NCBI GenBank assembly: GCA_000004985.1
Contig: GG738845.1
Source: Naegleria gruberi
Lineage: Eukaryota
Length of the DNA: 64,000 bases
Direction: 5' to 3' (one strand)
Shown here: one piece after another, positions 1 through 64,000 of the stretch
Layout of the letters: each line of letters begins with the position of its first letter
Numbering within the stretch: position 1 is the first letter of the stretch
The notes under the pieces: generated by a model
The model's input: the letters and a program-made list of their open reading frames with translations, nothing else
Database searches by the model: none
Told to the model about the DNA's origin: nothing
Made by a program: the position numbers and the translations under genes

Positions 1-3000
1 GCCAGAGAAATTGGAATTCTCACCCCAATCATTGAGCTCACTAAATAGGTTGATAACAAATCAATCTTATCGCTAATCAGCTTATTGATTTGAATTAATT
101 TGATAAATAAATTTTCATTTTCCAATCCCATGTTGGATGAATATAAGCTATCCATAATTACGGCATAATTTTCAATTAATGAATCTAAACCGTCACACGC
201 ATACTTAATATGACAATTATTTGAGGTATTGGAGTAAATGTCGGAAATAGCTGTGATGTGAATAGAGTTGCTGTAACTTGTTTCATTTGTATAACTATCT
301 TCAAGAACCTCATTCATCATTAAGGCAAATTGCTTGACATTTTCTGGATATTGTTCAGATCCATACCTAAATAGAATCCATGATTCTTCTAGACCTGATT
401 GAAGACTATATTTATACGTATTACTTTCCAAGTAAGTATTAGTAAGCATCAACTGCTCACTGCTAATTGAATTCAAAAATTTTCCCATATGACTTATTTT
501 AAATGTTACACTGTGTGAATATGAATCAGTAACCATCGACTCCCAAAATGATATAGATAATGATATAATTGAAACACAATAGGTCATTACCACGATCAAT
601 AGTAATTTCTTTGAGAAATTGAGAAAAGATGGAGAAATATTGTGATTCTCATTCGATTTTTGTCTTGACAATTTCTTTTCCAATGAGTGAAATATCATAC
701 CAACAACATCTTTAGGTATTTTAGTGAAGAGTGAAATGATCTTTTCTTTGGTATTGAAAAACAGCTTTGAAAATATTAAGTACAGTATAAACACAATACT
801 GAAGGAGCCAATTAATGTGCTGAATACAATAATTAATTGATCTGATGGTTTTGAAATCATTTCATTAACCATAGATTGGCAGAAACGTGTTAAATATTCA
901 CTTGTACTGTTGTGGTTCAATTCTAAGTACAAATATTCATAATTACTATTGAGTGTTTCTAGAGTTGTAAATTTCCAATTCTTGATAGAATCTCCAATAA
1001 CATTCAAATCAGTTATCATTGTGGAGATGGATACATTTTGATAATTGATCACCACTCCATTCTTTGAAATTGTTGGAATAATGACAGGGAAATTGTTTTG
1101 TGAATAATAGTTTAGTTCAGTATTTTTCAATACTCCATACTGATTCATTTTCCCCTTATTTAGAAAAGTTTCCAAAGTGGATATTCTACTCTTGAAGTAA
1201 TTGAAATAATCAAGGGAATGGTAATGGCTGGCTAGTTTTACTTCTCTTAGTAATGAATGAGGAATAAACGATAGCTGGCAACTATTCTTAATTGTAATGA
1301 TGTCGCTTCCATTGGAAGTAACAATAAAACTTGTGATAATAGCCCCAGTTATGAATAGTATGGAAATAAATTGAATAATCAACAAGTAAATATTCTGCTT
1401 TTTCAAATTCAAATGAGTGTTAATAGAATCTCTGAAAACTTTTTCAGTCAACCTGAATGACTGTTTTTTAGTAAAAGATTCATTGATTGGTATTATTTTA
1501 GAACTTGATCTTTTGAAACTCTTTGATCGATCTAAATCAATACTTGAAGATTTTGTATCAATTTCTGAATTTTGAAAAGCATCCATATAGTCATTATTTT
1601 CAAATAAAAACTCAGCAAAAAATTGTTGCTTTCTCTTCAATATTTGTTGATTTTCTGGGTAGTTCAACATTAAGTGATTGAAAATAGATAATATTGACTC
1701 CTGTACATTGAACATTTCATGAATTAGTGAGTCAATTTTTTCCAAATCATCTTCATTCGAAACAAAGTATTGCCAAAAGAACTTTCTTAAAAATCTCAAC
1801 TTTTCCTGAAGATTTAGTTGCCTCTCCAATAGTGTTCTAATCTCTGAAGTTGTCTGCTGTCCTGAATTCAACTCAATTTCCTGTATTTTAGTTTGGATTA
1901 TTAATCGTTGAAGGATATTTGATTGTCTGTTAGCATATCTCAAAGTATTGAGTGAAAACAGAGGATTATCATGAAATATGGATGTGTAAACTGCACTCAC
2001 AATCAAAGTTGAAATGTTGAGTTGTGACTTTTTACTCATGCAAAATTTAATCAATTCCTCATCCAATTCAGTAGCATGCATTTTCAATTTTAGACAATTC
2101 TTTAGATACTTCTCTGGAAAGTTGTGATTGAAAAAACTAACTCCGTCCATTTGATTTCTGTATTCGAGAGCAGCTCTCTTCATTATTAGATTGTAAATTT
2201 CAACAATTCCAAAACCAATAAAAAAGAGAATTATCAAACCTGATATTCCACCTCCTAATAAAATAGACAATCCTATTGGCATGTCATTAGTAGTATTCAC
2301 GTAGAGAGATACAATTTCACTTTCACTACCACTAAGTTTGGCTAAAATAACTCCTCCATATATTGAGCCAAATCGATGATTTAAAAAAGGCATGTTCAAT
2401 ATTAAATATACAAATAGTAAAATTGAAATGATGACGTTTAGCAATGGTCTAATGATAAATACTTGAGGAGGAATAAATTGAGAAATAAATACATATAATT
2501 GGTTGAGAATTGAAAATATTGCAATAAATTCAAATGATTCCAATGAAAGAAAGGATGGTCTTCTTCTCATTCCCAAACTACTAGATTCAATGATTATTAT
2601 AATACCTAATATTGTGAGTGGAATTTGTACAATTATGTAAACAATTGAAAATCCAGCTAATATTCCATTAAACAAGGACCAACACTCTACGTTTGGAAAT
2701 CTTCTGAGTCGATATGAATTTTCATTATAATCACATGCAATAAATGTTGTTGCCCAATACGTAAATACCAAATTAAATATTGCAAAAATACATAAAAATA
2801 TTCTGACGAAATACTTGAATTTCCCTAAATAGGAACTTCCGTTTTTAAATGCTAAATATGAAAAATATAAACTTAATAAAGTTAATAACTCGAAAGAAAA
2901 CAAAATAATGACTATAATTTGTAAAGATTCATAACTGTACCAATCAGATCCAAAAGTTCGGAGAGCTGATTGTGAAAAAATTACAATATCTCCAATTTTG

Positions 3001-3445
3001 GAAAAGTTAAATTCTAACAAAAAAACAAATAAATAAATGCAAAATACAGGAAATCCAACCTACCAGACTCAAAACTAATACTCAAAGTCCCATAAATTAT
3101 CGAATAACAATGGAACATCAAAAGTGACCATTGAGGAATAGGCGATTTCACTAACAAGGATAAAATCATCATTGAAAATTGTTCAATTTTGGCATTCACA
3201 TAACTTATCTTATCCATTGGATTAGCTGCAGACCCCTTTGATATATCGGAAGCTACATTGAGAGCAGAACGTGAGTCATCGAGCGAATTCCTTTGCCCAG
3301 TTTCATATTCTTTAAGGACTGGGGCTAAGAGTGGTGAACTGTTTCCTCCTGAGAGTGTATGAGGAGTGTTTCCTCCACTATTATTACTTGAAACACTTGT
3401 TGATATAGCGAGACTCCTCACTTTTTCTGCCATCATTTTGTCCAA
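1..3445 (-). CDS. Large multi-pass membrane protein with a sterol-sensing-domain-like TM block (Patched/Dispatched/NPC1-type RND family); 3' partial (runs off window start)
   Basis: Track ORF 3014..3445 (-) is exon 1. It ends at a GTAGGT donor (plus ~3056-3061, reverse complement); a ~44-nt intron follows, with acceptor TTGTTAG. From there the minus-strand frame appeared open to position 1 on a hand translation that was not checked for stops; it is absent from the track because no stop lies inside the window. My translation shows several TM helices including '...PIGLSILLGGGISGLIILFFIGFGIVEIYNLIMKRAALEY'. This resembles the SSD TM4 motif (GVGVDNIFIL type). A ~400-aa soluble loop is followed by further TM segments. 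Confidence 0.4.
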
Positions 3446-3998
3446 TAATAATATTTATATTAATATTTTACAAATGGAATTACAAATTCAGAAAGATATC
3501 TTTAACATGCAACAATATCGTTAGAATAATGTATTTCCTGACGGTGCGTTATTATTGGTTGTTGTTATGATGATGGAATTGAATAAACAAGGCAGCAAAC
3601 AACAACACTTGGCCTGAATATTTGATGAACCGATTTTGAGGCTGTTTTTCTCAAAAAGCTCTTAGAGGTTCAACCGAAGAGCCAATCGATAGGGAAGAGA
3701 AAATTGGCACACTCATCAAGAACCTCCTCTTAATAGAATGACCTCTCCGCAGAATTGACAAATTCAATCCTTACGTCCTGTTAAGGCATTGAAAAAATAT
3801 TGTGGCGAAATTGTTAAGCGTTGTTGTGTGACTAAATAAAGATGTGAATTAACCAAATATTAAAATATTTATATTAAGATTTTTGATTTAGTCTTTGATA
3901 AAATGTTGTTTTGAAATCATGGTTTTATTATTTTACAATTTAAACTCGCAGACTATATAGTTGTTGTGTTCCTTTTCTAAGCAAGAAATAGAACAATT

Positions 3999-4655
3999 TT
4001 ACATGAGGGAACAAACCTTAACCTTTCTCTTCTTCTTATTGGTTTGTTTGGATGTCTTATCTTCGGTAGGTTCATCCTCAACTTCACCATTTTCTACATC
4101 TTGGCTGTATCCTGCAATGAGTTTGACCAGAGATTTGAAAATCTCATCAATTCCAGTTCTAGTTCTGGCAGAGGCTTCAACATATCTACAGTATGGACCC
4201 ATTTGTTTGACAGCTGCTTCACATTCCTCCTTGGAAATGGCTCTCTCAGAAACCAAATCACACTTATTACCAACCAAAACAATTGGTACCTCATCAGATT
4301 CCTTGCTTCTTAACAATTGTTCATGAATATCCATGATATCAGTCAATGAACTTGGATCATTCAAGGCAAAGACAAGAACAAAACCATCTCCAGTTCTCAT
4401 ATATGAATCTCTCAAAGCAGAATACTCCTCCTGTCCAGCAGTATCAAGAATGTCCAACACCTTGACGACACCATCGACTTCAAAATGTTTTCTATATGAA
4501 TCCTCCTGAAATGAATGAGTTCTAAAAGAACTAACTGGACTACTTACAATTGTTGGATCGTATCTTTCAATAAAGCTTCCTTGAATGAACTGGATTGTGC
4601 AGGCTGTTTTGCCGACACCACCACTACCTAAAATAACTAACTTGTAATCACTCAT
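3999..4655 (-). CDS. RAS: Ras-family small GTPase (Ras-like, CaaX 'CSLM'); 2 exons 4548..4655 and 3999..4505 with a 42-nt in-frame intron 4506..4547
   Basis: GSGGVGKT P-loop, DTAGQEEY switch II, NKCDL, SA(R) motifs and a C-terminal polybasic region plus CaaX are present. The track ORF reads 'YDPTI-VSSPVSSFRTHSFQ-EDSYRK'. The inserted 14 aa are exactly a gtaagt...tttcag intron (reverse complement of 4506-4547); removing it restores the canonical [11 protein letters not shown]. Confidence 0.85.
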   Translation of the reverse strand: MSDYKLVILGSGGVGKTACTIQFIQGSFIERYDPTIVSSPVSSFRTHSFQEDSYRKHFEVDGVVKVLDILDTAGQEEYSALRDSYMRTGDGFVLVFALNDPSSLTDIMDIHEQLLRSKESDEVPIVLVGNKCDLVSERAISKEECEAAVKQMGPYCRYVEASARTRTGIDEIFKSLVKLIAGYSQDVENGEVEDEPTEDKTSKQTNKKKRKVKVCSLM

Positions 4656-5349
4656 TGTTTCGTTTTTTTTTGGTTTTTAGTTTGGATGTGAGTGAACTTT
4701 GTACTCTTAAAATTAACAAAGCTTATTAATGAATGCGGAACAATGTTCCACCAATTTCATTTACAAGTTCAAACTTCAAAGTATTCGAATCCTTTCAAGT
4801 TGTCATTTTCTTTACAATATTTATCTTCTCTAATAGCATATTTTCAATTCAATTTATCACAATACTTCAATAATGCTTCATGTACCATTCCAATCATATT
4901 TAGCTACTTTATAATAATTGGAAGTATTATCTATTTAAGGATTGGAAATGTTACGTTTTCATGAAGCAAAGAATTTCAGAAGCAAAATTATCAAGAGAAA
5001 AATATTCGCACACTCACACATCTCCAAACATCATCAATTGTCTGACAAACAACAACAACAACTTTGAAGAAATAATACGGGTTGTATTACCATAGAGTTG
5101 TTATATTGATATAGAGTTGTTTTGGCCGATTTTTTGTTGTATAATATTATTCATCACCACCCACCCAGTATACTTCCCTCCCATCAAACAGTTAAAACAT
5201 TTAGCCTTTTGAGAGAAGAAACGAAAATATCGTTATCATCATCTCTTATATATTTATTATAATAGTAGTTTACTATTCAATTTTTGTTCTATTTGTGTTA
5301 GATCATCACTCTACAAATATTACTACTACCTATCTCTATCATCATCATT

Positions 5350-6765
5350 ATGAATTTTAATATTAAGAATATTGGAAATTTGTGGGATGAAATTTGTAAT
5401 TTAATAATTCGTCCACAAAGATGTATATATGAACCATCGATTGCTCTTGGTCCTAAATTATTTACTCTCGACAATCGTATATTTGAAAGAAAGGATTTTA
5501 CATTGACAAATTCTAGAGGAAAGACAATAGAATGCTCTCATTATCAACCAATAGAATCACAAAGAACTAAAGAACGATTACCATGTGTTATTTATTGTCA
5601 TGGTAACTGTGGATCTAGATGTGATGCTCTTGATGCTGTCAGGTAAGTTTCAATCATGAGAATCATCATCACCAACTGTCAACTTTTCAGTATTTTACTG
5701 CCATACAATATTACAGTATTTGCTTTTGATTTTACTGGATCTGGACTTTCTGAAGGTGACTATGTGTCACTGGGTTTTTATGAAAAGCAAGATGTTGGAA
5801 CAGTGGTGGAATATCTTTGGTCAACAAAGAGAGTAAGCAGAATTGGATTGTGGGGAAGATCTATGGGAGCAGCAACAAGTATCATGTATGCATCTACTGA
5901 TCAAAGTATTGCTGGTATTGTTGTTGACAGTCCATTCACATCTTTGGAAGATTTGTCAATGGAACTTGTTCACTCATACCAATCTTGGATACCAAAGAAA
6001 ATGATTAAAATGGGAATTAATTTAATAAGAAAGTCAATTATAGGAAAAGCAGGATTTGACATTAGAGCTTGTGGTCCATTGGAGTGTGCAGGTTCATGTT
6101 TTGTTCCAGGTTTATTTGCTCATGCTGAGAATGATGATTTTATCAAAATTCATCACTCTGAAAAGCTCTATGAAACCTATGCTGGAGACAAGAATATGAT
6201 TAGATTCGAGGGTGATCACAATAGTGCAAGACCAGATTTCATGTATGATTCAGTCTGTATATTTTTCTACAATGTCCTAGTTAGTAATGATAAGGAATTA
6301 GAAAATAAGGACATACCAAAGGGTTCAATGGCCCACAAGAATGATGTTGGAGTTGTCACAGATAAGGGAAGACAGAGTAAGTATACTTTTCAATCATGAT
6401 CTAATTGACCAATAATAGTTGCCATTGAAAATGGAGAAGCTGAATTTTTCGAGGAATATTTTGAATCTGATCCAAACAAGAAAACAGCAAACAAGATTGC
6501 AATTCCAAGAGATCCATCCCATGCCAATCATGATTCCTTCCTCCAATCACCTTCCTATCCACAAATGATTGTACCAAGTTCACTAAATGATAAATATGAA
6601 GGGGTGGGAACAAGCGACGAGGATGAAATGCTTTTCAGAGCACTAATTGAAAGTGTAAAGGAAGAACTCAATGTCTGTAAAGATGAAAACGAGAAGAAGG
6701 AGCTAGAGATAAGGCTCAAAGAGCTTTATGAACAAGCCAAAGATCATTCCCTTAAAATTGTATAA
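5350..6765 (+). CDS. alpha/beta-hydrolase fold serine hydrolase (GxSxG 'GRSMGAA'); 3 exons 5350..5642, 5691..6376, 6419..6765
   Basis: Track ORFs 5350..5646, 5656..6399 and 6565..6765 join in frame through a GTAAGT donor at 5643 with acceptor ...ttttcag at 5690, and a GTAAGT donor at 6377 with acceptor aataatag at 6418. The joined protein reads '...YCHGNCGSRCDALDAV.ILLPYNITVFAFDFTGSGLSEGDYVSLGFYEKQDV...GLWGRSMGAATS...HAENDDFI...EGDHN'. This is a typical esterase/lipase/ABHD-type catalytic triad layout. Confidence 0.65.
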
Positions 6766-7158
6766 AAAAAACTAATATTCACATTATCTCTTTTCTATTT
6801 GATCGATGTTTTATCTTCACCAATAATATTGAGATGAGCTTATTGTCACTGAAATGTCTAGGATTTGAATAATGGCGCCAGCAACAAATTGTTTTTTTAA
6901 TTTTAATTTTAAAAAAAATATCATCACGACATACGTTCCTGCCTGCCGGAAGCGAAAAATCACCAACATCATTGAACCATCACTGTTTTTTTTGGAGTGT
7001 ATTTGTTGAGAAAAAGATATTTGAAGATTTGGATTAAAGAAGGCGGAATCAATTATTGGACATATTCGGATATTCTGCAATACAAATCTACTAAATTGTA
7101 TAAACATTTAAAATAGTGTATATATTGTTGTTATAATAATACAAAGTAAATTATAAAA

Positions 7159-8689
7159 ATGTCAAACTTACCAGAAGTTGTGCAAGATTTTAGTGAAGCT
7201 CTTCAGACTGATCTTAAAACAGCTGATAGCATGCAAATTTATGTGTTAACAGAAATTGCACAAGATAACATTGAATATGCTAAGGAAATATCTAAAGTAA
7301 TTTGTACTAGAATTAATACTGTACGTACAGTTGTTGTTGTTGTGAATTAATTAATATTCGGAATTTATTTGGATCTTGTTTTATAATAATTATTAGGCTC
7401 CAACTGGAGAGAAACTCTATGCTCTCTACCTTTTGGATTCTATAGCAAAAAAGATTGGAGGACCATACATACAAGAATTTTCGAAAAGTATTTCAGACGT
7501 ATTTTTCTATGCATATAAACAAAACAAAGACATTCCAAACTCTAAGAAATCATATTTAAAACTCCTCTCAACCTGGGGAGAAGTATTTGGAGAAGAAAAA
7601 GCAAAGGAAATTAAGAATAGAATTGATGTTGCAGAAGGAGGAGGACAAAGAGTTGTCCAACAACCACCAAAACAACAGCCACAATCATCAAATAGTGGAA
7701 TGAAACGAGTTGGATCTTCATCTGATGTAGGTTTATTAATTGTACTACTATTTATTAATATTTCATATTTCAATTCTTTAAAAACTGAATAGCAATCCGA
7801 ACAAGCTCTTTTAGGAACACTTCTTGAAAAATTACAAAGAAATCCTGAATTAATCAATGATCCTCAAACAGCATCTTTGTTTAAACAATTGACATCTAAA
7901 ATGAGCATTAATCTTCCTCAACAAATTGGGAGACCTAATCCATATGCTCCTCCAAATCAAACAACCAGTGTCAACATTAATAATAACCCATATTCGGGAA
8001 ATTCCTCAAAAAACACACAACAAACAAATCAATTTTCAAATATTCCCTCAACCCATTCCATGATGCAAAGCTCCTCTCAGCAACAATCCAATAAACCATC
8101 ATCTAATCCAGTGCATCGACTGTATGAGGCACTCACTAAACAGTGCATGAACTGTGGAGTGAGATTCTCATCCCAGAAACAACTTGGAGAACATTTAGAT
8201 GTTCACCAAAGAAAGAATCAATTCTTTAGAAATAATAAGGATTTATCGAGAAAGTGGTACTCTGGGGAAGATGAATGGATAAAGCTAAGGGATAATGACG
8301 AAACCGAAGCAATTCAATGCCCTGGAGCAATTATATTTGGTGATTCAGAATCATTTAATCCTCAATCTCTCACCAAAACAGCCTCAACAACCGCCCTCTC
8401 AGCAGTCGATTTCTTTGCTACTTTCAATACCAACAAGTCCAAACCTAAAGATGTGAATGAAGGTAGTGGCGAAATTGTTGCCGACACTGAACAAGACACA
8501 TGTCCAGTTTGTCATGAGGAATTAGAAAAGTTCTACAATTCAGAGACAGCAGAATGGATGCTGAAAGGTGCTGTGTATGATGAATCATGCAACCTCTACG
8601 TTCACCAGAATTGCCTTTCCTCTTCGCACAAGAGAAAATCAGATGGAGATGCAGGAGGTTTCAATAAAAAAGTAAAGCAAGAGTTCTAG
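7159..8689 (+). CDS. PCF11: Pcf11-like mRNA cleavage/polyadenylation factor (N-terminal CID domain, C-terminal zinc-finger motifs); 3 exons 7159..7320, 7397..7726, 7793..8689
   Basis: Donor ACT|gtacgt at 7321 pairs with acceptor tattag at 7396. Donor GAT|gtaggt at 7727 pairs with acceptor ctgaatag at 7792. All three track ORFs (7159, 7433, 7877) are in phase. The CID-like N-terminus reads 'VQDFSEALQTDLKTADSMQIYVLTEIAQDNIEYAKEISKVICTRIN/APTGEKLYALYLLDSIAKKIGGPYIQEFSK...YLKLLSTWGEVF'. The C-terminus has 'CMNCGVRFSSQKQLGEHLDVHQRK' and 'CPVCHEEL...VHQNC' zinc motifs, as in Pcf11. Confidence 0.6.
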
Positions 8690-8791
8690 ATGCTAATAGA
8701 AATATGAAGTATTTGAGGTTATTGAAGATCGTGGAAAATTAACCTTAAAGTATGAAATGTAAAAATAAAGTAATTTAATGAAGTAGTAAGT

Positions 8792-10000
8792 TTACTCATT
8801 TTCCATCCCTCTGAGAGTGGCCAACATTTTTAATTTTTCAAGCATTTGCTTTTGTTCAGTTGGAGCAACACCAGATTCCTTTTGTTGCTGTCTTATTAAT
8901 TTGTTTCTATTATAATTTTCAACAACACGTTGTCTTTCAGCTTCTCTTTGCTTTTCCAAGGCAATATCCTCTTCCTTCTTTTCCTTAATCTTCTTTTCCA
9001 AGTTTCCTCTCAATTTACTGAGACGAGGTGGTTCTTGAGCAACTTCACCAAATGCAACTTCATCTCTCTTTTCTTCCATCAAATCTTCAGAATCATAGCC
9101 AACTTCATCTGCAACTTCGTCCTTTCCAAGAGACAGAAGAGTTTCGTTACGTTTTCTTTCATTCTTTCCGTATTCCTTTTCATCCAAAAATTCGTCAAGA
9201 TCTTCAAATTTAGCATTCTTCATCTTGTGTTTCTTGACCTTTGATTTATCAAGAGCTGTTTCTTGAGCTAATTTCTTCTTTAATTTCTTCAAAGCTTCCT
9301 TTTCCTTCTTCATCTTGAAATAGACCTTCTTTTTAAGTTTGGCCTTGGTTGTTTCATTTGGTAAAGTTGAAAGTCCTTTAAGTGATTCTGGAACAAGATC
9401 CAAATTACCAGTCTTAATGGCAGTAACTAGAGCACCTCGAGTATTTGTGAACACATTCATTGATTTTCCTGCATTTTGTCTTCTTACAGTTCCATCATCA
9501 GATGATCCATTATTTACACTATTAGCAGTAGCAGTGGTAGATCTATTAGTGACAGTACTGCCATCAGTCGATGTCACCACTTCCACATTTGATGCAAAAA
9601 CAGCAGATGTATTCTTTTCAACTTTTCTTTGTTTGGCTGATTTTTCCACAATCGGTCCATTTCCATTATCAATATTCAATCTTCTCTTTTTTGTTGTTGA
9701 AGCATTATTCGTAGTAGTAGTAGATGCTGGAGGAGCATTCTTTGATTGTGCAATAAAATCCATAATAGCCTTATTCTTATTCGACACATAACGATCCTCT
9801 CTTCCTTTGATTGGTTTATTTAATCCCTTCTCGAATTGTTCTTCATAAACCCTAGCAGATTCATCCACATCCTTTGAAGCCATAATTCCGATATTTTCCA
9901 ATCGTTGGGCCTTTTTGGTTGATGCCGCTTTTCGTGACTTTTCCAATTCTTTTCTGTTTTTGCCTCTACGAAGCAAACCTCTCTGCATATTTCTGCCCAT
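8792..10000 (-). CDS. Lys/Glu-rich coiled-coil protein, possibly nucleolar (function not recognised)
   Basis: A single 402-aa ORF with an ATG at 9998-10000 (reverse complement). It has a basic N-terminus (MGRNMQRGLLRRGKNRKELEK...), a Ser/Thr/Asn-rich middle and a highly charged KE-rich C-terminus. It lies convergent to PCF11 with a ~100-bp spacer. Confidence 0.45.
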   Translation of the reverse strand: MGRNMQRGLLRRGKNRKELEKSRKAASTKKAQRLENIGIMASKDVDESARVYEEQFEKGLNKPIKGREDRYVSNKNKAIMDFIAQSKNAPPASTTTTNNASTTKKRRLNIDNGNGPIVEKSAKQRKVEKNTSAVFASNVEVVTSTDGSTVTNRSTTATANSVNNGSSDDGTVRRQNAGKSMNVFTNTRGALVTAIKTGNLDLVPESLKGLSTLPNETTKAKLKKKVYFKMKKEKEALKKLKKKLAQETALDKSKVKKHKMKNAKFEDLDEFLDEKEYGKNERKRNETLLSLGKDEVADEVGYDSEDLMEEKRDEVAFGEVAQEPPRLSKLRGNLEKKIKEKKEEDIALEKQREAERQRVVENYNRNKLIRQQQKESGVAPTEQKQMLEKLKMLATLRGMENE

Positions 10001-10207
10001 TTTTTTCTACTTTGTGTTTTTGAAGTTTTTCACCACAAAAAAATTTTGAAGTTTTCTTGATAATTTGAACATGTGATGATTATGTGGTCAATTTTGAAAC
10101 GATTTCAAAGTTTTAGAGAGCTTGAAGAAATGTTTGAGGCAAATTGCAAATAAAATTAATAGGAGAAGGATTAGGTTAAAATCTAGTTGTTGTTGTTGGT
10201 ATTTATT

Positions 10208-11665
10208 CTAGTTGAAAACAATGCTGTAGGTCTCTCTTGGATCCTTGAATGGACAATTGCAAACCTGAACGACAACACCTTCGTCATCGGTCTCTTCTTT
10301 TTGTAATGGTTTATGTTCCTCAGGGAATCTCAAATGCTTCAACCAGAAAGATCTATCAAAGCTCTTCAGGAAATTATATTCTAATGGATGATTTCTATCA
10401 AATTGATGATCAATGTCGAAAAGCTCTGAAACAAATGTATCCAATTCAAGATGGGTTTTAAAAACCTTTTCAGATTCTGCTCTGTTAAATTTCTTTTTAA
10501 AAGCAGAATCCATTTTGAAAACAAGATCACATTTGCCTCTCGTTCTCATATCTTTCAAAAATTCAGCCATTGGACCTTGATATAATTTATCCTTGGAGAC
10601 TCCAATTGCATGGAGAACACTATCAACAAAATCTTGACAATTACCAAATTTACCAGTTCCACCATGATCTTTGTAAAACATGAGTGTATTCCATCTGATA
10701 ATAACATCAGCCAATTTTGAAACTAGAACATCCAAACTTTCATCAAGTGTTATTGATCCCAAATCAGCAGTAATGAGAGAAGCAGTACTGACACATTTTC
10801 TTGGCTATTTCAATATTTCACATAATTATTCGTATTAAATGAAAGTAAACCACTTACCACACACAATGCACTATTGTTGTATTCCAATTTCCATGGACCT
10901 ATCAGTAAGGCGCTGTGAAACATGCCGAGTCTATAAACAGGTTTGAATTATTCAATTAGTAAAATGATAAGTGTTAAAAATTTCTTCCACAGATATATTA
11001 TTAGAAACTTACTCTGGGAATGTATCATCAAAGGCAGAGACAACTGGTGAAATTAAACGTCTAATAGCTCTCTTTGAAGCAGTATGAGAAACCTCCGAAA
11101 CAATAAACTTAATCTTGATTTTAGCTTGTCCCATATTAATAATGTCAGGATTTTCTTCTTGTTCAACGACTCCCAATTCATCTTCGTCATCAACTTCATT
11201 GTTTGTCACCACGCCGACATCAGCAACAGCTGTTGATTGACTGACAGTACTTTGAAGTGCACTAGTCGATCTTTCACATTGACTCATCATTTCCATTGTT
11301 AATTTCTTAGTTTCTGCCCAGTCAGTTGTCAAATAAGTTTTAATTAATTCATCTTTAACACAGAGAGCATCTCTAAATTTCTCCAACAATGGTCTATTAT
11401 GTTTTAATTTGGCACTGTAAATATCATTGGTAAGTAATTTTTCTTCAACAATTTTCTTCATGTCTCCTAATGAAGGAAGAGGAAACTTGAGAATTTCTTC
11501 CCATTGTTGTTGAGTAGTGTTGTTATTTGTATTAGAAGTAGTAGTAGTTGTAGAAGTTGTATTGGAATTAGTTGGCTGTGTAGCAATATTATGTTTAGTT
11601 TCGATATTGTTGATATCGTCCCTTCCGTCTCTTTTTGAATTTTTACTTCCCATGATGATGATCAA
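10208..11665 (-). CDS. N-myristoylation-signal protein with LRAT/NlpC-P60-like H-box and NCxxF motif (PLAAT/LRAT-like); multi-exon, internal junctions unresolved
   Basis: Exon 1 (track ORF 11009..11665) has its true ATG at 11651-11653, giving 'MGSKNSKR...' (an MGxxxS myristoylation consensus). It ends at a GA|GTAAGT donor near 11012. A 71-nt candidate exon (~10858-10928, acceptor tttatag, donor gtaagt) encodes 'LGMFHSALLIGPWKLEYNNSALC', which looks like an H-box. The 3' exon (track ORF 10208..10762; its start is a TTG, not ATG) encodes '...IIRWNTLMFYKDHGGTGKFGNCQDFVDSVLH'. This matches the LRAT 'NCEHFV' region pattern. Confidence 0.35.
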
Positions 11666-12372
11666 ATTAAATTTTACTCTCTTTTAATTGAATTGTGGTG
11701 GTGGGTAAATTTCTTTGATTATCGTTTTTTTTCTCTCTTTTCGATAATGTCTTTTCGACTTTTTTATGAAGAGACTTTCATCCAATCATTTGAAGAGATA
11801 ATGATGAGAAGTGGATGTTGTGAGAAAATCAGGATTGAATGGTTTACCAAGGCTTGTATCGAGTTCCTTCTTCCAAGGATATTAAAAAGTTATTTTTAGA
11901 TAATTAAAAACATTTGTGAAATCGTGTGTAAAAAAGTTCTGATAATGAAAGATTTGATGATCGAACAGATTGGTTGTAAAAAATTATGGGGAATTGATGG
12001 TTTTCAATAGGAATGAGTTTTTTAAACCATGATGAAGGAATTTTGAAGAAGGTAACACCCATGATGATGAATTTGTGGTTTTTTATTGAAAATCAAACAG
12101 TAAGTGCTGACGAGTTCTAGTATTAGGCTAAACTAGATCAAGTCCCTTGATGTTCCAAACTACGGTTTTTTTTTGATTCCTTCCAATTATTAAAAAGGCT
12201 TTTCAAATTGGTTACTAATGAATGATGGATTAACTCTTGGTTCATTATAGATTATGATTAAGGAGCAAATAAGAATCATTAAACTAGTGAGTTGATATTT
12301 TCCCAGTTTTTCTCTCACTATCATCAATTCTTGTTCAAATATTTAATTGATTTTAAAAAAAATTGGAAAAAA

Positions 12373-13695
12373 ATGCAACAATTTCTTGCTAAACAAAAAC
12401 AACGTGACCAACAAAAGGAACAAGAAAACCGGAAAGATAGAGAAGAATGGAGACAACGTAGTAAAAAGACACCAACAACAACAACAACACCCGGTAAATC
12501 ATTGATATCATCGACCTCACAAGCTTCAACAACCACAACAACCTCAAGTAGTAATACTCTCTTTTTAAATGGAGCCAAATCATTCCGTATGAGAATAATA
12601 TTATCAACCATTTCTAATAGACCAATTCAAATTAGTAATATCAGACCAAATCATGGTGGTATTAGAGAATTTGAACGTAATTTCCTTCTTTTGATTGATA
12701 AAATTACTAAAGGAAGTAAAATAGAAATTGATTCAACAGGTACAAGAGTTAGCTATAAACCAGGTGTTATTGTTGGAAGTGGAATTGGTTCATTGGCTTT
12801 TGATTGTGGATTAGAACGTGGTATTGGATATTATATTGAAGCTTTAATTTGTCTTTGTCCATTTGGAAAAACATCATCTGATATCTTATTAAAAGGTATT
12901 ACAAATCATCCATTAGATGTTTCAGTTGATATGTATCGTAATTGTACACTTCACTTGTTCGATCATTTTACGAAAAAACAAAATCAACCAGTTGCCCCAA
13001 TTAGTTTACAAATTTTGAAGAGAGGTGCTTTACCATTAGGTGGAGGTGAAGTCAGATTTGAATGCCCAATGGTTAAGGATCAATTAAATCCAATTCAAGT
13101 TCTTGATGAAGGTATGATTAAGAGAGTTAGAGGTATTGCATATAGTACACGTGTTGCACCAACTGTTAGTAATAGACTTGTTGATGGTGCCAGACAAATG
13201 TTAAATTTATACATTCCTGATATTTGGATTCACACAGATCACTATGGTGGTAAAACAAGTGGTTCATCTCCTGGTTGGGCTATTTATTTACAAGCTGAAA
13301 CTGACACTGGTTGTAGAATCACAACTGAATATGTTCCAGATCAAACACACGAAGTTATTCCAACTAGTAAGGATTTAAGTGGAGATTCTGAATGGATGAA
13401 AATACCTGAAGATGTTGGTAAACATTGTGCTAAATTATTATTTGAAGAAATTCACAAAGGTGGTTGTGTTGATTCAATTAATCAGTGGTATATGCTTTAT
13501 TTAATGGCTTTAACTAGTGAAGATGTTTCAAAGATTAGAATTGGAAAACTTAACTCTTATTCAATTGCTTATCTGAGACATTTAAAGGACTTTTTGGGTG
13601 TTGTTTTCAAGATTACTCCTGAGCATGATTCACGAACAATTGTTTTGAGTTGTGTTGGTAGTGGTTATAAGAACATTGCTAGAAAGAGTAATTAA
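12373..13695 (+). CDS. RCL1: RNA 3'-terminal phosphate cyclase-like protein Rcl1 (18S rRNA processing), with a ~75-aa Thr/Ser-rich N-terminal extension
   Basis: The protein aligns along its length to Rcl1: 'FRMRIILSTISNRPIQISNIRPN..GIREFERNFLLLIDKITKGSKIEI', 'GIGYYIEALICLCPF', 'LPLGGGEVRFECPMVKDQLNPIQ', 'IKRVRGIAYSTRV', 'EEIHKGGCVDSINQ', 'YLRHLKDFLGVVFKI'. The track start 12292 is a TTG; the first ATG is at 12373. Confidence 0.9.
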   Translation: MQQFLAKQKQRDQQKEQENRKDREEWRQRSKKTPTTTTTPGKSLISSTSQASTTTTTSSSNTLFLNGAKSFRMRIILSTISNRPIQISNIRPNHGGIREFERNFLLLIDKITKGSKIEIDSTGTRVSYKPGVIVGSGIGSLAFDCGLERGIGYYIEALICLCPFGKTSSDILLKGITNHPLDVSVDMYRNCTLHLFDHFTKKQNQPVAPISLQILKRGALPLGGGEVRFECPMVKDQLNPIQVLDEGMIKRVRGIAYSTRVAPTVSNRLVDGARQMLNLYIPDIWIHTDHYGGKTSGSSPGWAIYLQAETDTGCRITTEYVPDQTHEVIPTSKDLSGDSEWMKIPEDVGKHCAKLLFEEIHKGGCVDSINQWYMLYLMALTSEDVSKIRIGKLNSYSIAYLRHLKDFLGVVFKITPEHDSRTIVLSCVGSGYKNIARKSN

Positions 13696-14011
13696 AGTTT
13701 ATTTTTATTTACTTTTTGAGTTTTTATTAAGGTCAATTCTTTAGCAAACACCAATTATCACTCACTTCATTGGACAATAAAACTGTGATAATATTTGCAC
13801 ATTTTAAAAATAAATTTAAAAAAAAGGCGCCAACACAAACGTTTAATTAAACAAAAAAATATTTAATTGTGTTCATCTTAACGGTCGAAATATCCTTTTC
13901 TCCCCATTGAAAATATTGTTTTCATCCAACGGCCTCGTTCCGGAACTTGCAATATCTAGAAGAATTAAAGCAACTTTTAAAGTAGATATCCTACAAAGTA
14001 GCCGATAGACG

Positions 14012-16246
14012 ATGGATTTTGATCATCAAACAACAACATCTTCCTATTCGACACAGAATCCATCAGTCGTGCCCTCTTCATCTCTTATATCCTCTCCCAA
14101 AACAAAGGATAGTGATTCTCCTTCTGAACTTAATCAGTACGCTAAACAAAAGCTAAACGAATTGTATCTATATTGGATTGGTAAGAAGGAATCACAACAC
14201 CTCATGTTTGAATACATGGAGTCTTTTAATGAATCCATTTCATCACCATTAATGCAATCTCCGAGTAACTCCCCAAATGTTAGCATGATGGATTTGTCAT
14301 CGTCAAGCCAACTATCTTCAAGATCCCAGAATTCTACAATGGATTTTAAACTTAGTGAAGCAAGCTCCTCATCTTCAATGCCTTTAACTCAAATGAAATC
14401 CGACGTACAATATTTAGGAAGTGAAAATAATAGATTTTCATCATCGGATCCAATGATCCAACAACAACCAACTCTTAAAACATCTCCCTCCAAACTTTCC
14501 AACAATTCAAAGATGTCCTCCCCTAAAATGTTTTCCTCCCCAAACAGATCTTCAAAATCACAAGTAATAGTAGATGAAGTAGATTTTTCAATGCAACACA
14601 AACTCTCACATAACGAACCTAGCCATCATTCTCATCATCATTCCCATCCACCTCCTATCAATCCACAAAATGAAACCATGTTTACTACTGTTCTGACAGA
14701 TCAACCCGGAAGTATAGTGTCTATTTCAAACTCCCTTCAAAACATCACTCCTCATTACTTTTCTAATTTATCTACAGGTTCATCTACTCCTCCTAAATCT
14801 CCAATCCACTCCCCAACACGGTCCTCTAAACCAACCAATCTTGATGTGGAAATTGCACATCACCCTTCTATTAACAGTATCAGAAAAAAGTTGAACTTTT
14901 CAGATGACTTGGAAGATAATACTCAAATCAAAACAGGAATTTTACAAAGAAAACTTCAAGAGCTTCAAAACGTAGCAATTAACTATGAAAGCCAAAAGAA
15001 GAAGATGAAAATGAGTGTAGATGATGCTTCATTCTCAAAAATTCCAAGGTTTTACTTTCCTAACGAAAAGATTACAACCACCTCCAAAATTAAGGAGGAT
15101 TTCATCAAGATTAAGCAATTCTTCCTAGGATATCCAACCGGTGTTACTTTGGAGCAATTTGGAAAATTGATAACCGATATTTGTGACTTTCCATCATTTT
15201 TTAGATTTCATTTATTTTCTAGAATAGATGAATTTGGGATGGGAGTTGTAACATGTGAAATGTTTGAAGATTATTGGAAACAAAATATGCAATTTGATAA
15301 CGAGAGCTATAGATATTTTAATGTAATCAAACAGAAAAATAATGACTTTATTGTTCCATCTGATTTCAAGTTACTTTTGAGAGAAATATTGGCCAATCAT
15401 CCTGGATTAAGATTTTTAGAACAAGCTCCTCAATTTCAAGAGAAATATGCAGAGACAGTGATTATTAGAATTTTCTATGGACTTTCCAAATCTTCATCGA
15501 TTGGGAAAATATATCTGAGAGAGTTCAAAAATAGTAATCTTGTAGAAACCTTTAAATTATTAGACAAGGAGCAAGATACCAATAATGAGATTAATTACTT
15601 TGCATACGAGCATTTTTATGTTCTTTTCTGCAAGTTCTGGGAATTGGATACAGACAGAGATGGTATGCTCTCTAAAGATGACTTATTAATTTATGGAGAT
15701 AGCTGTTTAACAGAGTTTATTATTGATAGAATTATGAGTGGATTTGGTAAAAAGCTAACTGGTAAAAACCCAAACATGATGTCATACGAAGATTTTGTGT
15801 GGTTTTGCCTCTCTGAAGAAGATAAAACTACACCAGTTGCTCAAGAATACTGGTTTAGATGTGTAGATATTGATGGAGATGGAGTATTGAGCCTCTACGA
15901 GTTGGAGCAAGTATTTTCAGAACAAAAAGAACGTATCAAACAATATGATCCAGAAATTTCTTTCAGCGACATCCATTGCCAAATAATAGATATGTTAAAA
16001 CCAAAGAATAGAGATGTGATTACATTAGCTGACATTAAGAAATCAAAAATGTCACCAATATTCTTCAATATTTTGTTCAATCTTACAAAATTCTTTGTAT
16101 TTGAACAAAGAGGAACTTTTGGCACCAACAATGTTTGGGCCATCTATGCTAAAGAAGAATATCAAAGATTAATAAGTGAAGACGAAGAAGACCAACAAGA
16201 AATGGTTGATGAAGAGTTGGAAGCCGAAGATGTTGTTATCAACTAG
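14012..16246 (+). CDS. Protein phosphatase 2A regulatory subunit B'' (PR72/PR130-like, EF-hand containing)
   Basis: A single 744-aa ORF. Its C-terminal half carries the B'' family signature 'IPRFYFPNEK...IKQFFLGYPTGVTLEQFGKLITDICDFPSFF...FSRID..GMGVVTCEMFEDYWKQ' and an EF-hand 'DTDRDGMLSKDDLLIYG'. The N-terminal ~350 aa are low-complexity and Ser-rich. Confidence 0.8.
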   Translation: MDFDHQTTTSSYSTQNPSVVPSSSLISSPKTKDSDSPSELNQYAKQKLNELYLYWIGKKESQHLMFEYMESFNESISSPLMQSPSNSPNVSMMDLSSSSQLSSRSQNSTMDFKLSEASSSSSMPLTQMKSDVQYLGSENNRFSSSDPMIQQQPTLKTSPSKLSNNSKMSSPKMFSSPNRSSKSQVIVDEVDFSMQHKLSHNEPSHHSHHHSHPPPINPQNETMFTTVLTDQPGSIVSISNSLQNITPHYFSNLSTGSSTPPKSPIHSPTRSSKPTNLDVEIAHHPSINSIRKKLNFSDDLEDNTQIKTGILQRKLQELQNVAINYESQKKKMKMSVDDASFSKIPRFYFPNEKITTTSKIKEDFIKIKQFFLGYPTGVTLEQFGKLITDICDFPSFFRFHLFSRIDEFGMGVVTCEMFEDYWKQNMQFDNESYRYFNVIKQKNNDFIVPSDFKLLLREILANHPGLRFLEQAPQFQEKYAETVIIRIFYGLSKSSSIGKIYLREFKNSNLVETFKLLDKEQDTNNEINYFAYEHFYVLFCKFWELDTDRDGMLSKDDLLIYGDSCLTEFIIDRIMSGFGKKLTGKNPNMMSYEDFVWFCLSEEDKTTPVAQEYWFRCVDIDGDGVLSLYELEQVFSEQKERIKQYDPEISFSDIHCQIIDMLKPKNRDVITLADIKKSKMSPIFFNILFNLTKFFVFEQRGTFGTNNVWAIYAKEEYQRLISEDEEDQQEMVDEELEAEDVVIN

Positions 16247-16474
16247 CAGCATTATCACAAAAATAAACTTCTATCAAATTCATTTCAGTCATTCACAAAA
16301 AAGCTCCTAAATTATATCAAATTATGATTTATAAAGTATTCCGAAAGCCAAAATCTCTTCCATTATTTGATTCTCTCTTCCACCATACAATGCACAACAA
16401 ATAACAGATATTATTATCATCTTTGTGATTCCTCTCTAATATTTAAATCGTATCAATAATTTCAAAATTAATAA

Positions 16475-16810
16475 TTAATTGGTGAAACAATTCTTTTGCA
16501 TTGCCTCTCTCAACATGGTTGGATTATTACCAATAAAACGGTCCACAACTTTACCATCCTTGAGAAAGATAAAACTTGGCATTTGATTCACATGATATTT
16601 ATCAGCAAGTTCATCATGATGATCCACATTAACTTTAACAACATTGATACAGTGTTGATATTGGGTTGCCAATTGTTCAACAGTCGGAGCGATTTGTCGG
16701 CAAGGACTGCACCAATTTGCATAGAAATCTGCCATCACCACTTTGGCGGCAGTACTGCTGGAGGAGAGAACTTGATTGAATTCTTGTGGTGAATGAATGT
16801 GTTGAGCCAT
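16475..16810 (-). CDS. TRX: Thioredoxin (active site WCSPC variant)
   Basis: A 111-aa ORF: '...VVMADFYANWCSPCRQIAPTVEQLA...VKVNVDHHDELADKYHVNQMPSFIFLKDGKVVDRFIGNNPTMLREAM'. This is the canonical Trx fold order, with CSPC in place of CGPC (verified from the nucleotides). Confidence 0.85.
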   Translation of the reverse strand: MAQHIHSPQEFNQVLSSSSTAAKVVMADFYANWCSPCRQIAPTVEQLATQYQHCINVVKVNVDHHDELADKYHVNQMPSFIFLKDGKVVDRFIGNNPTMLREAMQKNCFTN

Positions 16811-17505
16811 TTTTTGTTAATATTATTTTTAAATATTATTACAACGCTGTAGTTGTCATTTAGTAATTTTAGATAACACTATTTTCCTTAATGCTCTTCA
16901 TTCTTTCAAGAAAAAGAATATTAATAAGAACTGTTGCTCTCTGTTACTGGTGCCCTCAATAAAAAGTTAATTCTCCCTCACTTGTTATCTTCGTAATCAA
17001 AAAAACCGGCTTCCGAAGGATGTTACCCAATGACTTTTTGTGATTTCCTTCAAACAATCTCAACGGTTAGAAACATAATCTCGGTTCTGATTTGTGAATT
17101 GGCGCCAAAATCGCATCATTCTCGCCCATAAAATTTTAAAAAATTAAAAAATTTTGAAAAAAAATTTCCTAGTGTTTTACGAGGTATGTTATGAGTGTTG
17201 TTGTTGGTGCTAACAACAAATTATGCGCTGCGCTTTGTTAAATTGCTCTTCGGCTGGTTCTACATACAAATTATTCATATTATTTTCCAACAACTTGGAT
17301 GACGTGAAATATCCACATGCACTCCATTTTCAATTTTTTTCTCCTTTTGTTTCATGGTATAACATGTGGAACTTCCATGTGTGATTTTAATTGACACTTG
17401 CTGGATGGATACACGTTATCTTTATTTGATGATAACAATATTGCTACGTTGTAAATTATTTTAACAATTGTTAAAATTGCCACGTGTATTTTGGTAAATA
17501 GTACT

Positions 17506-18444
17506 ATGCCTCTCCTTCTCAAAGAACCATTGCTCGCCTTCTATCGTGAGGTTGTTGCTGAACCATCCAAACTCATGGATGTTAACTTCCTTTCCACTTC
17601 ATATCATGAAAAGTTTAGACTTACATTGGACCAAACTTACTTCATGAAGGAATGGACAAACGTTCTCCCAATTTCTTCAGTAATTATCTACTTGTTCATT
17701 GTCTTTGTTTTGCCAAAGATGCTTCCAAAACCAGATAAGAATGCTTCCAGACCAATTTTGAAGACTGTCATGTTCTTGTGGAATATTTTCTTGTGTATTT
17801 TGTCACTTGCCATGTTGTTAGGTACTGCTATCCCATACTTCAACCTCTTGAAGAATGAATACAATTATTCTATGCCAGGTTTGATTTGTGAACAAAAGAA
17901 GGCTGTTGGTGCTGCTGAAGGTTATCCACACATTGTTTGGGCCTACATCTTTGCTCTCTCTAAGTATTTAGAACTCTTCGACACTGTCTTGTTGGTTATC
18001 AAGCATCCAGACCGTAAAGTTCCATTCTTGCACTGGTTCCACCACTTGACCGTTTTGTGTTTCACTTGGTATGCTGTTTATACTCAATATGCTGTCGGAT
18101 ATTGTTTCATTATCATGAACTCTCTCATTCACACTTTCATGTACTATTACTATGCTTTGACTGAATTGGGTTTCAGACCAAGCTGGAATTTCCTCTTGAC
18201 TATTGGACAAATTTCTCAAATGATTTTGGGTATTGTCTGTAACGTCATCTTTGCCATGAAGTGGTTCGAAAATAAGGAAAAGGGACTCTCAATCGATGAA
18301 AATTGTACTTGTTATGCTCCTTATGAAATTATGCTCAGCTGCGTTCTTATGTACGGTTCATACTTGTATTTGTTCGTTGACTTCTTCGTTAGAAAGTACT
18401 TTGGATCAAGCAAGCCAGTTGTTGCCAAGCCTAAGTCAGAATAA
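17506..18444 (+). CDS. ELO-family very-long-chain fatty acid elongase
   Basis: The HxxHH box 'LHWFHHLTVLCFTWYA' is present, with a multi-TM profile and a C-terminal Lys-rich tail. The track start 17491 is a TTG; the ATG is at 17506. Confidence 0.85.
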   Translation: MPLLLKEPLLAFYREVVAEPSKLMDVNFLSTSYHEKFRLTLDQTYFMKEWTNVLPISSVIIYLFIVFVLPKMLPKPDKNASRPILKTVMFLWNIFLCILSLAMLLGTAIPYFNLLKNEYNYSMPGLICEQKKAVGAAEGYPHIVWAYIFALSKYLELFDTVLLVIKHPDRKVPFLHWFHHLTVLCFTWYAVYTQYAVGYCFIIMNSLIHTFMYYYYALTELGFRPSWNFLLTIGQISQMILGIVCNVIFAMKWFENKEKGLSIDENCTCYAPYEIMLSCVLMYGSYLYLFVDFFVRKYFGSSKPVVAKPKSE

Positions 18445-18808
18445 TTCTTTTCAACCAAACTATTTGAGTTTAAAAACTAAATAAATTTTGTAATTCTCTT
18501 GTAAAGTATGTTTGTAAAGTATGTTCCCCCATTGAAACTTGAAACAAATTTAAATTGCAGCTATTTTGGTAAAATTCACCAAGAAGTTTATTAAGAAAAC
18601 CATTCTAAATAGACTTAAAGTCCAAAAGTCTAGATATAGGACAAGCAGATTCTAAATGATACGGAATGCTAATTTGTTGGATGGCACCTTGCCCAAACAA
18701 AGACTTGTTCCCAATTTGGTCACCCTTAATATTTTTGAATGTTTCAGGAACTGCACTCTTTGTTAGAGACACAATTGAAAAAAAAACAAACTGATTCAGT
18801 GGCGCGTA

Positions 18809-19731
18809 GTGATGGGATCGAACACGTCCATTACACACACAACTCCTACCCTGATGATTGAGAGGAGACATCATTACAAACCAAGAGCAACACCATACCA
18901 CCATTCTGATCATTCTAATGATGGTAGGAGAAGAGAAGGTCGAGCCTCACGTTCATTGAATGGTTCATCTTCGCACAGTCATGATTACTCTACAGCAAAG
19001 GAAGAAGAGGCACTCCCTTAATAATTCTACCGCACAGGATAAGAAACGATATGTACATCGAAGTAATGATGACTTGATCTTTTCAAAGAGGGTTGGTGCT
19101 ACTCTTCATAGAAGTCAAGAAAATTCCTCTAACCAATCCAATGGCTCATTTGGAAAGATTGCAGGTTTTACTCCAGTTGTTGACTTCTCGCCACTTCCAA
19201 AGGTTGAAAGTGAATCAAATTTCATTATTCATCACTCACCGAATCCAAGTACTGCTACCATTCCTCCAGTATCAAAAATTCTAATTCCAACATATACTAA
19301 TTCTCAATGTCATAGATTTAAGACCTCAAATGTCAGATTCTCCATCAAAGCTTCCTCAACTGACTTTTGGAAAGCAAGCAAGAAAGTCGATTGTTGTATC
19401 GGATGCAAGTGGCTTAATTGTATCTTTTATAACAAATGCATTTGACAAATCAAGAGGAAAATCAGAAGATGACGACTTGGTTGTTATCGACCAATCTCTT
19501 TCCTCATCATATCAATCATTACCACCACTCAATGAAAATCTTGGAAATGAGCAAGTTCAAATCATTGTAACTCCACCACCAAGCCTGCCAGATTTGAGCC
19601 ATTTGGGTGTATCTCATTGTAAGTTAAGACTCATGTCTCTTGAAATTTCACAAAAGCGTAAAATGTCCAGAGACAAGAGGGATATTATTTGCTCACCGTC
19701 CAATAAATTCAAACCTATTGTTTTGAGGTAA
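18809..19731 (+). pseudogene. Low-complexity Ser/His-rich ORF set in three successive frames (possible multi-exon gene with very short introns, or a decayed gene)
   Basis: Track ORFs 18809..19021, 18960..19445 and 19330..19731 follow one another, each shifted by one frame. A 28-nt GT..AG segment (gtcatagatttaagacctcaaatgtcag) would join frames 2 and 3. No recognisable domain is present. Confidence 0.2.
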
Positions 19732-19859
19732 ATAAAGTGTAAGCTGACTGCATTAATTACGTACTAACAATGAACAATTAATGTCTAGAGGAATTAATTT
19801 AATAAATACTCTTTCATCCAGTGGACACCAGAATTATTATTTACATTGTTCTATACAGC

Positions 19860-21779
19860 TTAATCGTCGAAATTTGTCATTTCTTCTTCTTCATCCAAGT
19901 TTCGTTCTTCATCAAAGAATTGATCTATCATTGAACCAAGAGTTTTGGAATCATATGAAACGTACTTTGTAACATTCTTACTGAATTCGGTATTTTTGTA
20001 CTTTTCAACAAATTGTGTATATACAGGTATAACTTCTTCACGAGTTTTGTCTCTGAGCTCTTCCTTTAGTTCTATATCCCTGATGCAGTATGTTCTCTGA
20101 ATCATGTAAATAGCTTGGAATAGTTCGTTGAATTTGGAAAATCTCTTCTTAATCTCTTTCTTTGGATACTTTCCATTCTTATCAGGTTTTAACTTTTCTT
20201 GGTCTCTGAAATGTGAAAGAACATCATCCCAGGTAGCTCTTATGTATGAGTTGGTATCATCTTCCTTTAACTTCTTGTATTCTCTTTGTTTGGCTTCAGG
20301 AACATGCTTCTTGATTTTGGCATCTTGTAAATTCTTGAAAATATAATAGTGATTGTTCAGCACGAAAAGAGAAGCAAGACTCTTTTGTTTTGTGCTGTAT
20401 TGCTTTTTCTTTTCATCAATATTATGCTCAACAGCCTCTATCAATTGTAATAAATATTTGGCAAAGTAGGTCTTAATGTCACTATAACCAAACATTCTAT
20501 CAGTGTCGAATCTCTTCTGTTTGAGGATATTCTCAATGGATGGGTATTCAAGTAGTCTCTTCATGAAGGAGAATGCATTACTTGTAGCTTGATGGACAAC
20601 ACCATCCTCAAATGCTTTGATTTGATTGGTATGAATATTCTTATGAAAATCTGTCAGTAAATCATTAATATTATTCTTGAATGTTTCAGATAAGGTCTTG
20701 AATGCTTGCAAATGTTGAGTGTGAGCCAAAACTTCTTCGAAATTTTTCAAAAGCTTATTCTCAAAGTTTTCCAAAATATCTAGCATGACAAACACCTTTT
20801 CACTAGTTCTATTCTTATCTGCCAAATCTTCTGCTTGTTCTTTGAATATCTTTAAACTTGGAGAAACAACGTCACCATAAATTTGATTCTTTTGGTAGTC
20901 AACACTGACAACTTTCAGTGCAATCTTTCTTTCAGATTCCAACAGTTTCAAGTAAAAGTTCATGTAAAATATGAATGGATGAGAACCCTTCTTGTAGTAT
21001 TTCTGACTAAGAATCATATCATCATCCTTCTTTTTCAATTGTTTGATAGCATTCAAATTTGTTGGAACTTGCAATGCTTTATCCTTCTTTTCTGGTATAA
21101 GTACATTAAGAGCTGTTGTAATGCACTTGGATCTGTATTGAATGTATGTTCTTCTATAATCAATTTTACTGTAAAATTCCAATTTTTGAGCAATTGTAGA
21201 TAATTGATCAATCTTCTCCGAAGGAATTAAATCATAAGTTAAATCAAAATCATCCCTTTCCAAATCTTCCTTTCTATATCTGAAAGGGTCATTAGCTGGT
21301 GCTTTGGCACTAACAGTTTGAAGAATGTTAGAAAATTCGGCTTCCAATATTTGAACTGATTTTTGTCTCAACGAAAGACATTTGTCTTTTAATTTATCAG
21401 CACCTTTATAATTACTATGTTTTGAGAAGAAGGTAATAGTTTCATCATTTTGTTTGACAACTCCGAGAAAGCCTTCCAAATCATTAGCAATTCCTTTTTC
21501 AATCCTCTTTTCGAACATTTGTGGTCTATTATACTTTTCCAGAGTAAGATCCACACTTTTAATTGTAGAATCAATATTATCATGAGCCATCTTTAAAACA
21601 TCAATTCTATCATTCATGCTCGTCATTTCCTGCTCCAATTTTGAAAATCGATTTTCAAATCGATCTAGAATAGATACAATCTGATCCTTGATTTGAGAGC
21701 TTTTATTTAAACTCTCCTCCAACACTTTCAAATTCTTTTCAAAATGTTGAAAGGTTTTTGTAGGTATCGGGTTTTGCAT
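19860..21779 (-). CDS. EXO70: Exocyst complex component Exo70
   Basis: A 639-aa single ORF. The C-terminal signature 'KKRFSKFNELFQAIYMIQRTYCIRDIELKEELRDKTREEVIPVYTQFVEKY' matches the Exo70 'FN..F.E....Q..W.V.D..LREEL......PAY..F' block. The N-terminus is coiled-coil. Confidence 0.8.
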   Translation of the reverse strand: MQNPIPTKTFQHFEKNLKVLEESLNKSSQIKDQIVSILDRFENRFSKLEQEMTSMNDRIDVLKMAHDNIDSTIKSVDLTLEKYNRPQMFEKRIEKGIANDLEGFLGVVKQNDETITFFSKHSNYKGADKLKDKCLSLRQKSVQILEAEFSNILQTVSAKAPANDPFRYRKEDLERDDFDLTYDLIPSEKIDQLSTIAQKLEFYSKIDYRRTYIQYRSKCITTALNVLIPEKKDKALQVPTNLNAIKQLKKKDDDMILSQKYYKKGSHPFIFYMNFYLKLLESERKIALKVVSVDYQKNQIYGDVVSPSLKIFKEQAEDLADKNRTSEKVFVMLDILENFENKLLKNFEEVLAHTQHLQAFKTLSETFKNNINDLLTDFHKNIHTNQIKAFEDGVVHQATSNAFSFMKRLLEYPSIENILKQKRFDTDRMFGYSDIKTYFAKYLLQLIEAVEHNIDEKKKQYSTKQKSLASLFVLNNHYYIFKNLQDAKIKKHVPEAKQREYKKLKEDDTNSYIRATWDDVLSHFRDQEKLKPDKNGKYPKKEIKKRFSKFNELFQAIYMIQRTYCIRDIELKEELRDKTREEVIPVYTQFVEKYKNTEFSKNVTKYVSYDSKTLGSMIDQFFDEERNLDEEEEMTNFDD

Positions 21780-21962
21780 TTTTTTTTGATAATAAATTAT
21801 CCACTCACAACAACAATTTAAATTTATTATTAAAAAAACGTGATTTGAAAGAAGAATGGAATTCGTTAGAAGTTTTCAACAACAAAAATAACATTTTAAT
21901 AAAAGTGACTTGTATTTTTAATTATTTTAAAGTATTTTGGCGCCAGTATTAACTACAAAAAA

Positions 21963-22301
21963 ATGTCAATGCACAACGAGAAGGATTTAGCCTTGGATAA
22001 GGAAAAGATTCAAAGAATAGTGAAGGATGCTGTTGAAAGTGTTATACAACATGATACGCCCTATGATCATTCTAAAGTGACTCACTGGGTTAATAATATT
22101 ATTGATAAAACAATGAAGGCAACAACAGGTCTTTCAAAGCCATTCAAATATATTGTTACTTGTGTGATTGTACAAAATAACGGAGCTGGTTTCCATACGG
22201 CATCATCTTGTTATTGGGAAACAACTGACGACAGTTATATTGACAAGTTTGAAGGACAGAATTTGTATTGTATAACCAGTGTTTATTGGATAAGTCTCTA
22301 A
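21963..22301 (+). CDS. DYNLT: Dynein light chain Tctex-1 family
   Basis: '[54 protein letters not shown]' is near-identical in pattern to the Tctex1 C-terminus ([26 protein letters not shown]...MYCIVSAFGL). Confidence 0.85.
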   Translation: [112 protein letters not shown]

Positions 22302-23107
22302 GATGATTTATTTTGGATAGTATTATTATTATTATTTGTTTCATCATGATTTGATGGTGATTTTTCATTGATTTCATTATTCAATAGTACTTTTGAATCC
22401 TGCTGAGAAATGAGCTCAGCCTTTTGTAAATCCTCTTTCAGTAATTGATCATCATCTTTAATCACTGCAATATCATGCATTTCTTCTCTAAACTTTTTAA
22501 TTCCACTCGCAACATTTTTAACTTGATCCATCCATTGATCCTTATTAAACATTTGATTTGTTCCTAATAAATCAGATAATTCCTTCCTCTTTTTAAATGA
22601 TTCAATATCTCTTCCCATTCCTTCATTATATCCAATCATAAATTGCCTTATACATGTTTGAACGAGCATAAATCTAGATCTAACAATATGTTGAAATTTT
22701 GTTTGGAATTTTTCCCAATCATGTAATGAATTTGTAAATTGTTTTTCGGGTTCTTGTTGATTTTCTTTTTTATCATTTCTTGGAATGACCATTGATTCTC
22801 CAACTTCTTCCCTATATTGACTATCCCAACTTTCATTATTCTTTTTAAACATATTAACATAGTACATGACTCCATCTTTAATTTCCGTAAAGGTATCCAC
22901 AAGAGTATCACGAATTATTTTAGGTTGAGCAGAGAGTGGTATTTTCTTAGGTTCTGGTTCACCTGGATCATTCGGAATACCAGCAGAATGTTCATGTTTA
23001 ATATCTTCCCATCTCCATTTAACTTCAAATTTAATCTTATCCCAATGTTGTCGGAGAGGAATTGATCTTAATTTATCAACCGTTTGTTTAATTCTTTGTG
23101 GATTCAT
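22298..23107 (-). CDS. Hypothetical charged/coiled-coil protein (no family recognised)
   Basis: A 283-aa track ORF. The likely true start is the internal ATG at 23105-23107 (MNPQRIKQTVDKL...). It is convergent with the Tctex-1 gene and their stop codons overlap. Confidence 0.4.
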   Translation of the reverse strand: MNPQRIKQTVDKLRSIPLRQHWDKIKFEVKWRWEDIKHEHSAGIPNDPGEPEPKKIPLSAQPKIIRDTLVDTFTEIKDGVMYYVNMFKKNNESWDSQYREEVGESMVIPRNDKKENQQEPEKQFTNSLHDWEKFQTKFQHIVRSRFMLVQTCIRQFMIGYNEGMGRDIESFKKRKELSDLLGTNQMFNKDQWMDQVKNVASGIKKFREEMHDIAVIKDDDQLLKEDLQKAELISQQDSKVLLNNEINEKSPSNHDETNNNNNTIQNKSS

Positions 23108-23320
23108 TTTTTTAATTATTAATAATAAAATCAATAATTTATTATTCAATTAATTGAACAATTTATTGAGAACACTAATTTTGCAATAAATCCACCTTGA
23201 GTAGTGGTAGTAGAACATCTGAAAAGATATTTCAATTTCACACCAATTTTATCTTTCCGTAATTGTAAACTGTAAACAAACTTTTTATAGAATCTTCATC
23301 ATCATCAATTTATTAAAAAA

Positions 23321-24418
23321 ATGAGTGGATGGTGGGGCGTAGGAGCTCAGTCTTCAATTGATTCAGCCGTTTCTTTGTCTAATCAACAAAAGAAACAAAA
23401 TATCACCTCTCCGAACGGCATTCGTGGATCTAAATCTAACTTGCAATCTGGTGATGTAGAAATTAATGAATTAAAAATTAATTCCATTGAAGATTTGAGT
23501 ACATTTATTCAACAATTTGCTGCTAGTATTCATAATATGGAAAGAAATGTAAAGCACTTGTTGAGAAATTACGAATCATCTAATGGTAAGAATGGTAAAT
23601 CCGCTCTTGATACTCTGAATAATAATAAGGATTCCGAGAGGTTGAGATCCAAAATTAAAGTTTCAAAGGATAAAATTCAAAAGAGTAGAGATGCCATTCA
23701 AAAGGGCTTACTTCGTTTCTCTAAAAAGAAGATGGAATCATCATCCGGTTATGATTTAGGTAGTGATACTGATTCTGTTGCTGGTGGTTTGGATTCCTCA
23801 ATTGGAGGCGTTTCATCAGCACAAAAAGTACAATTTAACAAGTTACAATCTCAGTTTAAGGAATTATGTAAACAATATGAAAAATGTATTCAAGACTATC
23901 GTGATAGTGAAAAGAGTATGAAGAGATCTCAATTGTTTAAATATGGTGATGATGATTTAGATGCCATGTTTTCCAATAAGAATGGAGATAAATCATCAGC
24001 CAAGAATGGTTCTTCCAACAGAACTAAATCTTCCAGTGCTTCCCGTAATAATGGTGACGAAGAAGAAGATGATGATCTTGGACAGCAAGCTCAAGCCCTC
24101 GAACAAAACAAATTCGTCCTTAGTAGTGCCGATCAAGGAACATTGGACGTTGAGAAACAAATCGCCCTCGAAACTAATAGAGAATTGAAAGACTTGGAAA
24201 CTAACTATTACGAATTGCATCAATGCTTTGTTGATTTGAATGAAATGGTAAAGGAACAAGGAGAAGGAATTGAAGTTATCCAACAAAATGTACAACTAGC
24301 TAACGAATATGTAGAACAAGGTGTGGAAAATATTAAGGTCGCCAAGAGTTTTACTGGTATGGGCTTATTACAAAACATCTTTTCTCCTGGTAATATCATT
24401 AAGAATCTTATTAAGTAA
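23321..24418 (+). CDS. Syntaxin-family Qa-SNARE (long Ser-rich N-terminal region); a C-terminal TM anchor was not found in this ORF (a downstream exon is possible)
   Basis: The SNARE motif is 'ALETNRELKDLETNYYELHQCFVDLNEMVKEQGEGIEVIQQNVQLANEYVEQGVENIKVAKSF', with a zero-layer Q in 'KEQGE'. The ORF ends '...SPGNIIKNLIK*'. A GTAATA donor at ~24389 could splice to a downstream TM exon. Confidence 0.6.
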   Translation: MSGWWGVGAQSSIDSAVSLSNQQKKQNITSPNGIRGSKSNLQSGDVEINELKINSIEDLSTFIQQFAASIHNMERNVKHLLRNYESSNGKNGKSALDTLNNNKDSERLRSKIKVSKDKIQKSRDAIQKGLLRFSKKKMESSSGYDLGSDTDSVAGGLDSSIGGVSSAQKVQFNKLQSQFKELCKQYEKCIQDYRDSEKSMKRSQLFKYGDDDLDAMFSNKNGDKSSAKNGSSNRTKSSSASRNNGDEEEDDDLGQQAQALEQNKFVLSSADQGTLDVEKQIALETNRELKDLETNYYELHQCFVDLNEMVKEQGEGIEVIQQNVQLANEYVEQGVENIKVAKSFTGMGLLQNIFSPGNIIKNLIK

Positions 24419-25764
24419 ATGTAAATTAATTCACTAACTTTAAGATTATTTTAATCAATTTTACTTTTGTAACTGACCTCCAATTAATCGACTAAAGGTT
24501 CTGATCTTTTCTAAGTAATTGATTATATAATTCAACCCAGTTCAAATCTGCTTCCATGTCACTAATTATCATTGTTCAAATTTGAAATAGTTTTACTTTT
24601 AAAGTATTGAATTCAATCAAAAGCTTCTAGAAGGAAGAAAACATGAGTTTGAGCTGGCTGCAAATACAACAAAAAAGACATGAAGAAGCGAGTAAGGAGA
24701 AGGTAATAAAGCTCCATTGTTTGAAATTAAAATGGTGTAGCTGATCATCGTTTATCCACTATGAAGGTGAAGAACAACAAAACATCAAAGTTTGAAGGAG
24801 TTATGTTAGAGAAAGATGGTGATGATGTGCATGAATATTTCTTCAAGTGAAAAGATTTTTTACATCTCTCATAGAAATAACATTAAGGATGAAAGTTTTG
24901 AATTTGAATACATCATTGTGATTTGTTGATCCAATGGACAACTAGTCTGATTATTAGACCTAATAGAGTACTTTTCTTTACAATTGTTCTCTCCATTTTT
25001 CAACGACAACAGTGTTACGGCAGAATAGTTTCGCCTCTTTTTCAATGATTCTCCTCTTTTCAATTCCTACCGAAGAATCTTCAACAACAATTTGAATTGA
25101 ATTGAGAACGAACATCATGAGCATCTACTACATTCTGATTGAATCAATCAACATGTCGAATTGACAATAAAGGCAATAATTAAATACATATGCTATTATC
25201 TTTCGATTTTCATTGTAAAAACAGTAAACATGCAAAACATGCGCACCACTCAAACAAACTTCTTTACCAACAACAAAACAACTTTCAATACACAACAATA
25301 ACAGATGAGCATTAATACAATATATCATTCCATATTGCACCAACAACTCTGAAAACAACCTTGCTTTTTTTCCTTTTCTGTAATTCCCACTCAAATGGCG
25401 GCAAAACAATCATTTTCTTTTAAGGGCGGCACAACATTTCTAAACCGCCTCCCGAATACCCGAAAAAAAGAATCAAAAAAATGATGTCTGAGAACGAGCC
25501 AATGCACAAGGTGTTTGCTGATGAGTTTTACCGATTAGTAGGAGAATCATAACTTGTAAGGGACAGAGAAACGGCGATCATTCTCCTGAATAAGTAAATT
25601 TTAAACAGCACGAGTCGGCGAGAGGGATTTTAATTGGCAGCCAATAATACTACTGCTATTGTTGTTAGGTATCTTTGAAAGCTGGTTGAATTGTTTAAAT
25701 AGTTGGCCCTACATTGTGGTGAATTACAAAAAAACAACAACAAAACAAGAATAATAACAACAAG

Positions 25765-26070
25765 ATGAGCATTAACACTAATACATTCTCTTACTTTATG
25801 AGAAAGCCAGCTTTCCAATTTGCTGTCATTGGTGGTACTTTGGGTCTCTCTTTCTTCATTAACAGAGCTCAAAAATCAATGCAAGGCAAGACTTTTGAAA
25901 ACCACGTTCCAACTGATGAAATGTGGGCTTGGTATGATAAGCACTGTGCTAGACAAGGTGAAAATCAAGATATTGTCATGAAGGATCACTCTATCAACAT
26001 TCCACACATGATGGGTCGTTTCGATCGTAGAGATGAAGTTGACTCAAACCCATTCTACTTGAAGAAGTAA
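25765..26070 (+). CDS. Small single-TM protein, hypothetical (possibly a mitochondrial inner-membrane small subunit)
   Basis: A 101-aa ATG-initiated ORF with one hydrophobic helix, 'FQFAVIGGTLGLSFFI'. It sits in an otherwise ORF-free region, with a 3' AATAAA-like context. Confidence 0.3.
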   Translation: MSINTNTFSYFMRKPAFQFAVIGGTLGLSFFINRAQKSMQGKTFENHVPTDEMWAWYDKHCARQGENQDIVMKDHSINIPHMMGRFDRRDEVDSNPFYLKK

Positions 26071-27120
26071 ATTCGTAAATAGAAGGGCACTCAACCTACA
26101 TCAATTTAAACCCTACACTTTGTGCATTTTCCTCACTACTCTGAGGGAGATTGCAAAGAGTGTGAAATTTTGTACAAAACCTCCCTAATGATATCCCCTT
26201 ACCTTAATAAACAATTTTTAAAATCTCTTAAAGAATTCTGTATTTGTTATATGTGTGCATTTCGACTTTAGTAGTTGGGATTTGTTATTAGCTTTCATCG
26301 GATATTCCAATTAAAATTGAAGAATTAACATATGGATTAAGCAAAATAATGCTTGTAATTGCCTTTGGTTGTCAAGGAAGAATTTGATTTGTTCATTTCT
26401 AAAAACATGCATAATGGAACATCATGTATGGAAATTATGAAAAGTTTTCTCGTAGGTGAACAGACAAAGGAGGTTATTGAGCTTGTTTTTAGACGAGTCA
26501 AGTGTAAAGTGAGCTCATTCACTCCAAGGTTGGATTAGATCTCATATTTTAACAGGTAGGCTTGTTGTTTCAATTTCGTAATAAGATAACTCACTACAGT
26601 TCACTACAGTGTTTGAACATTGATGCCGCAACTCATTGTTACTCTGTAACAAACCCATCTGCTATCCTTGAAATTATTTTCTATACGAAAGAGGGAATCG
26701 TGCGATTTTCCCAACCCTATTTTTTGGTGTCTCTATTCCTTATTAGCATATCAACACCATGCGTAATAGTTGATTGTTATCATCCTTGTGCCGGTTAGAA
26801 TCAAATTAGAGGATCGGTTTACCTTGACTGAAACCAATTTAATCAGTTTACTTCCAATGTTTGTTAAGGTGTTCAATTTCATTACTTTCTGTCCTCAATC
26901 ATGATTTTTAACAAGATAGTGCGTATTGTGTTCACAATGTTCAATTTACAATTATGAGAGTGTCACTCCCTTTGATTGTGGAGCTGTGTTAAAAAAAAAA
27001 GCACTTTTCCATAACAGTGATATACTTACTATTTTAAATTAACTAGAACGTACGTTTAAATATTAAACATGCGCGATTGAATATTTAATTCTCATACATA
27101 AAAAAATACTAATATTCACA

Positions 27121-28686
27121 ATGGTCAAGCTTCAACTTGTTGCTGTCTTTGCCATTCTTTTGGTATGCATGAGTGCATTGGCTAGTTGTACCTCCTTCAA
27201 ACAAGCTTTGGGAGATTACGTCAGTCAACCAGAAAGTGCCTACTCTTACAAGTTAATTGGTTCTAGAACCATTACTGGAGCAACAATTTACACCTTGAAT
27301 GTTACTTCATTAACTTGGTTGCCAACCTCAGAAGTTGGTGCTGCCAACACTTGGTTCCACTATGTTGAAATTACCATTCCAAACAATTTGAATAAGAATA
27401 ATCATGAAAGTTTATTCTTCATTACTAATGGTGATAACAATGTTGCTGTTCCTGGTGCCACTGATGCCTCTGCCTCTCCAATTTATGTTCCTTCCTTCAT
27501 GTATAGTACTGCTGTAGCTACAAAGAGTGTTACTGCTATTGTTTATATGATTCCAAATCAACCAATTACTTATAATTCTGATCCAACTTTGGCTAGTCGT
27601 GTTGAAGATGCTATTATTGGTTATGGATGGAATCGTTTCATGAGCAATACTACAAATAGTAATCTTTTATATGTTACTCAATTGCCTCAAGTTAAGGGAA
27701 GTAAGATGGCCATGGATGCTGTTGTTTCATTTGTTAAGAAACAAGCTAATCATGTCATTGACCAATTCACTGTCAGTGGTGCTTCAAAGAGAGGGTAAGT
27801 ATATTTTAGTCAATTGAGTCATTTAACATTTTATTAGTTGGACAACCATTCTTTTGGCTGCTGTTGATAGCCGTGTTGCTGCCATTGCTCCAATGGTCAT
27901 TCCAGTATTCGGAACTAAGGATTTCATTGTCAGAACATACAATAACTTGTGTGCTTGGCCTTGGGCTTTCTATGATTATGTCAGTAATGGAGTTACTGAT
28001 AAGCTTTTCAATAATGTTTTTGAAAGTTTGACCGACATTGTTGATCCATTGAATTACAATAGATTGAAGAATATTCCAAAGTATCAAATTCTCTCATTGG
28101 GTGATGAATTCTTTGCTCCGTAAGTTTCTACATACTTTCCATTAGTTTCTAATATTATATATATATATTCAGTGATCTCAATAACCTTGCCTACTCAAAG
28201 ATTAAGGGTGAAAAGTATGTCCGTTTCATTCCAAACACTGGTCACTTGATGTTGAACTCTGACGTCTTACCAGTTCTCGGTTCCTTCTACGCCTCCAGAT
28301 TGGCCAACACTGTCCTTCCAAAGTATACCTTCTCTCACGAATTTGTCGATAACGGTGTTATTATCTATGTTTCAGTTACTAATGGTGCCAAGCCAACCTC
28401 TGTCAAATTGTGGAGTGCCACCAATCCAAGCACTCGTGATTTCAGAACCTCAACTATTGGTGCTGATGTCTGGAAGAACTCAACCTTGGTTGAAGTTAGA
28501 GAATCTGAATGGCAAGCTTTTGTTAGAAATCCAACAACTGGTTGGACTACTGCTATGATTGAATTGACTTTTGCTAATTCTGTCAGCACTGAACCATTGG
28601 TTTTCACATCAAATGCTTTCATTACTCCTGATACTTTGCCATGTAATATTAGTAAGAAGAATTTGCCAACTCACAACATGATTTAA
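27121..28686 (+). CDS. Secreted PhoPQ-activated pathogenicity-related (PqaA/PF10142-like) alpha/beta-hydrolase fold protein; 3 exons ~27121..27795, ~27839..28127, ~28173..28686
   Basis: A signal peptide MVKLQLVAVFAILLVCMSALAS is present. Exon 1 ends '...FTVSGASKRG|gtaagt' and continues 'WTTILLAAVDSRVAAIAPMV...' (nucleophile elbow SGASKRGW). The second intron is gctcc|gtaagt...atattcag; all three track ORFs are in phase. The mature region is Asn/Thr-rich. Confidence 0.5.
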
Positions 28687-28882
28687 ATAAATTGTAATCT
28701 TTGAGAGTGACCATGAACTTTTTCATTATGATTGATAGTTAAGTGGTACATTCCAGTATTGACCTTAGTGTCTCGGTCCACTCTCTTCATTTCAACAGAA
28801 TTTAAATAGATTCTAGCTCTCATCAATTTTGAACTAAACAAATTTTCGTTTAAATTTTTTCAAAAAAACTTGATAAAAAAAA

Positions 28883-31670
28883 ATGGAAGTTTTGGATGAT
28901 CAATTATCTTCCTCATTGTTATTATCATCGGAGGAAGACAATTCTTCAAGCTTGAATAATAATGGCACAATAAATAATCAGCAACAACAGGAAGTAGCCA
29001 CTAGTGTAATAAATAGTGAACAATCATTTCATATTCTAGAGTACAATAACAAGTTATTAAATCAATTGGAAGAACATCAAAAAAGTCCGAATGTTATTGT
29101 TAATAGTAATAATGTATTATATCATTCTATTCAATGTTTAATTTATTGGGATTACGAAAATATTTCGTTATCATCAAATATTAATCAATTTAAAAGTAAT
29201 ACTGTGACTACAAGTGTATTTTTATCAAGTTTAATTAATAGATTGGAGGCGGAGTTACAACAATACTATAATAATTATTTAAATATGAACAATAATAATG
29301 TTGTAAATAATGTTCAAATTAAAGTCAATACACCATTTATTAAAGTATATGGAGATATGTATCAAATACCCAAGTACAGAAGAACTGAATTTTATCAAAA
29401 TGGATGTCATTTGATTGATGTTCCTCACTTGGGAACTACTAGGAAAGAAGTGGTTGATAAAATGATGTTAACAGATGTGTTAATGGATTTGAATATTTAT
29501 AATAGACCTATTTTCAATCAATTTATGAACACTCAATCCAATGTCTTACCTAGTACAGCTATAATTTTGTTAACAGGAGATCAAGATTTTTGCCATTTAC
29601 TATCAAGATTGAAATATCAATCAATTCCATCTGTTGTAATCATTAAAAAGGATCAAACTCAACACGGAGGTTCTATGTATGATTCTGATAGTGATCAATC
29701 TATTAACACTTTATTACAAGCTTCAACTTTTTGGATTCCTTTTGAAAATGTCTATAATGATTCATTGAATTTTATGAAATTTGAAAAGACTCGTTTATTG
29801 AATGGTGGAGGAGTTTTAGCATCGAACACCATTCCAACAAACAATAGTGTTTCATTACCAAATAATAACATTTTGACGACACAACCTGTCACCACTAGTA
29901 ATTACATTACCAATGGTAATACCAACAACAATACTGTTAATAATGTGTTATAATAATAACATTTCTGATGAAGATAAAAGTGGGGATGAAAAGAAGGAAG
30001 TTTCCCTTGATGAATATATTGAAAGTATTTCTCCACAAACTCCTAGAGAACTACTTCCAAAAGATATCAAACTTATTAGTTTTATTTTATTGAAATATGT
30101 GGAGCCATTAGAATTGGGAAATTTGAGTTCACAACTTGTCAACTTGAATATTACTCCTAAAAAATTGAAAAAATTCATTGAAGGTTATGATAATAGCCAA
30201 TTTATTGAGTTAATCAAGAGTAAAAACTCAACCAATATTTTACTTACAGATAGGAAGAAAATCTTAAAGTTATTGCCAAATTATGTTAAAGTTACAATTA
30301 CCAAAAAGAAGAGCCTGTTAAATATCCAATCAGCTATAACTGTTGATCATACTGTAATTGATGAAGTTGGAGAATCAAAAGAATATCCAAAATTCCAAAA
30401 GTTTGATGATGAAAATAATCATGAAGAGAATAGTAATGGAAAATTAGTAGAGCCTGCATTCAAAATGTCTTTGGAAGAATACATTATGAAATATCTTTCA
30501 GCACCAAACAAACGAGATTTAAATAGTACGGATATGTACTTGATTTGTTTCATTCTATTGTTGGAAGATAATATGGAGTTGGGAGCTTTGAGCAGCAGAT
30601 TATATCAATACAGAGTGAAACCAAGATCATTGAAAAAGAATCTGATTGAATTTAACACTTTGGGAGATAAGAACGGTCAATTGGTTGGCATTTTCAAATT
30701 AGAACAGAGAGGAAACATGTTGTTTATTGCATTGACAGACAGAAATGTTGTCATGAATTTATTACCAAAGAATGTAGAGTTTACTCCACCTCCTAAAACT
30801 CCACTATCCTTAATACTGAATAATAGTATTTTTGGTGATAACAACCAATTAATATCTCCAAATGTAAGCCAGTTAATACCAAAACAAACTCAATTAGCCA
30901 AATTACCGAAAAAGGTACTATCTGAGAATAATATTGTAGATGCTAGCCCTACTGCCGTGCCATCGTCACCAAGCAAATTAGCAAGTAGTTCAGATAATGA
31001 TGATAATTTATCTGTGGGAAGAGCAAGTGTTTCATCCAGTGGTGCATCCTCTTCTCAAAGTGTTGGAAATGAAAGCAATGATAGTCCTGCAAACAAGGAT
31101 GGAGAGGAGGAGGAATCGTCTGTTTCTTCTGGCAATGAAAACATTGAAGGAAAGAAGAGTATCACCAATGATATCCTGATGGAATTGGAGGATACAGTCA
31201 AGGATTTCAAGGATCAAAAGATGAGCTACTTGACAGTGAAAAATCATTACACCAAGTTGGGATTCAACACTAAACACTTGCAAAGAAAAATTGTACAATT
31301 ATCTCCTCACTTGAATGTTGTTCAAAGAGGAAATGAAATGGTAATTGAATACGACAGTCAAAAAACAACCACTGTACCTTCCAATCTATCGAATAATTTA
31401 CAAGTTTATTCAAAGAAGGAACATAAGGTTGCAACATTCCATGATATTTTGAAAATTATTGAAGATTTATCTTCCAGCTATCCATATGAGGCAGATCTTT
31501 CTCTTGTTGGTACAATTGTAAAACAATTAGGATGGCGTGTTGAAGGTAATATGAAATTGAAAGATTTTCTCCAAATGAATGATACTTCACAAATATTACA
31601 ATTTGACAAGACCAAGAATAATTGGATGATTAAAATCAAAAAGAAAACAAAGAAACAAACTCTCAATTAA
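28883..31670 (+). CDS. NYN-domain ribonuclease + multiple OST-HTH/LOTUS domain protein (MARF1/limkain-b-like architecture); 2 exons 28883..29946 and 29981..31670 joined across a 34-nt intron
   Basis: Exon 1 carries NYN motifs 'CLIYWDYENISLSS', 'DKMMLTDVLMDL' and 'ILLTGDQDFCHLLSRLKYQSIPSVVIIKK'. Exon 2 contains at least 3 repeats of ~90 aa, for example 'VSLDEYIESISPQTPRELLPKDIKLISFILLKYVEPLELGNLSSQLVNLNITPKKLKKFIEGYDNSQFIELIKS...LTDRKKILKLLP' and 'MSLEEYIMKYLSAPNKRDLNSTDMYLICFILLLEDNMELGALSSRLYQYRVKPRSLKK...' This is LOTUS-like. Track ORFs 28883..29953 and 29913..31670 are offset by +1; the GTTATA...AAAAG segment at 29947-29980 restores the frame. Confidence 0.55.
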
Positions 31671-31760
31671 AAATTGATACAACAAGCTTAATTATAATAA
31701 TTGAAAAAATCTTTAATCCAATAATAGTCAATTTACATTTAAAATATCAATCAAAAAAAA

Positions 31761-33659
31761 ATGTCAAACGTGGACCTCCAACAAGTACAAACCACTACCA
31801 CTAGTAATAAATTAAATTTAGTAAAATTAAAAGAATATGTTACTGAACAATTTAATCATAATTTATTACCAGTATTAGAAGATTTTATTCGTATTCCTAA
31901 TTTATCACCTAATTTTGATAAAGAAGTATTAAGTAATGGACATATGGAACAAGCCTTGAGTTTAATTGTACATTGGATTAAAAATCAAAATATCAAAGGT
32001 TTAAATTTAAATGTTATGAGAATTGAGGGAAAAACTCCTTTAATTTTCATTGATATTGATTCTACTATTATTGGTTAGTATATAGTTATCATAATATTTA
32101 AATTTTAATATTTAATATTTATATGATGATGATGATAATTAATAGGAAAGGAAGGATGGAAAGAAAATGTACCAACAGTATTCATGTATGGTCATGCCGA
32201 TAAACAACCACCAAATACTGGATGGGCTGAAGGATTAGGACCATACGATCCTGTCATTAGAACACGTTTACCTTCTACTTTTAATACTTCTACAACTGAT
32301 GATAGTAATAATAATACTGTTAGTAATAATACTGACAGTAATACTGATAGTAATACCGAAGATAAAAAAGATGAAGATTTATATTTATATGGACGTGGTA
32401 GTAATGATGATGGATATGCAGTATTTTCATCAATATTATCAATTAAATCACTTCAAGAACAATCTATTGAACATGGACGTATTATTATAGTATGTGAATT
32501 TAGTGAAGAGAGTGGATCATGTGATTTACCATATTACCTCTGTCAAATATTACCATATAATAGAACTGAACATATTAGAAGTAAAATGACAGCAGAGGAT
32601 TTATCACTCATTCCATCACATTGTTTATCTGATGATTATAAAGGAATGATTCAAAGTTGTGTTGATTTGGTTATTTGTTTAGATTCTGGTGTTGGTAATT
32701 ATGAACGTATTTGGACTACTATTAGTTTGAGAGGAATATTTGTTTTTGAATTGCACGTTTCTTTAATTAGAGAAGGTTTGTTTTTTTAACTATTTATTTA
32801 ATATTAATTTAATATTAATTTTGTTTTATTAAATATATTAAATATTTAAATAGGAGTACATTCAGGTGGATATAGTGGATTAGTATCTGATTCATTTAGA
32901 GTAATTAGAATGTTATTATCTAGAATTGAAAATGAACAAGATGGATCAATTAAAATTCCAGAATTATATGGAACACCAAAAGAAGAAAAAGATCCAATTC
33001 ATTCTAATTTACCTAAATGGGTAGTTGAAAAATTTAAAAAAACAGTAGAATTATTAGGATATAGTGGAGTATGTGAATCAGTTCCATTATTAAATTCTTC
33101 AGTTGAATTAATGAATCAAGATTTATTAGAATTATTATTAAACAAAACATGGAGACCAACTTTAACAATAACAGGTGCAAATGGTTTACCACCAATTGAA
33201 ACAGCTGGTAATGTATTAAGACCATTAACAGCATTAAAATGTTCAATTAGATTACCACCACATGTTACACCAAATGAACAACTTGAACAATTAGTTTTAA
33301 ATGAGCTCATTAGAAATCCACCCTATAATGCACAAGTACAAATTAAGAATATTCATACTGGAAGTGGATGGTGTTGTAGTGAATTTGATGAATGGTTAAC
33401 AAATTCACTAAATGAATCATCTAGAGAATTCTTTAATGTTGATGAAATTGGATGTTTAGGTGAAGGTGGCACAATTCCATTTATGAAAGTTTTAAATGAT
33501 TGTTATCCACAAGCTCAAATGTTAATTACTGGTGTTGCAGGTCCTGGTTCAAATGCACACGGTCCAAATGAACATTTGAATTTAAATTATACAAAGAAAA
33601 TTATCTGTTCAGTTGCTAAACTTTTAAATGATCATAGTATTGTTAATAAAAAGAAATAA
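31761..33659 (+). CDS. M20-family metallopeptidase (dipeptidase/carboxypeptidase-like); 3 exons ~31761..32075, ~32144..32776, ~32853..33659
   Basis: M20 motifs are present: 'MYGHADKQPP' (H-x-D), 'YGRGSNDDGYA' (GRG.DDKG-like), 'CEFSEESGS' (EE.GS) and 'GVHSGGYSGL'. Introns are G|gttagt...ttaatag and G|gtttgt...aaatag. A low-complexity insertion 'TSTTDDSNNNTVSNNTDSNTDSNTEDKKDEDL' lies in exon 2. Confidence 0.7.
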
Positions 33660-34413
33660 TTATTTTTTTAAACTAAATTCAAATGATAGTCCATTTCTTT
33701 CTCATGGAATTACTTGTGTAAAGTTCTTTTTTCCAATAAAGTCATTATCTTGTTAGCTTAATATTATAAAGTTGAAGTTTTTAATAATTTATTACAAAAC
33801 CAACAAAAACAACCATGAAAAGCTTGGTATTATTGATGATCTTTTTGCCTTTGGCATCAAGAATACTGTTTTGAAAAATAAATGGAGTTTAAAGGGTTTT
33901 GATTGTAAAAGTGAGATTTTAAGTGTATCAGAATAGTATGTGGATATTAATATACTCTCATATAAAGGAAAAAAGAGGATTTCATAAATCAAATTCCATT
34001 TAACAAAAGAAACCAAAAAAGTCATAAATGGGTTTAGCTTAAAATTACTTCCTTTATTGTTATCTAGATTAACATTAAGAGGAAACTTTTAGGAAAAATA
34101 TGACACAATAAATATACTTAATTCTCTCTTGGTTCAAGTTACATCATACAGTAAAAGGCCACTTAAATGAGGCGACGGGTGCCTTTGAACTTCCCACCAA
34201 ATCAAAAGCAACATCCAAAATCAAGAAATAAAACAAGTAGCTAATATATTCTGGCTTCATTCAATCTACAATCAGAATTCGTAGGATTAAGACATTTTCA
34301 GCCAAATCCCATAGGTGTAAGAAAGAGAGTTCGTAATATTTTGTTAAATCTAAAACTAAAAAAATGGCCGTATTTGAAAATATTAGACCATTACTTGATT
34401 TAAGAAATAAAGA

Positions 34414-34722
34414 ATGTTGAATTTATGTAACAGAATGCCAAAACCAGATTCAATATTTCTGGTTGCTATTAATCAAAAGGATGATAAAGGAAAACTAAGT
34501 ATAATTACTGACCTTACCTTTAACACACATAGACGAAAAACAATAATTGAGGCTCCCTCAAAAATGAACCTTTCCTTTCTTCTTTTTAATTGGAGAAGAC
34601 TTCTTCTTAGAACCAACCTTCAACATATTAATACTTTCACACTCTTTAAACTTACTTTTGTAACCTGTATCGGAACTGACACAAATGTTTTTCAAGAGGT
34701 TGTATTTCAATTAATTAATTAA
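34414..34722 (+). repeat. Diverged inverted duplicate, arm 1 (partner at 36297..36596)
   Basis: ORF 34414 translates '...IFLVAINQKDDKGKLSIITDLTFN...'. ORF 36297(-) translates '...YYLIKTKKADNKGKPSIIKDLSMQ...'. The underlying DNA is ~70% identical, in inverted orientation. Confidence 0.4.
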
Positions 34723-35394
34723 CTTTTCAAAAGGATGTTCGACATCTAAATAATTCGATTGTGGAAGTATACAAACATGATGATCCTAATGTTTTCAAAT
34801 TATTGGAAGAAAATACGAAAAGAGAGAACAAGTTTTTCTCTATAATTAAAATTGACTAAGATAAATTCAAGTTTGTTCCAAATAATAAATATTCAATTCC
34901 CAAAAATCAAAACAAGATGAAAAGAAATATTAAATAAATCAAATAATATTAATTTCACTACACTATTGATTTGCTTAACCCAACTAAAAAATGACCAGTA
35001 AGCAATCCTCTAATCCGTTGATGAAAGAATACAAGCTCTTTGTAAATGCCAAGGCTAAGAATTTGCTTATAGAAGGTATCTTGTATTCACTGGATCCATC
35101 AAGAGTTGTCAAAGGTTACTCCTTTATTGTACAACATGTAACAAAAGTGCTGAAGATGATAAAGTTTATACCAAAAACTCCTTTTGCAGAAAGATGGATC
35201 CCATTACAGGCAAAGTGTATCTAAAAGAACACCATTTATAGAAAAGCAATTGAAAACAAAGGACGAATTGGGGTTATCTGATACTCTTTTAGGTAAACTA
35301 AGGGTTGTTATGTTTATATTTTAAATTTACTTACGTTTTGAACACAATATCAATCCGTATTCCCAAGTATGTAAAAACAAAAAAGAAAACGGAT

Positions 35395-35556
35395 TCCAAT
35401 AGAAATTAAAATACAATCTTTTTCTTTTTGTTATTGTTAAAGGTTCAGGCAAAATATTTGTACTGGTTTTACAAATTAACAACAAATCACATTTAAAAGA
35501 ATTAATTTGATTTTCTTGATGAGATAAAATGTGATAGGTTTGATGTGTCATTTTTT
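35395..35556 (-). repeat. Interspersed repeat family copy 1 (foldback-like element end, minus orientation)
   Basis: Contains 'aacaaatcacatttaaaagaattaatttgattttcttgatgagataaaatgtgataggtttgatgtgtcattttt'. This is the reverse complement of the consensus head 'aaaaatgacacgtcaaatctatcacattttatctcatcaagaaaatcaaattaattcttttaaatgtgatttgtt'. Confidence 0.7.
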
Positions 35557-35875
35557 AAATCAAATATGAGAATGGATGGAAAATGTTTTTATTTACAAGA
35601 GGGGATGAAAAATCAGATGGGTAGTTGGATCCATCCACAAAATCAAAATCCTGTGTGATGTTGTAAATTCTGTTCGGCGGAGGGGTTATGTGGGATTCTT
35701 GTAATTCTAAAAGGTCAACAAATTGTTGGTTAATAACATAATAAATGATAAACAAAAGAATTCCTTGTTTAAGTTTACTCCTTCGCCACCTTAATAAATT
35801 GTTGTAAGCTTTTACAATAAAATTTATGTTAACAACAAACTTTTAAAAGAAAAAGATGAAAGAATTTATTTAAAT

Positions 35876-36035
35876 CAAAAAAATGACACGTCAAATCTAT
35901 CACATTTTATTTCATCAAGAAAATCAAATTAATTCTTTTAAATGTGATTTGTTAATAATTATTAAAACCACTACAAATATTTTAATAGCAAAAAGAATAC
36001 ATTGTATCATACATAGGATGTTTATTAAGACTTGT
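35876..36035 (+). repeat. Interspersed repeat family copy 2 (plus orientation); head-to-head with copy 1 across a ~320-bp spacer
   Basis: Shares the same ~80-bp head and the downstream 'tatcatacataggatgtttattaagac' box at 36003-36031. The small track ORFs 'MT(R/H)Q(I/T)YHILSHQENQINSFKCDLL..' are translations of this repeat. Confidence 0.7.
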
Positions 36036-36296
36036 CAGACAATATTGTCTTCATCATTTTCTATTAATTCTTATAATTCTTCCATAATTAAATCTTCATC
36101 TCTATTCTCTTTTCAGCTTTAATTAAAGGTTTCGTTGGTAGTAGGTTTGTTATTAAAATACTGTGTGGTGTTGTGGATTTTGTGTGGCAGAGGGGGATTT
36201 GGATGACAGATTTTCCATCCCCTCAATCTGAATCTATTGGAATTCCGTTTTGAATTTAATGTGGTGAATCATGTTGGAAACATCGAATTCTTGTTA

Positions 36297-36596
36297 TCAA
36301 GTTGTGAAAACGAGAGAGGTGATTATCAAGAGAAATGTTGGTATTACCTTGTCAATCAACATCGCGTCCACATGAAAGACGCAACCACTATCAAGAGCAA
36401 GTAAGGATTGTAGTGGTGATTGCATCGATAAATCTTTAATAATACTTGGCTTTCCTTTGTTATCAGCTTTCTTTGTTTTTATCAAATAATAGCTGTTGGG
36501 GTCTGGTTTTCTATTAACAAAATTAACATTTTCAATTTCTTGAATAGAATTAACTTTGTTGATATCTTTGGCAAAATCATTCAAATATCGTGCCAT
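36297..36596 (-). repeat. Diverged inverted duplicate, arm 2 (partner at 34414..34722)
   Basis: See arm 1. The two arms bracket the copy1/copy2 foldback cluster. Confidence 0.4.
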
Positions 36597-37337
36597 ATTT
36601 TTTAATTTCGAAACTTGTTTAATGTTTGATCTTTAAAAAAAATGGCGGTAAAAAAATGGGCGGGAAAATAATCGTGAAATAAAAAATTGTGCGTTTAGCA
36701 GGTTTGGTACCCCTTCCTACGTTAAGTCTACTCATTATTCTACAACTAAGCCACGAAACATATAATACACGATCTGTATCTATCTAGTGTAAAGTGTTAA
36801 TAATAAGTTTCAGTTTTTCCACAAATTTATCGCCACAGCCTGCAACAACCTTTACAATGTTAATCATGTATCATTTATGAGGATAATGGTTCAGTTATAT
36901 CAATCTCTATTTTGGTGTGAAAGAGTTTGGCCGGATTTGATAATATGAACATGATAAGACCCGTCCGACGACGGGTTTGAGTAAAGGAAGGGAAATAATA
37001 ATTAAACGAACTTATATTTTATTAAGTTTACAATAAAATAAAAGGTGTAGGTTTATTAATGTCTCTTGTATCAATAACGACCTGAGAGACCATAAGTTTA
37101 CAATAAAAACAAATCCATTCTTCACTTCGCTCAGAATTAGACAGAATAAAAGAATGCATTTTCGGACCAAACTTATTGACTTTCTCAACTTCCTTTGTTA
37201 AAGTTTAGTTTTGTTCAATTTCGAAACTTTCACTTCCAATTTTCCAACTTTATCTTCATCTGGATTTTCTTTCTTTTTATTCTTAGGAATTATTTTTTTT
37301 GGATAAATAAGAATAGGTAAAAATATTAAAAAAATCC

Positions 37338-37665
37338 AAAAAAATGTCATGTCAAATCTATCACATTTTGTCTCATCAAGAAAATCAAATTAATTCTTTT
37401 AAATGTGATTTGTTGTTAATTTTTAAAATCACTACAAATATTTTGCCCAAAACGTCAACAATAACAAAAAGAAAGTATTTTAATTTTCTCAAAAGAAAAA
37501 ATATAAGTTTAGGTTTTTTTATAAGAATTGCTATTATGAGAGTACTAAATAAGTATTATATTACTTCTTCGAATTTGGAGAAGAATTGGTATTGTAGTTG
37601 AAAGAAAGATCTATTATATCATACACATGCATGAGATGTTTATTAAGACCAAAAGTAACAGATTT
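37338..37665 (+). repeat. Interspersed repeat family copy 3 (solo, plus orientation)
   Basis: Head 'aaaaaatgtcatgtcaaatctatcacattttgtctcatcaagaaaatcaaattaattcttttaaatgtgatttgtt' at 37338-37415, plus the 'tatcatacacatgcatgagatgtttattaagacc' box at ~37615-37650. Confidence 0.65.
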
Positions 37666-38399
37666 GGTAAATAGAAAAATCCAAGGCTACTTTCAAAATC
37701 TAAACAAATACACTAAAAAGATCAAATGGAGAATGGATATATAATATTTTGCATCCTCTGTGTCAGTTTGGGGAGAAATTATGAGCTGGTTGAAGATAAT
37801 TTTCAAGGCAGGTACATACAATTCTTTAGCCACTTGATGAAAGGGACAAGCAAATCTTTTAATGATGATCCCATTTTTGCAAATTTTTAAAATTGTTTTT
37901 GAGAAATTTGTTAGTTGACACAAGATGTTCTTATCGAGGTTTGTGTAGTGGGTTCTAATATTATTAATACTAGTATTGAGTTAACAAGCTTAATCAAGTC
38001 ATGGTCAATTTTTCAACATTACAACAACAACAAATGGTTGAAAAATTACTTATTAACCAAGAGGTTAATAAGTACATTGCTAAAAGATTCAATAATATCA
38101 CTTCTACTAACCCAAAGATATTGTCAGAATATGAGAATATCAAGAGGGTGGTTAGATCAGCCCTTATTTTGGCTAGTAAGTTGCTAGAAGAAGGAACTTG
38201 TTGTTTATTGTGAGCGAAATATAATAGCTCTTCAACACGCTGATAATCCTGTAGTGACTGTCCAAATAGTAAGGCCCAAATCAATAAACAAGATGCATCT
38301 TTCTACTCAGACGAATCTTTTTTTCGTGAACATCTCTACATATCGTAGACATGTTAAGAGATGGAGTGAAGGTCCTTCCAATCCATCTCAAGATTTAAT

Positions 38400-40330
38400 T
38401 CTATTCAAAGGCCAAGAACTTGGCTTGTGAAAGAACTCTTCAAAGAATTGGAGCAATCGAAGAATGTACAGATCTGGTGATTATTTCAAGATACAGATTG
38501 GTTCCAAAGAGGGATTCATATCGACTGATAATTAGAGATGGATTGCCGATCATTAGGTATAATGATAGAGAAGAAAAAGAGTTATCTAAAACCAATGAAA
38601 ACGTTTCAATTATTAGGAATAATTGTAGATTTAGAAAAGAAGATATTGTCAATGAATTCGTCAACAATAATCAAGATAAAACAAAGAATTGGAATGGTTT
38701 TATCTCAATTTCATCAAGGAGAAAGAATTTTCTTTAGAGATTTATATCGTATCACTGGTATTGTTATTGCTTATCTAGATTGTTTTCAACCAGCAAGAGT
38801 AATGCTCAATCCAATTTATACATTTGCAGCAGAGAAAGTTTTCAAACACGGATGGGAAGGAAGTTGTTACCTCTCCGATCGAGTAGTTTACTGTCTCCAA
38901 TGGATTTCAGCAAATCTGAATTTTTGGAATGGAAAGGTTTTTCAATTCCCAAGTCTGGTGAATTATTTCTGGACAGACGCTTCAAAGATTGGATGGGGAG
39001 CTCATTTCAAGGAGAAGAATTTAAAAATCAATGGTCATTGGTCGGAAGAAGAAGCAAAACAATCAATCAATGTTCTAGAGTTAAGAGCTGTTTGGAAAGC
39101 TCTTCAACAATGGAGAAAAATTCTGAATGGTCAAAATTTGATAATTTACTTGGATTCTATGGTAGCTCTACACACCATAAAAAAGGGTGGTTCAAAATCC
39201 AAGACAATCTCTCGAATAGTTCAATCGATATGGAGAAAAATTTTCGAGGAGAATATTCAACTCCTTTCATTGGAATGGTTGTCTTCTCAGGAGAATTCAA
39301 TTGCAGACGCACTGAGCAGAACTCCAATAGAGACGGATCCAACAGATTGGGAAATCTTAACAAGTTCCTTCAACCGAGTACAGCAGCAATTGAATGTATC
39401 AATCGATTTGCCAGCCCGTACAATTTCAAGGTAAATCCCATTCTGTACAAGACACAGAACCAGCAGGGAAATTCCAGCAGATTCATTCTCCCGTCTTTGG
39501 ATAGAACCAGTAATCAATTGGTGTTGCGTCCCATTCAATCTAATAGGGAGAGTAATCCAACATTGCATAGAATCCAAAGCTCAAATGGTTCTAGTTCATC
39601 CAGTGTGGAAATCCCAATATTGGTGGAAAACTATAGAAACTCTGAGAGTGAAATCTGTAGAAGTTTATGGACGAGATTTCAAGTCTACAAAAAGCGGGAA
39701 GGTGGAGCCTTCGAAAAAGTCTTGGAATTTAGAAGCCAGTCTTTTGGACGCTCGCTCCAAGACTTGACAGATATTGCTTTAATGTTAATGCCTCATCATA
39801 TCAAAGATTCGACTGCGGCAACGTATGATTCATATTGGAGAAGGTTGATTGAATTTGCAATTCGTAACTTTTTCAATCCTCCACCTTCTGAAGATTTGGT
39901 TTTTTTATTTATTACTGATCTATTCATCACTTGGCCAGTGGTGGTAATTGTAAACAAGCAAAGTTTGCAATTAAGAATAGATGTAAATTATTTGGTGTAG
40001 ATGATCCCACTACATCTCAACGTATTCAATTACTCATTTCAGGGATGTGCAATGTATCATACGTTTTCTCTCCACGAATTAGAAATCCATGGAGTATTGT
40101 TTATATTCGAAAGTGGATTCAGGTTGGAAGGAATTTTGTTCCTGAAAAATCATTTATTATGTACACAACTTTAATTAAGACAAGTTGCTATTTGGCTTAA
40201 TATAGAGGGGAAGTTTTCTTCCCATTCATTAAGAATTGGTGGTGCGACCGATGCTGCTTATGCAAAGATTGGTAAAGAGGCAATCAAGGCGATTGGTGAT
40301 TGGTCTTCTGATGCAATTGATATCTTCGAT
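38400..40330 (+). mobile_element. Degenerate DIRS/Ngaro-type tyrosine-recombinase retrotransposon remnant (RT thumb - RNase H - 'LVHPVW' domain - YR C-terminus), frameshifted
   Basis: Track ORF 38538..39434 has the RT C-terminal 'FQLLGIIVDLEKKILSMNSSTIIKIKQRI' (the FLGY..K motif), then RNase H 'FWTDASKIGWGAHF...NVLELRAVWKALQQW...DSMVALHTIKKGGSKS...ENSIADALSR'. A frame-shifted continuation carries 'IDL(P)ARTIS..', and ORF 39585 carries 'MVLVHPVWKSQYWWKTI' (the DIRS 'ILIAPxWPxQxW' signature). At ~40200-40320 comes 'KFSSHSLRIGGATDAAYAKIGKEAIKAIGDWSSDAIDIF', a tyrosine-recombinase H-x-x-R...Y box. Several frameshifts and stops mean it is non-functional. Confidence 0.6.
38538..39434 (+). pseudogene. 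RT(thumb)/RNase H ORF of the DIRS-like element
   Basis: See the parent element. The RNase H catalytic-residue context (TDAS...ELRAV...D..SIADALSR) is typical of YR-retroelement and LTR-type RNase H. Confidence 0.55.
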
Positions 40331-40395
40331 CTGAATTTTCTATTGACATAAACGTATCTAAAGATTTGGGTTTTTAGTTTTTTGCTGGTAGGACT

Positions 40396-40446
40396 CAGTA
40401 TTTCAGAAACGACACCTTATTTTGTTGTTGATAAACCTATAAACAG
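40396..40446 (+). repeat. Dispersed ~45-bp direct repeat R1, copy a (possible DIRS-like terminal/ICR fragment)
   Basis: 'cagtatttcagaaacgacaccttattttgttgttgataaacctataaacag' matches 'tagtatttcaaaaacgacacctttatgataaacctataacag' at 43590-43631. Confidence 0.5.
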
Positions 40447-40523
40447 GGTCAAAAGAAGCATTATTAAGACAACAAACACTTGTTTTTGAGCAATTAGAAG
40501 GAAACGAAGAAATCACAGTAGCA

Positions 40524-40730
40524 ATGGATGGTTCATTTGAGAATAAGAGAGGTGGTATTGGAATTGTGACGAAAACTCAACAAATATCAATGAAGGCATT
40601 CGCTGCTGCATCGTCATTTGATTGTGAAATCCAAGCCATCTACATGGCCCTAAAAATGACAGCCAAGTTCCAAAGAATTAACATATTATCAGACTCACAA
40701 GCTAGTATCAAGATTATTCAAAGGAGATAA
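40524..40730 (+). pseudogene. Isolated RNase H-like fragment (retroelement-derived)
   Basis: 'DGSFENKRGGIGIVTKTQQISMKAFAAASSFDCEIQAIYMALKMTAKFQRINILSDSQASIKII' fits the RNase H DGS...G.G...AE(L/I)QAI..AL...I.SDSQ pattern. It lies just 3' of the YR fragment and is unlinked in frame. Confidence 0.45.
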
Positions 40731-40978
40731 GAACTGTAAATATTCAAGCAAATCAAATCTCTATACAAGCAGGAGAAAAAATTAATCAAATGCCAAATCT
40801 TTGCAAAATTGCTCTTGATAAATATTCCTCTTCAATAGTGGAAAATAATCCATCAGTGAAGATTAACATATTCCCTTACTTTCCACATATTTATTAAACA
40901 AAGATTTGAATTAAAATGAAACATTCTTTAAAAATGTCCAAATATAAATCTTCTGCTATCAATGATCAGAACCTTGTG

Positions 40979-42793
40979 CTATTGTAAAATAAAATAATCC
41001 GGAAGTGGATCTAAATTTCTGTTTAAAAATCCAAAATCTATTAATTCTTTGTCAAGACTAAAAAATTGTGGTGCATGGGTGGAAATATTAATTTCAAACA
41101 CATCTATTGTAAATTTAACGCGCTTAGAATCTAATTTCTCAAAATCACAGTTTGTAACATCTTGGAAGTCGATATTATTGCGGCGGCATATGTGTATTTC
41201 TTTTAAAGTTGGGCTATTAACTAAATATCGGGCTGCGTTTAATGATAAATTATTCTGCAAATATAAAATTTTCAAATTTGGCAATCGAGTCCTTCTAGAA
41301 AATATTTCCATACATTCTGAATCATGTGTTAGTATTCTTAATCTTTCTAAATTAATCAAATTTGAAAAAGCAATTATATGAATATTTGATGAATTAATGT
41401 TTAAAAAAAAGCCACATTCAAAGTAAATTAAATTTAGTAAATCACCATTACATAAGTAATATAATGCAGAATTGTTAATAGGAGAACAAATTGCTAAATG
41501 TGTTAATTGGCTCATTTGCGCAATAATTTTAATATTTTCTGTTGATAAACATGAATCAAAACCATTTCCTAAACATAATCCTCTTAATGAATTTAGCTCC
41601 AACATACTGCTCATGTCAATGTTTAATGTTGATGCAAATAAATGTAGATATTTAATATTTTTAAAATTGTTCACAAAATTATTAAAATTATAATTATTTC
41701 TAAAATATTTAGTGTTTGTATGCAAATATAAACATTCTAATGCTGGCATTGAAATATTTTCTAAATTGCACGTACCATGCCATTTTGCAGCACTAAAATA
41801 ATTATTAATAACCAAATGTTTCAATAAAGGTAAGCATGTAATATTGTGTATGCTTGATTCATCAGGTATTTGTAGTGATGTTAAATTAGAAAAATTAATA
41901 GTAGGCGGTAATGGAAAGTAAAAAAAATTAGGTCCAATATTTAGTAATTCGAATTGATGAGAATACTTAATAATTTCATTGTAAATTTGGTTTAAATGTT
42001 TAAAAACAGTAGTACCAATATAGATTGAGAATTTTGTTAACAATGGAAATTTTGAAAAATCAAAAGTAGAATCAATAGTTTCCATACTGTTACCACATAT
42101 CGATAATTCTTTTAAATTAGAATAAGGGATATCAATATTGAACAAGTAAGAAAATGCTTTTTTAAAATCCCAACTAACGTGAAACATAAATGTATCTAAT
42201 TTAGTATGAACGTAATTACACAATAATTTGTATGATTTCTTTGAATTAATTCCACTAAAACGCATGCTTGAAAGTGCCAATTGTTTTAATTTTGGTAGTT
42301 TAAACATATTTTCTATGTCATTAGAGCTTAATGTGAAGTTTTTAATATGTAATTTTGTGATATTTGAATGTTGTAGTATATTATCAGAAATAGAACTAAA
42401 TTTAATTCTATAAACACCACTATTTTCCACTCCACTTATTACTAATTGTACTAATTTTTTAGATGTTAACATTATTTCGAGAGTGTCTTTGAAATCAGTT
42501 ATATTATGTAATGTTATTCTTGCAAATAATTGCAAAAAATTGTGTTTTTCCCCCAAGCCGCAACGAATTTGTTTTGTTTTCTTATCAAAATATCTATTCA
42601 TAAAATCCCTTTTGTATGGTAATGAAAAAGCTGCTTGTCTCCATTCCGAACACACATGAGTGGCGCATATTAAACTGTTTGTGTTTAAATAGGAAAATAT
42701 TTCTAATAATAAATCGTATGGAATGTTGCAAGGAACAGTATCGTTTCTTTCCTTTTTTTTTTTACGTAAAGGAAAGAGGAAAGCGTGTAGCAT
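40979..42793 (-). CDS. F-box / leucine-rich-repeat protein
   Basis: A 604-aa single ORF with an ATG at 42791-42793 (reverse complement). The N-terminal F-box is 'IPYDLLLEIFSYLNTNSLICATHVCSEWRQAA'. The remainder is an irregular LRR ('LKELSICGN', 'LTSLQIPD', 'LKHLVINN', 'LRGLCLGN', 'LTHLAICS', 'LERLRILT', 'LKILYLQNN'). Confidence 0.7.
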   Translation of the reverse strand: MLHAFLFPLRKKKKERNDTVPCNIPYDLLLEIFSYLNTNSLICATHVCSEWRQAAFSLPYKRDFMNRYFDKKTKQIRCGLGEKHNFLQLFARITLHNITDFKDTLEIMLTSKKLVQLVISGVENSGVYRIKFSSISDNILQHSNITKLHIKNFTLSSNDIENMFKLPKLKQLALSSMRFSGINSKKSYKLLCNYVHTKLDTFMFHVSWDFKKAFSYLFNIDIPYSNLKELSICGNSMETIDSTFDFSKFPLLTKFSIYIGTTVFKHLNQIYNEIIKYSHQFELLNIGPNFFYFPLPPTINFSNLTSLQIPDESSIHNITCLPLLKHLVINNYFSAAKWHGTCNLENISMPALECLYLHTNTKYFRNNYNFNNFVNNFKNIKYLHLFASTLNIDMSSMLELNSLRGLCLGNGFDSCLSTENIKIIAQMSQLTHLAICSPINNSALYYLCNGDLLNLIYFECGFFLNINSSNIHIIAFSNLINLERLRILTHDSECMEIFSRRTRLPNLKILYLQNNLSLNAARYLVNSPTLKEIHICRRNNIDFQDVTNCDFEKLDSKRVKFTIDVFEINISTHAPQFFSLDKELIDFGFLNRNLDPLPDYFILQ

Positions 42794-42825
42794 TTTTTTT
42801 GTTGTTATGTTTTATTGATACAGCT

Positions 42826-42966
42826 CATCAGATCCTCTCAAAAATAAACAATCACAATCTAGAATGTCAACAATTAAAGAGTGGAATGTGAAACGATTTC
42901 TAATAATTTAAAAATCCACTCCTTCTAAAAGCATCACAAAAAATCATGACAGTCTTTTTGTTTGGA
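42826..42966 (+). repeat. Dispersed ~140-bp direct repeat R2, copy a
   Basis: 'catcagatcctctcaaaaataaacaatcacaatctagaatgtcaacaattaaagagtggaatgtgaaacgatttctaataatttaaaaatccactccttctaaaagcatcacaaaaaatcatgacagtctttttgtttgg' is ~90% identical to 46315-46453. Confidence 0.7.
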
Positions 42967-43589
42967 TCTAACACATTAAAAGATTTACTTGCCACTTTCA
43001 CACCACAAGTGGCTAAAGAATTCCCACCACCCCACCCTAACACAGAATAATTTCAATAGAAATTTCAGATCTAGTAAGTCAATAATTTTTTAATAATTTA
43101 TTATTTTATTGGATTTCATTTGATTATATCCAATTTGGTGACAGATAATTTGGTCAAATGACATTTTCATTTGGATAGCCAATTATCTAAAGCAATAGCT
43201 TTTGTAGTATTGCTTGGTGGTGGATATCAAGTGGGTATCACTATCAGGAACAAGACAGGATCATTTGTTGACCTGGTTCCTTAATCAAATATGTGAAAAT
43301 TCTAACAATTTTTTATATGATTTGTGTGTTTATTTAATTTTTTAAATTTAAAGCACTGCTATGCAGAGAATTAGTTAGCAAGTTTTCAGATATTTCAATA
43401 TTTCAGATTTGTTTTTATGGTTTTTTAAGGTTTTTTGAATTTATTAGATGGTTTAATGGGCGCATAGTTGCAACTATTAGAGGTATTAGAGTTTAAAAAT
43501 TATACAAAAGTTGATTAATGATATCCTCAATCATTATTTATTATTATTATTCTTGCGAATTAATTTACACGCGTGTAATAGAATAAACT

Positions 43590-43631
43590 TAGTATTTCAA
43601 AAACGACACCTTTATGATAAACCTATAACAG
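43590..43631 (+). repeat. Direct repeat R1, copy b
   Basis: See R1 copy a. The two copies bracket the F-box/LRR gene (3.2 kb apart). Confidence 0.5.
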
Positions 43632-43919
43632 TATGCTCTAAAAAAAACCACAATGAAAAAGAATAAACTGACTTTTAATTTCAGGAGATCAGAATGGCAT
43701 TAAGGAGGGAATTGTATTTTACAATACTATTACAACAGAAACCAAAAGTTTTACAAATCAATCTGACATTACAATATTTGGAAAAAAGAGGATTTCATGA
43801 ATCAATTTTCAAAATCATTACCATCAAAAGAACATAAGTTTCTGATTGTACAATTTTAAAATTAATCCCTTTAAAAAAAGTTTGAAATGGAGAATTAAAA
43901 TAAACACAAAAGAAAGCAA

Positions 43920-44076
43920 ATTCAAATAGAAATTAAAATACTTTCTCTTTCTTTTTGCAACCATTGAGGGCAAAATTTTTAGAGGTTTTAATAATTAATA
44001 ACAAATCACATTTAAAAGAATTAATTTGATTTTCTTGATGAGATAAAATGTGATAGATTTGATGTTTCATTTTTTT
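43920..44076 (-). repeat. Interspersed repeat family copy 4 (minus orientation)
   Basis: 'acaaatcacatttaaaagaattaatttgattttcttgatgagataaaatgtgatagatttgatgtttcatttttt', plus the upstream 'aatagaaattaaaatac...' segment shared with copy 1. Confidence 0.7.
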
Positions 44077-44461
44077 TACAAACTCTATTACCAATAAAAC
44101 CAAATATCTAAAAAAGATAATTTCTTAAAAGAGTTGTTGGTTTGATATTTTGTTTTTTGTAGAAAAACCAATCTCGTAAATATGAATGTTCATTAAGTCA
44201 AAATCAGAAACCTAAATCCTTTAAGACATGTCTATGAAGATATCTATTAATTGAATCAGAAGACCAATGGTTAAATTTACCTTTATCTTTGCATAAAATT
44301 ACATCTTGAGTTAATAAATTATCATTGTAATATTATGGTCAATTTTCACCAATCCATAGCCTTGGTAGATTGGTTTGGCCATAACTATTATATTAATAAC
44401 TTTCACTAAATACACTTTATTAAGGTGGAGAAAGAGTGACAAATTTTAAATATTTTGCTTT

Positions 44462-44860
44462 AAAAAAATGACACGTCAAATCCATCACATTTTATCTCAT
44501 CAAGAAAATCAAATTAATTCTTTTAAATGTGATTTGTTATTAATTATTAAACCCACTATTTTAATAACAAAAAGAAAAAGAAAATATTTTAATTTCAAAA
44601 TGAATCCGTTTTCTTTGCAATTTATTTTAGCATCCTCCATTGAGAGAATGGAAATATTACTTCTTCGAATTTGCAGAAGATATTGGTATAATATTAAAAC
44701 CAGACTGGAAAGGGTTTTTAATGGCGGGTTTTAAACATCTGCAATAATATACAAATGTTTAACTATATTTTCATTGAGAACCTTTTCACCTTTACGGCAA
44801 ACCAATACGACAGGTAAATCATATATTGTATCATACATGAGATGTTTATTAAGACCATGT
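44462..44860 (+). repeat. Interspersed repeat family copy 5 (plus orientation); head-to-head with copy 4 across a ~390-bp spacer
   Basis: Head 'aaaaaatgacacgtcaaatccatcacattttatctcatcaagaaaatcaaattaattcttttaaatgtgatttgtt' at 44462-44540, and 'tatcatacatgagatgtttattaagacc' at 44829-44856. Confidence 0.7.
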
Positions 44861-46314
44861 AAAATTATTGCCTCTTATTGCCAAAATCGACAACAATAAA
44901 CAAACGAAAAGAGATTTCATTTTTTAAGTTGTTCTCTTGATTTGGCTCTTAATTACACTTTCCACATAATTGGTAGTATTTATAAAAGACATACTACTTG
45001 TTCGGCCTGTATTTGTTAATAAATGTCAATGCTTATTCCATTGCTCATGGAAGTATTTGCAAAAAGCACCTTCTTTGTCTGTGTTTTCCAAAGCCTCTAA
45101 AGTAAATGGAAACTGAAAACCCTTTTTCTTGAAACTCGTTTAATAATGAGTCACAAATATCCACACCTATATTGTAAATAGCTTTCTTGAAGATTGATTC
45201 TGTGATATCAACGATATCTTTAACACCTTCCAGTTTACCTCTGTGGTGATGTGTTTCCAATAGCAACCACCTGACCTTTACATAAATAAAAATAAACATT
45301 TTAAACCAAGTCGAAGAATACCAAGTTATAAATTGTTGAAATGGAATAATCTATTACAGATTTTGTATTTTGTGTTTGGTTATTACTTTGTACCTCTTTT
45401 GTTATATATTTTCACCTTCTTCCTGCGTTGTATGTTTTTTTGTATTACCTGTTTAGGTTAGGTTAATTCTAAAGCTCTATTCATATTCAGATTTTTCTTT
45501 TGGTTTGACTTATCCTTCAAATTGTGTTAGAGTTGTTTTATTTTTGCTACAAATAGAGTTAGTTTTGTAGCAAAGGTTAGGCCAAAAAGAAAGCTCTTGA
45601 TAAGGAAAGCTCTGTTGTTGAAGTTATACTGAATGTCCAAATGTGGAAAAATATGTGTTAAATTAGTGGGATGGATTTTGGATATTAATATACTCTGTAA
45701 ATCTCACTCATTTTGAATCCGAGTTGAATTAAAGTTGATATATTCTAAATCAATAACACTTTCCCAAAGGAAAAAACATAGTAATAAAATATTGAATTTT
45801 ATTTTATTTCATTATTTGCTCAATTTTATTCTATTTCAAAAAAAAGAATCCAAATACAGTGTTTTTCGTGTTTTGCATGTTTTTTCATGTTTTTTCAAAA
45901 ACGACTCTCACTGTCCCAACTTTTTGGATATTGGTGAATAAATAATCGGCAAAAAGCCAAAAGAAGAAAAAAGTTTATTTTTTAATTTTCTTATAAATAT
46001 TCGTAAAGTGATTTAAATGTATTCTTTGTTGATAATTACTCAAAACACAACACATTTCCAAATAATATTATCCAATCCAAGATTATGATTAACGAGGCAT
46101 CATTAAAAATCATTAACAAGAAATTAATGGCTCTACGTTAAGACCTAAGTTAAGCTGACGTTAACAGAAACAATTTATGAAAAGAAAAAAAAATTCAACA
46201 TAGTGAATGAACCGCCACCATTAATGGTGAATAGACTAATGTTACAGGAAATTAAGGAACCTCATCTTAATTCAATTTGATATTGTAACTTTCCTTTTCT
46301 TAGACAGCGTCTTC

Positions 46315-46453
46315 ATCAGATCCTCTCAAAATTAAACTATCACTTTCTGGAATGTCAACAATTAAAGAGTGGAATGTGAAACGATTTCTAATAATTTAAA
46401 ATTCCACTCTTTCTAACAGCATCACAAAAAATCATGGCAGTTTTTTTGTTTGA
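46315..46453 (+). repeat. Direct repeat R2, copy b
   Basis: See R2 copy a. It lies 3' of the kinase gene. Confidence 0.7.
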
Positions 46454-46545
46454 AGTTGGAAGCCAGGATATTGATGTATAAATATTCTTTTGTTAACAAA
46501 AGAACAGAAAATTAGAAAATTGGCCTTTAATATGAGTTCTTTCCC

Positions 46546-48002
46546 TCAATCAGACTTTACCTTTTTTTGTTCAGGTTGTGATTCTACCATCAATTCTGTT
46601 CTTTCTCTCTTTTTAGACATTAATAATTCTTCAAATTCTTGACGGGTAATATTTGGTATTTGTTTGTCAATGGTTGGAGCACCATAGGAATAGAATTCAT
46701 CTTTTGAAATACCCAATACTTCCAAACATTGTTGGACAGAGGGTCTAAGCTTAATATCATGTAAGACCATTTTCCCAATTAGATTACAAATTGTATGATC
46801 ATTTGTCTTTTTCAACAACTCAAAATCAATGTATTTCTTTGTTTGTAAGGCAACCCCCAACATTTTAGCAAATACAAGTCCCAGAGAATAAACATCTGAT
46901 TTTGGTGTAATGTAATTTTTGTCCCTTTCTTTTTCTGGAGGATTGTAAGCGCTTGTTCCAGATGAGGACTGGATTATTCTCTTGTCTGAATCATAGCAAA
47001 TTTCATCCACTTGGTCATACCTCGCATATCGTTTGCAAGCTTCGAAATCAATGAAATAAGGATAATCTTGATAAACAATTATATTTTCTGGTTTGATATC
47101 ATTGTGAAGTACCTCATCTTCATGGAGAAAATAGAGTTGAGCTAATAGTTGGATCATCAGAGTGGTCTTATTAACCCCCTTATTCTTATCGATATATTCT
47201 TCAAGTGGTGTTCCTTTGTAGCTGACATCAGAATAATTTATATACATCTTTGTAACAAGATCACTATAACCAATCATTTCTGAATAATGTAATCTGAGCT
47301 GCCACAATTTGAATCCAGAATCTCTATCGTTGTTATATAATTTTACAATACACTTGTCTTCTGTGTTAACGATAGTTCCTTCATACAAAAGTTTGTCACC
47401 AGTATTAGCCATTTCTCTTTCAATTTGAATAGCAAACTTGATGGAAGCACTAACAATACATTGCACAACACTGCCAATTGGGAGGCTTCTATTAGGTTGC
47501 CCTTTTTGAGGACTTGTCAAATTTGATTTTTGAGATGTCTCCTCTTCAACTAAATGTTTACAAATAAGTTTTGTTATGGCAGATGCCATATAAGCAGAAG
47601 TAATCAAAAAATTACATAACGCAATTCTATCCTCTTTCTTCTGAGTGTTATACACGCCAGAAAGATACAATAAATAGTCAATACAAATAGTACGGTTGTC
47701 TGCCTTATATAAATAGGGCTTCAATGTCAATATTATAACTTGTGCTCCACTTGATAGAATTCCATGACAACAAATACAATTATGGAAATTGCACACGTTG
47801 TTAACAATACTGCCTCTAGTAGTTTGAGAAAGTATTAATCTCATTTGTGTGATAATTTTGAGAACGTCTGGATAATCTGATAGATTGTCCTCACTAGGTT
47901 TGTTTTCTTCAACAAAGGATAGCAAGAAATATTTGGAACCTGTCACAATTTGTATTTCTTCGGGATTAGTTTCGGTTTGAGAGGCAAAATGCCGAGAGGA
48001 TT
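46546..48002 (-). CDS. Atypical protein kinase-like protein (degenerate catalytic motifs; possible pseudokinase); 5' partial - the ORF continues into the assembly gap
   Basis: The kinase core has 'HNDIKPENIIV' (HRD changed to HND), 'IDFEACK' (DFG changed to DFE), 'SAYNPPE' (APE-like) and 'DVYSLGLVF'. There is no canonical GxGxxG loop. The track start at 47946 is a GTG; the frame stays open upstream ('...SSRHFASQTETNPEEIQIV|TGSKYF') right up to the N-run. Confidence 0.55.
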
Positions 48003-48476
48003 NNNNNNNNNNNNNNNNNNNNNNNNNNNNNNNNNNNNNNNNNNNNNNNNNNNNNNNNNNNNNNNNNNNNNNNNNNNNNNNNNNNNNNNNNNNNNNNNNN
48101 NNNNNNNNNNNNNNNNNNNNNNNNNNNNNNNNNNNNNNNNNNNNNNNNNNNNNNNNNNNNNNNNNNNNNNNNNNNNNNNNNNNNNNNNNNNNNNNNNNNN
48201 NNNNNNNNNNNNNNNNNNNNNNNNNNNNNNNNNNNNNNNNNNNNNNNNNNNNNNNNNNNNNNNNNNNNNNNNNNNNNNNNNNNNNNNNNNNNNNNNNNNN
48301 NNNNNNNNNNNNNNNNNNNNNNNNNNNNNNNNNNNNNNNNNNNNNNNNNNNNNNNNNNNNNNNNNNNNNNNNNNNNNNNNNNNNNNNNNNNNNNNNNNNN
48401 NNNNNNNNNNNNNNNNNNNNNNNNNNNNNNNNNNNNNNNNNNNNNNNNNNNNNNNNNNNNNNNNNNNNNNNNNNNN
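48003..48476. other. Assembly gap (474 N)
   Basis: A run of n characters. Track ORF 47950..48867 with a poly-X translation is an artefact spanning it. Confidence 0.99.
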
Positions 48477-49440
48477 AAAGACGAAAAGGAATTTAGAAAT
48501 CTTCTCCTTTCAACATCCGAAATATATACAATTGATCAAATTTGGCCTCTTGACTGTCTATGATGCTGACGAAGAGGAAGAAAATAACAATTCGAGGACG
48601 ATCTTGTTGGAATTGGAAAGAATTGGAGGAAGATACGGAAGTTGGTTTGTAGGAAATAATGTAATTTCAGATGGTAGGCCATATGTCTTTTCTCCTATGG
48701 ATGTTACCTTCTTGTTAATTGGAATTTTGGAGGAAAAGGTAGACAAGTCGGATGAATCACACTTTGATAATATGAATGATATAATTCCTTCAATAATTTT
48801 GCGAGTATCTGCTGTTAGAGACATGATTACCAATGTTTGTGATATTATGGAAGGTTTGTTTCTTTGAATCAATTTATTAAATTTTCCAAGTTGGTGACGA
48901 TTTATTTGTAAGATTGAGTGAGGAGAAAGTACTTGCTTGGATGATTGCCAAATCTAATGCTATTGTGGAACAAATAACTGAGAATGATAAATTGAGAAAT
49001 GTAATTGTTTCTCCTCAAGGATTCAAGAGAACTCTTAAAAGCAAGGATGCATCTGATGATAAAAAGATTAGAATGGAATCAATTCGATTCCTCTCTGAAT
49101 ATCTAGATAGAAAATGGGTTGAGAAATTGGCCACTCACTTTGAGTAAGTTTTCATGTGGATTGGAATTATATTTAACATTGTAGAGTTATTGAAGAAGTA
49201 TATCCAAGTAAAGGTGCTCTCTCTTCTACAACCTTTGCTAAATCACCAAAAGCACCTACAAATACAGCAGCTCTTGATTTCCTAGATGACTTGGAGGCTG
49301 TTGAAAAGAAGAGAAAGAGAAAAGAAGATGAGGAAAAGAGTAAGAAATCCAAAACACTGGATTCCAGAAGTGTAGCCAGTTTGAAGAAGGTCAATACCAA
49401 AGGTATGAAATCTTTGGATTCTTTTTTCAAAAAGAAATAA
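48477..49440 (+). CDS. RNASEH2B: Ribonuclease H2 non-catalytic subunit B (Rnh202/RNASEH2B), 5' partial at the gap; at least 3 exons, C-terminal PIP box
   Basis: 'GRYGSWFVGNNVISDGRPYVFSPMDVTFLLIGIL' matches the RNASEH2B '[32 protein letters not shown]' block. 'KVLAWMIAKSNAIVEQI' matches 'KTLKWLEKKVNQTV'. The last exon (acceptor attgtag at ~49191) ends '...KGMKSLDSFFKKK*', a PIP-box (Q/M-xx-L-xx-FF). Introns are at G|gtttgt...ccaag (48867-48903) and GA|gtaagt...attgtag (49145-49191). Confidence 0.75.
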
Positions 49441-49742
49441 ATTATTGATTCTCCTTCTTTTAACAATTTATTGAAGACCTTATTATTGAAAATCAATTCA
49501 TAGTCACCATGGAAGAATCAGAAGTAAACGTAATGTAATGAGAAGAAAGTGGTTGCTGAAATTCACTTGATTGAACTATAAATTATTGAAGATAATATTT
49601 AACATAGTTTACCTATTTACTCGTTGTGTTGATCTATTCAATTAACTGCTAATCTGAAAGTTCAATAATTCAATTCTCTCTTCTCAAGGTTTCATTTTCC
49701 ATTGATAAACAAACATTTTTGATTCATAATCATCCCAACCAA

Positions 49743-50183
49743 TTATTTGATACTATTAATCTTGTCCTGAATATTACCCAAATCATGAACAGCATTCAGC
49801 ATGACAACTCTATTAGATTTAAACATTGAAGCCTTTGTGGCATTCCATTCAGGTCCATACTGATGAGCATGAGATTTAATGTATCGTTGCATTTCATCCC
49901 TTTCCGCAAAATTATGATTCAATAAAAGTCTTTCATATTGTTGTTTCATTGAGAGAATTTGTTCTTCCTTGTACATTTCAATTCTTGTCATGTGACTGAA
50001 AAAAGAGTAGGAAAGATAAAAGTATGAAACGGAAATAAATCCATACCACAGAATAGTATGGATTTGTATTGGACTTTTACGAAATTTCAACCATCCGATT
50101 TCACTGTGATTATCTACAAAGAGTCTTTTGAAAGTTTCATCATTTCCCGATAATGTTTTTAGCAGGGTATCTCTTATTTTCAT
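49743..50183 (-). CDS. Hypothetical small protein with one or two TM helices
   Basis: A 146-aa ATG-initiated ORF with a hydrophobic segment 'ILWYGFISVSYFYLSYSFF'. No family was recognised. Confidence 0.3.
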   Translation of the reverse strand: MKIRDTLLKTLSGNDETFKRLFVDNHSEIGWLKFRKSPIQIHTILWYGFISVSYFYLSYSFFSHMTRIEMYKEEQILSMKQQYERLLLNHNFAERDEMQRYIKSHAHQYGPEWNATKASMFKSNRVVMLNAVHDLGNIQDKINSIK

Positions 50184-50373
50184 TTTTTTTTAATTTAATA
50201 ATATTTGAATTGTTGATGGTTAAACATGTTTATCATTCATCAATTCGCAACAATCAGAATGTACTAGTGCACTCTCATCAATGAATTCTCCAAAGTTTTC
50301 TATTCTTCCCTCACTCCTAACAAAAACTTGTTTTTTAAATTTTTATTTATTTTTTTTCAATGTTGTTTAAAAA

Positions 50374-51874
50374 ATGAAGCAAAGCAAACTCATCAAATGT
50401 TGCCAAGGTATTGTCGTGCCAGGCAAAACATCAACCCTCTCACTCTTAACGAATAATACAAATCCTATCACAGAGTCCGTGATAACTAATAATTTACAAA
50501 AGAGATACATCAAACAAAGAAAGTTTAAAAATGTTATGGAAAATCCATTTGATATGGTCGAAGAATTTAAACAAAAACAAAAGAATGTTCAATCTTTGAT
50601 GGATGCTCCAGATTATACTGGTGTTACAGTACACGACAGTCTTGCACAACACAATCTCAAAAAGTATGAGGATGCTAAAGCTAAAGGAATTATTCCTGGT
50701 ACGTTCCGTTTTTAAATTAATTTTTATTTATCTTTTGATGAATAATTTCCTTACTTTGTTGAACACAATGTTTTTCATCAATTTTAACAACTCGCTACAC
50801 ACTTGGGTTTTTTCATCATCATTCTTCTAATATTTAATAATAATAATAGGTGAGGAATTGTTACAAGAAGAACCACAACATGCCGCTTGGGTTAACTTTA
50901 TGAAGGCTGCTAAACCAAAAGAAGGAGATTTTGTTATTGGTAAAAGTGTTCGTACAGGTGTCATTGCTCAAAAATTAGGTATGATCCCATTCTGGGATAG
51001 CTATCATGCTAGAGTTCCACTTACAGTCTTGCACATTCCAAAATGTCAAGTTGTTCAAGTTAAAACAAAGGAAAAGGATGGCTATACTGCTCTTCAATTG
51101 GGTGCTGGATCAATGAGTGCCAAGAAACTTACAAAGCCACTTTTGGGTCATTGTCAAAAGGCAGGTGTTGAACCAAAACATGTTTACACTGAAGCTAAGG
51201 TTACTGAAGATGCTATTTTACCAGTCGGATTTGAAATCACTGCTCGTCACTTTATTCCAGGTCAATTCATTGATATTTCTGGTCGTAGTAAGGGTAAGAG
51301 ATTTGCTGGTCCAATGAAGAGGTGGGGATTTGCTGGTCAACCGGCAACTCACGGTGTTTCAGTCGTCCACAGATCTTTGGGTTCTACAGGTACAATGATT
51401 AATAAGGTTTTCAAGGGCAAGAAAATGGCTGGTAGAATGGGTCACGAACAAATCACACAATTGAACTATTATGTTTATATGGTTGACGTTGAAAATAACT
51501 GTATCTATGTTAAGGGTTCCGTCCCAGGACCAAACGGTGCTTATTTATATTTGAATGATGCTAGTAGAAAGGATTTACCTTGCATTCCTCCATTCCCATC
51601 ATTTGTCGTTCCAGAAGGTGAAGATATTTCAACAATGGCTAGAGAACAATTATATTTGGAGGCTCCAGGTATCAAGCCTTACATTTGGGAAGCTATGGGT
51701 ATTACTAAGGAAGAAGTTGCCAGAGCTGAACGAGAAGAATTACCAAAGGTTCTTACTTCATCTGATGTTGCTTCCATTCAAACTGCTGTTGCTTATGAAA
51801 AGGAAATGACAGAAAAGAGAGCTAAGAGAAAGGCCAAGAGAGATTTGTACGAAGATGAAGATGATGACGAATAA
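50374..51874 (+). CDS. MRPL3: Mitochondrial ribosomal protein uL3m (MRPL9/MRPL3-type); 2 exons 50374..50698 and ~50859..51874
   Basis: Exon 1 ends '...GIIPG|gtacgt'; the acceptor is aataataatag. Exon 2 has uL3 blocks 'GYTALQLGAG', 'KPLLGHCQKAGV', 'FIDISGRSKGKRFAGPMKRWGFAGQPATHGVSVVHRSLGSTG', 'KGKKMAGRMG...TQLNYYVYMVD' and 'VKGSVPGPNGAYLYL'. There is an N-terminal presequence-like extension and an acidic tail. Confidence 0.85.
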
Positions 51875-51980
51875 TTCATTAAAAACGATAAAAAAATATT
51901 AAATTTTGGAATATTAAATGTTTAATTAACAAAAATTGTTACAATTTAATTTTGTAAAGTTCATTAAAATATTAAAAAAA

Positions 51981-52784
51981 ATGACCACAACAAGAAGATT
52001 CACAGCTGATGACATGCTCAAATTCAACAATGTCAACCTTGATTACTACACTGAAACCTACAACATTCCCTTCTACTTTGAATATTTGGCAACATGGCCA
52101 GAATACTTTTACACTGTTGAAACACCACACGACGGAACTGTAATGGGATATGGTATGTTGTTAACAGTGTAATATGTGATCAATTTACATCTCTTATATT
52201 CTCTCTACTAATGGAAAACCATCTAAAATTTAATCATCATCACGATTAAATAATTTTCTTGAACAACAATTATTAATCAATGATTAATTATTATTAATCA
52301 TTATTAATTATTTACTATAATTATTGACTAATAACAATTATTCATATGAACACAACAATGATGATATTAATTATTTGGATGATCATTATGGAAATTAATT
52401 TTCGGAATTAAAGTTATGGGAAAAGTGGAAGGTGATAAACCAAGAAAGAAATGGCACGGTCACGTAACAGCCTTAACTGTAGCACCAGAATTTCGTCGTT
52501 TGGGATTGGCAAGGAAAATGATGGATTTATTGGAGGAAATTACAGAAAAGATTCACAAAGCCTACTTTGTCGATTTATTTGTTCGTGTTTCCAATAAGAT
52601 AGCTGTGGGAATGTATGAAAAACTTGGATACACAACCTATAGACGAGTGTTACAGTACTATTCAGGAAAACATGCAGAGGATGGATTTGATATGAGAAAG
52701 AGTACTGCACTAGATCCAGAGAAGAAGGCCATGATTCCACTAGGAAGGGACATTCATCCTGAAGAGTTGGATGCTACTCTATAA
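51981..52784 (+). CDS. NAA20: N-alpha-acetyltransferase 20 (NatB catalytic subunit, Nat3/NAT5); 2 exons 51981..52152 and 52414..52784
   Basis: The protein is near-colinear with human NAA20: 'MTTTRRFTADDMLKFNNVNLDYYTETYNIPFYFEYLATWPEYF...MGY|VMGKVEGD..KWHGHVTALTVAPEFRRLGLARKMMDLLEEI...FVDLFVRVSNKIAVGMYEKLGYTTYRRVLQYY...DMRK'. The intron is G|gtatgt ... aattaaag (52153-52413). Confidence 0.95.
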
Positions 52785-53238
52785 ATATATTTGTTCTGAT
52801 ATTACATCTAGAGTAATTTGGATTTTTTATGAAATCATTTCTAATGTGTGTATGTGTAGGTTGGATTGTTTCATCTCTTTACCATTTATGTAGGTTTGGA
52901 GATACTCATTTGAAAAACAAAGATATCTTGTTTATGAATTTCTTCCTAATCTAGATGATATCTTTATCGAGTTCAAAATGAGTTCGATTATTCTTCAAGT
53001 TATGAAATAACAAATTAATGACCTATATCTACAGTAATTATGATTCAGTTGATACAACAAAAGTTCTTCAATGTACTTTGCAACCAAGACCGAATCAAAG
53101 CACTAAACAGAACATTTCGAACAGAGTTACCTTGTTCAATAGACAGTTGACATTTGACAGCTAATCAACAAGGCATAGCCTACGGTCAAATAATTCAAGG
53201 CCATCACATAAAAAAAATTCTCAAAAACAACAATAACA

Positions 53239-54093
53239 ATGGCTGAATACAAGTTTGTCGTCTTAGGTTCAGGAGGTGTCGGTAAATCTGCCCTTACCAT
53301 CCAATTCATTCAAGGAAACTTTGTTGAAAAGTACGATCCTACCATTGAAGATTCATACAGAAAGCAAATTGAAGTCGATGGAAAGGCTTGTATGTTGGAT
53401 ATTTTGGATACTGCCGGACAAGAAGGTTTGTTTTTCAAAATAGTTTAGTTTCTAATAGTATTATTATTATTTAATTTATTTTGTTATCCATTATCATATT
53501 TTTTGGATAATGATGATGATGATGAAACTAACATTATTTGTTAATTTCAACATTCAAAATCGGTTATTTTTACACTTTGATTTTTATTACACCAACAACA
53601 ACAATAACAATAATTCGAATAATGATATGATGATAATAATATAATAACAATAGAATATTCTGCTATGAGAGATCAATATATGAGAACTGGACAAGCCTTC
53701 ATTCTTGTCTACTCCATCACCGATCCTTCATCATTCGAAGACTTGTTGACCATTCATGAACAATTGTTGCGTTCAAAGGATGCCGATGAAGTTCCAATTG
53801 TTTTGGTTGGTAACAAGTGCGATTTGGAGGAGGAACGTGCCGTTTCAAAGGACGAAGGAAAGTCAATGGCTGAAAAGTTTGGTGACCACTGTAAATTCTT
53901 AGAAGCCTCTGCTAAGGAATCTATCAATGTTGAAGAAATTTTCATGAGTTTGGTCAGATTGGTCGACAAGTTTGAAAATGGTGGCGGTGATGATGAAGGT
54001 GAAGAAGAAGCTGAAACAAAGAAGGACACTAAGAAGGATACCAAGAAGAAGAAGAAGAAGATTACTCTCCCAAAGAATTGTATGCTCTTGTAA
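53239..54093 (+). CDS. RAS: Ras-family small GTPase paralog (CaaX 'CMLL'); 2 exons 53239..53425 and 53654..54093
   Basis: '[62 protein letters not shown]' | '[58 protein letters not shown]...[12 protein letters not shown]...[16 protein letters not shown]'. The intron is G|gtttgt...aacaatag (228 nt). Confidence 0.9.
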
Positions 54094-54222
54094 ATTACTC
54101 TTCTTTTGAATCCTTTTGTAATTGTAGTACTATTTAAATAAATCATCATAATCCATTCATTCAAAACATTTCGAATTTATTGAAAAGAATTTCCAAGAAG
54201 TTTAAGTGAAAAGGCAATATGG

Positions 54223-55072
54223 TTAGTACTTGTATTGATAGGTAATTTGGCATTCAATGGCTTTAATTTCTTGCATGTATTCCTTTCTCATCTCAATATC
54301 ACGCATTAACCAATCAATGATAAATCTCAATAGTTTTTTACCATCACACCTCAATCCATACTTGATTTTTGTTGCGGCTTTAAGGAAGGTGATTAATGTA
54401 GTTGGAGAAAAGTTCAGTAATTCTTCTTGATTCGTCGAGAGAATTGCCTCAAAGTTCTTACTCATTTCCAATACACATGTTTGCAACATTCTATCAATGA
54501 ATGAATCTTGAACATTTAATGAGAGAATCAATTTGAAAACAGTAAAACAATTTGATGGCTTGATGTTGGTTTCAATATCGATCTGAATTGATTCAATCAA
54601 TCCACCCTTAACCATATACTGTAGAATGATGATTATAATTTGATAGAAAATTGAAATAATTATTCAATACTCGTCTTCTTACCTTTTGAGAAATTAAAAG
54701 CAAATTAATTGCTTGTTCTGTAGTAAATGAAATCTCACCCGAGTAGAAGAATTCAATTAATTGGAGTAGTGCTTCTTCTTCAATCAAATCATTAACAATC
54801 CATTCATCATTCTGTACAAAAGATGTAGACTCCTCAATTATTGTATTTTCAGCAAGATTACTGGTAACCTCAACAAATTCCTCATCTCTTTCCACCTCCT
54901 CTTCAATAGGATTGAATAACCGATCAAAGAATTCCGAATGAACAGAGAGTATACCCTTCCATACGAAAATCTTCCTTTTCAAATTTACGAACACAATAGT
55001 AAAATCCGAATAATTTGGATTATTATACAAGTGCTTAAATCTTGATCTGTGATCCTCCTTAAATACAACCAT
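54223..55072 (-). CDS. BTB/POZ domain protein; 2 exons 54672..55072 and 54223..54615
   Basis: The N-terminal BTB reads 'YSDFTIVFVNLKRKIFVWKGILSVHSEFFDRLF...ALLQLIEFFYSGEISFTTEQAINLLLISQK'. A 56-nt intron (gtaagaag...ctacag, reverse complement of ~54616-54671) joins to 'YMVKGGLIESIQIDIETNIKPSNCFTVFKLILSLNV...', a BACK-like helical region. Confidence 0.6.
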
Positions 55073-55382
55073 GATGATTCCTATTAACTATATATCGACT
55101 ACAATTGTTTGATATTTTCTTTAATAATGTGCTGTTATAACACGAGACAAAACAACTCCAATCGCTCTCTCCTAATATTATTTAATAAGAATTGAAAGGT
55201 TGAGAGATAAAGATGATGATTGTGTCTTTCAATATTTACAGCGAATTATTAAGGGATGCCGACAAGGGGTTTTTTATTTTTATAATGATGATTTATGATA
55301 ATTATCGCGCTGATTATCTGAGCATAATTTGGTGTTTCTTAATTGTGTTGAGCAATATATTCAATATTTATTAATACTATTA

Positions 55383-56819
55383 TTAATTAACGTATGGACA
55401 ATTGCAAGTGAGAGTATTCGATTCAGAGACGAAAGGTTGACATCCAGAACAAACCCAAACAGAAGAAGTTGAATAGTATTCTGATCCAGATGTTGGCAAA
55501 GAAACTTGGATACATTGTCCCTTACCACTTGCAGATCTCAAAAAAGTAGTACTGAGATCTGGGAAGGCACAATTAGTTACAGAAATGGAATTGCAAGTTC
55601 CCTTAATGAAATCAAAATAGAAGGAACCATCTTCTTGTCTGTGAATGTAAGGCTTGAATGCATAGTTCTTCATTTGTGGTTGATTGAACATTTTGATAAA
55701 TTCTGTGGCAAATCCACTACTTGCACCAGACAATTCAATCTTTTCACCCAATTGACCAATTTTACCATTTCTAGCGTAATGATAAACATAGAATGGAAGT
55801 GTTTGAGCTTGCTCTGATTGAATGTGAGAATATAACGAAGAACGAATGTTCAAAATCTCTTTAACCTTTGCGTCCAAGTATTCTTGGTAAACTTTCTTCA
55901 TATTTTCTTGCTTTGGACCATTTGGGAAAGCTCTCCAAATTGGAACTGATAAGAATTTAACAGGAACTGGGTTGAGACTGAATGTGTTAACTCTCTGCTT
56001 GATATCACTCAATTCTGGATTACCTCCAACAATGTCCAATTGTGAAACTTTGTGATATCTAATGTAGCCACTTGGAAGAGTGTTTGGAGCATCACCGGCT
56101 GCCATTTGCAATTCCAAATCCAAATAATTCTTCATATTAGCATCATTGAAACAAGATCTAACTGAAACAGTCAAATCAACAACTCCACCATACTCAACTT
56201 GATAAAGAATTGAATCTCCAAATGATGAAATAACTAAATTATATAAATCTCTATCCAATGTTGATGGTAAAATATCTAAAATTCTTTGAAAATCTTCAGT
56301 GACTTCAACTTTATCAACTGAAACAGCATGTGTAACATATTGTTGTTGAGCATCCATGACCATCATGTTTCCCTTAAAGTAGTTTGTGAAAATTTCGGCA
56401 GCTCCAGAATTATGACTATACAATCCATTATAAATAGGAACACCATCACCTGGATACACATAATCAAAGAATCTCTCGGCACTATCCATCACATTCAGGA
56501 ATTTAGTGACTGTTTGTGTGACCTTCTTTGCTTGAGGTGATTTAACAATTTGAGGTTTAATAGTGTGATCTATTCTGCTGTATCCAACTCCAGCCACAAT
56601 TGGCAGATCCTCCATTACATTTCTAGAGAGTGGATTGACCCTCACTCCATTACATTTCAATCCCTTCATTCCAATCATACATTTGGCTTCCATCTTTGAG
56701 ATTTGTGTTTTTAATTGAACCTTTGGATCCACAAGAGCCCTCAATCGAGGAGTCTGATTGGAGTAAACAATTAAATTCAACACAACAATGATGAATGAAA
56801 ACATAATTCCACTCTTCAT
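55383..56819 (-). CDS. Secreted MACPF-like (membrane attack complex/perforin-like) protein with Cys-rich C-terminus
   Basis: A signal peptide 'MKSGIMFSFIIVVLNLIVYS' follows the ATG at 56817-56819 (reverse complement). The central region 'ILDILPSTLDRDLYNLVISSFGDSILYQVEYGGVVDLTVSV' fits the MACPF signature context (LP...Y...[YF]G[TSD][HS][FYIL]x6GG; compare perforin 'YGTHFLTSATLGG'). The C-terminus 'CNSISVTNCAF...CSGCQPFVSESNTLTCNCPYVN' is Cys-rich. Confidence 0.4.
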   Translation of the reverse strand: MKSGIMFSFIIVVLNLIVYSNQTPRLRALVDPKVQLKTQISKMEAKCMIGMKGLKCNGVRVNPLSRNVMEDLPIVAGVGYSRIDHTIKPQIVKSPQAKKVTQTVTKFLNVMDSAERFFDYVYPGDGVPIYNGLYSHNSGAAEIFTNYFKGNMMVMDAQQQYVTHAVSVDKVEVTEDFQRILDILPSTLDRDLYNLVISSFGDSILYQVEYGGVVDLTVSVRSCFNDANMKNYLDLELQMAAGDAPNTLPSGYIRYHKVSQLDIVGGNPELSDIKQRVNTFSLNPVPVKFLSVPIWRAFPNGPKQENMKKVYQEYLDAKVKEILNIRSSLYSHIQSEQAQTLPFYVYHYARNGKIGQLGEKIELSGASSGFATEFIKMFNQPQMKNYAFKPYIHRQEDGSFYFDFIKGTCNSISVTNCAFPDLSTTFLRSASGKGQCIQVSLPTSGSEYYSTSSVWVCSGCQPFVSESNTLTCNCPYVN

Positions 56820-57364
56820 AACCTTGTTGTTGCATGTTGTATACATGTTTATATTTTTATGATAATTATTAGATTCATCATGCTTTTGAAAAATCAGCAA
56901 TAATTAAAAACTAATTAATGCTGCTGCTGGCTTGATGTTGTTGATGTTGAGGTATTTTCTATTTGTGATGATGAGACCACTACTGCAATGTTGTTATTGT
57001 TCGTCGAGTATTTGGCGAGAGAGGTTTTGGTTGTGTGGTATTTTCAAATTTCCAAAAACAAACTAACTGTAATCAAGTGCTAAATTTGTGCTTGCCTTAC
57101 ACAATTAAGACAGTGAGGGAGATTGCGAAGATTCAAATTACAACTAGTTTAAAGTTTACAAAATATGAAATAGTTGACGAAATTGAAAATGTCTTAACCA
57201 TTTTCTTTACTCTTATTGGTAACTTAAAATATGGAGGTTAGGAAAATTCTCTTGATGAATCACTAGCTTGCGTTTAAATTATGTTAATTAATAATACTTT
57301 ATTTCAACAGAAACCTAACCAAACCATTGACGAAAGGTCAATCCAATGTGTTTCCACACGTCAA

Positions 57365-57945
57365 TTAAATTTCTGTGTATTCTACAGTCTCAGCATTTTC
57401 CTCTTGATTGTTCAATTCATTCTCATCGACTATTTCCTTTTGCAACTCTAAATCTCTCTTATGCCATTCTCTCCACTTTATAGTATCAATTACTTGTATC
57501 TTTCCACTCTTTGGTTTTGCAATTTTGAAACATTGACACAGGGCCAAAGCTGCAAACCAATTGAAAATTTCAAATAATTTCAACCAGAGAGGATCTTCCA
57601 CTCTCACTCCACTGTTTGGATCGTAATCCTCATAACATTTAATAGATGTTAGAGCACCAACAACAAGAAGTAAACATCCAACAATGGCAGAGTTTACAAT
57701 AACAACTACTTGAAGAAGTGATAATTGATAACTCAATGCTGCCACTTCATCCTTGGTAGCATAACTCTACATTCAAATAACAAAATTAAAATACATGTAA
57801 CATGTTCAACAACTTACAGTTGAATTTGTGATGGTAGAATTGGAAATTGTCGAGTTTGTTTGTCCATTCACTTGAATCACAGCAACACTCAACAATATCA
57901 ACAAACAAATGAAACCCTTTAAGGATTGCGACATTTTTTTCATAA
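57365..57945 (-). CDS. Small type-I membrane glycoprotein (signal peptide, N-glycosylation sites, 1 TM), hypothetical; 2 exons
   Basis: Exon 1 (reverse complement of ~57826-57945) reads 'MSQSLKGFICLLILLSVAVIQVNGQTNSTISNSTITNSTV|gtaagt'. A 50-nt intron follows, with acceptor ...gaatgtag. Exon 2 reads 'SYATKDEVAALSYQLSLLQVVVIVNSAIVGCLLLVVGAL...'. Confidence 0.4.
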
Positions 57946-58520
57946 TATTTCTGAAACACTGCTTTCCATTGAGTGATGCAGGTGTGATACTCCTTATAAT
58001 TGTGTTGCGTAGTGGCTAGATTGTGGTCAGTTTGTTAATTGGTTCACTCAAATATTATGAGTAGAAACGAATCAAAACAATGAAAAGAACTTTCGTACAA
58101 TTCTTAATAATCAAAAATCCCAATTAAATTTAATGATGCTGAGCTGCCCCTGCGAAAAATTCGCTTCATACAAACCCATGAACATTTAAGGTTGAAAGCT
58201 CGGTCAAGATTCTTTACCACCAAAACAGAATCTCAACCAAATCGATTTGCATTTTTATTTTTAATTTTATTTTTAAATATTCATTCTTCCTTCCGACCTA
58301 CTAGTTGGAACATGGCTAAAACCAATTAGACCATGTTGCCTAATAACTCTAAATTATCGTATTCATCATCGCCTTCAATGAACATCGTCATCAGACGCTG
58401 CGTCTTTTTGTTAGTTGTGTGTTCTTGTTGCTTCCACAAGGAAATGTGATAACAACGATAAGATTCATTGAAAAAGCCCAAAAAGCAACAGACATAACAG
58501 AAACACACAATTAAAAAAAA

Positions 58521-61500
58521 ATGGCAGATGATGCACATATCGAATTGATAGATGCGACTGCCCCAGCCGCAAATACTGGAGCCTCCAGCTCAAACAATAA
58601 TACAACAACGAATAATACATTTGCAGAGGCTGTAAGAAAATCCTTGGATTATATTCAACATGCTACTACAAATAGGCCAAGTACTGACAGGAAAGCACCA
58701 TCTACAGAAGTAGGTGCCATCTTTGAAGAAGTCCGTCAAAGTATTGACTTGGTCAGAAGTATGCAAGAACAGGAACAAAAAACTGGTAAGAAGGGAAAGA
58801 AGAACAAGGTTTTGGAGAAGGCCAAGAAAAAGGCTATTGATATTACCGAACACGAGATGCCAGTAGAGAAATTGTTGGACTTATATGGCTCTAATTTTGC
58901 TTCTGACCCGGAAGCTTCCCAAGGTTTGAGTGAAAAGGTTGCTCAAGAACGTTTAGCTGTCAATGGTCCTAACAAATTGAAACCACCTAAGAAGAAGCCA
59001 TTTATTTTCAAGGTTATTGAACAATTTACAAGTTTATTCTCTTTGTTGATGATTTTTGCCGGATTCTTATGTATTTTGGATCCTATTATTGAACAAAGTG
59101 TAGACTCAATTCCTAATGTCTTTTTGGGTGTCATTTTGTGGGCTGTCGTCGTTTTGAATGCCGCCATTTCATTGGTACAAGAAAGAGGAAGTGAAAAAGT
59201 ATTGGAAGGTTTTATGTCTATGCAAAAGAGTTCAGTTTTAGTTGTAAGAGATGGTGTTTTAAGAAAAGTTGATGCGGATACACTCGTTTTGGGTGATATT
59301 GTTAAAATTGAAGCTGGTGACATTGTTCCAGCCGATTTGAGACTTTTACATACAAGTGGTTTGAAGGTAGATAACAGTTCTTTGACTGGTGAAGCTGATC
59401 CTCAAAGCAGAACATCCGAATCTAGTTCTTCAAATCCATTGGAAACAGCCAACTTGGCTTTCTTTGGTACAACTGTTCTTGACGGAAGTGGATACGGAAT
59501 TGTAATTAGATGTGGTAACGTTACAGTCATTGGTCAAATTGCTCTCCTTGCTGGTACTGCTCCTACTTTGAAGACTCCATTGAGAAGAGAAATTGATAAC
59601 TTTGTTAGAAGTATTGGTATTATTGCCTTGACCAGTTCTGTTATCTTGTTTTGTATTGCTTTGGGTCTCGGACTCAGTTGGTATCAAGCTTTCCTTTTTG
59701 CTATTGGTGTAGTTACTGCAAATATTCCAGAAGGTTTAATTGCCGTCGTTACTGTTTGCTTGACTGTTTCTGCTAAGAGATTGATGGCTGTTAATGTCCT
59801 TGTTAAAAAATTAGAACACGTCGAAACTTTGGGTAGTACATCTGTAATTTGCTCAGATAAGACAGGTACTTTAACTCAAAACAGAATGACTGTTGTTGAA
59901 ACTTGGATTGACGGTAATGTTAATGCTATTGCTTATGAAAGAATGATGAAAGCAAAACCAGAAAAGCCTGCAAGTGAACTCCCAGATATGAGTCAAATTT
60001 CTGAAGAAGCTTTGACAGGTTATCAAACTCTTATCAGAGCATGTGCATTGTGCAGTGCTACTACCTTTGTTCAATCTGAAACCAATCTTGCCAAGCCAAT
60101 TCTTGACAGAGAATGTATTGGTGATGCTTCTGAAACAGCCCTTATTAAGTTTGTTGAAACTAGAAATGATACAGCTACTCTTCTAGGTATTAGAGGAGCA
60201 CACACCAGTCTCTACACTATTCCATTCAATTCCAAGAATAAGTGGATGTTGGAAGTTCGTGAAAAACCAGGTTTGGATAAGGCTATTCTTTTTATGAAGG
60301 GTGCCCCAGAAAGAATTATCAGTAGATGTACATCAATCTTAATTGGTGGTAAGGTCTTCCCATTGGATGAAATGTGGAAGAATAACTTCCAACAAGCTTA
60401 TGACTTCTTTGCTATGAAAGGTGAACGTGTCTTGGGTTTTGCTCAATTGATGATTGATAAGGAATGTGTAAAGAAACAATTAGAAGCAGAAGAATCAGGT
60501 GGTACATCTGACGGTTTGTTGATTCCGACTGAAGGTTTGACATTTGTTGGCATGTGTGCTTTGACTGATCCTCCAAAGGTTGGTGTTCCAGAAGCTATTG
60601 CTAAATGTAAACATGCTGGTATTCAAGTTGTCATGGTTACAGGTGATCACCCTGCTACTGCTAAGGCTATTGCTAAACAAGTTGGTATTCTTAATGACGA
60701 CTGTATGACTAGAGAAGATCTTGCCATGGATGAAGGATGTTCCGCAGAATCCATTCCATTTAGTAGACCAGAAGTTGATGCTGTTGTTTTGCATGGTGAA
60801 GAAATTGACAAACTCTCTTCTAAGGAATGGAGAGCAATTTTGAAGAAGAAACAAATTGTATTTTCCAGAACTTCTCCTCAACAAAAATTGTTAATTGTCA
60901 GCAAATTCCAAGAAATGGGTCACTGTGTTGCTGTTACTGGTGATGGTACTAACGACTCTCCTGCTTTGAGAAAGGCTGATATTGGTGTTGCTATGAATAT
61001 TTCTGGTTCTGCTGTTTCTAAGGATGCAGCTGCTATTATTTTGATGGATGATAACTTTGCTTCAATTGTTAACGGTGTTGAAGAAGGTAGATTGATTTTC
61101 GATAACTTGAAGAAGTCTATTGCTTATACTTTGACTCACGCCATTCCAGAAGTTAGTAGTTTCTTGGTTTATGCTATTTTTGGTATTCCACTCCCATTGA
61201 CTGGTGTTCAAGTCTTGATGATTGACTTGGGTACTGAATTGATGAATGCTATTTCTCTTGCTTATGAACCTGCTGAAAGTGATATTATGTCTGTTCCTCC
61301 AAGAAGTAAGACAGAGAGACTTGTCGGTTTCCAACTTTTCTCTTATTCATATCTCCAAGTTGGTGTAATTGAGGCTCTTGGTTGTTATTGTTGTTATTTC
61401 CTTGCTCTTGCTTTCTATGGTGTTCCACCATCATATTGTTGGAATGCTTCTAGATCAAACTACTTTACAGCCACTGCTCCAGACTTGCACATTATTGAAA

Positions 61501-61862
61501 CAGGTCTCAAGATTTCTGCTAAACATCAAGTAGATATTTTGTGTACTGCTCAAACAGCTTATTTCCTTTGTATTGTCATTTGCCAATGGGCTACCTTAAT
61601 GTCAACAAGAACAAGAAGAACATCTGTATTCTTTAAGGGATTCTCTGCAAACTTGTGGATTTATGCAGGTGTTGTTTTTGCTGTACTTTTGACTTGTTTC
61701 TTCTTATACGTTCCTTTCATTTCAGATTTCATTTTCCAAATTAGACCTGTCAGTATTGACTTTTGGTTGTGGCCAGTTCCTTGGGCTTTTGGTGTTTTGT
61801 TCTATGACGAACTTAGAAAATTATTATTGAGAAAGTTGAAGATTTCTGCCATTGCCTGGTAA
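58521..61862 (+). CDS. P-type ATPase, type IIC-like (Na+/K+- or H+/K+-ATPase alpha-subunit-like cation pump)
   Basis: A 1113-aa single ORF with 'CSDKTGTLTQNRMTV' (the phosphorylation site), 'TGDHPATAKAIA', 'VTGDGTNDSPALRKADIGVAMNISGSAVSKDAAAIILMDDNFASIVNGVEEGRLIFDNLKKSIAYTLT', and 10 predicted TM helices. The GDGTNDSPAL hinge and the C-terminal TM arrangement are typical of type IIC rather than fungal ENA (IID). Confidence 0.8.
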   Translation: MADDAHIELIDATAPAANTGASSSNNNTTTNNTFAEAVRKSLDYIQHATTNRPSTDRKAPSTEVGAIFEEVRQSIDLVRSMQEQEQKTGKKGKKNKVLEKAKKKAIDITEHEMPVEKLLDLYGSNFASDPEASQGLSEKVAQERLAVNGPNKLKPPKKKPFIFKVIEQFTSLFSLLMIFAGFLCILDPIIEQSVDSIPNVFLGVILWAVVVLNAAISLVQERGSEKVLEGFMSMQKSSVLVVRDGVLRKVDADTLVLGDIVKIEAGDIVPADLRLLHTSGLKVDNSSLTGEADPQSRTSESSSSNPLETANLAFFGTTVLDGSGYGIVIRCGNVTVIGQIALLAGTAPTLKTPLRREIDNFVRSIGIIALTSSVILFCIALGLGLSWYQAFLFAIGVVTANIPEGLIAVVTVCLTVSAKRLMAVNVLVKKLEHVETLGSTSVICSDKTGTLTQNRMTVVETWIDGNVNAIAYERMMKAKPEKPASELPDMSQISEEALTGYQTLIRACALCSATTFVQSETNLAKPILDRECIGDASETALIKFVETRNDTATLLGIRGAHTSLYTIPFNSKNKWMLEVREKPGLDKAILFMKGAPERIISRCTSILIGGKVFPLDEMWKNNFQQAYDFFAMKGERVLGFAQLMIDKECVKKQLEAEESGGTSDGLLIPTEGLTFVGMCALTDPPKVGVPEAIAKCKHAGIQVVMVTGDHPATAKAIAKQVGILNDDCMTREDLAMDEGCSAESIPFSRPEVDAVVLHGEEIDKLSSKEWRAILKKKQIVFSRTSPQQKLLIVSKFQEMGHCVAVTGDGTNDSPALRKADIGVAMNISGSAVSKDAAAIILMDDNFASIVNGVEEGRLIFDNLKKSIAYTLTHAIPEVSSFLVYAIFGIPLPLTGVQVLMIDLGTELMNAISLAYEPAESDIMSVPPRSKTERLVGFQLFSYSYLQVGVIEALGCYCCYFLALAFYGVPPSYCWNASRSNYFTATAPDLHIIETGLKISAKHQVDILCTAQTAYFLCIVICQWATLMSTRTRRTSVFFKGFSANLWIYAGVVFAVLLTCFFLYVPFISDFIFQIRPVSIDFWLWPVPWAFGVLFYDELRKLLLRKLKISAIAW

Positions 61863-62065
61863 ACTAAAATAAAACCTAAATTATTCTAAAATCAGATTAA
61901 TCTGAATATCTAGCTTTCCAAGTTTCTGATTTAACAGAATAGACGAACATTGAGAGATACACAACTACCTATTGTAGACGGGTTTTTCCTTACAACCGTA
62001 AATTAATTTCGCCTCTATTGTCTGTTGAGACTCTTTCCATAACCTCAGTCTCAAAAGAAACCAAA

Positions 62066-62920
62066 ATGCAATTTTCAAAAGTTTCAAAAAAAATACAATT
62101 AAACATAATGATGCAACAACAGTCAACAACAACATCACAAGAGACCATAACAACACCAACAACTTCCGATGCATTGTCACGAGATGAAATCGAATATAAA
62201 CAGAAGGAAAAACAGCAACAATTCGATGAAGAAAAATCATTGACATCTCCGACATCTTTTACTACCACTACTTCTCAACAACAACAACAGAAGCAAACTT
62301 TGGACAATAAACAACAAGAAATTAATGAAAGTAATAAGACATTGAATAGTAAAGAATTATCTGGTCCTAATAAATCAAATAAATCGGAGAGTTTGGAGCA
62401 TCCCATGTCTATCAAGGAATTTCTCAAGATTACAATTCTTCCTCGATGGTATTCAGTGCCCAACAAGGTGAGTGAAGCAAGAGATATGTTGGCAACAGTA
62501 AGTTTCACTCAGATGATGGAATTTTTAACTTTATAATAACAGGAAAGAACCATGTTGAGTTGGTATAGAACTGCATTTTCAATTTTGGGTGTTGGAATTG
62601 CTGTTTCGAGGAGTAAGTTTCTATATATAAGAGTGTTTATATTGATTTATTGATATATGATAGTGAAAAAATCTGATGGTTCTGTAATTCCAAAGGTTGT
62701 TGGAGCAATTTCATGTTCACTAGCTATGATTTTAATCATGTATGCTCATTTGAGATATTATGCAGTTATGAAATCTCTATTCGAATGTAAGTTGAAAGAG
62801 TTTTGTGTCTATATTAACTCGACAATAGATCACTTTTCTGCTGATACATTATCTCCTCCTTTCATTCTCCTTATTGGCTTGCTAATTTGTGTCATTGCTG
62901 TTCTTTTATTCTTTGTGTAA
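62066..62920 (+). CDS. DUF202 (YidH/VTC-type small membrane domain) protein, paralog A; 3 exons 62066..62497, 62543..62612, 62664..62920
   Basis: 'FLKITILPRWYSVPNKVSEARDMLAT|ERTMLSWYRTAFSILGVGIAVSR|MKKSDGSVIPKVVGAISCSLAMILIMYAHLRY...FILLIGLLICVIAVLLFFV'. This is the DUF202 'ArD.LAnERT.LaW.RT' motif plus 3 TM helices. The track start 62018 is a TTG. Confidence 0.6.
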
Positions 62921-63027
62921 ATAACCCCCTAAACTTAATTTTGATATAATAAATTAATTTATTTAAACTCGAATTTCAGTATTATATTTACATTCTAATC
63001 AATTGGTTGTTGCTCATTTAAATTCAT

Positions 63028-64000
63028 TCAATTAACAAAGACAAGTGCCAAAGCAAGAATACACACAACCATTCCAAATAAAAACATGAAAGGAGGTGCA
63101 AATAAATCGGCCACATACATGCCACCAATCAATCGTCTTGTTGCGTATTGGAATCGAATGAAAGAGTAAATGAAAATCAATAAACCCAAAATTACAAAAA
63201 TTGTTCCAATAGAAACCATTAGAATTTTAACTTCTGCAGTATCAGACGAAGATGTTAACACTAAAAAATCAGTACATGCATTCTCTTGAAAACTTACATT
63301 TGGAAACTGCAATACCAATTGCCACAATTGACAATGCAGTTCTAACCCAAGCTAATTGAGTTCTCTCCACAGCCAACAAATCTCTTGCTTCTGATTGTTT
63401 GTTTGGATGAAAGGTCCACCTAGGAATGAAACCCATTAAATAATCAAGAGAATATCTCTTATTGGATGATTGTCCTGTTATTGTAGATTCATCTTTATGA
63501 TGTTGTTCCTTTTCCTCAGCTGAGGGTGACATTATAACGTCCTTCTTCTTATCAACATTAATATCTTTTAATTCAATTTCCATTAGCAAATCATCATCGG
63601 ATTTTACCTCATCCGAAAGGTTATTACCACTTGTATGCATCATGACAGATCCTCCACATTGTAATTCTTCTTCTTGTGTTTCATCTAGTAATTGCAAGGA
63701 TGCACCAGCGAGCTTTGATTTTGAAAAATTCATTCCTGATGATGGTGGTGGTAGTGAGGAGAAAGGTTGTAATTTTTTGTTTTCTTCTTGATTGATAATT
63801 GTCGTTATTGTATTGTCCATTTGTGTTTCATCCGATTTGGGAGTGGTTATGGTAATATCGATTATTGGCAATGATGATAATGAAGTATTGGATGCATGTT
63901 CTTCTGTTGATGATGGTAGTGATTGAGCGGCATTTTGCTTTGAATCTTCATCTTGTTGATGATGATTTATATTTGATAAGGAAGAGCTTAATTGCTCACT
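63028..64000 (-). CDS. DUF202 membrane protein, paralog B (convergent with paralog A); 5' end runs off the window; intron 63261..63297
   Basis: 'FIPRWTFHPNKQSEARDLLAVERTQLAWVRTALSIVAIGIAVSK|LLTSSSDTAEVKILMVSIGTIFVILGLLIFIYSF...MFLFGMVVCILALALVFVN'. A 37-nt intron (gtaagttttcaag...ttttag) lies at the same phase-1 position as in paralog A. Confidence 0.6.

Follow-up and report, generated by a model that had tools for sequence, protein, structure and literature searches.

A Naegleria gruberi gene for a MARF1-like NYN nuclease domain and four predicted winged-helix domains, with a frame break most likely due to a one-base indel

Two open reading frames (ORFs) of Naegleria gruberi, lying one frame apart and together covering 28883-31670 of a 64,000-nucleotide stretch of contig GG738845.1 (assembly GCA_000004985.1; hereafter the window), pose the question of whether they encode one protein or two, what kind of protein this is, and what separates the two frames. 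The original prediction proposed a single NYN ribonuclease carrying tandem LOTUS/OST-HTH domains, comparable to MARF1 (limkain-b1), and split by a 34-nt intron. The reading that we favour, at a probability of roughly 60%, is of a single Naegleria protein in which an NYN nuclease is followed by four winged-helix (wHTH) domains, the frame break being most likely a one-base indel.

The ORF coordinates are as first proposed. ORF1 (28883-29953, + strand) encodes 356 aa and ORF2 (29913-31670, + strand), which is one frame off from ORF1, encodes 585 aa. The start ATG at 28883 is preceded by an A-rich leader, and the gene ends with the stop codon TAA at 31668-31670; ORF1 itself terminates at a TAA at 29951-29953, and the first ATG of ORF2 lies at 29913. 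The overall layout is as follows:

28883-31670, + strand: whole gene, encoding a single NYN-nuclease/winged-helix protein of ~917-928 aa (from the ORFs and the orthologues)
28883-29113, + strand: N-terminal low-complexity region, S/N/Q-rich and poorly conserved, with variable length and sequence in the orthologue alignment

Three orthologues were found, P0001 in Naegleria lovaniensis and two others (P0002 and P0003) that come from an N. fowleri-like assembly and from Willaertia magna; each of the three spans both ORFs. Because all three are single proteins that cross the junction, ORF1 and ORF2 are one N. gruberi protein-coding gene, as had been proposed. The N. lovaniensis orthologue (P0001; C9374_014058, UniRef name ‘NYN domain-containing protein’) has the same domain order, with 50% identity over 94% coverage; its gene differs in having a 54-nt intron within the NYN domain, absent in N. 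gruberi, and a linker without a frame break. The Willaertia magna orthologue (ABK040_009020) also keeps the domain order, at 40% identity, with domain B apparently missing from the alignment. Conservation detected by tblastx falls into five blocks (29303-29815, 29997-30314, 30405-30818, 31173-31370 and 31410-31643), and ORF2 runs uninterrupted over 1.7 kb, in a genome of 32% GC, with 56% identity to the orthologues. In a synteny comparison with the N. lovaniensis locus, the gene itself was the only part of the window to match, and its neighbours gave no further conserved introns.

The gene is apparently unannotated in the N. gruberi reference: the protein collection searched contains no N. gruberi model for 28883-31670 and no exact match to ORF1, to ORF2 in full, to ORF2 begun at its second Met, or to the 917-aa product of splicing out the 34 nt. 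Matches in this collection were confined to heterolobosean (Naegleria and Willaertia) proteins. The genome had initially been described as fungal-like, which is wrong, as two other gene products of the window match XP_002683328.1 and XP_002683331.1 of N. gruberi, a member of the Heterolobosea, exactly. A prokaryotic or defence-system reading of the locus can likewise be set aside, this being a eukaryotic nuclear gene with intron-containing N. gruberi genes as neighbours.

The N-terminal third of the protein is confirmed as an NYN (LK/limkain-b1-type, PIN-like) domain, and its match is specifically MARF1-like. The domain and its motifs are placed as follows:

29114-29800, + strand: NYN / LK-type (PIN-like) ribonuclease domain, enlarged by lineage-specific insertions (Pfam, hhalign, AF2, Foldseek)
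29147-29161, + strand: WDYEN motif at the end of beta1, with D90 and N93 matched to MARF1 D178 and N181 (motif match to ‘FWDIEN’)
29348-29362, + strand: YGDMY motif, with D158 matched to MARF1 D215 (hhalign, ‘vYGDm’ against ‘aY.D’ / ‘VCDIS’; invariant in all four sequences)
29450-29467, + strand: VVDKMM motif, with D192 matched to MARF1 D246 (hhalign, ‘KEVVDKMM’ against ‘KNAADDKL’; invariant)
29573-29590, + strand: TGDQDF motif, with T231 and D233 (plus D235) matched to MARF1 S270 and D272 (hhalign; invariant)

The Pfam match to PF01936 (aa 87-254, E=4.5e-5) is borderline, its 24.4 bits exceeding the cutoff (24.2) by 0.2, and the orthologues P0001 and P0003 fall under this cutoff at 20.8 and 16.8 bits. 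Comparison by hhalign of the NYN alignment with an LK-nuclease reference alignment (20 sequences, from the supplement of PMC2848206) gave 97.3% with E=1.7e-11 over 88 columns. An AF2 model of the NYN part, beginning at aa 47 and with low pLDDT in the portion of the N-terminal low-complexity region that it includes, reached a pTM of 0.70; both this model and that of the C-terminal part were built from four-sequence alignments and have a mean pLDDT of 65-69. When the NYN model was searched against the PDB with Foldseek, the best five matches were the MARF1 NYN structures 6fdl and 5yaa (E=1.7e-6 to 6.1e-5, target TM 0.79-0.81), with the next match at E=0.017, so that MARF1 NYN domains were the sole matches at E<=1e-3. 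By sequence, phmmer and hmmsearch against PDB sequences, MARF1 NYN and LOTUS entries included, returned nothing relevant even at E<=10, with ORF2 and the full-length four-sequence profile as queries.

The motifs quoted in the original prediction are real: WDYEN occupies aa 89-93, VVDKMMLTDVLMDL starts at aa 190, and LLTGDQDFCHLLSRL contains TGDQDF at aa 231-236. MARF1 has the catalytic residues D178, D215, D246 and D272, and its cleavage of single-stranded RNA requires these four Asp together with the LOTUS array (PMC6217404). All four positions are intact in the Naegleria protein (D90, D158, D192 and D233), three of them placed by hhalign, including the pairing of ‘ILLTGDQDF’ with ‘vLiSgD.DF’, and the first, with N93, by motif only, as WDYEN lies outside the local hhalign alignment. 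WDYEN does not vary among the three orthologous sequences in which this site is present, P0002 beginning downstream of it. The domain is larger here than in MARF1, at ~230 aa versus ~150 aa.

For the remainder of the protein, AF2 modelling shows four wHTH folds carried on long low-complexity linkers:

29991-30296, + strand: winged-helix domain A, with an N-terminal helix, H-S-H-H-S-S and a C-terminal helix (AF2, ORF2-part residues 1-107, pLDDT 80-90)
30303-30458, + strand: linker A-B, the shorter of the two, poorly conserved (AF2 residues 108-159, pLDDT <50)
30459-30794, + strand: winged-helix domain B, paralogous to A (AF2 residues 160-271, pLDDT 81-88)
30795-31148, + strand: linker B-C, long, disordered and S/N/E-rich, poorly conserved (AF2 residues 272-389, pLDDT <50)
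31149-31367, + strand: winged-helix domain C, ~72 aa, kept in all orthologues (AF2 residues 390-462, pLDDT 81-92, H-S-H-H-S-S)
31422-31646, + strand: winged-helix domain D, ~74 aa, with a LOTUS-like alpha3 motif G-x-MKLKDFLQ (AF2 residues 481-555, pLDDT 82-87)

All four modelled domains share the H-S-H-H-S-S topology, at pLDDT 80-92. A and B are related in sequence (39% identity, hhalign 98.8%), and in hhalign comparisons C and D showed no significant sequence similarity to A, to B or to each other. In place of the expected three or more ~90-aa repeats there are four folded domains of ~70-110 aa, of which only A and B are sequence repeats of each other. No such domains are known outside Naegleria and Willaertia: a profile of the C-terminal alignment, searched against 1.84e9 representative proteins, recovered two known orthologues and a spurious tandem-repeat protein (P0006), and nothing outside the Heterolobosea. 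The four-domain model, compared with the PDB by Foldseek, gave generic winged-helix matches only, none of them at E<=1e-3.

Whether these modules are LOTUS/OST-HTH domains is a separate matter. PF12872 gave no match at E<=1 on ORF2, and none at E<=10 on 11 isolated units from three species. Comparison by hhalign of A, B, A and B together, C, and D with 49 OST-HTH sequences returned probabilities of 0.3-15%, the strongest signal (domain D, 15% over 19 columns) being insignificant; in a control, ten known LOTUS domains left out of the alignment, bacterial ones included, scored 80-98%. With Pfam and profile-profile searches both null and the control positive, the LOTUS/OST-HTH repeats of the original prediction are not borne out; a lack of significant OST-HTH HMM hits was an outcome that the prediction itself had named as refuting. 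MARF1 LOTUS1 does superpose on one C-terminal module at 1.7 A, and all four modelled domains have the wHTH fold, a feature common to all wHTH proteins that is necessary for a LOTUS assignment and insufficient for it. The predicted winged-helix fold is compatible with LOTUS and not specific to it.

There is, nonetheless, a little under an even chance that A-D are true LOTUS/OST-HTH domains that have diverged to an extreme degree, which would place the protein within the ancient family of LK-nuclease + OST-HTH proteins. Nucleases of this family stereotypically have an NYN(LK) domain followed by OST-HTH (PMC2848206), KLKKFIE and MKLKDFLQ in alpha3 recall the LOTUS pattern ‘G[FY]xKLxDFL’, and OST-HTH domains can degenerate past recognition according to the authors of the DNE1 study (bioRxiv 10.1101/2021.10.01.462782). 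Set against this are the PF12872 and hhalign results above, the absence of any LOTUS structure from the best 50 Foldseek matches to the C-terminal model, and the lack of a link beyond the Heterolobosea in the large profile search.

The remaining question is the cause of the frame break, which falls within the following features:

29877-29953, + strand: zone in which both frames are open and the site of the +1 frame change, in a non-conserved linker (frame translations)
29947-29980, + strand: proposed 34-nt intron, GTTATA...AAAAG, judged unlikely (comparison with eight introns, orthologues)

The most likely cause, judging from the sequence, is an indel of a single base near 29945-29950, whether an allele-specific change or an error in the assembly; dropping the T at 29948, as one example of such a fix, would give ...NNV-YNNNISDEDKSGDEKKEV. 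At this site the linker is read without a break in the gene of N. lovaniensis and in the ORF from the N. fowleri-like assembly. The N. gruberi reference is a Sanger assembly, a type in which indel errors are uncommon, and this origin counts against an assembly indel.

The proposed alternative, that a 34-nt spliceosomal intron at 29947-29980 joins the ORFs into a 917-aa protein, is unlikely. The segment runs from GT to AG, its length is 1 mod 3, and its deletion does produce one open frame of 917 aa, so that this much of the proposal stands. It also contains a branch-like element, TTCTGAT, 12 nt from its 3' end, its GC content of ~21% is as in local introns, and very short introns (37-43 nt) exist in N. 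gruberi. Yet over 60 further GT...AG pairs from this interval rejoin the frames as well, and because of this the exact rejoining that had been emphasised is the chance expectation and not a distinctive property of this pair. Eight Naegleria introns were available for comparison, a small sample made up of seven in the window (four of them corroborated, by identity to a RefSeq protein in two cases and by an uninterrupted Pfam match in the other two, and three supported by frame continuity only) and one annotated in N. lovaniensis. All eight conform to GTNNGT...YAG, with lengths of 37, 42, 43, 50, 53, 54, 72 and 78 nt. The 34-nt candidate is shorter than every one of them, lacks the G at +5 and the T at +6 that all eight possess, and ends in an AAG acceptor, found in none of the eight, in place of YAG. 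The orthologues are intronless at this position, with which a lineage-specific intron would still be compatible. Read in the downstream frame, frame 0, the segment encodes NNNISDEDKS, a natural-looking and plausible coding sequence, and neither the exact 917-aa product nor any matching N. gruberi protein occurs in the collection.

Another, non-canonical intron would serve the same purpose, and is very unlikely. The four candidates, at 29916-29973 (58 nt, GTAATA..GAAG), 29898-29973 (76 nt), 29936-29993 (58 nt) and 29847-29898 (52 nt, GTGTTT..CTAG), each restore an open frame and have lengths inside the local intron range. None has a G at +5, however, and AAG is the acceptor in three of the four; a scan of 29700-29955 found no GT with G at +5, and acceptors that were AAG in all but one case. 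The 52-nt candidate, in addition, puts the hydrophobic and out-of-character ITLPMVIPTTILLIMCY into the linker.

More doubtful still is a real frameshift, by which ORF1 would yield a truncated, NYN-only protein, with ORF2 either separately translated or the remnant of a recent pseudogene. The sequence as given does contain the stop at 29951-29953, ORF2 has an ATG of its own, and the collection holds no gene model for the locus. Against this, ORF2 has stayed intact over its full length despite the AT-richness of the genome, with strong conservation of its four domains between species at ~50% overall identity, which argues for translation and selection; the ATG at 29913 opens a hydrophobic peptide that looks out of frame and lies inside ORF1, leaving no promoter space; and the proteins are fused in three of three orthologues. 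Programmed +1 ribosomal frameshifting was rejected, since nothing seemed to call for it where the linker is not conserved and the orthologues read straight through.

Taking the locus as a single gene with a probable one-base indel, its product can be compared with known systems. MARF1 of animals consists of an NYN domain, two RRMs and eight LOTUS domains. The Naegleria protein resembles it in having an N-terminal LK-type NYN followed by a C-terminal array of small winged-helix modules, and in keeping the four catalytic Asp with the N and S/T helper residues. It differs in having no RRM by Pfam, four wHTH domains versus eight, none of which is OST-HTH by sequence, and an NYN domain with ~80 aa of insertions. 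No sequence orthology to MARF1 was detectable in the protein-collection searches or with HMMER against PDB chains. With neither an RRM nor such orthology, the protein does not, on sequence criteria, qualify as a MARF1 orthologue.

The closest architecture is that of DNE1 (DCP1-associated NYN endoribonuclease 1) of the streptophytes, which has an NYN domain and two OST-HTH domains and partners DCP1 (bioRxiv 10.1101/2021.10.01.462782). Both proteins have an N-terminal NYN, a variable linker and tandem C-terminal wHTH domains, and no RRM, whereas the modules of DNE1 are recognisable as OST-HTH and those of Naegleria number four, on long low-complexity linkers. The combination of LK-nuclease and OST-HTH was described as stereotypic in bacteria and many eukaryotes by Anantharaman, Zhang & Aravind in 2010 (PMC2848206), in a survey whose OST-HTH list does not include the Heterolobosea. 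The Naegleria protein has the same nuclease family (DUF88/PF01936) and the same order of nuclease then wHTH, unlike the proteins of that survey in that its C-terminal domains do not match their OST-HTH alignment. The layout of nuclease then tandem winged helices resembles that of MARF1, as had been suggested, and also that of DNE1, except for the LOTUS identity of the modules; the suggestion that this architecture is unusual does not hold, given how stereotypic the combination is.

By analogy with these proteins, and from its conserved residues, the NYN domain may act as an Mg2+/Mn2+-dependent endoribonuclease on single-stranded RNA. The wHTH array could, by the same analogy, bind the substrate RNA, recruit partner proteins, or both; because no LOTUS-specific signal was obtained, an RNA-binding role for the C-terminus is put forward by analogy only. 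The whole protein would then be a cytoplasmic mRNA-decay nuclease.

In itself the gene is fairly ordinary, and for specialists it holds little surprise, having the commonest architecture of its nuclease family and an N. lovaniensis orthologue already labelled as an NYN-domain protein. The locus flags a likely assembly or annotation error, the missing annotation probably arising from the one-base frame problem. It also provides four small, confidently folded predicted winged-helix domains that escape current LOTUS models and could be used to widen them. More broadly, we tentatively suggest, at rather less than even odds, that the Heterolobosea (Discoba) own a MARF1/DNE1-type mRNA-decay endonuclease whose array for binding substrates or partners is a lineage-specific winged-helix family, either LOTUS diverged past sequence detection or an independent replacement. 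If true, the MARF1/DNE1-type NYN endoribonuclease would extend to the Discoba, a deep eukaryotic branch that the OST-HTH survey of 2010 does not include, and this would bear on the common ancestry of MARF1 and DNE1, a question explicitly left open by the authors of the DNE1 study (bioRxiv 10.1101/2021.10.01.462782). Were the modules diverged LOTUS domains, the NYN + wHTH decay nuclease would date back towards the last eukaryotic common ancestor; were they an independent replacement, the design of a nuclease with tandem wHTH domains would have been reinvented.

The two open reading frames originally predicted were recovered in the sequence, both on the + strand and at the positions claimed, with the quoted NYN motifs WDYEN (aa 89-93), VVDKMM (aa 190-195) and TGDQDF (aa 231-236).

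28883-29953, +, ORF1, 356 aa
29913-31670, +, ORF2, 585 aa, offset +1 relative to ORF1

The GC content of the window is 32%. Its attribution to a fungal-like genome was mistaken: this is Naegleria gruberi (Heterolobosea), and two of the encoded proteins are identical to N. gruberi RefSeq proteins.

A homologue search with the spliced protein returned three matches only, and the protein is confined to Naegleria and Willaertia.

P0001 (C9374_014058), N. lovaniensis, 1082 aa, 50% identity, 94% coverage
P0002, N. fowleri-like, Logan and ENA assemblies, 803 aa, 52% identity, 82% coverage
P0003 (ABK040_009020), Willaertia magna, 1124 aa, 40% identity, 41% coverage

In all three, a single polypeptide covers both ORF1 and ORF2, which establishes, as had been proposed, that the two form one gene; a genuine split or truncation is the least probable account of the frame break. 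[quoted passage not shown] Blocks conserved by tblastx comprise 29303-29815, 29997-30314, 30405-30818, 31173-31370 and 31410-31643; the linker at 29816-29996, site of the frame break, showed no tblastx conservation.

The break is best read as a one-base indel, either an assembly error or an allele (probability about 0.65). Removal of one base near 29948 gives ...TVNNV-YNNNISDEDKSGDEKKEVSLDEY.... The original prediction instead joined the frames exactly by a 34-nt intron at 29947-29980 (GTTATA...AAAAG), whose deletion does leave one uninterrupted 917-codon frame. However, more than 60 further GT...AG pairs in the interval also rejoin the frames, so some frame-restoring GT-AG segment is expected by chance, and the proposed intron is atypical in donor (GTTATA), acceptor (AAG) and length when set against eight Naegleria introns.

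Naegleria introns used for comparison
32074-32145, 72 nt, GTTAGT..ATAG, spliced product equals RefSeq protein
32776-32853, 78 nt, GTTTGT..ATAG, spliced product equals RefSeq protein
27795-27837, 43 nt, GTAAGT..TTAG, splicing gives a continuous full-length PF10142 match (E=1.9e-94)
28120-28172, 53 nt, GTAAGT..TCAG, supported by the same PF10142 match
6377-6418, +, 42 nt, GTNNGT..YAG, frame continuity only
63261-63297, -, 37 nt, GTNNGT..YAG, frame continuity only
3014-3063, -, 50 nt, GTNNGT..YAG, frame continuity only
N. lovaniensis orthologue, 54 nt, GTACGT..TTAG, annotated

Every intron in this set carries G at +5 and T at +6 and ends in a YAG acceptor, although the three backed by frame continuity were found by a scan demanding GTNNGT and YAG and are no independent test of the consensus. 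Moreover, the 34 nt read in the downstream frame as NNNISDEDKS, followed by GDEKKEV, which by its sequence appears to be natural linker, and the 34-nt intron is accordingly unlikely. Some other non-canonical intron joining the frames is slightly less likely again, as 29700-29955 contains no GT followed by G at +5, and all but one of six AG acceptors available in the permissive interval are AAG. The three candidates resting on frame continuity carry strong GTAAGT/GTAGGT...TAG signals, and their lengths suggest that introns of ~40 nt are common in the N. gruberi genome.

An exact look-up in a collection of 15 billion proteins found neither ORF1, ORF2, ORF2 from its second Met nor the 34-nt-spliced protein, and the homology search with the spliced protein included no N. 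gruberi model among its matches, so the reference proteome seems to lack an annotation for this gene. The N. gruberi reference probably has a gap here, in its annotation or in its assembly. The PF10142 gene is the upstream and the peptidase gene the downstream neighbour; the syntaxin and peptidase genes carry accessions:

23321-24415, +, syntaxin, identical to XP_002683328.1 (EFC50584)
27121-28686, +, PhoPQ-activated pathogenicity-related (PF10142) gene, three exons with very short introns
31761-33659, +, M20/M25/M40 peptidase, three-exon reconstruction identical to XP_002683331.1 (EFC50587)

The syntaxin cluster includes P0005, a protein of at least 90% identity from a 4.7-kb contig of an ENA assembly, indicating an N. 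gruberi-like organism in that public assembly. The spliced 489-aa PF10142 product gives a full-length Pfam match, yet no identical protein is in the collection, so its reference model probably differs or is missing. The peptidase carries an N/T/D-rich low-complexity insertion, and its 72- and 78-nt introns are extremely AT-rich.

Synteny between the N. lovaniensis locus (L001) and the window is limited to the NYN gene. In L001, a gene for a DDE_3 (PF13358) transposase (L001:3707-4777, -) lies ~1.2 kb upstream of the orthologue (L001:6001-9303), whose intron sits between FIKV and YGDM. This intron is missing in N. gruberi, and was thus gained or lost within the catalytic domain between two Naegleria species.

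Assignment of the N-terminal region to the NYN/LK family was borne out. PF01936 matched aa 87-254 marginally (24.4 bits, cutoff 24.2), with the orthologues below cutoff. When the Naegleria/Willaertia NYN alignment was compared by hhalign with one of LK-nucleases (DUF88) published as supplementary material to Anantharaman et al. 2010 (PMC2848206), the probability was 97.3% (E=1.7e-11), the match pairing YGD158, VVD192KMM and TGD233QDF with the conserved family aspartates. With an AlphaFold model of the domain (pTM 0.70), the best five PDB matches, and the only significant ones, were MARF1 NYN domains (6fdl and 5yaa; E=1.7e-6 to 6e-5, TM 0.8; next E=0.017). Cleavage of ssRNA by mouse MARF1 requires D178, D215, D246 and D272 (PMC6217404), whose counterparts are D90, D158, D192 and D233; helper residues are likewise retained, as N93 and T231, and all six are invariant in the orthologous sequences that cover them. 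The NYN fold thus has an intact active site, and is probably an active metal-dependent ribonuclease domain. Lineage-specific insertions amount to ~80 aa, and the Willaertia domain contains a large poly-N/Q insertion.

The AlphaFold model of the ORF2 part, built on a four-sequence alignment, places four winged-helix domains (pLDDT 80-92) on disordered linkers (pLDDT <50), where at least three ~90-aa repeats had been claimed.

Domain A, ORF2 residues 1-107, about 100-110 aa
Domain B, ORF2 residues 160-271, about 100-110 aa
Domain C, ORF2 residues 390-462, about 72 aa
Domain D, ORF2 residues 481-555, about 74 aa

Each is modelled with H-S-H-H-S-S topology, A and B having an extra helix at both ends. 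Only these two resemble each other (39% identity, hhalign 98.8%) and are, from their sequences, clearly paralogues; C and D show no significant similarity to A, B or one another. Domain B is seemingly missing in the Willaertia protein, which has S/T/N-rich low-complexity sequence between A and C.

The winged-helix part of the predicted LOTUS/OST-HTH array thus stands in the model, while its LOTUS identity is not established, every sequence-based test of membership having failed. Pfam OST-HTH gave no match at E<=1 (ORF2) or E<=10 (11 isolated units), and PDB sequence searches found nothing. A C-terminal profile searched against 1.84e9 representative proteins retrieved only two orthologues and one spurious repeat protein. 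Against 49 OST-HTH sequences from the 2010 supplement, hhalign reached just 0.3-15%, whereas known LOTUS domains withheld from the alignment, ten in all and with bacterial and apicomplexan ones among them, scored 80-98%. Foldseek returned generic winged-helix proteins, none significant. The modelled fold is nevertheless consistent with LOTUS, whose pattern is resembled by KLKKFIE and MKLKDFLQ in alpha3, and domain context strongly suggests it; that these are true but extremely diverged LOTUS domains has slightly less than an even chance.

LK-nuclease plus OST-HTH is a stereotypic family architecture in bacteria and many eukaryotes (PMC2848206), and is therefore not unusual in itself, although it had been called unusual in a fungal-like genome; Heterolobosea were absent from that 2010 survey. 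MARF1, whose LOTUS array is needed for RNase activity (PMC6217404), has RRM domains in addition, and orthology to it is not supported. The closest layout is that of plant DNE1, with NYN and two OST-HTH domains, DCP1 as partner and P-body localisation (bioRxiv 10.1101/2021.10.01.462782). By analogy with both proteins, the NYN domain would cut single-stranded RNA using Mg2+/Mn2+ held by the four aspartates, the winged-helix array would bind the RNA substrate and/or recruit decay factors, and the low-complexity linkers may help the protein localise to granules. The Naegleria protein is plausibly a MARF1/DNE1-like nuclease from a deep branch, whose winged-helix modules have gone unrecognised.

What the first reader, a model, noticed from the sequence alone, without database searches (positions are those of the whole stretch)
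33700..46500. Gene-poor, TE/repeat-rich island containing a DIRS/Ngaro-like tyrosine-recombinase retroelement remnant
This is the only stretch without dense housekeeping genes; outside it a gene is called roughly every 1.5-2 kb. It contains (i) a frameshifted YR-retrotransposon 3' half in the order RT-thumb, RNase H, 'LVHPVW' domain, YR box 'HSLRIGGAT...Y' (38.4-40.3 kb); (ii) an unlinked RNase H fragment (40.52-40.73 kb); (iii) five copies of a foldback-like repeat; (iv) R1 and R2 dispersed direct repeats; and (v) a diverged 300-bp inverted duplication. The only intact genes inside are an F-box/LRR gene and an atypical kinase. Both families are classically expanded in TE-rich compartments of early-diverging fungi.
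Basis: partly seen in the sequence, partly recalled or inferred. Interest (0 to 1): 0.55.

Follow-up and report, generated by a model that had tools for sequence, protein, structure and literature searches.

The report
Dead tyrosine-recombinase retrotransposon in Naegleria repeat island
The stretch is a gene-poor, repeat-rich patch of the Naegleria gruberi genome (an amoeboflagellate, not a fungus) that holds a broken copy of a DIRS-order retrotransposon, a kind of element already reported in this species, so the finding is real but ordinary.

Summary
Window 38,043-40,377 (+) is a decayed, internally deleted retrotransposon of the DIRS order. Its parts run in the order Gag scrap, RT N-terminus, RT thumb, RNase H, "methyltransferase-like" LVHPVW domain, tyrosine recombinase (YR). 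The RT catalytic core and the YR Arg/Lys region are deleted. There is one in-frame stop and several frameshifts, and the catalytic Tyr codon is present but out of frame.

The host is Naegleria gruberi, shown by exact protein matches, not an early-diverging fungus. The element has the MT-like domain and a long second reading frame overlapping pol, so it is not Ngaro.

Its closest named intact relatives are three 99.9%-identical 4.78-kb copies in N. lovaniensis. These carry split direct repeats (A1...B1A2...B2), which makes the lineage PAT-like rather than DIRS1-like in the strict sense.

Also confirmed:
- five repeat arms (two head-to-head pairs plus one solo arm)
- a 93%-identical 145-nt direct pair
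- a weak inverted duplication
- a second, unrelated RNase H fragment
- low ORF coverage (26-37% inside against 54-73% outside)

DIRS-like copies in N. gruberi were published in 2011, so novelty is low. I could not test whether the non-coding repeats are dispersed across the genome.

The parts
33700..46500 (.). Gene-poor, AT-rich repeat island (27-29% GC apart from the retroelement)
   Evidence: ORF coverage is 26-37% inside against 54-73% outside.
34339..34507 (+). Left arm of the weak inverted duplication; its partner is 36,437-36,641
   Evidence: blastn gives 62-67% identity, E 2.5e-7 in a tiny search space. The encoded peptides are 43% identical over 37 aa.
36437..36641 (-). Right arm of the weak inverted duplication
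35375..35556 (-). Repeat arm c1 (left arm of head-to-head pair A)
35876..36031 (+). Repeat arm c2 (right arm of pair A). About 320 nt of unique DNA lies between the arms.
37337..37650 (+). Solo repeat arm c3, about 390 nt upstream of the retroelement remnant
38043..38171 (+). Gag-like N-terminal scrap of the retroelement
   Evidence: tblastn of P0001 aa 37-79: 37% identity, E 5e-4
38480..38560 (+). RT N-terminal motif (YRLVPKRDSYRLII), in a different frame from the rest of pol. The RT core that should follow it (FDMKSGY, YLDD; P0001 aa 331-445) is deleted.
38532..39431 (+). RT thumb plus RNase H (FWTDAS, ADALSR). It ends at the in-frame TAA at 39,432-39,434.
   Evidence: Pfam; tblastn 57% identity to P0001; stop codon
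39435..39764 (+). MT-like domain of DIRS-group pol (NWCCVPF...LVHPVWKSQYWW). The DRFAS motif is damaged.
   Evidence: Alignment with L001 and with N. lovaniensis pol. Motif order and spacing match the published DIRS1 table.
38738..39997 (+). 420-codon stop-free frame, -1 relative to pol, running into the YR N-terminal domain (the long pol/YR ORF overlap)
   Evidence: 0 stops observed against 14 (RH segment) and 6 (MT segment) expected from synonymous shuffles. The same holds in L001 and L002.
39722..40176 (+). YR N-terminal (core-binding-like) half, split by a frameshift at about 39,937
   Evidence: tblastn of L001 ORF2 aa 1-152; alignment A4
40175..40377 (+). YR C-terminal remnant: HSLRIGGAT, GDW, the Tyr codon at 40,321-40,323 out of frame, and the conserved stop at 40,375-40,377. 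The Arg (RGxELG) and Lys (KVKND) region is deleted.
40443..40727 (+). Unrelated RNase HI-type fragment (N-terminal half only)
   Evidence: Pfam RNase_H 7e-9. PDB hits to the HIV RNase H domain have E 2e-3.
40979..42793 (-). Intact 604-codon F-box/LRR ORF. It has no homologue and no self-match in the protein database, so it is apparently unannotated.
   Evidence: Pfam F-box-like 1.4e-9; no hit among 5.8e9 proteins. The longest open frame in 200 shuffles of the island is 157 codons.
42821..42968 (+). Direct repeat R, copy 1 (just 5' of the F-box ORF)
   Evidence: 93% identical to copy 2
43886..44076 (-). Repeat arm c4 (left arm of head-to-head pair B)
44461..44855 (+). Repeat arm c5 (right arm of pair B); the longest version of the unit
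46309..46456 (+). Direct repeat R, copy 2 (just 3' of the kinase gene)
46546..47946 (-). Protein kinase gene. It is annotated in N. gruberi as a 347-aa 'predicted protein' that is 100% identical to the ORF.
   Evidence: Pfam Pkinase 1e-17; P0008 and paralogue P0009

Best explanation
Window 38,043-40,377 is a dead, internally deleted copy of an MT-containing (DIRS-group) tyrosine-recombinase retrotransposon. It sits in a gene-poor, AT-rich, repeat-bearing stretch of the Naegleria gruberi genome.

What an intact ancestor encoded (shown by relatives): Gag, a pol (RT, RNase H, inactive MT-like domain), and a tyrosine recombinase whose reading frame overlaps pol for more than 1.2 kb in the -1 frame.

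How it moved (inferred from established knowledge of the DIRS order and from the intact N. lovaniensis relatives): it was transcribed and reverse-transcribed. Complete ends were rebuilt using the internal copy of the joined termini (B1-A2). It was then inserted by YR-mediated recombination at a short ATT/AATT homology, without a target-site duplication.

Why the window copy can do none of this: the RT active site and the YR Arg/Lys region are deleted. Pol has an in-frame stop. The YR is broken by three frameshifts. No terminal repeats survive.

The Naegleria lineage is most likely PAT-like (split direct repeats) rather than DIRS1-like in the strict sense. The surrounding foldback-like arms and the R pair are non-coding repeats of an unidentified family.
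For: - Host: exact protein matches to N. gruberi, and the kinase is 100% identical to an N. gruberi protein.
- Domains and order.
- Lesions: RT motifs FDMKSGY and YLDD lie in the missing interval P0001 aa 331-445. YR aa 153-242 are missing. There is a TAA at 39,432. The Tyr codon is out of frame.
- DIRS-group membership: the motifs FWTDAS, ADALSR, CVPF and PVW occur with the spacing seen in 28 annotated DIRS1-like elements.
- ORF overlap: the -1 frame is stop-free in three copies that are 57-65% identical at the protein level, while synonymous shuffles never give 0 stops. Ngaro and VIPER lack both the MT domain and long overlaps.
- Intact relatives: L001 ORF2 is a YR (Phage_integrase 5.5e-5; XerA model 1.9e-7). 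Three N. lovaniensis copies are 99.85-99.9% identical over 4,778-4,782 bp, with an A1...B1A2...B2 repeat structure and ATT termini.
- Literature: 7 degenerate DIRS1-like copies were reported in N. gruberi (PMC3266345). DIRS accounts for 89 copies in N. lovaniensis (PMC6125883). The definition of PAT against Dirs1 against Ngaro is in PMC4157794.
Against: - No terminal or internal junction repeats can be found around the window copy. The PAT-like assignment therefore rests on a relative whose proteins are only 41-45% identical to the window copy's closest intact relative (L001) and 41-44% to the window copy itself.
- The window's YR box alone is below Pfam significance (E 0.053).
- The MT-like domain matches no Pfam model. 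A structure prediction of it failed (pLDDT 39.5), so 'MT' rests on published motifs and position only.
- No phylogeny with reference Pat1, Toc, Kangaroo, DIRS1 or Ngaro sequences was possible.
Confidence: 0.9

Rival explanations
1. The element is DIRS1-like in the strict sense: inverted terminal repeats plus internal complementary regions, as assigned to N. gruberi by similarity search in 2011. It is not PAT-like.
For: Piednoel et al. filed the N. gruberi copies under DIRS1-like by TBLASTX against Repbase. The long pol/YR ORF overlap is described as a DIRS1-like trait. The motif set matches their DIRS1 table.
Against: The only complete relatives available (N. lovaniensis L005-L007) have direct repeats, not inverted ones: A1 at the 5' end, B1-A2 after the YR, and B2 at the 3' end. 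No inverted terminal repeats were found there. The 2011 authors themselves called the N. gruberi assignment uncertain.
Confidence: 0.3
2. The element is Ngaro-like: a YR retrotransposon without an MT domain.
For: [quoted passage not shown]
Against: An MT-like domain lies between RNase H and the YR, and it is conserved in the window, L001 and N. lovaniensis. A long ORF overlap is present. Both features are stated to be absent from Ngaro and VIPER.
Confidence: 0.03
3. This is a chance juxtaposition of two unrelated fragments: a Ty3-like pol scrap next to a Crypton-type YR DNA transposon.
For: The pieces lie in different reading frames, and the RT/RNase H is Ty3-like by Pfam.
Against: The same contiguous order and spacing is found in an intact metagenomic contig (L001) and in three N. 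lovaniensis copies. The window aligns collinearly to them across the pol/YR junction.
Confidence: 0.02
4. The foldback-like arms and the R pair are local duplications private to this locus. They are not members of a dispersed transposable-element family.
For: All copies lie within 35.4-46.5 kb, with none elsewhere in the 64-kb window. The conserved 32-mer is absent from the metagenome collection. The arms show no coding constraint: variable columns by codon position are 8/9/4.
Against: All five arms share one sharp boundary (AAAAAAATGACACGTC...) but have non-homologous spacers and flanks. Identities of 78-93% are scattered rather than graded. This pattern fits independent insertions or a foldback element with a variable centre.
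Confidence: 0.35
5. The island is a foreign (for example giant-virus) insertion that brought in the F-box/LRR and kinase genes.
For: The F-box ORF is an orphan, is unusually AT-rich (26% GC, GC3 20%), and has the lowest codon-usage correlation with the window's host ORFs (r 0.66).
Against: Neither protein has a relative in the viral contig collection. The kinase has host-like codon usage (r 0.88) and an N. gruberi paralogue. The published survey found no viral enrichment among methylated genes in N. gruberi.
Confidence: 0.05

Closest known systems
PAT-like elements (Pat1, Toc, Kangaroo): DIRS-group YR retrotransposons with split direct repeats
   Same: The domain order RT, RNase H, MT-like domain, then a co-oriented YR is the same. 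In the intact N. lovaniensis relatives, the A1...B1A2...B2 split direct repeats have the internal copy downstream of the YR.
   Different: About 500 nt, including a 134-nt tandem pair, separate A2 from B2. Gag and the YR share one 1,332-codon frame that encloses the whole pol ORF. The window copy itself retains no repeats. No phylogeny was done.
DIRS1-like elements (Dictyostelium DIRS-1 and relatives; Piednoel et al. 2011, PMC3266345)
   Same: The pol and YR motifs (xTDAS, ADxLSR, xFPP-like, PxW, HSxR) and their spacing match. There is a long pol/YR ORF overlap. The termini are ATT and the junction trinucleotide is ATT. N. gruberi copies were reported under this name.
   Different: The complete Naegleria relatives have direct terminal and internal repeats, not inverted ones.
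Naegleria lovaniensis 'hypothetical proteins' XP_044550393.1, XP_044549064.1 and XP_044543601.1
   Same: These are the closest named homologues. They are 41-44% identical to the window's pol and YR pieces, rising to 63% over the YR box, and 45% identical to the metagenomic relative P0001. They share the same native GDW variant in the YR box.
   Different: They are young and intact: three copies are 99.9% identical. They are annotated as spliced host genes. The window copy is old and broken.
Ngaro / VIPER
   Same: Both are YR retrotransposons with split direct repeats.
   Different: They lack the MT domain and long ORF overlaps. Both features are present here.

Membership tests
DIRS order (tyrosine-recombinase retrotransposons) | RT/RNase H of the Ty3-like type, linked to a tyrosine recombinase instead of a DDE integrase | tested here: met
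   Pfam RNase H hits. Collinear tblastn to an intact pol plus YR. The relative's ORF2 hits Phage_integrase at 5.5e-5 and the XerA model at 1.9e-7.
DIRS group (DIRS1-like plus PAT), as opposed to Ngaro/VIPER | MT-like domain between RNase H and the YR | tested here: met
   The sequence NWCCVPF...HPVW...WW is conserved in the window, L001 and N. lovaniensis. Its position and spacing match the AFPP and PxW motifs of 28 published elements. The fold-level test failed (pLDDT 39.5).
DIRS1-like (strict sense) | Inverted terminal repeats plus internal complementary regions | tested here: not met
   None are found around the window copy. The complete N. lovaniensis relatives have direct repeats instead. 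The window copy is truncated, so the result for it alone is inconclusive.
DIRS1-like (strict sense) | Long overlap of the YR ORF with pol (present in about half of the described members) | tested here: met
   The -1 frame is stop-free over 340-550 codons in the window, L001 and L002, whereas synonymous shuffles average 5-37 stops. In N. lovaniensis the pol ORF of 676 codons is nested in a 1,332-codon frame.
PAT-like | Split direct repeats A1-B1-A2-B2, with an MT domain present | tested here: inconclusive
   Met in the N. lovaniensis relatives: A is 180 nt, B is 44 nt, and the B1|A2 junction reads CAACAAATT|CGGTAG. It is not testable on the truncated window copy, and no intact N. gruberi copy was reachable.
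Active tyrosine recombinase | Catalytic R...K...HxxR...(H/W)...Y all present in one frame | tested here: not met
   The first Arg and the Lys region are deleted. HSLR and W are present. The Tyr codon is out of frame.
Active reverse transcriptase | Palm motifs, including YxDD | tested here: not met
   P0001 aa 331-445 (FDMKSGY at 359, YLDD at 424) have no counterpart in the window.
MITE / foldback transposon (for the five arms) | Conserved outer termini, target-site duplications, and many dispersed copies | tested here: inconclusive
   The sharp shared boundary faces inward in both pairs, and the outer ends are ragged. No target-site duplication was seen. Genome-wide copy number is not testable with these tools.

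The most novel reading that the evidence does not exclude
Naegleria's tyrosine-recombinase retrotransposons are PAT-like, not DIRS1-like. This would extend split-direct-repeat, MT-bearing elements to Discoba. They have an unusually compact layout in which one Gag...YR frame of about 1,300 codons encloses the entire pol frame. The N. gruberi remnant still carries the stop-free signature of that double coding. The flanking head-to-head repeat arms could be an undescribed non-autonomous family of the same genome.
Probability: 0.5. Interest if true: 0.3.

Novelty: already known. Interest (0 to 1): 0.15.

Why it matters
It matters little beyond annotation. It shows that this patch of a well-studied protist genome is transposon debris rather than a new system, and it corrects the assumed host.

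There are three modest gains:
- The "uncertain" 2011 report of DIRS-like elements in Heterolobosea is backed by intact, evidently recent copies in N. lovaniensis. Those copies are mis-annotated as spliced host genes.
- Their repeat structure argues for a PAT-like rather than a DIRS1-like assignment.
- A 604-codon F-box/LRR ORF appears to be missing from the N. gruberi protein set.

Tried and rejected
- I searched for inverted terminal repeats, an internal complementary region, or split direct repeats around 37.4-41.0 kb. Only chance-level matches of 16-31 nt were found. No internal copy of the repeat-arm terminus exists.
- I tested whether the five arms are a coding first exon, because each starts at AAAAAAATG with 45-94 open codons. 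Substitutions are not concentrated at third codon positions (8/9/4), so I rejected this.
- I tested whether the arms or the R pair resemble non-coding parts of the related elements. There was no hit.
- Metagenome scans with the pol alignment and with the arm 32-mer found nothing.
- Viral-contig scans with the kinase and the F-box ORF found nothing.
- Looking up the N. gruberi locus by its annotated kinase and the kinase's paralogue gave nothing on record, so official gene calls and other N. gruberi copies were unreachable.
- AlphaFold on the MT-like domain with a 3-sequence alignment gave pLDDT 39.5. This is unusable, so I ran no fold search.
- Rfam and tRNA scans of the island found nothing. 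Only two trivial tandem repeats were found.
- The R unit shows no significant secondary structure (z -0.14).
- The kinase next to the truncated element in metagenomic contig L002 is not specifically related to the window's kinase.

Full report
**Host.** The window is AT-rich (about 25-37% GC) and densely packed with long, mostly intron-poor ORFs. Two of them, 23,321-24,418 and 8,792-10,000(-), are exact matches to Naegleria gruberi proteins XP_002683328.1 (syntaxin) and XP_002683623.1, on a 1.56-Mb scaffold. The kinase ORF is 100% identical to another N. gruberi predicted protein. This is a heterolobosean amoeboflagellate.

**Is the island real?** Yes.
- Open frames of at least 130 aa cover 26% of 33,700-46,500 against 67% of the rest. 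At 100 aa the figures are 37% and 73%.
- At those two thresholds, the lowest-coverage 12.8-kb windows in the whole sequence start at 34-36 kb.
- Most of the inside coverage comes from the retroelement remnant and one ORF.
- GC is 27-29% in the island outside the remnant, against 32.5-34% in the flanks.
- Every repeat family found in the 64-kb window lies between 35.4 and 46.5 kb. The exceptions are a pair of Ras paralogues and one weak 51-nt match.

**The retroelement.** Pfam finds RNase H models on 38,538-39,434. A search of 5.8 billion proteins gave three hits. The best is P0001 (850 aa, 57% identity), from a 3.7-kb JGI metagenome contig, L001. P0001 carries a Gag-like part with a CCHC knuckle, then RT, RNase H and an LIHPVW domain. 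The next ORF on L001 is an intact tyrosine recombinase (HSLRIGGAT...GHWKSDAVDRY; Phage_integrase 5.5e-5; archaeal XerA model 1.9e-7).

tblastn of these proteins onto the window gives a collinear map:

| Part | Window coordinates |
|---|---|
| Gag aa 37-79 | 38,043-38,171 |
| RT N-terminus aa 305-330 | 38,480-38,560 |
| RT thumb, RNase H and MT-like domain, aa 446-850 | 38,532-39,740 |
| YR aa 1-72 | 39,722-39,937 |
| YR aa 73-152 | 39,937-40,176 |
| YR aa 243-293 | 40,175-40,327 |
| YR tail to the family's conserved stop | 40,321-40,377 |

About 58% of the coding capacity survives.

Disabling lesions:
- The RT interval holding FDMKSGY and YLDD (aa 331-445) is deleted.
- The YR interval holding the first catalytic Arg and the Lys (aa 153-242) is deleted.
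- There is a TAA at 39,432-39,434.
- There are frameshifts at about 38,530, about 39,937 and about 40,176.
- A 2-nt loss puts the catalytic Tyr codon (40,321-40,323) out of frame.

The 'GDW' in the YR box is native to the Naegleria lineage and is not a lesion.

**Which kind of YR retrotransposon?**
- *Motifs.* Piednoel et al. (PMC3266345) give the conserved motifs of 28 DIRS1-like elements: DLxDAY, YLDD, xTTDAS, ADxLSR, AFPP, PxW and HSTR. The window has FWTDAS, ADALSR, CVPF (74 aa after ADALSR), PVW (25 aa further on) and HSLR, with matching spacing.
The literature regards this domain as an inactive PCIF1-derived methyltransferase (PMC4738411).
- *ORF overlap.* The frame -1 to pol is stop-free for 420 codons in the window (38,738-39,997) and runs into the YR N-terminal domain. 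The same relative frame is stop-free in L001 (561 codons) and in L002 (500 codons, then on to the YR). These copies are 57-65% identical in protein. Shuffling synonymous codons within pol gives 5-37 stops on average and never zero in 2,000 trials for the main segments.
- *Conclusion.* Long pol/YR overlap and an MT domain are described for DIRS1-like elements and as absent from Ngaro and VIPER. Ngaro is excluded.

**Intact relatives and terminal repeats.** An exhaustive HMMER search with P0001 found 1,135 representative proteins at E<=1e-30. Most of them align across RT, RNase H and the MT-like domain. The closest named one is from Naegleria lovaniensis (XP_044550393.1, 45%), with two further near-identical copies.

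Their three loci (L005-L007) share 99.85-99.9% identity over exactly 4,778-4,782 bp and then diverge completely. This defines a young, complete element. Its layout, in L005 coordinates:

| Feature | Coordinates |
|---|---|
| A1 | 5,891-6,070 |
| Stop-free frame, 1,332 codons: Gag with CCHC, then the overlap, then the YR | 5,905-9,900 |
| Nested 676-codon pol frame | 6,974-9,001 |
| B1 | 9,912-9,955 |
| A2, abutting B1 | 9,947-10,128 |
| About 500 nt containing a 134-nt tandem pair | 10,129-10,630 |
| B2, at the 3' terminus | 10,631-10,672 |

The element begins and ends with ATT/AATT, and the B1|A2 junction reads CAACAAATT|CGGTAG. No inverted terminal repeats exist there. By the structural scheme of Szitenberg et al. 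(PMC4157794), an MT domain plus split direct repeats plus a co-oriented YR equals PAT-like.

I transfer this to the window copy only as the most likely assignment (about 0.55). The window copy has lost its ends, and no phylogeny could be run.

**Prior knowledge.** Piednoel et al. already listed N. gruberi with 7 DIRS1-like copies in 6 families. They described them as too damaged for phylogeny and called their assignment uncertain. The N. lovaniensis genome paper lists 89 DIRS fragments (99 kb), and N. gruberi has 5.1% repeats. The finding is thus a known kind of element in a genome where it has been reported.

**Other contents of the island.**
- *RNase H fragment.* 40,443-40,727 encodes the N-terminal half of an RNase HI-type domain (Pfam 7e-9). 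It is unrelated to the Ty3-like RNase H of the remnant. It occupies the place where the internal repeats of the YR element should follow the YR stop, so the remnant is truncated or overwritten there.
- *Repeat arms.* Five copies of a 155-395-nt non-coding unit are present. They share an invariant 40-nt core and one sharp end (AAAAAAATGACACGTC...). In both pairs the sharp ends face each other across 320-390 nt of unrelated DNA, and the outer ends are ragged. This is foldback-like but not a classic MITE. There is no coding constraint. Whether the family is dispersed could not be tested.
- *R pair.* The two copies are 93% identical over about 145 nt. One lies just 5' of the F-box ORF and the other just 3' of the kinase.
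- *Inverted duplication.* It is real but weak (62-67% identity).
- *F-box/LRR ORF.* It is intact at 604 codons, while the longest open frame in shuffles is 157 codons. It has a significant F-box. It has no homologue, not even itself, in the protein database, so it seems to be unannotated.
- *Kinase.* It has one N. gruberi paralogue at 46%.

**Verdict.** The biology is ordinary: a decayed DIRS-order, probably PAT-like, retrotransposon in a repeat island of N. gruberi. Interest is low. The side observations on the N. lovaniensis elements are the only mildly new material.

Noticed in passing
window 40,979-42,793 (-): An intact 604-codon F-box/LRR ORF (26% GC) has no hit in the 5.8-billion-protein database, not even a self-match. 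The neighbouring kinase does find its N. gruberi entry. The ORF is probably a missed or orphan gene.
   Followed up: partly
window 46,546-47,946 (-): The kinase open frame is 466 codons, but the annotated N. gruberi protein (P0008) is 347 aa. There is one paralogue, at 46% identity, on another scaffold.
   Followed up: partly
L005 5,891-10,672; L006 6,637-11,418; L007 5,891-10,668 (N. lovaniensis): Three 99.9%-identical 4.78-kb YR retrotransposons have split direct repeats. The whole pol ORF (676 codons) is nested in a 1,332-codon Gag...YR frame. In GenBank they are annotated as spliced 'hypothetical proteins' that jump between the two frames.
   Followed up: yes
L002 2-1,705 and 1,709-3,713 (ENA metagenome contig, 33.5% GC): A 5'-truncated copy of the same retroelement family directly abuts a kinase/DUF6826 ORF in the same frame. 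That kinase is not specifically related to the window's kinase.
   Followed up: partly
window 4,224-4,672 and 53,222-53,856: Inverted matches of 73-76% identity, 49 kb apart, correspond to two Ras-family GTPase paralogues (ORFs 3,999-4,655(-) and 53,665-54,093(+)).
   Followed up: no
window 48,003-48,476: A run of 474 N (assembly gap) lies just beyond the kinase gene. The right edge of the island is therefore not fully sequenced.
   Followed up: no
window 42,821-42,968 and 46,309-46,456: The two copies of the 145-nt R repeat sit immediately 5' of the F-box ORF and immediately 3' of the kinase gene. Together they bracket a 3.3-kb gene-free segment that contains foldback pair B.
   Followed up: partly
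window 35,557-35,875 and 44,077-44,460: The spacers between the head-to-head repeat arms are unrelated to each other, although the arms are 80-93% identical. This suggests a variable centre or independent insertions into a palindromic element.
   Followed up: partly

Follow-up and report, generated by a model that had tools for sequence, protein, structure and literature searches.

Paired and solitary copies of a short non-coding repeat in Naegleria gruberi, possible relics of a non-autonomous mobile element

The locus and its repeat copies

The DNA analysed here (the window) is a 64,000-nt stretch of contig GG738845.1 of Naegleria gruberi (assembly GCA_000004985.1), a species whose repeats account for about 5% of the genome and for the most part defy classification (PMC9928731; PMC12344493). 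The window is 27–37% G+C when read in 2-kb windows, and contains intron-split genes and no tRNA genes. The Exo70 ORF at 19860–21779 (minus strand) is 100% identical to the NCBI entry 'exocyst complex component 7 [Naegleria gruberi]'; its orthologues in N. fowleri, N. lovaniensis and Willaertia are 75–80% identical, and its gene neighbourhood in N. fowleri differs from that of the window. The ORF at 40979–42793 (minus strand) encodes a 604-aa protein with an F-box and leucine-rich repeats, for which no relative was found at E ≤ 1e-5 in a database of 5.8 billion proteins; an exact look-up did not return it either, even with the genome present in NCBI, and the annotated gene model of this protein may differ from the plain ORF.

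The five known copies of the repeat all lie inside one 9.5-kb stretch of the window, and are housed in two gene-poor intergenic islands that also carry other transposon debris (Table 1). A first-pass annotation, made from the sequence alone, had reported five occurrences, arranged as two facing pairs and a solo copy, and this layout was recovered in full: the 32-nt head of the repeat is found at five sites with at most three mismatches (none in 100 shuffled sequences), and the copies form two head-to-head inverted pairs with their heads inward, namely pair A (c1/c2, 35366–36031) and pair B (c4/c5, 43886–44857), together with the solo copy c3 (37338–37651). The end coordinates proposed in that annotation are correct to about 30 nt.

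Table 1. Repeat copies, their parts and neighbouring features (positions in the window)
Feature	Position	Strand	Description
Island A	33.7–40.9 kb		c1–c3 and two retroelement fragments; between M20 peptidase gene and F-box/LRR gene
Small ORF left of pair A	34414–34722	+	mirror-image relative of ORF 36297–36596
Copy 1 (c1)	35366–35556	−	short form (S), head plus ~190 nt; left arm of pair A
42-nt invariant block, c1	35481–35522	−	
Head site, c1	35524–35555	−	match with ≤3 mismatches
Loop of pair A	35557–35876		320 nt
X1	35642–35685		within loop A; direct repeat with X2
Palindrome in loop A	35793–35870		weak, local
Copy 2 (c2)	35877–36031	+	long form (L), 154 nt, internal deletion; right arm of pair A
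Head site, c2	35879–35910	+	match with ≤3 mismatches
42-nt invariant block, c2	35912–35953	+	
X2	36152–36195	+	44 nt, 80% identical to X1
Small ORF right of pair A	36297–36596	−	mirror-image relative of ORF 34414–34722
Copy 3 (c3)	37338–37651	+	solo long form (L), 314 nt, both ends sharp
Head site, c3	37340–37371	+	match with ≤3 mismatches
42-nt invariant block, c3	37373–37414	+	
DIRS-like retroelement remnant	~38250–40450	+	RT N-terminus, RNase H, recombinase-like C-terminus
Isolated RNase H fragment	40524–40730	+	68 aa; Pfam RNase_H E = 6e-8
Island B	42965–46294		pair B; between F-box gene start and kinase gene stop
Copy 4 (c4)	43886–44077	−	short form (S); left arm of pair B
42-nt invariant block, c4	44000–44041	−	
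Head site, c4	44043–44074	−	match with ≤3 mismatches
Loop of pair B	44078–44461		384 nt
Palindrome in loop B	44316–44402		
Copy 5 (c5)	44462–44857	+	long form (L), 396 nt, longest; right arm of pair B
Head site, c5	44464–44495	+	match with ≤3 mismatches
42-nt invariant block, c5	44497–44538	+	

Anatomy of the repeat

All five copies start at the same point, with a run of six to eight A residues followed by TGACACG / TGACACGTCAAATC. This head boundary is sharply defined and confirms the consistent termini expected by the earlier annotation, and upstream of it the copies are dissimilar (p > 0.09 in nine of ten pairwise comparisons; p = 0.01 for c3/c4). The three plus-strand copies (c2, c3 and c5) additionally have a common tail end, …GATGTTTATTAAGAC, beyond which their flanks are at most marginally alike (p = 0.05–0.75); the tail terminus in these copies reads …ATTGTATCATACATGAGATGTTTATTAAGAC. 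They represent a long form (L) with two sharp ends and a length of 154–396 nt that varies by internal deletions; in c2, for example, head and core are followed directly by the tail module. The two minus-strand copies represent a short form (S), in which similarity is lost about 175–190 nt from the head, at points within about 10 nt of each other; the homology of c1 to the other copies stops at about 35366–35375. As the minus-strand copies stop about 190 nt in and the plus-strand copies reach the tail, both pairs read S(−), loop, L(+). No terminal inverted repeat was found inside single copies, and tandem subrepeats are absent from the arms of the pairs.

Across a 99-nt core, any two copies are 89–95% identical and the copies do not group by pair or by position; divergence is roughly equal among all five. 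A 42-nt block, TCATCAAGAAAATCAAATTAATTCTTTTAAATGTGATTTGTT, is identical in all five, though the columns neighbouring it vary; an invariant run of this length has p = 9e-5 by permutation.

This conservation is at the nucleotide level; variable columns fall 7, 7 and 2 times on codon positions 1, 2 and 3. We considered a protein-coding first exon, as all copies carry the A run and an ATG and four keep ORFs of 74–88 codons, and rejected it on the substitution pattern and on the frameshifts that indels cause among the copies (c4 is frameshifted). The same two observations agree with the earlier statement that the small ORFs are mere translations of the repeat. An exact look-up of these ORFs ('MTRQIYHILSHQENQ…') in a protein collection returned nothing, and the N. 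gruberi Exo70 protein was likewise absent there. A candidate RNA gene was also rejected: Rfam 15 gave no match at gathering thresholds, with chance-level matches only at E ≤ 5, and folding of the core does not exceed chance. Metagenome and viral contigs did not contain a 30-nt segment taken from the invariant block. As for the internal inverted motif that had been noted in the head, it does exist, as a 9-bp stem with a bulge, but the head folds no better than shuffled sequence in any of the copies (z between −1.1 and +0.3), so that the motif is not more than chance would provide.

The inverted pairs

The arms of pair A (35451–35556 and 35878–35983) are 106 nt long, 92% complementary and 321 nt apart; those of pair B (43980–44076 and 44462–44558) are 97 nt long, 95% complementary and 385 nt apart, and extend to 43886–44076 and 44462–44641 at 82%. 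Single-strand folding yields long hairpins with z = −24 for pair A and z = −14 for pair B relative to shuffles, bearing out the hairpin potential that had been attributed to facing copies. The two loops are essentially unrelated, apart from one 50–60-nt patch of borderline significance that they share in opposite orientation; a search of the window for inverted copies of the loops found none, only the direct repeat X1/X2. The outer ends of each pair are unmatched, the left arm stopping at about 190 nt and the right arm continuing to a different sharp end: both left arms lack the tail module, and the two ends of a pair are therefore no inverted copies of one another.

Target-site duplications, to which the earlier annotation had looked for confirmation, did not materialise, as none above chance was found for single copies, for the pairs, or for the head-outward pairings c2..c4 and c3..c4; with a boundary slack of ±10 nt, the best direct repeats flanking the pairs measured 4–5 nt, the same as for random intervals. 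Nor does the window hold a full-length copy with a transposase, also sought there. The 'INTTNYVESVIKSQIKR' motif beside c5, which we took as a lead to a Mutator-type transposase, yielded nothing in Pfam at E ≤ 10 and no homologue in a large protein database, and this candidate was dropped.

Taken as a true foldback or MITE element, the moving unit would be the whole pair (S arm, loop and L arm), c3 would be a half-element, and a transposase would bind the inverted arms while the loop was free to vary, as in Drosophila FB elements. The common layout of the two pairs and their near-equal outer limits (S at about 190 nt; the same L tail) agree with such a unit, as do the strong folding and the much better conservation of arms than of loops, and FB-type transposons and long-arm MITEs likewise combine conserved inverted arms around a variable, unrelated loop with hairpin potential, absence of coding capacity and internal deletions. 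We nevertheless judge it unlikely. The arms are unequal (about 190 nt as against 154–396 nt) and without tandem subrepeats, the outer termini do not match, no target-site duplication flanks either pair, the best-conserved part of each arm is its inner end instead of the supposed terminus, and just two instances are at hand. Moreover, loops that share only one inverted patch between arms of 89–95% identity are unlike those of a MITE or foldback element copied as one unit. The foldback or MITE assignment of the first-pass annotation thus survives in part: a dispersed non-coding repeat with a consistent sharp end and foldable inverted pairs does lie amid transposon debris, but target-site duplications, matched outer ends, related loops, a transposase and a significant head hairpin are missing.

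A bolder version, to which we give little credence, would make the S(−)/loop/L(+) pair a functional unit, either a foldback-type transposon family with arms of unequal length and loops that can be exchanged, the first described in the Heterolobosea, or a hairpin locus derived from a transposon, its invariant 42-nt core being retained for its transcription into double-stranded RNA that supplies the amoeba's silencing machinery.

Flanks of the copies

The sequences that adjoin the five copies cannot be aligned outside the repeat, save for a pair of small ORFs and a piece termed Q. The two ORFs, placed as mirror images on either side of pair A, are 43% identical over 37 aa (E = 7e-7; …KPD…KGK.SII.DL…), so that a weak inverted symmetry reaches about 1 kb beyond the arms of this pair. 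Neither ORF has a Pfam family or a real homologue, and an exhaustive HMMER search with the one at 36297–36596 gave only repeat-inflated artefacts, animal PAN-domain and Ig-domain proteins; they may be the remains of an older repeated gene or transposon protein. The Q piece (32–95 nt) lies collinearly in the left flanks of both pairs (33967–34056 and 43780–43873) at 67–90% identity. The direct repeats X1 and X2 enclose c2 alone, along with some 310 nt of flanking sequence (their score of 43 exceeds the highest value of 35 seen in shuffles), and a G-rich hairpin, GAGGGGGAT…ATCCCCTC, lies beside X2 at about 36188–36228. No long direct repeats flanking the pairs were found, and several short patches (the GAGGGGATGGAAAAT motif, an 18-nt match between 33941 and 45679, and 'GAGAATGGA' pieces) are at or near chance.

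Several of these observations could point to segmental duplication on the spot, inverted as well as direct, in which an old palindrome and its partial copy had their cores kept alike by gene conversion: the mirror symmetry around pair A, the collinear Q piece, the long direct duplications nearby (X1/X2 and a 155-nt repeat, D2, around island B) and the tight clustering of the copies. We think such a history improbable, since five copies would not share one exact end point if conversion tracts had set it, the mirror symmetry of pair A is displaced by about 480 nt, and no alignment at all is possible for the loops and most flanks.

The contrast between the core and its surroundings (89–95% nucleotide identity, against 43% amino-acid identity for the flanking ORFs and 67–90% for Q), the invariance of the 42-nt block between variable columns and the confinement of all copies to a single short stretch would also fit a non-mobile host element (for instance a cis-regulatory cassette, a gene for an unstructured non-coding RNA or a hairpin-RNA source) that selection preserved after local duplication as the sequence around it decayed. 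The chances of this appear slim: no Rfam family matches, the stability of the core fold is not beyond chance, internal deletions have left copies anywhere between 154 and 396 nt long, and the copies lie in transposon debris with no consistent position relative to intact genes.

The DIRS-like remnant

The larger of the neighbouring retroelement fragments has lost the core of its reverse transcriptase by deletion; its RNase H is recognised by Pfam at E = 2.5e-6 to 1e-5, with an overlapping 406-codon frame, and a recombinase-like stretch, …HSLRIGGATDAA…, continues in split frames to about 40450 (Pfam Phage_integrase, below the cut-off at E = 0.007). A few degenerate DIRS1-like copies have been reported from N. 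gruberi (PMC3266345), and this fragment is probably among them; the DIRS1-like loci reported in the species number roughly 7. The isolated RNase H fragment downstream is probably debris of a second, unrelated retroelement.

Copy c3 lies about 0.6 kb upstream of the DIRS-like remnant on the same strand, which is where a left terminal repeat would be expected, and this raises the question of whether the repeats are the terminal inverted repeats of a DIRS-type (tyrosine-recombinase) retrotransposon. In that case the left repeat would be represented by L and the right one, which differs from it, by S, and the S(−)/L(+) junctions would stem from tandem elements or from integration of a circular intermediate. 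The inverted terminal repeats of DIRS-1 itself are non-identical, and the element is able to insert into copies of itself (PMC7192593; PMC5006619), and the present repeats resemble DIRS1-type termini in being non-identical and inverted, a few hundred nucleotides long and clustered with copies of the same family; the report of degenerate DIRS1-like copies in this species points the same way. The reading is nonetheless rather improbable: no repeat copy follows the recombinase region 3' of the remnant, four of the five copies (c1, c2, c4 and c5) adjoin no DIRS-like coding sequence, the window contains no internal complementary region (neither an extra head nor an inverted loop copy), the loops, which would be the outer extensions of the element, are unrelated, and the recombinase assignment is weak.

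Origin of the repeat

We tentatively favour, at somewhat short of an even chance, the view that the repeats are independent copies, now decayed, of an unclassified mobile element of N. gruberi that was short, non-coding and non-autonomous. A transposon origin is suggested by the common sharp ends, the deletion derivatives, the unrelated flanks, the roughly equal divergence, the conserved block near one end and the setting amid other transposon debris, which makes a mobile-element origin the best reading. Defective transposon derivatives typically differ by internal deletions, and the unrelated loops and flanks are fitted best by independent copies. Against independent insertions stands the fact that both pairs read S(−), a gap of 320–384 nt and L(+), with S ends that coincide within about 10 nt; the clustering of the five copies within 9.5 kb could be due to local duplication.

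Under the favoured origin as a non-autonomous element, the complete unit would be L, of about 400 nt, running from the fixed head (A6–8 plus TGACACGTCAAATC…) to the fixed tail (…GATGTTTATTAAGAC); internal deletions would have shortened it to as little as 154 nt, and S would retain the first ~190 nt only. The first ~100 nt, including the 42-nt block, is the part that stayed intact, presumably as a cis-acting site for an enzyme encoded elsewhere. Copies would then have built up in the two intergenic islands with their other transposon debris, and the foldback-like structures would be S and L copies lying head-to-head around unrelated DNA, formed when a copy inserted beside a resident one or through local rearrangement, as opposed to the copying of one foldback unit. 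That the repeat was mobile, what its conserved block did and by which route the pairs arose are points that we infer.

The repeat was also compared with known classes of elements other than those discussed above. LTR elements have TG…CA ends, a target-site duplication of 4–6 bp and an adjacent primer-binding site or polypurine tract; c3 and c5 do begin with TG after the A run and end with CA, and no target-site duplication above chance was found and, as judged by reading the sequence, no tRNA-type primer-binding site follows. Helitrons have 5'-TC … CTRR-3' ends with a GC-rich 3' hairpin and insert between A and T; the absence of terminal inverted repeats and of target-site duplications is a likeness to them, and neither TC/CTRR ends nor A|T flanks were seen on reading the sequence in both orientations. 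SINEs and other non-LTR retroposons have a 3' poly(A) or simple-repeat tail and variable 5' truncation; because the A run of the common end of the present repeat lies on its 5' side and reads as a 3' T run on the other strand, neither strand has a 3' A tail. A close resemblance is also seen to the unclassified RepeatModeler-type interspersed repeats of N. gruberi (PMC12344493), which are likewise short, AT-rich and non-coding, of low copy number as far as visible, and located in gene-poor islands with other transposon fragments.

Implications for annotation and other features of the region

The finding is an ordinary one, and chiefly useful for annotation. As the repeats of N. gruberi are poorly classified, a curated consensus (head, 42-nt core, tail, and the S and L forms) would improve repeat masking, and it would keep the small 'MTRQIYHILSHQ…' ORFs out of gene calls. 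If inverted pairs recur genome-wide, they would offer a tractable system in which to see how pairs of inverted transposons come about in a protist with a compact genome, and would also be candidates for producing hairpin RNA within heterochromatic, methylated repeat islands.

An assembly gap (a run of N at 48003–48476), some 3 kb away from island B, interrupts an ORF, and repeats there may therefore have hindered assembly. Island B itself (3.3 kb) is bracketed by the 155-nt direct repeat D2, whose two copies (42810–42964 and 46295–46452) are 93% identical and each hold a 49-nt hairpin; the F-box gene starts about 30 nt downstream of one copy, and the other is found about 95 nt past the stop of the kinase gene. 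The island looks like a 3.3-kb insertion into an intergenic spacer of about 280 nt with an unusually long target duplication; circular DNA integrating by recombination, or a replication-based event, could lie behind this arrangement.
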